From Candidatus Saccharimonadota bacterium (lineage in GTDB: Bacteria > Bacteroidota > Bacteroidia > Cytophagales > Amoebophilaceae): 32,000 bases of DNA. Below the pieces are notes generated by a model, which was not told the DNA's origin, did not search any database, and saw only the letters and a list, made by a program, of their open reading frames with translations. The DNA lies in contig NZ_OZ034918.1 in NCBI RefSeq assembly GCF_964030745.1, positions 210,001-242,000 on the forward strand, given 5' to 3'. Below, one piece after another: positions 1 through 32,000 of the stretch (positions within the stretch are counted from its first letter, which is position 1; each line of letters starts with the position of its first letter). The position numbers and the translations under genes are program-made.

Positions 1-451
1 TCCTACTGGTTACAACCATTTGATCCTGTACCAGTTTCCCTCCTTGTAAAAATTTGCCTTGTCTTTTCTCTACATTATAAATTAACTTGGGGGTATAAAA
101 GGTGGCTTTTTTAGATGCATAACTTACATTATTTTCGAATATAGCTTGCTTCTGTGCTAAATCATATATTAACACCTCACTCGTTATCACGCCACCTTGT
201 TGGTCTACAATTTTTACATTACCTTCTGCTTCTATCAGTTCCTGATCATCATATTTATAAGCTTTATCAGCTGTCAGTACCATACCGTTGGTAGGAAAAG
301 TAAAGACTACATTTCCTTCTAGTTTTTTACAGGGCTTATCGTTGACCAGATCACCTTCCAACCGATCAGCCTGATAGGTTACAGGCTCAGCCAAAACGCA
401 AAGGGGACAAACCAATAGATATACAATAAGATAAACGGTTCTTTTATACAT
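1..451 (-). CDS. OstA/LptA-like (LptD N-terminal type) exported protein; 3' end runs off the window
   Basis: Absent from the ORF track because there is no stop inside the window. My own minus-strand translation from the ATG at 451-449 gives MYKRTVYLIVYLLVCPLCVLAEPVTYQADRLEGDLVNDKPCKKLEGNVVFTFPTNGMVLTADKAYKYDDQELIEAEGNVKIVDQQGGVITSEVLIYDLAQKQAIFENNV... This is a signal-peptide-like N-terminus followed by the repeated GNV/ADK beta-strand pattern typical of OstA-like proteins. The frame stays open to base 1. Confidence 0.5.
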   Translation of the reverse strand, partial: MYKRTVYLIVYLLVCPLCVLAEPVTYQADRLEGDLVNDKPCKKLEGNVVFTFPTNGMVLTADKAYKYDDQELIEAEGNVKIVDQQGGVITSEVLIYDLAQKQAIFENNVSYASKKATFYTPKLIYNVEKRQGKFLQGGKLVQDQMVVTSR

Positions 452-550
452 TCTCAACAAAAAATCAATAGCCAAATCAAATTTAAATAAAAAGCAAGAT
501 AAAGGAAAACATATTTTAGCTCAGACGTGCACAAAGCGGTCTGTAAATGA

Positions 551-600
551 TGAGCATACTGCCCCACCTTATGACCACCGATAAAGAAATTTGGCACATA
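551..600. repeat. Solo fragment of MITE family C (arm segment)
   Basis: 'cttatgaccaccgataaagaaatttggcac' (568-597) matches the arm 'cttatggccgccgataaaagatttggcac' of the full element at 9543-9753. Confidence 0.5.
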
Positions 601-786
601 ATCGATTGGCTACGGGCACTATAAATAAGAATTAAACAAAATAAAGGTTACTATAAAAGTATAGAACTTATTAAAAATAAAAGTGTAAATTAGGTAAGTC
701 CCTAATGAATGATTATTATCGACATGGCCATAGACTGCTGTTGCCTGTCCATAGCCAGCTACCTTATTGATAACTATACTAAAACG

Positions 787-2310
787 ATGCAAGAACTGAG
801 CGAACAAGCCATTATTCGAACACAAAAAAAAGCGCTTTTAGAATCGATGGGGATCAACCCCTATCCAGCCTTTGTTGCGCCGATCAATGCCAAAGCGGCG
901 ACGATTCTTGCGCACTACAAAGAGGAGGATAAAGCAAACTATAGCCATGTAATACTGGCAGGTCGTATAATGAGCCGCAGAATTATGGGCGCAGCCTCCT
1001 TTGTAGAACTACAAGATGCTAGTGGACGCATTCAACTCTATGTACAGCGCGATACTATTTGTCCAGGAGAAGATAAAAGCGACTATAACACCTTATTTAA
1101 AAGGTTGCTGGATATAGGTGATATCATTGAAGTACAGGGATTTGTCTTTACTACTCAAGTAGGAGCTATAGCGGTGCATGTCACCCACCTGCGCTTGTTA
1201 ACCAAAACACTTGCTCCTTTACCGATTGTCAAAGAGGTAGCCACTAAAGAATGTACAAAAGTACACGATGCCTTTACAGACCCAGAGCAACGGTATCGCC
1301 AAAGGTATGTTGATTTAATCGTTAATCCAGACATACGAAAAGTATTTGAACAACGGGCTAAATTGATTCATACCATTAAATCTTTCTTACATCGTGAAGG
1401 ATATCTAGAAGTAGAAACGCCCATTCTACAACCCGTTTATGGTGGGGCATCTGCACGTCCCTTCACCACACACCACCATACGCTAGACATACCCTTATAT
1501 TTACGTATTTCCAATGAACTCTATTTAAAAAGATTAATTATTGGAGGATATGAAGGGGTCTATGAGTTTGCTAAAGATTTTAGAAACGAAGGGATGTCCC
1601 GTTTTCATAACCCAGAGTTTACCCAAGTAGAGCTCTATGTTGCCTACAAAGATTACATCTGGATGATGGACTACGTGGAAGAATTGGTAGAAGGGGTAGC
1701 ACTAGCCTTACATGGTCATACAACGGTTCCATTTGGTCCCCATCTGATCAACTTCCAACGGCCATGGAAGCGTTTTACCATGTTTGAAGCCATTCACTAT
1801 TTTACCGGATATGATGTAAGCAATATGGATGAAGCAGCATTGCGCACAGTAGCCCATCAACTCCATGTCCATGTGGCGGATAATCTAGCTAAAGGTAAAA
1901 TTATAGATGAAATTTTTGGAGAAAAATGTGAACCACATCTTATTCAGCCTACCATTATAACCGATTATCCAGTTGAAATGTCCCCTTTGGCCAAACGGCA
2001 TCGAGACAATCCAGCTTTAACAGAACGATTTGAGGTGATATGTGCAGGTAAAGAGATCTGCAATGCCTTCTCTGAGTTAAACGACCCAATCGATCAACAA
2101 CAAAGGTTAGAAGAACAACGTGCATTAGGCGAACGGGGCGATGAAGAGGCTATGGTGGTAGATCATGATTTTTTAAAAGCCTTACGTTATGGAATGCCCC
2201 CAACGGTAGGTATTGGCATAGGTATAGATCGATTAACGATGATTATGACCAACTCAAACTCTATTCAAGATGTAATATTTTTCCCACAAATGCGCCCGGA
2301 AAACCGATAA
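787..2310 (+). CDS. lysS: Lysine--tRNA ligase (class II)
   Basis: The 533 aa ORF shows the class II LysRS pattern: an OB-fold N-domain (ILAGRIMSRRIMGAASFVELQDASGRIQLY), motif 2/3-like regions (FRNEG...HNPEFTQVELY; GIGIGIDRLTMIMT) and a FFPQMRP tail. The start is set at the ATG at 787 (MQELSEQAIIRTQKK...). The upstream extension from 709 is Cys-rich and not LysRS-like. Confidence 0.95.
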   Translation: MQELSEQAIIRTQKKALLESMGINPYPAFVAPINAKAATILAHYKEEDKANYSHVILAGRIMSRRIMGAASFVELQDASGRIQLYVQRDTICPGEDKSDYNTLFKRLLDIGDIIEVQGFVFTTQVGAIAVHVTHLRLLTKTLAPLPIVKEVATKECTKVHDAFTDPEQRYRQRYVDLIVNPDIRKVFEQRAKLIHTIKSFLHREGYLEVETPILQPVYGGASARPFTTHHHTLDIPLYLRISNELYLKRLIIGGYEGVYEFAKDFRNEGMSRFHNPEFTQVELYVAYKDYIWMMDYVEELVEGVALALHGHTTVPFGPHLINFQRPWKRFTMFEAIHYFTGYDVSNMDEAALRTVAHQLHVHVADNLAKGKIIDEIFGEKCEPHLIQPTIITDYPVEMSPLAKRHRDNPALTERFEVICAGKEICNAFSELNDPIDQQQRLEEQRALGERGDEEAMVVDHDFLKALRYGMPPTVGIGIGIDRLTMIMTNSNSIQDVIFFPQMRPENR

Positions 2311-2435
2311 AATTTTCAACCCATCGTTTTTTTGATAAAAACTGTATCTTAGCCCTATGGTTGGACCATCACTAGATCTCTTACGAGGCCTATTTGTTGT
2401 GCCATCATCACCCATTATATGATCTTATGAGTTTA

Positions 2436-3287
2436 ATGAACGAGAACCTCAGCTGGTTTAAACGAAAAAAGAAAGGCATTCTAACCCCCAGTTCTGCCAA
2501 AAAAGAGTCCCCCGATGGGCTTTGGGTAAAAACACCCAAAGGGAAAATTATACACAGTAAAATATTACAGGAAAATCTACACGTTGTGCCTGATGATGGC
2601 CATCATCTACCAATTGGGTCCAAAGAATATTTTTCCATCTTATTTGATGAGAGCAAGTTTACTGAACTCAACCCAACCTTCCGATCTGCAGATCCGCTTA
2701 AATTTGTAGACAACAGGCCCTATACAGAACGCCTCAAACAAGCAGAAGCGCAAACCGGCTTAACAGATGCCATACGCACAGCCTATGGCCAGCTCCATAG
2801 CCTACCCCTTGCCATTGCCTGCATGGATTTTAAATTTATTGGCGGTTCCATGGGTAGTGTAGTAGGTGAAAAAATAGCCCAATTGGTCAACCATTGTTTG
2901 GCCTACCAAACCCCCCTATTGATTATCTCCACATCTGGTGGTGCACGGATGATGGAAGGCAGTTTTTCACTGATGCAAATGGCCAAAACATCTGCCAAAT
3001 TACTACAATTGGCACAAGCTAAAATTCCTTATATTTCGCTGCTTACCGACCCCACTACAGGTGGCGTCAGTGCCTCCTATGCGATGTTGGGTGATATCAA
3101 TATGGCTGAGCCTGGTGCATTGATTGGTTTTGCTGGACCACGTGTCATTCGCGAAACAGTAGGCAAAGAACTGCCAAAAGGATTTCAAACGGCAGAATTT
3201 TTATTGGCACATGGCTTCTTAGATATGATTGTAGATAGACGCAAACTAAAGGAGACCCTTGCACTACTCCTAAAAATGTTGGTCTAA
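2436..3287 (+). CDS. accD: Acetyl-CoA carboxylase carboxyltransferase beta subunit
   Basis: The sequence [12 protein letters not shown]...LWVKTP...[12 protein letters not shown]...[18 protein letters not shown]...SGGARMQEG-like (SGGARMMEG)...GFAGPRVI is colinear with AccD. The likely start is the ATG at 2436 or 2427 rather than the track start at 2394. Confidence 0.9.
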
Positions 3288-3309
3288 TGAATATCTTTAC
3301 CGGGTTACT

Positions 3310-4605
3310 ATGTCTTCCTTGATAGTCTATTGTATCATTGCATGCCTCATTGGCTTCATCATCGGATGGTGCATCGCAACCCTTCTATACAAAGTAGCCA
3401 TTGCAACCCTACAAAATAATATTGTTGGTCTAGAAAAACATGCATCAGAAAACCAAAATCAATTCCATACCTTACAGGAACAACACTTACAAACCAGTAA
3501 AGAATTAGCCACTGCTCTGGCACATAATAGCTATTTAGAAAACAAAATAGCCGAACAAGGACAATCAGTTACACAACTCCAAAGCCAACTCACCATCCAT
3601 TTTAAAAATTTAGCCAATGAACTTTTAGAAGAAAAAAGTAAAAAATTTTCAGATCATAGCCAGCTCCAAATGGAACAATTATTGACGCCACTGAGCGAGA
3701 AAATTAAGACCTTTGCACAACAAGTAACCCAGTATAACCAAGAAAATTTGGAAAGAAATGTGGCTTTACGGACCGAACTCAAACAACTACATGACCTCAA
3801 CCTAAAAATCACACAAGAAGCTGAAGGGCTAACCAAGGCGCTTAAAGGAGATTCAAAATTGCAAGGGGGATGGGGCGAGTTTATTTTAGAAAACATTCTG
3901 GTGCAATCGGGACTGGTTAAAAATAGAGAGTATGTGATTCAACCCTCTATTACAACAGAAGATGGCCAGCGCTTTCAACCAGACGTTATCATTAACCTTC
4001 CCGAAGGCAGAAATATTGTGATTGATGCAAAAGTATCTTTAAATCACTATGAAAAATTTTTTAATAATGCACATACGCCTGAGCGGACTTTTCACCTCAA
4101 GCAACATATTCTCTCTATTAGACGCCATATTAAAACACTCAGCGAGAAACGTTACCAATCGCTCTATAACCTGCAAGGTTTGGATTTTGTTTTAATGTTT
4201 ATACCCATTGAACCAGCCTTTGCACTAGCTGTGCAAGAAGAGGGCATGCTCTTTAACGAAGCCTATGAACGCAATATTGTAATCGTATCTCCTTCCAATT
4301 TAATAGCCACCCTGCGCACCGTTGCAAACTTATGGAAACAAGCCCATCAAAATCAAAATGCTGTAGAAATTGCTAGACAAGGCGGTGCCTTATATGACAA
4401 ATTTGTTGCTTTTACAGAAGATATTAAAAACATAGGACGCCAATTGGATTTAACACAAAAAAACTATTTAGAGGCTACTAAAAAATTATACGATGGAAAA
4501 GGAAGTTTGGTATCCAGAGCACAAAAAATGAAATTATTAGGCGCACGAACCAGTAAGGTGTTGGATCCACAACTCATAGATAAAACGCAACAAGAAGAGG
4601 AATAA
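3310..4605 (+). CDS. rmuC: DNA recombination protein RmuC
   Basis: N-terminal TM helix, a long coiled-coil region, then the RmuC core (GGWGEFILENIL...RFQPDVIINLPEGRNIVIDAKVSL...DFVLMFIPIEPAF...IVIVSPSNLIATLRTV). Confidence 0.9.
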   Translation: MSSLIVYCIIACLIGFIIGWCIATLLYKVAIATLQNNIVGLEKHASENQNQFHTLQEQHLQTSKELATALAHNSYLENKIAEQGQSVTQLQSQLTIHFKNLANELLEEKSKKFSDHSQLQMEQLLTPLSEKIKTFAQQVTQYNQENLERNVALRTELKQLHDLNLKITQEAEGLTKALKGDSKLQGGWGEFILENILVQSGLVKNREYVIQPSITTEDGQRFQPDVIINLPEGRNIVIDAKVSLNHYEKFFNNAHTPERTFHLKQHILSIRRHIKTLSEKRYQSLYNLQGLDFVLMFIPIEPAFALAVQEEGMLFNEAYERNIVIVSPSNLIATLRTVANLWKQAHQNQNAVEIARQGGALYDKFVAFTEDIKNIGRQLDLTQKNYLEATKKLYDGKGSLVSRAQKMKLLGARTSKVLDPQLIDKTQQEEE

Positions 4606-4610
4606 TGTGA

Positions 4611-4939
4611 GTGTCTATTCACGCCTGTGGCTGGGCCCCTTATCTCCTTCGATAAAAAGTCTGGCCCGATAGTAAATAGATGAATCGATATGTTTTTTAG
4701 CGGGAAAATCGTAAACTCAGCCCGCAAGCGGGCTTCAAACAGACGATTTTCTAATCCGCTAAAAAACATATCGCTCAGCTGTTAGTGTTTTACTAGAGCG
4801 CCATTTTTTATCGAAGGAGACGCGGGGCGGGTACTTGGTCAGCTATTTGCTTTTTCAGAAAAACGTAATCACAGTGATGAATGGATACTCACGAAAAGCT
4901 AGAAAAAACGTATTTTCTGCCACAGTGGTGAATAGATAC
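4611..4939. repeat. MITE family A, full copy plus a duplicated terminal module
   Basis: Begins 'gtgtctattcacgcc'. It ends with two tandem terminal modules, 'gtgatgaatggatac' (about 4875-4888) and 'gtggtgaatagatac' (4926-4939), which are the inverse of the left terminus. The interior is a long imperfect palindrome. Its arms are 'ctccttcgataaaaag' / 'ttttttatcgaaggag' and 'agcgggaaaatcg' / 'cgattttctaatccgct', and its central hairpin is gcccgcaagcgggc (4720-4733). It lies between the convergent 3' ends of rmuC and the orphan gene. Confidence 0.8.
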
Positions 4940-4958
4940 TAATGTGATAGAATAAAGT

Positions 4959-6269
4959 CTATTTTTTCACTGCTTGACGCTGTTTCTTCACACGGTCTTT
5001 AAGTGGTAATATGGTTTCATATAAGATAAAGTGTGTTTGACAAAACGTTCTGTATCCTTCTATATAAGCCATCTCTTCAGGTGTAGCTAATGTGCCATCC
5101 TTTATTTTTTTGGCCATCTCTTTTAAGCCACAAGGTAGCGTAGGAATAGATATAAATTTATTTAAAGTATATTGAGCTGCTTTATAATCCAATATATAAA
5201 ATGGATATTTACAAAAATTTGGAAAACTATAGTGTAGTAAGTCTTCCATAAGATGTACAGATACGTGATCCAGGTAGTACAAACCACATGCACTTTCAAT
5301 CAATTGACTATAAGCAGTCTCCCATAGTTCCTGCATAGCGAAAATAGCCAATCGCTTCTCCATACTAGTATGAGTAGGATCTTTTAAAAACCTTACTATA
5401 TCTTTTGACTCTACACCCATCATATAGTAATCGCCAGGATGGTCACGAATCATTAGAAAATAAGGAGGCTTATAAGGCTCTAAACAACCCTCCCACCAAG
5501 TCTTCATATATTTTACAAAATCTTTATATGCATCACATATAGTCTTCGAGAAAGGTAATCGATTTCGATAATCTATATAATTGCTTGCTTTCTTTTGGTT
5601 CCAGTCTTCTGCCAATTTACCAGACAAGATTTTTTCAATTTGTAATCCAACAGCCGTAGTATCACCTATATAAGACTGTATTTCTCGCAAAAAAGGTTCA
5701 ATAACAGATTTTTCGTACTTATATCGTAGTGCTGTTACAAGTGGATGTATGCGCAGAAACTCAAAACTTAATACCATTTCTAGCAGTGCTTCACTCAGAC
5801 GTTGGTGTTTATAGAGTTTGTAACATGATTTTGCAAAGGATAAATAAGGCTCGTATGACAAATTTTCTAAGCCATATATTGCTATCTTTTTCTGTGTTTC
5901 AGTATAATTCGGATCAGACAGATAATCCAAAACATGCTTCCAATAATAACCAGGATGTTTATACATAGCAATAAAATCCTGAGAACGAAACAATGCTTCC
6001 GGGGGTTTCCAAGGCCCTACCTTTGCTTCTATCGCTGCTATTTTATTAGGAAAAGTGACCCAGGTACCCCACTTGCATCCATATTTATAGATATCTTTTG
6101 GTTCTGTATGATCACGATAATCACAATTCGTGCACAAATAGTCTACCCAGTTTCTATAATCCCTCTTAACTGCATTAAGATTTTTTGCATGGACTTTAGA
6201 AACTGCAATGACCATAATTCCATAAAAAGTTAATAAGGTCCCCCTGATGACTACATATATATATTTCAT
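4959..6269 (-). CDS. Hypothetical membrane-anchored protein with two tandem homologous modules (orphan)
   Basis: Long ORF (track 4959..6356). The likely start is the ATG at 6269 (MKYIYVVIRGTLLTFYGIMVIAVSKVHA, a signal/anchor). I recognise no family. The internal duplication is described in the findings. Confidence 0.6.
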   Translation of the reverse strand: MKYIYVVIRGTLLTFYGIMVIAVSKVHAKNLNAVKRDYRNWVDYLCTNCDYRDHTEPKDIYKYGCKWGTWVTFPNKIAAIEAKVGPWKPPEALFRSQDFIAMYKHPGYYWKHVLDYLSDPNYTETQKKIAIYGLENLSYEPYLSFAKSCYKLYKHQRLSEALLEMVLSFEFLRIHPLVTALRYKYEKSVIEPFLREIQSYIGDTTAVGLQIEKILSGKLAEDWNQKKASNYIDYRNRLPFSKTICDAYKDFVKYMKTWWEGCLEPYKPPYFLMIRDHPGDYYMMGVESKDIVRFLKDPTHTSMEKRLAIFAMQELWETAYSQLIESACGLYYLDHVSVHLMEDLLHYSFPNFCKYPFYILDYKAAQYTLNKFISIPTLPCGLKEMAKKIKDGTLATPEEMAYIEGYRTFCQTHFILYETILPLKDRVKKQRQAVKK

Positions 6270-6457
6270 CAATTTCGTTTTATATGACCTAACATAAATT
6301 GAAACCATTGCAATAGATACAGCTCGCCTCTTTATTAAATTTTTGTTTTCTATCACAATGGCCTTAAGTTATATAAACTAGTATTCGCGAAGTATTTAAG
6401 ATATTAGGCCTATGTTAAGTCCTCAATCCCGCCCAACACCCCAATACCGTACAACCC

Positions 6458-6699
6458 ATGGCGTCAACTTAAGGAATTTGTCTTATTTTTTTACTCAGCA
6501 CTGTGGTTGAAAACGCATTTTTCCCAGTTTTTTAAGGAACTTCATTACACGCCTGTGGCTGGGGCCTCTTATCTCCTTCGATAAAAAGTCTGGCCCGATA
6601 GTAAATAGCTGAACAATAGATTGTTTCATTGCCTTTACTGCGCGCCAAATCTTTTATCGGTGGCCATAAATGCTGCGTATACCAATACTTCATGTAAAA
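6458..6699. repeat. Chimeric MITE: family A half joined to family C half, plus a shared ~90 bp flank module
   Basis: 6549-6612 'cacgcctgtggctggggcctcttatctccttcgataaaaagtctggcccgatagtaaatag' is the family A left half. 6613-6699 is the reverse complement of the family C left arm. The whole block is the reverse complement of 9533-9623 plus 9920-10069, with few mismatches. Confidence 0.8.
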
Positions 6700-6745
6700 T
6701 TTGAGATAACTAAATCGTGTTAACACAAAAAACGGTTCAGATCAA

Positions 6746-9487
6746 CTAATCCCTTTGACAAATGCGCACATATGGGCAATAGCGACATATTTCTAAGTCT
6801 TCTGTTTGGGTAAAAGGTATTGCAGGGTTAAATATCTCTAACAGCAGCTCCTTGAGCCCTTCTTGAAATGGTTGTGCATATTCCTGAACATCCTCGATCC
6901 GTTGGTACTGTTTGCCACCATTAGCTTGTTGCATAAAGATACCAGGCGCATAACCCTTCAAAAAAATCTCGCGAATAGAAATCAAGTAAGGCATGATCGG
7001 TTGCTGGTAATCAGCTCCGTGTAGCGACTGAAAAAGCCAAGCATAAAAAAACAGCTGAAAAACAGCTCTGTTTTTTTTAATTTTAGTAGGATCAAACAGG
7101 CTGGTTATACTGGATATTTTGCAATTGGACAATCCTGTTTTATAATCTATAATACGGATCACCTGGTTGTGCCTATCTATACGATCTAATACACCACCAA
7201 GCCAGATCTTTCTCTTGCTATCTAAAACCATGGGGTGTTTGATGGCTACCTCAACACCCAAAAGGGTAAAGGGTCCATCTGCGTCATCTAAGTCCAACAT
7301 ACCGGCTACCAACTTGTCCAGTAGCGCATGGATCAAGATAGGTGTGCTGAACACTGCACCCCGAGCAGCCATAGCTTCTTTTATCCTTGTTTTTATTATT
7401 GATTTAAGCTGTACGACCATCTTTGAATCCACCTGCATCGCTACAAAAGGGCTGTACAACCTGGCCATAACATCATGAAATATTATACCCAACTGGATGG
7501 CATCTGCGCCATCTGTTGCACCAACCTCCTGCTTAAGGCGGAGCAAATAGCTAAAATAAAATTGAAGCGGACAAGACAAATACGTAGTTAACGCAGAAGG
7601 CGTCAGGATGGAAGCAGCTTCCTGGCCGAGAAACCTATCTAATAACTCCATCACTTTACTATCCTTGTCAATAGATATAGCAGCTATTGGCCTTTTGAAC
7701 AACTGCAGGGCATGACATGACTGTGTTATGGTTAACTTACTATCAAAAGTCAATTGTATCAACAGTCGATTCATTTCACCAGAACCATCTAAATGATTTT
7801 TTTGAGCATAATAACAATAAACAACTTGAGCACGCTGCAGCAATCTATAAAAGCCATAAGCAGTTGTATGTTCTGCTACTTTATCTACCAACGGTAACCC
7901 AAAATGATAACACAGACTATAGGGTAAAAAGGAGTCATTACGGGTAAGCTTAGGGAAGCTCCCTTCATTCATATTCAGAAAAAAAATATGTTCAAAATCT
8001 AAGTTATGGGAGTAGGAGACCTCCACAATATAGAGCCCCGTTAAAGCGTTTGCTTGATGGAAGTGCACCTTACTCTGCTTCAAACCATTTAAGAAAAAAG
8101 CAGTGGAACAGTCGGTCATTTCTGCCATTAGCCCCTCTATATAATCCAATAGATGATGCAATGCTGCTTTATTCAGTTCCAAGAACAACTGCTTGGTCTC
8201 CGTAAAATGGGTATAGATATAGGTTAATCCCTTCTGTAAGTAGAGAAGCAGCCCTTCTTGATGGAGCCATAAGCCAAAGGGATCGACTAGCTTACATGCA
8301 TCCAGTGATTGGCGCATAACAGTGATCTCTGCCTGAACCGTCTCTTCCGCAAATGGATGCCATAATGCCAAGAGATTAGCCATATGGCGATATATTTGCT
8401 CACTCCCTGCAACAGAGGCTTCCCAAAGCGCTACCAATTGCTCTACTAAGGTATAGATCACCGTAGCATGGAATGGATAATCCAACCTACAATGGAGCGG
8501 AATAGATAGGTTAGAGAGCTGATCCAATAAAGGGATCAGTAGATCGCTGCCACTTACCACGATTGCAGTTTGACTAGGCAAAAACCTTGGCTTTCCATCA
8601 TCTGTTTTTTCTTCTAAAGCTGCTATCACTGCTTGCACCTGTGCTACCGAAGTAGATGCTTCTATTGCGAAAACCTTTTTATTAGGATCATTCAAATAGG
8701 TACCCATAGGGAAAGTATGGTCAAACCATTTTTTTTCCCTATGCTGACGCAGGTAATGGCCTGCTATATTGACTCCATTATCTAAATAATGGGGATCAAC
8801 ATCCCAGAAAAAAGTAGTCGCCACAGCTGCCTGACATTGCCTTATAAACTGCTCTTGGGCAGGCGTTAGTAAATTAAATCCAATAAAGATTACTTCCTGA
8901 TAGGCATCCATTATTTCCGGTAAAGGTTGGGCCATGCTATGGCATAACCCTTCATACCCTTTACCTTCCGCTATAAGCTTTTCTCTAAAAGCTTGATATA
9001 GCAGGGGCAATTGTTTCCAAAAAACAGGGTCTTCTTTTTGTTGAAATAGTGGTAGCGTTCCAACCTTGAGTTGAGTTACAAATCCATCGCTGGTCAGTTG
9101 CTTGTGCTGCATTAAGGCTGCAAACAACGCAGTTCCATTGACCAGGTGGCTGTCTATCTTATTAAAGTCTTCTAAAAGAGTAGTCCCCCAACTATAAAAT
9201 TGCTCGAAGGATTCCGCTCTATTGAAAATATGCTGCGCTAGTTTATGCAGTCTGCTCAACAAAGCCAAAGTAGGTAGGGGAGCCAGCTTGCTATGCATCA
9301 GCATCCACTCAGGCAAAGTCAAACAATCAGCTTGCTGCGTCCACAAAGTTTGAAAATAATCAATAGACAACCATGTGGGAAATATCAACAGGCGCCTTTT
9401 CTTCAGGCTATTAGACTTATTTAAGTACGCAACAACCTCTGCCAAAAAAGGAGGGTGTTGTATGGTTTTTATTGGATTTGTAAACAT
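6746..9487 (-). CDS. AddB-like PD-(D/E)XK nuclease family protein (RecB-type nuclease domain with Fe-S cysteines)
   Basis: 913 aa. The C-terminal region has the RecB-family nuclease motif GGVLDRIDRH..IRIIDYKTG. Four Cys are arranged as in AddB/Cas4-type Fe-S nucleases (LSCPLQFYF ... CRYCPYVRIC). No Walker A is visible in the N-terminal part. Confidence 0.8.
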   Translation of the reverse strand: MFTNPIKTIQHPPFLAEVVAYLNKSNSLKKRRLLIFPTWLSIDYFQTLWTQQADCLTLPEWMLMHSKLAPLPTLALLSRLHKLAQHIFNRAESFEQFYSWGTTLLEDFNKIDSHLVNGTALFAALMQHKQLTSDGFVTQLKVGTLPLFQQKEDPVFWKQLPLLYQAFREKLIAEGKGYEGLCHSMAQPLPEIMDAYQEVIFIGFNLLTPAQEQFIRQCQAAVATTFFWDVDPHYLDNGVNIAGHYLRQHREKKWFDHTFPMGTYLNDPNKKVFAIEASTSVAQVQAVIAALEEKTDDGKPRFLPSQTAIVVSGSDLLIPLLDQLSNLSIPLHCRLDYPFHATVIYTLVEQLVALWEASVAGSEQIYRHMANLLALWHPFAEETVQAEITVMRQSLDACKLVDPFGLWLHQEGLLLYLQKGLTYIYTHFTETKQLFLELNKAALHHLLDYIEGLMAEMTDCSTAFFLNGLKQSKVHFHQANALTGLYIVEVSYSHNLDFEHIFFLNMNEGSFPKLTRNDSFLPYSLCYHFGLPLVDKVAEHTTAYGFYRLLQRAQVVYCYYAQKNHLDGSGEMNRLLIQLTFDSKLTITQSCHALQLFKRPIAAISIDKDSKVMELLDRFLGQEAASILTPSALTTYLSCPLQFYFSYLLRLKQEVGATDGADAIQLGIIFHDVMARLYSPFVAMQVDSKMVVQLKSIIKTRIKEAMAARGAVFSTPILIHALLDKLVAGMLDLDDADGPFTLLGVEVAIKHPMVLDSKRKIWLGGVLDRIDRHNQVIRIIDYKTGLSNCKISSITSLFDPTKIKKNRAVFQLFFYAWLFQSLHGADYQQPIMPYLISIREIFLKGYAPGIFMQQANGGKQYQRIEDVQEYAQPFQEGLKELLLEIFNPAIPFTQTEDLEICRYCPYVRICQRD

Positions 9488-9542
9488 AGATCATTTATTT
9501 ACATCTATTGACTATTAAATAGAATAGCATTTTTTACATGGA

Positions 9543-9753
9543 GTATTGGTATACGCAGCACTTATGGCCGCCGATAAAAGATTTGGCACGCAGTAAAGAC
9601 AATGAAACAATCTATTGTTCAGCGGGAAAAACAGAACTTGCCCACTTCGTGGGCTGCAAACAGGCTGTTTTTCTAATCCGCTGAAAAACAGATTGTTTAA
9701 AGACTTCCGCTTTACTGAAGTACCGCATTCCTTTATCGGCGGCCACAATAGAT
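9543..9753. repeat. MITE family C, full copy
   Basis: Long imperfect palindrome. Its arms are 'ggccgccgataaaag' / 'cctttatcggcggcc', 'aaacaatctattgttcagcggg' / 'ccgctgaaaaacagattgttt' and 'agcgggaaaaacag' / 'ctgtttttctaatccgct'. The central hairpin is gcccacttcgtgggc. The left terminus 'gtattggtatacgc' resembles the family A/B termini. Confidence 0.7.
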
Positions 9754-9767
9754 TTTCTTATCATTAT

Positions 9768-9987
9768 CAGCCCCGCGTCTCCTTCGATAAAAAATGGCGC
9801 TCTAGTAAAATACTAACACCTGAGCGATATCTTTTTCAGCGGATTAGAAAATCGTCTGTGTGAAGCCCGCTTGCGGGCTGAGTTCACGATTTTCCCGCTG
9901 AAAAAGATATCGATTCAGCTATTTACTATCGGGCCAGACTTTTTATCGAAGGAGATAAGGGGCCCAAGCCACAGGCGTGTAATGAAG
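9768..9987. repeat. MITE family A copy (reverse orientation, outer arm missing)
   Basis: The sequence 'gccccgcgtctccttcgataaaaaatggcgctctagtaaaa...gaagcccgcttgcgggctgagttcacgattttcccgctgaaaaagatatcgattcagctatttactatcgggccagactttttatcgaaggagataaggggcccaagccacaggcgtg' is the reverse complement of 4620-4830. Confidence 0.85.
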
Positions 9988-10058
9988 TTCCTTAAAAAAC
10001 TAGAAAAAATGCGTTTTCAACCACAATGCTGAGTAAAAAAATAAAATAAATTCCTTAA

Positions 10059-10214
10059 GTTGACGCCATTGGGGGTACAGGTAAGCCTGAGGCTTTAAAA
10101 TACGATTTGTATGGGCAATGGTCCCGAATGATAAATAAAAAAGAAAGGCTTATTTATCAAGGATTAGAAGAAGAAAAAAGAGTTTTGATCTTGTCTGCAC
10201 GAGGGAACTATTGA
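10059..10214 (+). pseudogene. yoeB: 5'-truncated YoeB/Txe-family toxin remnant
   Basis: The frame ending at TGA 10212-10214 reads VDAIGGTGKPEALKYDLYGQWSRMINKKERLIYQGLEEEKRVLILSARGNY*. This is colinear with the C-terminal half of E. coli YoeB (..[40 protein letters not shown]). The first ~40 codons and any start codon are missing, and an in-frame stop sits at 10056-10058. The terminal HY is NY here. Confidence 0.7.
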
Positions 10215-10369
10215 TCACTGGTAACTTCAAAACGCTTATTTTGTGCTTGTGTGCTTAAAAACAAGACAAAAATTAGTAAATTTAAGCAGTGCTAGATGCC
10301 AACAGAACGGCCCTATCGTCGTGAACATAAGACGGTATTGCGCAGCTTGTATAGACCAACCAACTAGAA

Positions 10370-11737
10370 ATGATGTCAACCGATCCACACGCCCTCACAC
10401 CCAAAGCAATTGTACAAGAGCTTGATAAATATATTATCGGTCAGGCAGAAGCCAAACGCAACGTTGCAGTTGCACTACGCAATAGGTGGCGCAGAATGCA
10501 AGTTACGGAACAGCTCAAAGAGGATATTATTCCAAACAATATTTTAATGATTGGGCCCACTGGCGTTGGCAAAACAGAAATAGCTAGGCGATTGGCTAAA
10601 ATTGCAAAAGTTCCCTTTACGAAAGTAGAAGCCTCTAAATTTACAGAAGTAGGCTATGTGGGGCGTGATGTAGAAAGCATGGTCAGGGATTTGGTGGAAC
10701 GTGCTATCGCCATGGTAAAGGCAGAAAAAATGGAAGCGCTCCAACACAAGGCGGCTCAGCAAGTAGAAGAAATTATTTTAGATATATTGCTGCCTCCGCT
10801 TCATCCACAAAGCACAACAGGCCCATGCACAGAGCAAAGCAGCTATGCTACTCGGGAGCATTTTCGTGAAAAGCTCAGCAGTGGCGCACTGGATCAACAG
10901 CAAATAGAGATTAAAGTAGCCAAAGTGCCTCCTTCTGGTAATATAAATAATCTAGGTATGGGGCCTGCTATGGAAGAAGGGTTTGTAATGAACTTTCAAG
11001 ATATGCTCAGTAGCTTTTTACCTAAGCAAACTAAAAAAAGAAAAGTAACCATTGCAGAAGCACGTACGCTATTATTAGCAGAGGAACTGGCCAAGCTCAT
11101 TGACATGCATGCGGTTAAAGAAGAAGCCTTAGCCAGAGCCAGCAATACCGGTATTATTTTTATAGATGAAATTGATAAAATTGCCCATACCGGACCAGGA
11201 AATAACCCAGGTGTAAGTCGAGAAGGGGTGCAACGCGACCTTTTACCCATTGTAGAAGGGAGTACGGTACAAACCAAACACGGCCCTATCGAAACAGATC
11301 ATATTCTTTTTATTGGAGCCGGTGCTTTTCATATGGCCAAGCCATCTGACCTCATTCCAGAATTACAAGGCCGCTTTCCCATTCGTGTAACATTAGAAAA
11401 CCTCTCAGAAAAGGATTTTTATAAGATTCTAGATGAACCTAAAAGCGCATTACCCATCCAATACCAGGCGCTGTTATCAGTAGAAAAGGTTAGCCTAATA
11501 TTTAGCCCAGAAGCCAAACAAGAAATTGCAGCTACCGCCTATCTACTCAATGAAGAGATAGAAAACATTGGTGCCAGGCGGTTGCAAACAGTAATGAGCC
11601 ATCTATTAACCCCTATACTATTCGACGTGCCCGATACCATCGCCCCCCATACAGCTATTACAATCACCAAAGAAATGGTTCAAGAAGCACTAGCTGGGTT
11701 AATAAAACGGAAAGATTTGAGTAGTTATATTTTATAA
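10370..11737 (+). CDS. hslU: ATP-dependent protease ATPase subunit HslU
   Basis: LTPKAIVQELDKYIIGQAEAKRNVAVALRNRWRR, Walker A GPTGVGKTEIARRLA, an inserted I-domain, Walker B IIFIDEIDKI, and GAFH...PELQGRFPIRV all match HslU. Confidence 0.95.
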   Translation: MMSTDPHALTPKAIVQELDKYIIGQAEAKRNVAVALRNRWRRMQVTEQLKEDIIPNNILMIGPTGVGKTEIARRLAKIAKVPFTKVEASKFTEVGYVGRDVESMVRDLVERAIAMVKAEKMEALQHKAAQQVEEIILDILLPPLHPQSTTGPCTEQSSYATREHFREKLSSGALDQQQIEIKVAKVPPSGNINNLGMGPAMEEGFVMNFQDMLSSFLPKQTKKRKVTIAEARTLLLAEELAKLIDMHAVKEEALARASNTGIIFIDEIDKIAHTGPGNNPGVSREGVQRDLLPIVEGSTVQTKHGPIETDHILFIGAGAFHMAKPSDLIPELQGRFPIRVTLENLSEKDFYKILDEPKSALPIQYQALLSVEKVSLIFSPEAKQEIAATAYLLNEEIENIGARRLQTVMSHLLTPILFDVPDTIAPHTAITITKEMVQEALAGLIKRKDLSSYIL

Positions 11738-11852
11738 GGGTTCTATCATTAGCATCCACCTAGCCTTCTGGCAATACCACTCCAAAACAAGAAAAAAATC
11801 CTTATATTTATGGACTGTTATGGACATAACGCTTACTATTTACTGATACTAC

Positions 11853-13163
11853 ATGGCATTCCTTATTAAGACAATTCAATTTTTAGCAGCACTCTTCATC
11901 ATGGTTGGCATCCATGAATTAGGCCATCTGCTTTTTGCCAAGTTATTTAAAATGCGCGTCAACAGCTACATGATTGGCTTCCCACCCAAAATATTTAAAG
12001 TAAAATGGGGTGAAACAGAATATGCTCTAGGGTCGATTCCCTTAGGCGGGGCGGTTCAAATTGCAGGCATGGTGGATGAGTCATTAACTACCGATCATTT
12101 GCAAAATAGCCCACAACCTTGGGAGTTCCGTTCAAAGCCAGCTTGGCAACGGCTCATCACCATATTGGGGGGTATTGCTTTTAACCTGATCAGTGGTATC
12201 CTTATATGGATTGGTTTAACCTATCTGATCGGCTATACCTATTTGCCTAAAGATGAAGTAAATAAATATGGCATTATGCCCAATGCACTAGCCATACAAA
12301 TGGGTTTTAAACCAGGGGATAAGATTATTCAAATCAATGGAGAAGATTTTGAAGATTTTAACGATACGATTTCACCCAATCTTTTGCTGCGCAGTAAAAG
12401 CTACTATACCATTCATAGAGATGGAGCACTCCTAAGGCTGCCCATTACAGAAAATGCCATAGAAAATTTATCAGATATCAAAAAAGGCCTTTTGTTAAGA
12501 CCTATTTATCCTTGTGTGGTTCAATCCGTTAGTCCAAACAGCAGCGCTGAACGCGCAGGATTAATGGCTGGAGATCAAATCCTTGCATTAGCTGGCCAAT
12601 CTACTCTTGATATAGAAATGCTCCATGCAATAGTTAAAACTTGTTTGGGCCAAGAAGTCGAGATCGTCTATTTGCGGGATGGTGTAAGAAAATCTACTCA
12701 GATTCAAATGGACGAGCAAAGATTAGGCGTAGCATTAACCCAACCACCCTATCATTATAAACAGCTCAACTACTCATTTATAGCATCCATTCCCGTTGGT
12801 ATAGCAAAAGCATTGAAGTTGATGGAGGGGCAGTGTTTATCCATCTGGAAATTGATCACAGGTAAACTCAGTGTGAAAAAATCTTTAAGTGGTCCCATTG
12901 GCATTGCCCAAAGCTTTGGCAATGAATTTATTGGCTATAGATTCTGGATGCTGGTTGCCTATTTATCTATCGCGTTGGGTTTAGCCAATTTGTTGCCTAT
13001 TCCCGCATTAGATGGAGGGCATGCGTTATGCATATTGTATGAAACACTATCTGGCAGAAAACCTTCCGATAGATTTTTACAAATCGCCCAAAAATTGGGT
13101 ATGATTTTCATCCTTTTACTTACACTTTATGTATTGGGGAATGATATTTCTAAATTATTATAA
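11853..13163 (+). CDS. rseP: RIP (site-2) zinc metalloprotease RseP, M50 family
   Basis: HELGHLLFA (HExxH) lies in the first TM helix. Internal PDZ region(s) are present (GFKPGDKIIQING; GLMAGDQILALAG), and the C-terminal motif is NLLPIPALDGGH. Confidence 0.9.
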   Translation: MAFLIKTIQFLAALFIMVGIHELGHLLFAKLFKMRVNSYMIGFPPKIFKVKWGETEYALGSIPLGGAVQIAGMVDESLTTDHLQNSPQPWEFRSKPAWQRLITILGGIAFNLISGILIWIGLTYLIGYTYLPKDEVNKYGIMPNALAIQMGFKPGDKIIQINGEDFEDFNDTISPNLLLRSKSYYTIHRDGALLRLPITENAIENLSDIKKGLLLRPIYPCVVQSVSPNSSAERAGLMAGDQILALAGQSTLDIEMLHAIVKTCLGQEVEIVYLRDGVRKSTQIQMDEQRLGVALTQPPYHYKQLNYSFIASIPVGIAKALKLMEGQCLSIWKLITGKLSVKKSLSGPIGIAQSFGNEFIGYRFWMLVAYLSIALGLANLLPIPALDGGHALCILYETLSGRKPSDRFLQIAQKLGMIFILLLTLYVLGNDISKLL

Positions 13164-13224
13164 GTAGCCTATTGTTTTCACTTTTCTGGCACATTATTTG
13201 CTTGTAGTATTATACAGCATAATA

Positions 13225-13366
13225 AGGCCTTCTGCAAAAGCTATTTGTGATCAGCAATTTTTAGGAGAAACGCAGTCGAGCACCGCAGCATACTAGATGT
13301 ATTTGAGGAGCATAGACAAGCTTCGATACCAAAATTGCCATTAGAAATAGGTTTTGCAGAAGGTCT
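13225..13366. repeat. 142 bp element bounded by ~36 bp imperfect inverted repeats, just upstream of lon
   Basis: The left end is 'aggccttctgcaaaagctatttgtgatcagcaatttt'. The reverse complement of the right end is 'agaccttctgcaaaacctatttctaatggcaatttt'. The interior is not palindromic, and the sequence is unrelated to MITE families A-C. Confidence 0.5.
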
Positions 13367-13383
13367 ATAGATAAACCAAATAT

Positions 13384-15861
13384 ATGTACTTCAATAAGTC
13401 ACTGATAATGGATGGAGGGCTTGCTTCTGCATGGGGTGAGGATGGCATAGGCGGCATGGTAGAGTTGATTGTCTCTGACGAAAAAGAACAACCCTCTGAT
13501 TGCACCACCCGAGTACCCCTATTGGCGCTTCGCAATACAGTCCTATTTCCCAATGTAGTTGTACCCATTACCGTTAAGGAACGGCAAGCCATGCACTTGA
13601 TAGAAGCCATACATGAAAGAGATGGCCTATTAGGCATCGTTGCACAACGCAATCCAGAAACCTTTGAAGGCAAGCAAACAGACATTTATAAAATAGGCAC
13701 ACTGGCCAAAATTATTAAAATCATCAGTTTGCCAAATGGTAGAACGATTGCTTTGGTGCATGGCAAGCAAAGATTTCAAACGATTCAACTCTTTACAGAG
13801 CCATCTGGGCTAGAAGCTACCATTCAACTTCTCAAAGACCAACCCTATAAAGAGGATAAAAGGGTGCTGGCGCTTATGCAATCTCTAAAAGATGTTGCCA
13901 TTAAAATCCTCAAATTTCGATCTGATCTTTCTAGTGAAGCACAAACGGTACTCACCAGCATTAAAAGCCTAGACTTTCTTACCTATTTTTTAGCTTCTAA
14001 TTTAAACACCGACATCCACTACAAGCAAAAGCTACTAGAATCCAACAATAGCACCAAACGTGCCAACCTACTTTTAAAGCACCTGCTTAGGGAATTAGAG
14101 ATTTCAGAGCTTAAAAAAGAGATTCAGGACAAAGTACATTCTGATATTAGTCAACAGCAACGGGATTATTACTTAAGGCAGCAGGTTAAAGTACTACAAG
14201 ATGAACTAGGCGAAAATGACCTTTCTGATGAAATCGATCTATTGCGTGAAAAAGGCAATAAAAAACAATGGCCTAAAGAAGTAGCCGATTACTTTAAAAA
14301 AGCATTGGAAAAAGCGGAGCGGATCAGCCCACATAGTCCAGATTATTCGATTAGCATCAACCATGCAGAGCTGCTGGTAGACCTTCCTTGGGAAAGCTAT
14401 ACCAAAGATAACCTAGACTTGAACCGAGCTAAAAAGATTTTCGATGCAGATCATTATGGTATTGAAAAAGTAAAAGAACGTCTTTTAGAGTATTTAGCTG
14501 TTTTACAGCTAAAAAAAGACATGAAAGGGCCTATTTTATGTTTATGTGGTCCTCCTGGAGTTGGTAAAACCTCTTTAGGCAAGTCTATTGCAAAAGCAAT
14601 GGGTAGAAAATATGCCCGCATTGCACTAGGTGGGTTAAATGATGAGGCTGAGATACGTGGTCATAGAAAGACCTATATTGGCGCCATGCCTGGTAAAATC
14701 ATCTATAACATTCAGAAGAGTGGTACCTCCAATCCTGTTATTGTATTAGATGAAATAGATAAAATAGATGGCATGCGTGGAGATCCAGCATCTGCCCTAC
14801 TAGAAGTACTCGATCCAGAGCAAAACAATGCTTTTGTAGACAACTTTTTAGAAGTACCCTATGATCTTTCTAATATTTTGTTTATAGCCACTGCCAATGC
14901 TATGGACCGCATTCCAGCTGCTTTACAGGACAGAATGGAGGTCATTGACGTAAGTGGTTATCTTTTAGAAGAAAAGATAGAGATTGCTAAAAAGTATCTT
15001 TTCCCCAAGCAAAGAAAAGAGCATGGCCTTAAAGCCACTGATCTGGCTATACAAGATGATGCCTTGGCTACTGTTATAGCAAGTTATACCCGTGAATCTG
15101 GTGTACGTGAGCTATCGCGTCAATTGGCCAATATTTGTAGAAAGACAGCTAAATCCATTGCTTTAGGGGAAAGTTATACGAAAAAAATCAAACAATCAGA
15201 TGTGCTGGCTTTACTAGGTCCAGAACCATTTGACCAGACGCCTTACCAAACCACACCCCTTCCGGGTGTTTCCGTTGGCTTGGCATGGACAGCAGCTGGC
15301 GGTGAAATTCTTTTTATAGAATCTGTTTTAAGTAAAGGGAAAGGCAGGGTGAATTTATCTGGCCACTTAGGAGAAGTGATGAAAGAATCTGCCATGACTG
15401 CCCTTTCTTATCTAAAGGCCAATGACCAATACCTGGACATATCGCATGGGGTCTTTGAAAATTATGATTTACACATTCACATTCCCTCTGGCGCAGTACC
15501 AAAGGATGGTCCTTCTGCAGGGATTACCCTCTTTACCTCACTGGCCTCTCTCTATACGCAAAAAAAGGTAAAAGACGCTTTGGCCATGACAGGAGAGATT
15601 ACCTTACGTGGAGAAGTGCTACCAGTAGGCGGTATCAAAGAGAAAATTTTAGCTGCAAAACGTGTGGGCATGAAAGAGATTATACTCAGCAGCAAAAACA
15701 AAAAAGATGTACAAGAGATCAAAGCAATTTACCGTGAAAATTTAATATTTCACTATGTAGATTCTGTAGATCAGGTCTATCGCTTGGCACTACAAGAAGA
15801 CAAAATAGCTAATGCAAAGGTTTGGGATGGTAGTGTGGCTGAAAGTAGCATAGGGAAGTAA
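13384..15861 (+). CDS. lon: Lon protease (endopeptidase La)
   Basis: Lon N-domain ([20 protein letters not shown]), Walker [16 protein letters not shown], Walker [11 protein letters not shown], and a protease domain with [15 protein letters not shown] and [12 protein letters not shown]. The true start may be the ATG at 13456 (MVELIV...) or 13408. Confidence 0.95.
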
Positions 15862-15922
15862 AGATACAGCTAATATAGCAATTCAAGTCTAATGGTGTCA
15901 TCTGATGGACACAGAAGTATTA

Positions 15923-15992
15923 TAGTATTCTATACACGCCTGTGGCTGGGCCCCTTATCTCCTTCGATAAAAAGTCTGGCCCGATATAGATA
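15923..15992. repeat. MITE family A left half
   Basis: 'gtattctatacacgcctgtggctgggccccttatctccttcgataaaaagtctggcccgata' matches 4611-4672. It is truncated where the family B element begins. Confidence 0.75.
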
Positions 15993-16255
15993 GTATCTAT
16001 TCACGTCACTGGTTAATAATGAATTGTATTCCACTTTTTTCTTGATAAAAAAGTGGCCAAAAAATCAAGCCCTCGGCAAAAAGTTCCGGAACCCACCCCT
16101 TACAGATGGAAAAACAGAAGTCGCCCGCTGCGCGGGCTTCAAAGGAATCTGTTTTTCCCAATCATCTGCAAGGGGTGGCTTCTATTTCGAAACTTTTTAC
16201 AGGGGCATTGTATCACTTGCTATAATAAGGGAAAATAACAGTGGTGATTACCATA
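15993..16255. repeat. MITE family B copy
   Basis: Begins 'gtatctattcacgtcactggttaataatgaattgtattccacttttttcttgataaaaaagtgg'. The central hairpin is gcccgctgcgcgggc. It is near-identical to 25369-25600, and the right end is diverged ('aacagtggtgattaccatat'). Confidence 0.8.
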
Positions 16256-16382
16256 TAGAAGATAAAATGATTAACTTAGCGCTTATGCTGCTTGCTGGCC
16301 CTACTGCGGCAATAAAACGATTGCTTCGCTACTTTTTTATCAAGCAAAAAGTAGCCTATCAATGCCTTACTTGAAAAACTGA

Positions 16383-17696
16383 ATGAAAAAAGTTGCTTTT
16401 CATACCTTAGGTTGTAAATTAAATTTTTCTGAGACCTCCGCGATTGGCCGATTGTTTACGGAAGCAGGATTTGTGACGGTAACCTTGGCACAACGTCCGC
16501 ATGTTTTTGTTTTAAATACTTGCTCTGTCACAGAAAATGCAGATCATAAATGCGCAAAGATTGTTAGGGAAGCACTAAAAGCTGCACCAGAGGCCTTTGT
16601 TATTGTAATAGGCTGCTATGCACAACTCAAGCCAGAAGAGATTGCAACGATACCAGGCGTGGATGCGGTATTCGGTACACATGAAAAGTTTAAACTGCTG
16701 GATTGGATTACCGATTGGCATAAAAAAAAATCAGACGAATTAGCCACCATACAAGTGGCCTCTATCAAAGAAAAGTTAACCTTCTCCCCTGCTTACTCTA
16801 TAGGAGACCGCACCAGGACTTTTCTGAAAGTACAGGATGGTTGTAGCTATGCCTGTACTTTTTGTACGATACCACTGGCTAGAGGCCCTAGCAGAAGTGC
16901 CACCATTACAGAAGTAGTCACACAAGCCCAAGTGATTGCTAAGCAAAATGTAAAAGAAATTGTTTTAACTGGCGTCAACCTAGGAGATTTTGGTATCATT
17001 GATGCCAAACGACAAACCAATTTTTTTGAGTTGATTCAAGCCTTAGATGCAGTAGAAGGGATAGAACGTTTTCGCATTTCCTCTATTGAGCCCAATTTGC
17101 TCCGCAAGGAGATTATAGATTTTGTCGCTGCCTCCAAACGCTTTGTTCCCCACTTCCATATTCCACTACAATCTGGTAGCGACAAGATTCTAAAACGCAT
17201 GCGCCGTCGCTACTTAACAACGCTCTACCAGGAACGTATAGCCCATATAAAAGCACAAATGCCTACTTGTTGCATAGGGGTAGATGTACTAGTTGGATTT
17301 CCAGGTGAAACAGAAGAAGATTTCTTAGAAACCTATCATTTTTTAAATGAATTGGCTATTGCCTATATACATGTATTTCCTTACTCAGAACGCGATAATA
17401 CAATAGCAGCTGGCATGACTGATGTAGTACCCCAAAAAGAACGGGTAAAACGGGCCAGAATGCTCCGGATCCTTTCGGACAAAAAGCTTAGACACTTTTA
17501 TAGCCAACACCTGGGTCATACTGCTACGGTTTTATTTGAATATGGTGCAGATGATGAGGTTATAGAAGGGTTTACGGAAAATTACATTCGGGTACAACTT
17601 CCCTATCAAGAACCATTAGCCAATAAACTCTGTAAAGTAATCCTGAAGGAAATAAATGAAGCAGGCATAGTGATTCCAGAACTACTACAGGTCTAA
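16383..17696 (+). CDS. mtaB: tRNA t6A37 methylthiotransferase MtaB (radical SAM, MiaB-like)
   Basis: The N-terminal UPF0004 region has conserved Cys (HTLGCKLNFSE, NTCSV, GCY). The radical-SAM motif is CSYACTFCTIP. The length and lack of a clear TRAM-rich C-terminal pattern fit MtaB better than MiaB. Confidence 0.85.
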   Translation: MKKVAFHTLGCKLNFSETSAIGRLFTEAGFVTVTLAQRPHVFVLNTCSVTENADHKCAKIVREALKAAPEAFVIVIGCYAQLKPEEIATIPGVDAVFGTHEKFKLLDWITDWHKKKSDELATIQVASIKEKLTFSPAYSIGDRTRTFLKVQDGCSYACTFCTIPLARGPSRSATITEVVTQAQVIAKQNVKEIVLTGVNLGDFGIIDAKRQTNFFELIQALDAVEGIERFRISSIEPNLLRKEIIDFVAASKRFVPHFHIPLQSGSDKILKRMRRRYLTTLYQERIAHIKAQMPTCCIGVDVLVGFPGETEEDFLETYHFLNELAIAYIHVFPYSERDNTIAAGMTDVVPQKERVKRARMLRILSDKKLRHFYSQHLGHTATVLFEYGADDEVIEGFTENYIRVQLPYQEPLANKLCKVILKEINEAGIVIPELLQV

Positions 17697-17976
17697 ACTG
17701 AGTCATTGACATGTATGCGTTTCAACGCTATGTTCGTAATAGTAAAATGCCAATATAAAAAGCTATTATATTGACATGCGCATCTTGTACAACCATCTTT
17801 TTTTATCCGTTTTTTGAGTCCATTATAAGCCCTTGCTTGTCCTTTATCCAACTATTTATTAAATTGCTTGCCTACTTATTTAACCAATTGCCAGGTATAA
17901 TTATAATCTCTAAATTTACAAACTTACAGCCATCACAAGCATATTTGCTTAGATTTCATCAAATATTAAAAGTAAC

Positions 17977-20232
17977 ATGGTCATCACAATGGAACCAGCT
18001 ATGCAGCCAGCCTATCTTGATGGGCTTAATGAAATGCAAAAAAAAGCGGTCATCCATACAGAAGGGCCATCAATTGTTGTGGCAGGTGCTGGCTCAGGCA
18101 AAACCAAAGTACTAACCGCCAGAATAGCCCATCTCCTTAAAGAAAAAAAAGCAACAGCTGATCAGATCCTTGCTTTAACCTTTACCAATAAGGCGGCTGG
18201 TGAAATGCGCCACCGTATAACCGACATAGTGGGCAATGAGGCCAAGGCAATATGGCTGGGCACTTTTCATAGTGTCTTTATGAAATTATTGCGGCGAGAA
18301 GCCAGCAGCTTGGGCTATCCCTCCCATTTTAGTGTTTACGACACAGATGATAGCAAATCACTCATCAAACAAATCACGAAAGCATTGGAGCTTGACGATA
18401 AGGTATATAAGCCAGGAGTGGTATTGGGGCGTATTTCTCATGCTAAAAATAGGTTGATCACGCCAGAGGCTTACGCAGCAGACCCAACCTATCAAAAGGA
18501 AGATAGCTATATGCGTATGCCAAGATTCAGTGAGATCTTTTTAAGATATGCCCGCCACTGTGTACAAGCTGGTGCAATGGATTTTGATGATTTACTCGTA
18601 CAAACCTATAAGTTGTTAAATGACCACCCTGCATTAAGTACAAAATACCAAGAACAATTTCGTTATCTATTGATTGATGAGTTTCAAGATACCAATTTGG
18701 TGCAATACCGTATTGCCAAAAAACTAGCGGCCCACCATCAGAATATCTGCGTAGTAGGAGATGATGCACAAAGCATTTATGCATTCAGAGGTGCAGATAT
18801 TCATAACATTCTGCATTTTGCTCATGACTACCCCAACCACCAAATGATCAAACTGGAACAAAACTACCGTTCTACAGGGCATATTGTAGATGTGGCCAAC
18901 CGTATCATTAGCCACAATGAAACGCAGCTCAAAAAAAAGGTTTGGACAGCCAATCCGCTAGGAGAACCGGTTCAAGTGTTCAGGGCCATGTCAGATATGG
19001 AGGAGAGTCGATTGGTAGTAGATAAAATGGTGGCAGAAAAACTAACAGCCCAATTACGCTATCGAGACTTTGCGATTCTATACCGTACCAATAACCAATC
19101 TCGTAATTTTGAAGAGGCATTACGTAAAAAAAACATTCCTTACCGCATCATAGGCGGCCTCTCTTTCTATCAACGAAAAGAGGTAAAAGACCTTTTAGCC
19201 TATTTGCGTTTTGTCGTAAACCATAATGATACAGAAGCTTTTAGAAGGATTATTAATTTCCCCAAACGGGGCATTGGACCCACTACTATTGAAAAAATAT
19301 TTTCTACTGCAGCCGAAAAAGCATGCCCCCTATGGTCGGTACTGCATCACCCGAATGATTTTTTAAGCGGCGCTGCTGCCACCGCTGTCTCCCGTTTTGT
19401 GACACTCATTGATACGGCTACTCTAAAACTAGCCAACGAAAATGCTTATACTATAGCCGCCTATATGGCCAAAGCATCTGGCCTGCTCAAGGAATTGCAT
19501 GAAGATAAAACGGTAGAAGGACTAACCCGCTATGAGCATATCCAAGAGCTGCTCAATAGCATCAAACAATTTGTAGACGATCCTGAAAATAATGATCCAA
19601 GCCTAGGTAGTTTTTTACAAGAAATCGCATTGCTGACCAGTGCAGATAAGAATGATCCAAATGAAGATGCAGTGACACTCATGACCATTCATGCTTCTAA
19701 AGGCTTAGAATTCAAATATGTATATCTTGTAGGCATGGAAGAAGAGCTCTTTCCCTCTGCTATGATGTTGGGCAGCAAAGCAGACTTAGAAGAAGAAAGG
19801 CGTCTCTTTTACGTAGCGGTTACCCGTGCACAACGCAAGTTAACCCTATCTCACGCGCTCAGCAGGTACCGATTTGGAAAATTAACCAACGTTCAGCCTA
19901 GTCGTTTTTTAAAAGAAATGGGAGGATATACAACCACTAAAACAACCGCTAAAACTTTTCTATCTGCTGCCCAGCCGATCCAAAAGCATAGAGCAAAGCC
20001 AAGCAGCTCTGTTAGACCACTTTCGAAACCTACTTCAGTTCATCAGCCTGCTACTGATCTAACTGCCCTACAAGTTGGCCACTCGGTGGCGCACCACCAC
20101 TTCGGTATAGGAAAAGTTTTGAAGTTAGTAGAAACTGAAGGTATGCGTAAAGCCATTATTCTTTTTCATAAATTTGGAGAAAAGACCCTCTTGCTAAACT
20201 ATGCAAAGTTAGAAATCTTATCTTCAACATAG
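17977..20232 (+). CDS. UvrD/PcrA/Rep-type ATP-dependent DNA helicase
   Basis: LNEMQKKAV, Walker A AGAGSGKT, LTFTNKAAGEM, DEFQDTN, GDDAQSIYAFRGA, LEQNYRS, TIHASKGLEF, and VAVTRAQ. Alternative starts are at 17989 and 18001. Confidence 0.9.
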   Translation: MVITMEPAMQPAYLDGLNEMQKKAVIHTEGPSIVVAGAGSGKTKVLTARIAHLLKEKKATADQILALTFTNKAAGEMRHRITDIVGNEAKAIWLGTFHSVFMKLLRREASSLGYPSHFSVYDTDDSKSLIKQITKALELDDKVYKPGVVLGRISHAKNRLITPEAYAADPTYQKEDSYMRMPRFSEIFLRYARHCVQAGAMDFDDLLVQTYKLLNDHPALSTKYQEQFRYLLIDEFQDTNLVQYRIAKKLAAHHQNICVVGDDAQSIYAFRGADIHNILHFAHDYPNHQMIKLEQNYRSTGHIVDVANRIISHNETQLKKKVWTANPLGEPVQVFRAMSDMEESRLVVDKMVAEKLTAQLRYRDFAILYRTNNQSRNFEEALRKKNIPYRIIGGLSFYQRKEVKDLLAYLRFVVNHNDTEAFRRIINFPKRGIGPTTIEKIFSTAAEKACPLWSVLHHPNDFLSGAAATAVSRFVTLIDTATLKLANENAYTIAAYMAKASGLLKELHEDKTVEGLTRYEHIQELLNSIKQFVDDPENNDPSLGSFLQEIALLTSADKNDPNEDAVTLMTIHASKGLEFKYVYLVGMEEELFPSAMMLGSKADLEEERRLFYVAVTRAQRKLTLSHALSRYRFGKLTNVQPSRFLKEMGGYTTTKTTAKTFLSAAQPIQKHRAKPSSSVRPLSKPTSVHQPATDLTALQVGHSVAHHHFGIGKVLKLVETEGMRKAIILFHKFGEKTLLLNYAKLEILSST

Positions 20233-20276
20233 AAGCTAACCAATATATATTTTATTAAATAACCCAATCACCCAAA

Positions 20277-20873
20277 ATGTACGACTATAATACAATTCGA
20301 TCGCCCTTAATGCTTAAAGAATATGGCAGAAACATACAAAAGCTTATGGAACAGCTTGCAACCATTGAAGACAAAGCCATTCGCACACAAAAAGCCTATG
20401 GTATTGTAAAGCTCATGGAAGTGGTCAATCCCAATGCTACATCACCACAAAAACGGTGGGATGATCTTTTCATACTATCGGACTACAAACTAGATATTGA
20501 TAGCCCTAACCCCAAACCTGCTAAGCGAGAAAATAGCCAACAGCAGTATGTACATATGCCCTTTATGCAGCTGATCAGATACAAATATTACGGAAGACAT
20601 ATGGAATCACTCCTCAAAAAAATAACTACCCTACCCACACTTAAAGAGCAAGAACAGCTGCTTATAGCAGTTGGGAAACTCATGCGTCGCTTTAGTAGCA
20701 CATGGAACAACGATTATATCAATAATGAAAGAATCATGCAAGACATCAAGCGAATGCTACCAGATGGTACAAGACTTGATGTAGAAATCATACGCACCCT
20801 GCCCGATGAAGGAGCAAATGGTCAAAAAGCTAGAAACAAACATTACCTAAAATCAAATAACAATAAAAAGTAG
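20277..20873 (+). CDS. DUF4290-like conserved hypothetical protein
   Basis: The N-terminus MYDYNTIRSPLMLKEYGRNIQKLMEQL, the size (~200 aa) and the position directly upstream of murA match my recollection of the Bacteroidota DUF4290 gene. The assignment is from memory of that family only. Confidence 0.6.
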   Translation: MYDYNTIRSPLMLKEYGRNIQKLMEQLATIEDKAIRTQKAYGIVKLMEVVNPNATSPQKRWDDLFILSDYKLDIDSPNPKPAKRENSQQQYVHMPFMQLIRYKYYGRHMESLLKKITTLPTLKEQEQLLIAVGKLMRRFSSTWNNDYINNERIMQDIKRMLPDGTRLDVEIIRTLPDEGANGQKARNKHYLKSNNNKK

Positions 20874-20963
20874 TCCAACTATAAGCGTGGCAAGTATAGG
20901 TCCTACAAATTCCTGACCATAAGCGAGCTTCAAAAGAAGCCTTATACAATTTAATTGCGACAG

Positions 20964-22268
20964 ATGAGTAAATTTATTGTCCATGGGGGACGCCAGTTAT
21001 CTGGTATTATCAAGCCACAAGGTTCCAAAAATGAAGCATTGCAGGTAATATGTGCCACCTTACTGACTGATACAGTAGTAACCCTACACAATCTTCCAGC
21101 TATTGCCGATGTTCAGAGTGTGATGAGGCTACTGACCCTTTTGGGGGTGGAAATTAGCCCATTGGGCAATGGAAGCTACCAATTTTGTGCTGCGCATCTC
21201 AAAGAAGATACGATGGTTACAGCAGCATTTCGTCAGGAATACACTAAAGTAAGGGGCTCTATTATGTTGCTGCCTTCCCTCCTCATCCGTTTCAAGAAAG
21301 TAGTTATAGCCAAACCTGGAGGAGATCGAATTGGACGCAGGGGCTTGCATGCCCATTTTGAAGGACTCACGCAACTAGGTGTGGCTTTTCACTACCAGGA
21401 GGGTCAAGCAACTTGGATGGTCTCCTGCAATGCATTGAAAGGAGCTGATGTACTGATGCCAGAAGCATCAGTAACGGCCACAGCTAATGTGATCATGGCT
21501 GCCAGCATGGCTCAAGGCAAAACCACTATTTACCCCGCAGCTTGTGAACCGCATATACAACAACTTTGCCATATGCTGGTGGCCATGGGTGCGCACATTA
21601 CAGGTATTGGTTCTAATCGCTTAACGATAGAGGGAGTGCCAACACTAGGCGGCACAACACATACCATTTTACCAGATATGTTGGAAATTGGCAGCTTTAT
21701 TGGGCTAGCCGCAGCCACCCAATCAACCCTAACCATTACAGATGTTCCTATTAAACTTTTTGCACCCGTTTGGTATTGTTTTGAAAAGTTGGGCATTCGT
21801 CTAGAAAAACAACATAACACATTGCATATTCCAGCGCAACCCTGCTATGCTATTCAAACAGAGATGGATGGAAACCTCGTAACCCTTTACGATGCAATTT
21901 GGCCAGGCATACCCGCTGATTTACTCAGTATTGCAGTAGTAACTGCCGTACATGCACAAGGCCATATTTTAATCCATCAGAAGATGTTTGAAAGCAGGCT
22001 CTTTTTTGTAGACCATTTGATTGAAATGGGGGCAAGACTGGTGTTGTGCGATCCACACAGAGTACATATAGTAGGCTTAGGTAATAGCCACAAGCTACGT
22101 GGCGTCCATATGAGTTCAAGTGATATTAGAGCAGGTATTGCGCTGTTAATTGCTGCACTAGCTGCAGAAGGAACCAGTATAATTGAAAACGTTGGTCAAA
22201 TTGATCGAGGCTATGAATGCATTGACCAACGCCTCAATGCCCTAGGTGCATCGATTGAAAGGGTTTAA
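20964..22268 (+). CDS. murA: UDP-N-acetylglucosamine 1-carboxyvinyltransferase
   Basis: FIVHGGRQLSGIIKPQGSKNEALQVICATLL, KPGGDRIGRRGL, ASVTATANVIMAA, IHQKMFESRLFFVDHLIEMGA and DIRAGIALLIAALAAEG are all MurA-like. The ATG at 20964 is preferred over the TTG at 20955. Confidence 0.95.
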   Translation: MSKFIVHGGRQLSGIIKPQGSKNEALQVICATLLTDTVVTLHNLPAIADVQSVMRLLTLLGVEISPLGNGSYQFCAAHLKEDTMVTAAFRQEYTKVRGSIMLLPSLLIRFKKVVIAKPGGDRIGRRGLHAHFEGLTQLGVAFHYQEGQATWMVSCNALKGADVLMPEASVTATANVIMAASMAQGKTTIYPAACEPHIQQLCHMLVAMGAHITGIGSNRLTIEGVPTLGGTTHTILPDMLEIGSFIGLAAATQSTLTITDVPIKLFAPVWYCFEKLGIRLEKQHNTLHIPAQPCYAIQTEMDGNLVTLYDAIWPGIPADLLSIAVVTAVHAQGHILIHQKMFESRLFFVDHLIEMGARLVLCDPHRVHIVGLGNSHKLRGVHMSSSDIRAGIALLIAALAAEGTSIIENVGQIDRGYECIDQRLNALGASIERV

Positions 22269-22378
22269 GTGTGTCAAAGTATACTTTTTAACCCTACTCC
22301 ACTTGCAAAGTTGCCATTATTGGTATTAAATTTAAAGCTTGCAGTAGTTGCATCATCCATCTACAAACAAATAATGCT

Positions 22379-25270
22379 ATGCAAATCGATTTAGTAATTG
22401 TAAGTTTATTCTTAGTATTAAACATCCTGATTGGTCTTTACCACGCTAAAGGCATCAAAACATTTAGGGACTATGCACTAGGCAATGAGTTGTCTACCTT
22501 TGTTATTGTTTGTTCCTTGGTCGCCAGCGTGGCGCATGTAGGCGTTTTAGGTGACATATCTGACTACTATTTTCTTGGCTTTAAAGACCTAGTAGCTTTC
22601 CTAATCCTTTTCTTAGCAACCTATTTGGGGGCCAGAGTACTCATAGTGCGTATGGCTGAGTTTTTAGGAGATTTTTCCATAGCGGAGTCTATTGGTAAGC
22701 TATATGGTCCCATAGTACGTAAAATCACAGCCGCTACCGTGGTGCTGGTTATGTTGGGTTTGGTCGTAGCACAACTTAAGGCTGTACTAGGAATTGTTCA
22801 TTTTACACTTTCAGATATGAAAGAAGACCTTACCCAGTGGCTTCCTATTGCTACAGGATTGGTGGTTATTCTATATGCAGCATTTGGTGGGGCCAGATCA
22901 ATTGCTATGACCGACGTTTTTCAATTTCTCTGTTTTGGGTGTACATTCCCTTTAATTGCTTTTTTATTACTGCGCTATGCTAAAATATCTCTTGCAGAGG
23001 GATGGACAGGCTTGAAACAACTCACACAGTTTACCGACTATAGGTATATATTTTCAACCCAATCACTAAAAGAATATTTCTTCTATGGGATTCGTGTATT
23101 ATTAGTTATTCTTGCGCCACTGTATATACAAAGACTATATATTTCCACATCGATGCCGAAAGCTAAAAAAGTCTTTACTAGTGGAGCGATCACACTTTTT
23201 TGTATCAGCCTATTGGTATTATGCATAGCCATCGCGTTGCATCTAGGGGGACATACCTTAAAAGGCAAACAAGATGTAATTAATTATCTAATTAACCTGA
23301 CCCAAATTCCAGGTATAAAAGCGATCATAATGATTACAGTCCTTGCCCTACTTATGTCCACGATTGACTCTGCTTTACATTTGTTATCAGTTGTTTTTGT
23401 CCATGATTTATTACCAACAACATCTTTTCAAGGAGCAAATGCATCCATTAAAAAGTTGAAAGCAGGTAGAATAGCCATTCTGCTGATTGGCATACTAGCC
23501 TTATATAGTGCACTAGCTTACAAGGGCAACATTTATAAACTTATCGCCAAAGGAACGGAAATATACATACCTGTTGTAAGCATTCCGTGGACCATGGCTA
23601 TTTTAGGCTTTAGACCCCACAGAACAGTTGTACTCATAGCTATGACTATCTCTGGCTGTTTTGTATTATACTCAAGATTTGTCCACACTTATACCTACCA
23701 CCAAGCCAATGTAAACCTAGCCATTGCTATGATGATTAGCTTTTGTACGCTTATTTTTGGCCATTATCTACTCCCAAAACATCCCAATACCGGCTGGATA
23801 GGGATCAAAGACCGTAGTCCGCTAGAGCTACAAAACCAGGAAACCAAGCGCTGGTGGTTAAGGTGTATAGCAGAATGTAAGGCTTTATCAACTAAAAAAT
23901 ATTGGGAAAGCCTTTTTCCAAAGCAGCATACTACTTTTATATCGCTGGGTATCTACTTAATCAGTAGTACATTTGTAGCCTTGTGGTGTATGGAGAAATC
24001 ATATTTTTTTACTTATAGCTATTGGTATATAGCTGTAATGGCTATTGGGACCCTCTTAGCCATTTATCCAGCTTTGCACTCCTATAAACCAGGAGGCAAC
24101 TCCATGCTACATAGTATATGGCCTGGGCTGTTATGGCTATTACTTTTTATTTCCTCAATACAGTTTGCAAAACTGGGTCACTTTAGCCCTATGGTTTGCG
24201 CACTGGTCATCACCAGCATAGGGCTGGGTATTGTCCTCTTATCATTCAAAATAGGAATTGGCATGCTGGTGCTAACCATACTGGTACATCGTCAATACAT
24301 CCCCCCTCATATTCCTTTTTGGCATCTATTTTGGTCCTATTATAACGAAATTTCTATAGAAATCATTTTTGCTGTAGCTACTGGAGTAGCCGCATTGATA
24401 GGCTTTAGCCTGTATACATGCCTACGTAATAGAGCAAATGTAAAACTTGGCGTTATAGCACTAGCTCGAAGCTACGAGCGCAAAGCAGCCCTAGAATCTA
24501 TCTATAGCCAAGTGAACTGGTCTAGGCTAGACCCTACCTATGGCAGCGAAATGTTACAAACCATTGGTGAAGCACTCAAAGCACCTTGTCAATACCTCTA
24601 TGCACAAGGGCAACAAAAGCTTGGAGACGATGTCAACAGCTTTATACAAAAACTCAGTGAATTCAGCAGCCTATTGCTACAAAGCGCCAAAGAAGCGTAC
24701 AGCCTAAAGCTTAATAAGCAGGCTATCCAACCAGTAGCCATTGAACCTATTATCTTAAAAGTACATAGTACCATTGGTACATTAGGGGAACCTATGCAAC
24801 TACTCTTGCGCAACCAAACAGAGGCAAAACAGTTGATAACAGATCCAGAGCTGTTTGAACGTTTTTTAACTATAAACTTATTGGCAACCAGTAAGAGTGA
24901 ACAAGCTACAGATCATATAGTTACCTTAACAATTATGGATACCATGCTCCGCTACCGTGATGCAAACGCTATACAAACGGACCAGCAAACCACTACCCTA
25001 CCTGCATTGGCCTTTTTTATCAGCACAGATACTAGCATACAACATGCACAGCCAATATATGATAGCACAGATGAAGCCACACTTGTTTACCTACCCAAAA
25101 CAGAACAACAGCTCTATCAAGCAGAAAGTAGACAAATTGTGCGGGCGCATGGTGGTTATATTGAAGTCATAGAAAATAAAGAGTACTTAACCGCTCTTTA
25201 CATATTACCTATAGCTGGGGAAACAGTCATGCATTTTAAAACTTATGACCCTACTGATCTAACTCAATAG
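22379..25270 (+). CDS. Multi-domain membrane protein, paralog 1: SSF (sodium:solute symporter)-like domain, second TM block, degenerate histidine-kinase-like C-terminal module
   Basis: 963 aa. Nucleotides 22379 to about 23775 show an SSF-like TM pattern, including YAAFGGARSIAMTDVFQF. A further ~5-6 hydrophobic helices span about 23900-24430. The cytoplasmic tail (24470-25250) has HK-like spacing (see findings). It is colinear with 27057-29880. Confidence 0.85.
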   Translation: MQIDLVIVSLFLVLNILIGLYHAKGIKTFRDYALGNELSTFVIVCSLVASVAHVGVLGDISDYYFLGFKDLVAFLILFLATYLGARVLIVRMAEFLGDFSIAESIGKLYGPIVRKITAATVVLVMLGLVVAQLKAVLGIVHFTLSDMKEDLTQWLPIATGLVVILYAAFGGARSIAMTDVFQFLCFGCTFPLIAFLLLRYAKISLAEGWTGLKQLTQFTDYRYIFSTQSLKEYFFYGIRVLLVILAPLYIQRLYISTSMPKAKKVFTSGAITLFCISLLVLCIAIALHLGGHTLKGKQDVINYLINLTQIPGIKAIIMITVLALLMSTIDSALHLLSVVFVHDLLPTTSFQGANASIKKLKAGRIAILLIGILALYSALAYKGNIYKLIAKGTEIYIPVVSIPWTMAILGFRPHRTVVLIAMTISGCFVLYSRFVHTYTYHQANVNLAIAMMISFCTLIFGHYLLPKHPNTGWIGIKDRSPLELQNQETKRWWLRCIAECKALSTKKYWESLFPKQHTTFISLGIYLISSTFVALWCMEKSYFFTYSYWYIAVMAIGTLLAIYPALHSYKPGGNSMLHSIWPGLLWLLLFISSIQFAKLGHFSPMVCALVITSIGLGIVLLSFKIGIGMLVLTILVHRQYIPPHIPFWHLFWSYYNEISIEIIFAVATGVAALIGFSLYTCLRNRANVKLGVIALARSYERKAALESIYSQVNWSRLDPTYGSEMLQTIGEALKAPCQYLYAQGQQKLGDDVNSFIQKLSEFSSLLLQSAKEAYSLKLNKQAIQPVAIEPIILKVHSTIGTLGEPMQLLLRNQTEAKQLITDPELFERFLTINLLATSKSEQATDHIVTLTIMDTMLRYRDANAIQTDQQTTTLPALAFFISTDTSIQHAQPIYDSTDEATLVYLPKTEQQLYQAESRQIVRAHGGYIEVIENKEYLTALYILPIAGETVMHFKTYDPTDLTQ

Positions 25271-25368
25271 AGCCAGCACCGCTACAAACCCAACCAAGCC
25301 AATTTGCTACGCATCGCATCTTCAAGAACATACCCCCCTACCGCTACTTTTTTATAGCAGAGAGATTT

Positions 25369-25618
25369 TGTATCTATTCACGTCACTGGTTAATAATGAA
25401 TTGTATTCCACTTTTTTCTTGATAAAAAAGTGGACAAAAAATCAAGCCCTCGGCAAAAAGTTCCGGAACCCACCCCTTACAGATGGAAAAACAGAAGTCG
25501 CCCGCTGCGCGGGCTTCAAAGGAATCTGTTTTTCCCAATCATCTGCAAGGGGTGGCTTCTATTTCGAAACTTTTTACAGGGGCATTTTATCACTATGGCC
25601 ATAGTGTTGAACAGATAC
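25369..25618. repeat. MITE family B, complete reference copy (250 bp)
   Basis: Termini are 'gtatctattcac' (25369-) and 'gttgaacagatac' (-25618), which are inverted. The hairpin ccactttttt/aaaaaagtgg lies at 25408-25433 and the central hairpin gcccgctgcgcgggc at 25500-25514. The flanking arms are 'ccccttacagatggaaaaacaga' / 'tctgtttttcccaatcatctgcaagggg'. Confidence 0.85.
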
Positions 25619-25693
25619 GAGATTTTTTTATAGTGCTGCTAGTCAAGTAAATAAATAAGAGTTAATAATTTTATTTTCAAAAAAAATAAAAAT

Positions 25694-27002
25694 TTGAGGC
25701 CGTTGTGATAGGTTGAAGGTATAATTTTGATTAATCTTCCAGGGTTATTTCCTTGCCATATTTGATGTTATAGTGGTATAAAACTATTTATTTACTGATT
25801 TTTTAGTCATTTTCAATCTATTTTGGACACACCATTCCCCTAGATACCTCTTAATATGATGTTTGGGGACCTATATAAGTTATAGGCTATTGCCTCCATA
25901 ACATGTTGCGTATGGGTTTTAGCAAGGCCTATATATCTGGCTCCTGAGCTACGGAACCAACTTTTAATACTTCCAAATACCCGTTCTACTTTATAGCGCG
26001 TTTTAGATACTAATTTATTAAACCGTTTAGCAGTGGGTGATAAAGGATTGTTTCTAGCCCCTTTTTTCTGAATAGCTGATTTTAACTTCTTTTTCTTTAG
26101 TAAATTTTCGTTGGGCGACCCGCTATAGCCTTTATCTGCATAGAGTCTGCTGCCTGATTTTAGCCTTACTTTATCCAATAATACCTGTAAATGCCCACTA
26201 TCATGACTAGATGCTTTTGTGGTACCTACGGCTAGCACCAACCCCTCTTTGCTTTCCACAAGAACATGCCGCTTATAGCCATAGTAGAGATGATGGCCTT
26301 TTTTTATCCAACTTGCTTCTGGATCTACTCCTTTTTGATAACTTTCAGCTGTGGTTATGGTTCCATCTTCATGCAGATCGTAGCTTTTTTTACCTTTAGG
26401 GCGTCTAGGGGTAGGGGTAATAGAAGCATCTACAGCTGCTGAACCGTTTTGAACCAATACACCATGATCAGATAGCTGATTATTAATGATATGCAATAAC
26501 TTTTCTAAAGCATTCTTCTCTGTAAGGGTAGTTCTAAATCTACTTAGTACACTATGATCTGGAACAGAACTATCCATCGAAATACCACAAAATCTGCTAA
26601 AAGTGATACGATCATTCACTTCTTCTTCGACTGCATAGTCGCTCAAGCCATACCACGTCTGTAGCAATAGCATTTTGAATAGAAGCAGAGGACTATAGGC
26701 CGGTTTGCCTGATAAACGTAAACCTTTAGGATAATGTAATCGGAGTGCTTTTTCTACTACTGACCAATTAACTAGCTTGTTGATTTGATCAAAGAAAGTG
26801 TGTTTGCACTTACGCTTATTGGCGGAAATATCTGAAAAACTTAATTGCTTAGTTTGCTTGAGCGACATACACAATATTATTAAAAGTTTTAAGCATCAAT
26901 ACCTAAAAAAATCAATAGAATTTAACCTTTTTTTACCTTCTTCTAAAAAATAAAAAGATACTTTTTATGGCAAATCGTAAAGGTCTATTGCAACGGCCTC
27001 AA
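25694..27002 (-). mobile_element. IS5-family insertion sequence (~1.3 kb)
   Basis: The terminal inverted repeats are 'ttgaggccgttgtgatag' (25694-25711) and, as the reverse complement of 26985-27002, 'ttgaggccgttgcaatag'. They are 16/18 identical and bracket a single DDE transposase ORF. I could not define a target-site duplication in the A/T-rich flanks. Confidence 0.8.
25840..26874 (-). CDS. IS5-family DDE transposase
   Basis: 344 aa. An N-terminal InsH-like region (SPLLLFKMLLLQTWYGLSDYAVEEEVNDRITFSRFCGI) is followed by the DDE candidates AAVDASI, LYADKGYSG and KTRYKVERVFGSIK. Confidence 0.9.
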   Translation of the reverse strand: MCMSLKQTKQLSFSDISANKRKCKHTFFDQINKLVNWSVVEKALRLHYPKGLRLSGKPAYSPLLLFKMLLLQTWYGLSDYAVEEEVNDRITFSRFCGISMDSSVPDHSVLSRFRTTLTEKNALEKLLHIINNQLSDHGVLVQNGSAAVDASITPTPRRPKGKKSYDLHEDGTITTAESYQKGVDPEASWIKKGHHLYYGYKRHVLVESKEGLVLAVGTTKASSHDSGHLQVLLDKVRLKSGSRLYADKGYSGSPNENLLKKKKLKSAIQKKGARNNPLSPTAKRFNKLVSKTRYKVERVFGSIKSWFRSSGARYIGLAKTHTQHVMEAIAYNLYRSPNIILRGI

Positions 27003-27056
27003 TTTATTGCTTATTTCATTATACTATACAAAAAATGTGGATTTAAAAAAATCAAT

Positions 27057-30000
27057 ATGCATATCGATTTGGTGATTATAGGAATATTCTTAATCCTAAC
27101 ACTAGCCATTGGGCTCTATTGTAGTAAAGGGATTGCAACCTTCCAAGACTATGCGGTTGGGAATAGAAAAATGGGCCAATTTATAATTGCTATTTCCATA
27201 ATAGCCACCATTTATGGGGGTAGAAGTTTGCTTGCATTAGACGATTTCTATCAGGAAAGTATTTATAAAACGCTTGATTTAATTTATTTCATTATACTAG
27301 CCTTAGTATCAAGATGCATACTCTTAAGAATGAAAGCATTCGCAGGCCATTTTTCTATAGCTGAGTCAATGGGGAGCCTTTACGGTCCAACTGTTCGAGT
27401 GATCACAGCCATCTTTGGCATACTGCTATCCATTGCTATGTTAGCACCTCAGTTTAAGGTTAGCCTAAGTATTACAAATACCCTATGGCCTGATATAGAA
27501 GGGATTTCAGCCAACTCAGGTATCATTTTAGCACTACTTGTTATAAGCTATACAACATTGGGAGGAGCTAGAGCTGTAGCACTAACAGACATATATCAAT
27601 TTTTTCTTTTTGGCGTTTGCTTCCCTATCATGATTTTTATCTGTTTATACTATGCTAAAAAGCCACTAGCTAGTTGGCAACAGCTGGCTGAACTGCCACA
27701 ACTGGCTACTAAAGAGGCACTAAGGCTGCATAAGTTATTACAAGATGGCCTATATGCATGCGTATATGGTTTATGTCATCCATTTTTTCCTGCATGGATT
27801 CAACGATTTTATATGTCATCCTCTATACAACAAGCTTCAAAAGGGTTTTATATCAGTACTTTTATCCAAGTTATCCTTACTATAGTTTGTTTAAGCATTG
27901 TGATGGCGTTGCATGTAGGTAATCATCCTATCCCATCCAACGGACATGTTATAAACTATCTGGTTAACCTGGTGCACTTTCCCGGAATACGTGGCATCTT
28001 CATAACGGCTATTATTGCTTTACTGATGTCTACTGCTGACTCTTATCTGCATATTGCTTCTGTTCTATTTACAAATGATGTATTACCTGTACTATCTGGC
28101 TCAACCCAATGGGTAAAGCAACATGCACTCAAAATTGCACGTACTGCTTCTACTTTAATAGGTATAGTCAGTAGTTTTATGATGTTCAGTATCAATTATT
28201 TTATTGAATTCCGTAACTACATAATAAGCTGCTACCCTGCACTGGTTGTTCCATTCATCATGGCCATTTTGGGTTTTAGGCCCCGCTCAACTGCCATCGT
28301 ATTAACCATCGGAATGAATATAGCCATCATAGCCTATCATTTTTTTTATAAAATCACCTTATCAGCACCTTTTCATAAATCTTTTTACTTTAGCACAATT
28401 GCTTTGATTATCACACATTATCTCCTCCCTAAACGGCCTAATACTGGCTGGGTAGGTATCAAGGACCTTAGTCCACTGGATTTGGCAAATCAAGAGACCA
28501 AACGCTGGTGGCTAAGAAGGCTACAAGATGGGAAATTACCCTTTACTAAAGCCTATTGGCAAAGCCGCTTTCCAAAACGGAAATCCACCTTCATACTATT
28601 GGGCATCTATTTCATTATCCATACTTTTATAGCTCTTTGCTTTATGCAGAAAAGCTACTTTGCTCCTTATATCTATTGGTATATTCTGGTCATGGCCTTT
28701 GGAACGACCTTAGCTATTTATCCATCTTTTCATAGTTATCAGCAGGGTGGTCATCCCATACTCTACTTGGCATGGCCTGTTTTGTTATTTCTATTCCTTT
28801 TTGTTTCGAGTATACAATTTGCAAAGTTAGACTACTTTCGGCCAATGGTTTTTGCATTGTTGATAGCTAGCCTAACTTTAGGCAGTGTGCTTGCTTCCTT
28901 AAAAATAGCCATTGGTATGTTGGTGCTAGCTATGATACTCCACCTATTTGTACCACCTCATATACCTTTTTGGCATTCAATTTGGACCAACTATAATACA
29001 TTGTCTATTGAGCTTGTTTTTGCCACAGCGCTTTTGGTAGCTGCATTAATAGGTTTTGGAGCCTATAAATACCTACATGACAAAATGGATACACAATTTA
29101 AAATTATAGCGCTGAACCGAAACTACGAACGCAAAGCAGCGCTAGAAGCAATCTATAACCAAGTGAACTGGTCTAGACTCCACCCCATCTACAGTAGCAA
29201 GATGTTGCGGGAAACCGAAGCCATATTGCAAGCACCTTGTTACTACTTCCATACACATGGTCAAAGAAAACTTGAAATAGATCTAAACCTCTTCATGAAG
29301 AAATTACGCAAATTCAGCAATGTACTACTAAAAAGGGTAAAAGAAGAACGTATTCTAACACTCCATCAAAAAGCAGTACAACCAGTAGACATTAACCTGG
29401 CCATCTTAAAAGCACATCATACTACACGGGCATTAGGAGAACCTATAGCCCTACTTTTAAGGAACCAAACTAAGGTAACACATCTGATAGCAGACCCGTC
29501 ACTTTTTGAACGTCTTTTAACAATAAATCTATTGGGAATTAGCAAAAGTGAACAGATTACAGACCATATAGTCACCCTAACCATTGCTGATACCGTACTC
29601 CGTTACGATACTACACTGACCCTACCTGCACTAGCTTTTCTGATTAGTACCAATACAAGCATACACAATGTAGCACACACATATGATGTCACAGGCGAAA
29701 CACTCCATACCCACCTACCTAAAACAGAGCACCAACTTTATCAAGCAGAAAGCGGGCAAATTGTTCAAGCACATGGTGGGTACGACCTGATCATAGAACA
29801 GCAGGAGGCCTTAACATGTTGTTATGTATTGCCCATAGCTGGCCAAAACGTCATGCGCTTTAAAACCTACGATCCTACTGCCTTGGGGAACAAAACAAGT
29901 GAAACAGCAGAAAGCCTAGCGCAAGAAAAGGAATTGATCGCATCGCTTGCCACGGAAACAGCCTTGACCAAAGAGATAATAGAAAAGACCATTACGTTTA

Positions 30001-30497
30001 TTAAAAACGCCCACGGGCTGGTAACACGTAAATCTGGTGCACCTTACTATACCCATCCTATGGCAGTTGCCAAAATACTATTAGAAGTTACAAAAGATCC
30101 TACAACCCTCTTAGCAGGCTTGTTACACGACATAGTAGAAGACACACCAATTCCATTGGCCCAAATAGAGCTGATGTATGGTCCTGAGGTGGCCTATATT
30201 GTAGATATGGTGACCCACTACCATACCAGTGGTTATCGATGGAAATTAGATGACATAGAAAACAAAAGTCTATTGGAGCAATGTAAAGATATTCGTGTAG
30301 TACAGGTTAAGCTAGCCGATAGACTACACAATATCAGAACCTTACATTTTCGCAAACCAGCAGATCAAAAAAGAATTGCAAAAGAGACCATGGCATTTTA
30401 TATCCCATGGGCTAAAAAAAATAAAATTTTAAACTGGATAACCGAAATGAATGATATTTGCTGGGAAATTTTAAATAAGAAAGGAACAAAGTGGTGA
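27057..30497 (+). CDS. Multi-domain membrane protein, paralog 2: SSF-like domain, second TM block, degenerate HK-like module, and C-terminal RelA/SpoT-type HD (p)ppGpp hydrolase domain
   Basis: The track ORF begins at 26967, but its first 30 codons lie inside the IS right end. The ATG at 27057 (MHIDLVIIGIFLILTLAIGLY) aligns with the paralog 1 start (MQIDLVIVSLFLVLNILIGLY). The HD domain at about 29960-30440 reads YYTHPMAVAKILLE...LLAGLLHDIVEDT...VQVKLADRLHNIRTL...IAKETMAFYIPWA. Confidence 0.85.
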   Translation: MHIDLVIIGIFLILTLAIGLYCSKGIATFQDYAVGNRKMGQFIIAISIIATIYGGRSLLALDDFYQESIYKTLDLIYFIILALVSRCILLRMKAFAGHFSIAESMGSLYGPTVRVITAIFGILLSIAMLAPQFKVSLSITNTLWPDIEGISANSGIILALLVISYTTLGGARAVALTDIYQFFLFGVCFPIMIFICLYYAKKPLASWQQLAELPQLATKEALRLHKLLQDGLYACVYGLCHPFFPAWIQRFYMSSSIQQASKGFYISTFIQVILTIVCLSIVMALHVGNHPIPSNGHVINYLVNLVHFPGIRGIFITAIIALLMSTADSYLHIASVLFTNDVLPVLSGSTQWVKQHALKIARTASTLIGIVSSFMMFSINYFIEFRNYIISCYPALVVPFIMAILGFRPRSTAIVLTIGMNIAIIAYHFFYKITLSAPFHKSFYFSTIALIITHYLLPKRPNTGWVGIKDLSPLDLANQETKRWWLRRLQDGKLPFTKAYWQSRFPKRKSTFILLGIYFIIHTFIALCFMQKSYFAPYIYWYILVMAFGTTLAIYPSFHSYQQGGHPILYLAWPVLLFLFLFVSSIQFAKLDYFRPMVFALLIASLTLGSVLASLKIAIGMLVLAMILHLFVPPHIPFWHSIWTNYNTLSIELVFATALLVAALIGFGAYKYLHDKMDTQFKIIALNRNYERKAALEAIYNQVNWSRLHPIYSSKMLRETEAILQAPCYYFHTHGQRKLEIDLNLFMKKLRKFSNVLLKRVKEERILTLHQKAVQPVDINLAILKAHHTTRALGEPIALLLRNQTKVTHLIADPSLFERLLTINLLGISKSEQITDHIVTLTIADTVLRYDTTLTLPALAFLISTNTSIHNVAHTYDVTGETLHTHLPKTEHQLYQAESGQIVQAHGGYDLIIEQQEALTCCYVLPIAGQNVMRFKTYDPTALGNKTSETAESLAQEKELIASLATETALTKEIIEKTITFIKNAHGLVTRKSGAPYYTHPMAVAKILLEVTKDPTTLLAGLLHDIVEDTPIPLAQIELMYGPEVAYIVDMVTHYHTSGYRWKLDDIENKSLLEQCKDIRVVQVKLADRLHNIRTLHFRKPADQKRIAKETMAFYIPWAKKNKILNWITEMNDICWEILNKKGTKW

Positions 30498-30543
30498 ATG
30501 TATGCTGTCGTTCATGTCACTGGTTCATATTTACATAGAAATA

Positions 30544-31002
30544 CTATTCTAAGAATAGCTGCTTGTTTTTAACGAGTTGGATAACGGATAAAGTTTTTAC
30601 ATGGTCCACAAAAGGAAGTGCATAGATTTTTTCTACTACCATCGTCTGGTAACTAGATAAGTGGTCAACATAGACCATTAAAATAAAATCAAACTCACCT
30701 ATTACTTGATAGCAAGTTGTAATAGATGCTATTTTATCAACTGTCAGTTTAAACAATTTAACCTGTTCAGCTCTGGCTTGTTGAAGGCGAATGCCAACAA
30801 TTAGATGGACCAAGAAACCCAACTTAACATGATCCACTTGTACCCAATAATTGGTGATGATTCCATACTGTTCTAGCTTTTTTACCCGTTCAAGCGTAGC
30901 TGCAGGAGAGAGATTGATTTTTTGTGCAAGCGCCACATTGGTGATCTTTGAATCAACTTGAAGAATATTTAATATAAGTTTATCTGTTTTATCCAATTCC
31001 AT
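30544..31002 (-). CDS. Lrp/AsnC family transcriptional regulator
   Basis: MELDKTDKLILNILQVDSKITNVALAQKINLSPAATLERVKKLEQYGII is the HTH_AsnC region, followed by an RAM/AsnC_trans_reg-like domain (...VIGEFDFILMV...). The start is set at the ATG at 31002, because the 9 upstream codons of the track ORF lie in MITE-derived sequence. Confidence 0.9.
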   Translation of the reverse strand: MELDKTDKLILNILQVDSKITNVALAQKINLSPAATLERVKKLEQYGIITNYWVQVDHVKLGFLVHLIVGIRLQQARAEQVKLFKLTVDKIASITTCYQVIGEFDFILMVYVDHLSSYQTMVVEKIYALPFVDHVKTLSVIQLVKNKQLFLE

Positions 31003-31012
31003 TGTATCTGCT

Positions 31013-31094
31013 AATGAATTGTATTCCACTTTTTTCTTGATAAAGGTATCTATTCACGTCACTGGTTAATAATGAATTTTATTCCACTTTTTTC
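31013..31094. repeat. Partial tandem copies of the MITE family B 5' leader
   Basis: 31013-31045 is 'aatgaattgtattccacttttttcttgataaag'. 31046-31094 is 'gtatctattcacgtcactggttaataatgaattttattccacttttttc'. Both repeat the first ~50 bp of the full element that starts at 31095. Confidence 0.8.
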
Positions 31095-31344
31095 GTATCT
31101 ATTCACGTCACTGGTTAATAATGAATTGTATTCCACTTTTTTCTTGATAAAAAAGTGGACAAAAAATCAAGCCCTCGGTAAAAAGTTGGGGGACCTCACC
31201 CCTTACAGATGGAAAAACAGAAGTCGCCCGCTGCGCGGGCTTCAAAGGAATCTGTTTTTCCTAATCATCTGCAAGGGATGAGGCCTATTTCCCCACTTTT
31301 TACAGGGGCATTTTTCTACTATGGACATAGCGTTAAACGCATAC
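31095..31344. repeat. MITE family B copy (diverged arms)
   Basis: It has the same leader and the same central hairpin gcccgctgcgcgggc. The right end is 'catagcgttaaacgcatac'. Confidence 0.8.
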
Positions 31345-31605
31345 GCTACGTTTGGCTGAAAAAACAAGTGGCTAGTCCATTACCAGCCCCCGCGTCTCCT
31401 TCGATAAAAAAATGGCGCTCTAGTAAAACACTAACCCCTGAGCGATATCTTTTTCAGCGGATTAGAAAATCGTCTGTTTGAAGCCCGCTTGCGGGCTGAG
31501 TTCACGATTTTCCCGCTGAAAAAGATATCGATTCAGCTATTTACTATCGGGCCAGACTTTTTATCGAAGGAGATAAGGCGGCCAGCCAGAGGCGTGAATG
31601 GATAC
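31345..31605. repeat. MITE family A copy (reverse orientation) abutting family B
   Basis: The sequence '...ccagcccccgcgtctccttcgataaaaaaatggcgctctagtaaaaca...gaagcccgcttgcgggctgagttcacgattttcccgctgaaaaagatatcgattcagctatttactatcgggccagactttttatcgaaggagataaggcggccagccagaggcgtgaatggatac' is the reverse complement of 4611-4888. Confidence 0.85.
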
Positions 31606-31813
31606 CTTTTTTCTTGATAAAAAAGTGGACAAAAAATCAAGCCCTCGGTAAAAAGTTCCGGAAGCCACCCCTTACAGATGGGAAAACAGAAATCGCCCGC
31701 TGTGCGGGCTTCAAAGGAAGCTGTTTTTCCCAATCATCTGCAAGGGGTGGCTTCTATTTCGAAACTTTTTACAGGGGCATTTTATCACTATGGCCATAGT
31801 GTTGAACAGATAC
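31606..31813. repeat. MITE family B copy lacking the 5' leader
   Basis: Starts directly at 'cttttttcttgataaaaaagtggac', continues colinear with 25411-25618, and ends 'gttgaacagatac'. Confidence 0.85.
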
Positions 31814-32000
31814 TGATAAAGAAAGGGAGAAACACGTTTTCTGCCACAGTGCTGAACGGACACAAAAAAGCAAGTGGCTAATCCATTACCAGCAGCCGCG
31901 TCTCCTTCGATAAAAAAATGGCGCTCTAGTAAAACACGAACAGCTGAGCTATATATTTTTCAGCGGATTAGAAAATCGTCTGTGTGAAGCCCGCTTGCGG
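31814..32000. repeat. Solo terminal module plus another reverse-oriented family A copy, running off the window
   Basis: 'acgttttctgccacagtgctgaacggacac' matches the terminal module at 4909-4939. From about 31891, 'gccgcgtctccttcgataaaaaaatggcgctctagtaaaaca...gaagcccgcttgcgg' repeats 31390-31500. Confidence 0.8.

Follow-up and report, generated by a model that had tools for sequence, protein, structure and literature searches.

Hairpin-shaped repeats in a Cardinium endosymbiont are very probably recently mobile MITEs with inverted ends and 8-bp target-site duplications

We analysed a 32-kb stretch of bacterial DNA, hereafter termed the window. Since its Lon protein is 92% identical to the Lon proteins of Cardinium cEper1 and of the Cardinium MAG of Tyrophagus putrescentiae (cTPut), the window is assigned to a Cardinium endosymbiont (Bacteroidota, Amoebophilaceae). 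Looking up the exact sequence of this Lon protein gave no record. Cardinium lives as an endosymbiont in insects and mites. The window has a G+C content of approximately 40% and contains a number of housekeeping genes, which code for a LysS-type tRNA synthetase, RmuC, an AddB-like nuclease, an AAA+ ATPase, an M50 protease, Lon, MiaB, UvrD, MurA and others. Two large genes (22379-25270 and 26967-30497) are paralogous and share the repeats D3, D8 and D9, which have 71-81% DNA identity between them. The second gene encodes a sodium:solute symporter domain and an HD domain. An IS5-family IS is found at 25693-27000. It resembles ISCca3/ISCca7, shows 84-89% protein identity to other Cardinium copies and has the terminal inverted repeat (TIR) GAGGCCGTTGYRATAG. 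The adjoining 1176-aa ORF has its ATG at 26967, 18 nt upstream of the right-hand repeat of the IS5 element (26985-27000). This repeat falls within the first codons of the ORF, whose true start is therefore doubtful.

Repeats together with two solo IS ends occupy the intergenic regions 4611-4939, 6456-6699, 9543-10071, 15929-16255, 25370-25618 and 31004-32000. Copies were located by repeat finding and by blastn of each element against the window. In total the window contains at least 12 copies or fragments of what is described below as a single superfamily, which make up approximately 8-9% of its length; the census is based on this one 32-kb window and on scattered loci of other Cardinium. The features, including the target-site duplications (TSDs), are as follows.

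560-600, forward strand: left-arm fragment of family C (…CCGATAAAGAAATTTGGCAC…), recognised by eye in comparison with the left arm of C1; too short for the blastn E-value cut-off
4603-4610, no strand: left copy of TSD TAATGTGA, which includes the RmuC stop codon (8/8 identity with 4940-4947)
4611-4939, forward strand: element A1, an A core plus a 52-nt D-type right-end module, with the outer termini GTGTCTATTCAC… and …GTGAATAGATAC
4611-4887, forward strand: core of A1, with its own right terminus …GATGAATGGATAC
4888-4939, forward strand: D-type right-end module of A1, 52 nt
4940-4947, no strand: right copy of TSD TAATGTGA
6456-6478, forward strand: solo end of an IS4-family IS (CC|ATGGCGTCAACTTAAGG, reading inwards), not a MITE but physically linked to the MITE cluster
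6479-6699, no strand: three-piece mosaic in which a degenerate D-type terminus (TACTCAGCACTGTGG…) is joined to the left halves of A and C
6540-6613, forward strand: A left half in the mosaic (blastn)
6608-6699, reverse strand: C left half in the mosaic (blastn match 6608-6688)
9543-9765, forward strand: element C1, left terminus GTATTGGTATACGC; its right end adjoins A2
9768-9987, reverse strand: element A2, with a degenerate left terminus (CTTCATTACACGCCTGTGG); the far right end is absent
9995-10040, reverse strand: degenerate D-type right-end module, 78% identical to A1 positions 284-324
10049-10071, reverse strand: second solo end of the IS4-family IS, inside the remnant of a YoeB-like toxin gene
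15929-15993, forward strand: A left half (A positions 4-69), truncated at the start of B1
15993-16255, forward strand: element B1, its right end degenerate; 225 nt align to B2 with 99% identity
16319-16352, reverse strand: solo A/T-rich hairpin (GCTACTTTTTTATCAAGCAAAAAGTAGC), which resembles the sub-hairpin at B positions 38-64
25362-25369, no strand: left copy of TSD GAGATTTT
25370-25618, forward strand: element B2, complete, 249 bp, termini GTATCTATTCACGTCACTGG and (right end, reverse complement) GTATCTGTTCAACACTATGG
25619-25626, no strand: right copy of TSD GAGATTTT
31004-31045, forward strand: left part of mini element D, the outermost layer of a nest, with a TSD copy TGATAAAG at its end (31038-31045)
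31046-31094, forward strand: left part of B4 (B positions 1-49), with a TSD copy CTTTTTTC at its end (31087-31094)
31095-31344, forward strand: element B3, complete, which together with A3 forms the innermost inserted unit (31095-31605)
31345-31605, reverse strand: element A3, left terminus GTATCCATTCACGCC at 31605, without right terminus
31606-31813, forward strand: right part of B4 (B position 42 to end), which opens with a TSD copy CTTTTTTC
31814-31863, forward strand: TSD copy TGATAAAG (31814-31821), followed by the right part of mini element D (31822-31863), which ends …CACAGTGCTGAACGGACAC
31865-32000, reverse strand: element A4, truncated by the end of the window

The repeats fall into at least four subfamilies, namely A (~260-280 bp), B (~250 bp), C (~220 bp) and a mini form D (~85 bp), and pairwise identity among copies reaches 95-99%. 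An earlier note on this DNA had listed copies of the families A, B and C. All of them were recovered, and several fragments could be added, including two more left-end fragments of family B that were detected by blastn (31012-31044 and 31046-31094). The copies lie where it had placed them, except that the last A copy begins at around 31865 and not at 31891. Moreover, the element at 4611-4939, which had been assigned to family A as a whole, consists of an A core (4611-4887), whereas its last 52 nt are a module of the fourth, mini family D. The copies had also been described as intergenic throughout. This holds relative to every ORF with Pfam support, but the fragment at 31004-31045 overlaps the nominal GTG start of an AsnC-type ORF.

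An inverted duplication (6438-6699 versus 9543-10095) encloses the AddB-like nuclease gene (6746-9487). It is composed of halves of C and A, a D-type end and an IS4 end. The left copy of this duplication is devoid of the segment from C position 81 to A2 position 147. The arrangement suggests a repeat-mediated inversion or recombination.

A multiple alignment of 14 copies reveals conserved blocks over the full length of the elements. Their order, starting at the left end, is YGATAAAA, AG..GGAAAA.C, the GC clamp, GGGCTTCAAA, TGTTTTTC..AATC and TTTTAC. In blastn comparisons the identity is 73-75% between A and C (~130 nt) and 80% between B and C (a 50-nt core). Because the homology spans the whole length, A, B and C are, judged by their sequences, one diverged superfamily and not mere fold-alikes. 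Thus, the claim that the interiors of the families differ was only partly right, and the idea that the fold rather than the sequence has been conserved is not supported.

We then considered how the elements spread. Complete copies begin with GTATCTATTCAC… or GTGTCTATTCAC… and end with the inverse, and both of their ends carry a TIR of ~20 bp, GTATCYRTTCAS-N4-5-TGG. Related inverted termini, as claimed previously, are found on all families. Perfect 8-bp TSDs were detected in five cases: TAATGTGA (A1), GAGATTTT (B2), CTTTTTTC (B3+A3 inside B4), TGATAAAG (B4 inside D) and CAAACTGA (the copy on plasmid CP101109.1). For a random span of the window, flanks that match at 8/8 positions have an empirical probability of 3e-5. 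Insertion involves a staggered 8-bp cut. The region 31004-31863 is a nest of insertions in which each layer has its own duplication. In the inner layer, B3+A3 (31095-31605) lies within B4 (31046-31094 plus 31606-31813), with CTTTTTTC on both sides; in the outer layer, B4 lies within the 85-bp mini element D (31004-31045 plus 31822-31863), with TGATAAAG on both sides. The proposal that these are non-autonomous elements with one type of terminus is thus backed by the five perfect duplications, which it had suggested looking for, and by the nested insertions.

The target sites are A/T-rich, and two of the five are in an A/T hairpin, CCACTTTTTTCTTGATAAAAAAGTGG, that is borne by B and D copies. Insertions into the A/T hairpins of other copies have produced the layers seen at the right-hand end of the window. 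An A/T-rich hairpin (ACTTTTTT-loop-AAAAAAGT) is also found repeatedly on its own in intergenic DNA, at 16319-16352 of the window and at 4760-4790, 13510-13540, 19227-19252 and 20706-20738 of the cTPut locus L014. It has the same design as the sub-hairpin of B and serves as an insertion site. It could be either MITE debris or a native signal.

The empty state is seen in the more distant Cardinium GCA_028766965.1, in which Lon and MiaB are separated by 24 bp, compared to 521 bp of A and B sequence in the window. The elements are 85-330 bp in length and contain no transposase gene, and the ORFs inside them have no Pfam match. Furthermore, B1 and B2 are 99% identical and the duplications are intact, which argues that the elements were recently active in this strain. 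At several copies in other strains recognisable TSDs were missing, which fits with these copies being old or rearranged. We also tested whether a pair of MITEs that flanks a symporter-HD gene in cTPut (L010 3384-7923) behaves as a composite transposon and found no matching duplication. In summary, the repeats are very probably recently mobile MITEs of Cardinium, which are characterised by inverted ends, 8-bp TSDs and a hairpin that is kept by paired mutations. A DDE-type transposase, supplied in trans, would bind the MITE termini.

The superfamily is present in five other Cardinium assemblies, with related copies that have ~80% identity to B. Such copies were detected in two cTPut assemblies (Tyrophagus). 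A search of a plasmid collection gave one match, a related copy on plasmid p_A (CP101109.1) of the Cardinium of Dermatophagoides farinae (cDF), which is flanked by TSD CAAACTGA and has no annotation beneath it. In cOegib (Oedothorax) decayed copies are found beside tRNA genes, and a terminus profile identified diverged mini forms in C. hertigii GCA_003788695.1 and in the Logan Cardinium assembly from SRR29524965. No copies were detected in the DNA examined from cEper1 (22 kb), GCA_028766965.1 (22 kb) and the 52-kb plasmid pcBtQ1 (50 kb). Scanning 185,579 reference genomes, which did not include the source genome, for the terminus pattern recovered only two true matches, both in Cardinium sp. 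TP. The single match to the conserved core in a scan of JGI metagenomes had occurred by chance.

Some features of these loci are of note. The decayed copies in cOegib OW441264.1 are at 13412-13577, 19009-19243 and 19416-20369 of locus L021, and one mini copy is split by an insertion of ISCca2. Cardinium has several copies of the symporter-HD family, which in the D. farinae strain is carried on a plasmid; in the window, in cTPut L010 and in cDF CP101109.1 a B-type MITE lies just downstream of a family member. Genes of the Rpn family (PDDEXK_2 / transposase_31) are frequent in these Cardinium loci (L014 12608-13495, with 13510-13808; L020 14690-15613; L016 7187-8134). In cTPut such a gene is found directly upstream of a solo hairpin and a B-type MITE.

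Each family had been predicted to form a long imperfect hairpin with a GC-rich apical clamp. Indeed, the folds of the three subfamilies are far more stable than those of shuffled sequences, with z-scores of -8.1, -9.1 and -8.2 (DNA parameters), and none of the 200 shuffles was as good. The clamps are as quoted; they form small GC hairpins at the 5' side of the apical loop, which is asymmetric. To assess covariation, seven B-type copies of three strains were aligned; their consensus structure has 77 pairs, with 90.7% of the cells being paired. Compensatory substitutions are found between copies. Sixteen of the 77 stem pairs are changed on both sides, compared to 5.9 +/- 1.7 in column shuffles, of which 0/500 reach 16. 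In slid controls, in which the partners were shifted by 1-3 columns, the number is 3-5. When the subfamilies are compared, compensation is seen at 8 of 21 apical pairs, and one pair of the clamp occurs as G-C, C-G or A-U. Since copies within a subfamily go back to master copies, they do not count as independent support for a selected fold. Taken as a whole, the element forms an imperfect palindrome whose GC clamp is off-centre, and compensatory substitutions preserve the pairing of the palindrome in different strains and subfamilies. Since these changes exceed both the shuffled and the slid controls, the hairpin is actively maintained. It may be retained because it has a role, be it in transposition or as a DNA or RNA structure tolerated or used by the host, or it may be kept by arm-to-arm copying within the palindrome. 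The earlier suggestion of selection on structure is plausible, in that compensatory stem changes are enriched, but covariation in a DNA palindrome is by itself no proof of selection.

Palindromes can copy a change from one arm to the other by template switching or conversion. The observed covariation could in this way arise without selection, if the arms of these long DNA palindromes are homogenised by intra-strand template switching or conversion. This explanation is plausible, although somewhat short of probable. It would account for the fact that pairing is retained along the entire 100-bp arms, rather than in one functional module, and that G.T and A.C mismatches are both common. However, simple copying would tend to erase asymmetry, whereas the off-centre clamp in its asymmetric loop is conserved across subfamilies.

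We judge it unlikely that the elements act first of all as structured units with a function, for example as bidirectional terminators, small RNAs or mRNA-stabilising hairpins, in which the fold is selected and mobility is secondary. The compensatory changes that retain the stems would be expected for such units. Moreover, in three genomes a symporter-HD paralogue is followed, 60-230 bp downstream, by a B-like copy. The clamp of B and the T-rich tail behind it receive a terminator-like score on the reverse strand, and with RNA parameters the reverse strands of B and C fold 10-20 kcal/mol better than the forward strands and have more G.U pairs. However, in the three cases mentioned the terminator-like strand is not the one that is read from the upstream gene. 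Family A, in addition, shows no strand asymmetry, and where the asymmetry exists it was inherited from the master copies of the subfamilies and thus counts as a single observation. The predicted terminator-like score may give a faint hint of a terminator role. There is no match to an Rfam family: in the window no hit was at or above the gathering threshold. Finally, TSDs, nesting and near-identical copies show that the elements spread by transposition.

Which transposase might mobilise these MITEs? The earlier note had placed it outside the window. In agreement with this, the transposase of the IS5-family IS is the only transposase gene there, and its TIR differs, as had been stated, from the MITE ends. 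The IS5 copy was rejected as the parent because its termini, GAGGCCGTTG…, are unlike those of the MITEs. An autonomous element with superfamily termini was found neither in the window nor in ~300 kb of related Cardinium DNA. Of special interest was an IS4-family IS, related to ISCca13, which in cTPut encodes a 406-aa transposase. This IS, which has the ends CAATGGCGTCAACTTAAGG, repeatedly adjoins the 13-nt MITE terminus. Copies or ends of it are at the following positions.

Window 6456-6478, forward strand
Window 10049-10071, reverse strand
C. hertigii locus L022: 9407-11333, 14236, 14626, 15894 and 17072
cTPut locus L014: 3310-4747

At the second of the window sites the 3' remnant of the yoeB-like toxin gene (10062-10214, forward strand) matches PF06769 with E = 5e-12. 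Its 5' part has been removed by the IS4-type end, and no antitoxin gene adjoins it.

We probably deal with an invader. The flanks of the IS4-family IS and of its metagenomic relatives suggest that it makes duplications of ~10 bp and prefers the motif nnYGWWCAnn. As the tip of the MITEs contains this motif, the IS would repeatedly enter MITE ends. IS copies that are capped by MITE termini could then have arisen from hits in both ends of one MITE, followed by recombination between the two ISs.

Initially we favoured the opposite relation, on the basis of a perfect 32-nt inverted repeat on one L022 copy. The MITEs would be deletion derivatives of the IS4-family IS and mobilised by it, with a terminal repeat of 32 nt, GTATCCGTTCACT-CAATGGCGTCAACTTAAGG, the tip of which is the MITE terminus. 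Four IS ends in L022 indeed have the 13-nt MITE terminus directly outside CAATGG, and a full-length cTPut copy has decayed caps at both of its ends. In a profile search with the 13-nt MITE terminus the IS ends rank 12th-13th of 502,244 positions, and the right terminus of B matches the IS end at 18/22 positions with one gap. Moreover, solo IS ends are inside two MITE clusters of the window, and the transposase matches the IS4 family model NF033592 (187.6 bits, cut-off 115). Yet several observations led us to downgrade this idea, which we now find unlikely. Metagenomic relatives of the IS end with CAATGG…CCATTG and have 10-nt direct repeats, AGTGTTCAGG, on their flanks; a duplication of this length differs from the 8-bp TSD of the MITEs. 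Two L022 IS ends are followed by TCCGTTCACT and a B-like MITE without its first 3 nt, as an insertion with a 10-bp TSD into the MITE terminus would leave. The cOegib copy has no MITE cap, and one solo end in the window was inserted in the YoeB-like gene and not in a MITE. Finally, the IS and the MITEs share no internal homology beyond the tip, and the inner 19 nt of the IS end are absent from the MITEs. On balance, an IS that invades MITE ends is the favoured reading.

Other candidates were also considered. IS6/IS26-family elements have termini of the type GGTTCTGTYGC… and 8-bp TSDs. In ISCca2, a member of the IS6 family, only the 8-bp TSD agrees with the MITEs; its ends, GGYTCTGTCGCRTCT (from pcBtQ1 and cOegib), do not resemble those of the MITEs and have no match in the window. 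A tblastn search with the IS26 transposase did not detect an IS6 gene in the Cardinium loci gathered at that time. ISCca4/MITECca01 of the IS982 family was rejected as well, as its ends are unrelated and absent from the window. IS256- and IS66-family elements also make 8-bp TSDs. Elements of both families are listed for cOegib (PMC9769881); Cardinium members are ISCca9/10 (IS256 type) and ISCca16 (IS66 type).

A combination of the above ideas would be a two-layer system of parasites. Here the clamp-bearing foldback would be selected as an RNA or DNA signal of Cardinium, such as a terminator or a transcript-stabilising hairpin, and the MITE termini would provide a landing pad for the IS4-family IS (nnYGWWCAnn, 10-bp duplication), with double hits and recombination producing capped ISs. 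This scenario is speculative and, in our estimation, improbable. Should the foldback nevertheless be selected as a signal, it could be used in a genome that is poor in canonical terminators.

The A/B/C/D superfamily appears not to have been described before, although it represents an ordinary kind of element, a MITE, and no new kind. A full-text literature search for the terminal sequences found nothing relevant. Such elements are not mentioned in the 2025 review on Cardinium, the curated cOegib genome was reported with MITECca01/02 only (PMC9769881), and the cTPut paper applies the term MITE to transposase fragments and not to elements of the superfamily. Cardinium genomes are hard to annotate owing to their repeats. 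Annotating the superfamily would correct gene calls, as spurious ORFs lie inside the elements, would explain local rearrangements and intergenic expansion, and would provide markers for strain typing. Moreover, the superfamily is a tractable case of hairpin-shaped MITEs that are kept either by selection or by palindrome mechanics.

How does the superfamily compare to known elements? REP/BIME, ERIC and Rickettsia palindromic elements (RPEs) are families without the combination of TIRs and TSDs; REPs measure 20-40 nt and are moved by RAYT, and RPEs are found in frame in genes. The earlier note had likened the repeats to REP/BIME and RPEs, and they are indeed palindromic, mostly intergenic and arranged in mosaic clusters. 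However, this likeness is superficial and fails on the defining features, so that spread by a tyrosine (RAYT / IS200-IS605-type) transposase, or without classical transposition, is hardly credible for elements that have ~20-bp TIRs and fixed 8-bp TSDs, are with 220-330 bp much longer than REPs, are not inserted in frame in genes and have no RAYT-like gene in the window.

Its other comparison, with Correia elements, was the correct one: a Correia-type or IS-derived MITE is the proper analogy. The Correia elements (CREE) of Neisseria and IS-derived MITEs are likewise short, non-autonomous and intergenic, have TIRs and a fixed TSD, occur in length variants and give rise to RNA that can form hairpins. 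Correia elements duplicate TA, measure 100-155 bp and have a 26-bp TIR. The superfamily differs from them in its 8-bp TSD, its length of 220-330 bp and its architecture, a foldback that spans the full element and has a GC clamp.

The ISCca13-like IS4 element resembles the MITEs in that several copies have the 13-nt MITE tip directly outside their ends and that it occurs in the same genomes and clusters, but it is distinguished by its inner end CAATGGCGTCAACTTAAGG, which is not found in the MITEs, and by its duplications of ~10 nt instead of 8 nt. The elements closest in setting are MITECca01/02, which come from the same genus and are ~240 bp in length, non-coding, intergenic and multi-copy. 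Their ends, however, are ACGTGAATTCGGGATT / ACCTGAGTTCGGGATT and derive from the IS982-family ISCca4 (PMC9769881 supplement), in contrast to GTATCYRTTCAS in the superfamily, and their inverted repeat has no match in the window at ≤ 3 mismatches. MITECca01, the only MITE so far published for Cardinium and described as the first in a maternally inherited endosymbiont, was reported to be confined to cOegib (PMC9769881). Elements of the MITECca type and of the superfamily are both found in the cOegib locus L021. Thus, unlike MITECca01, which was reported from one strain, the superfamily is present in several strains, including cOegib, and on a plasmid.
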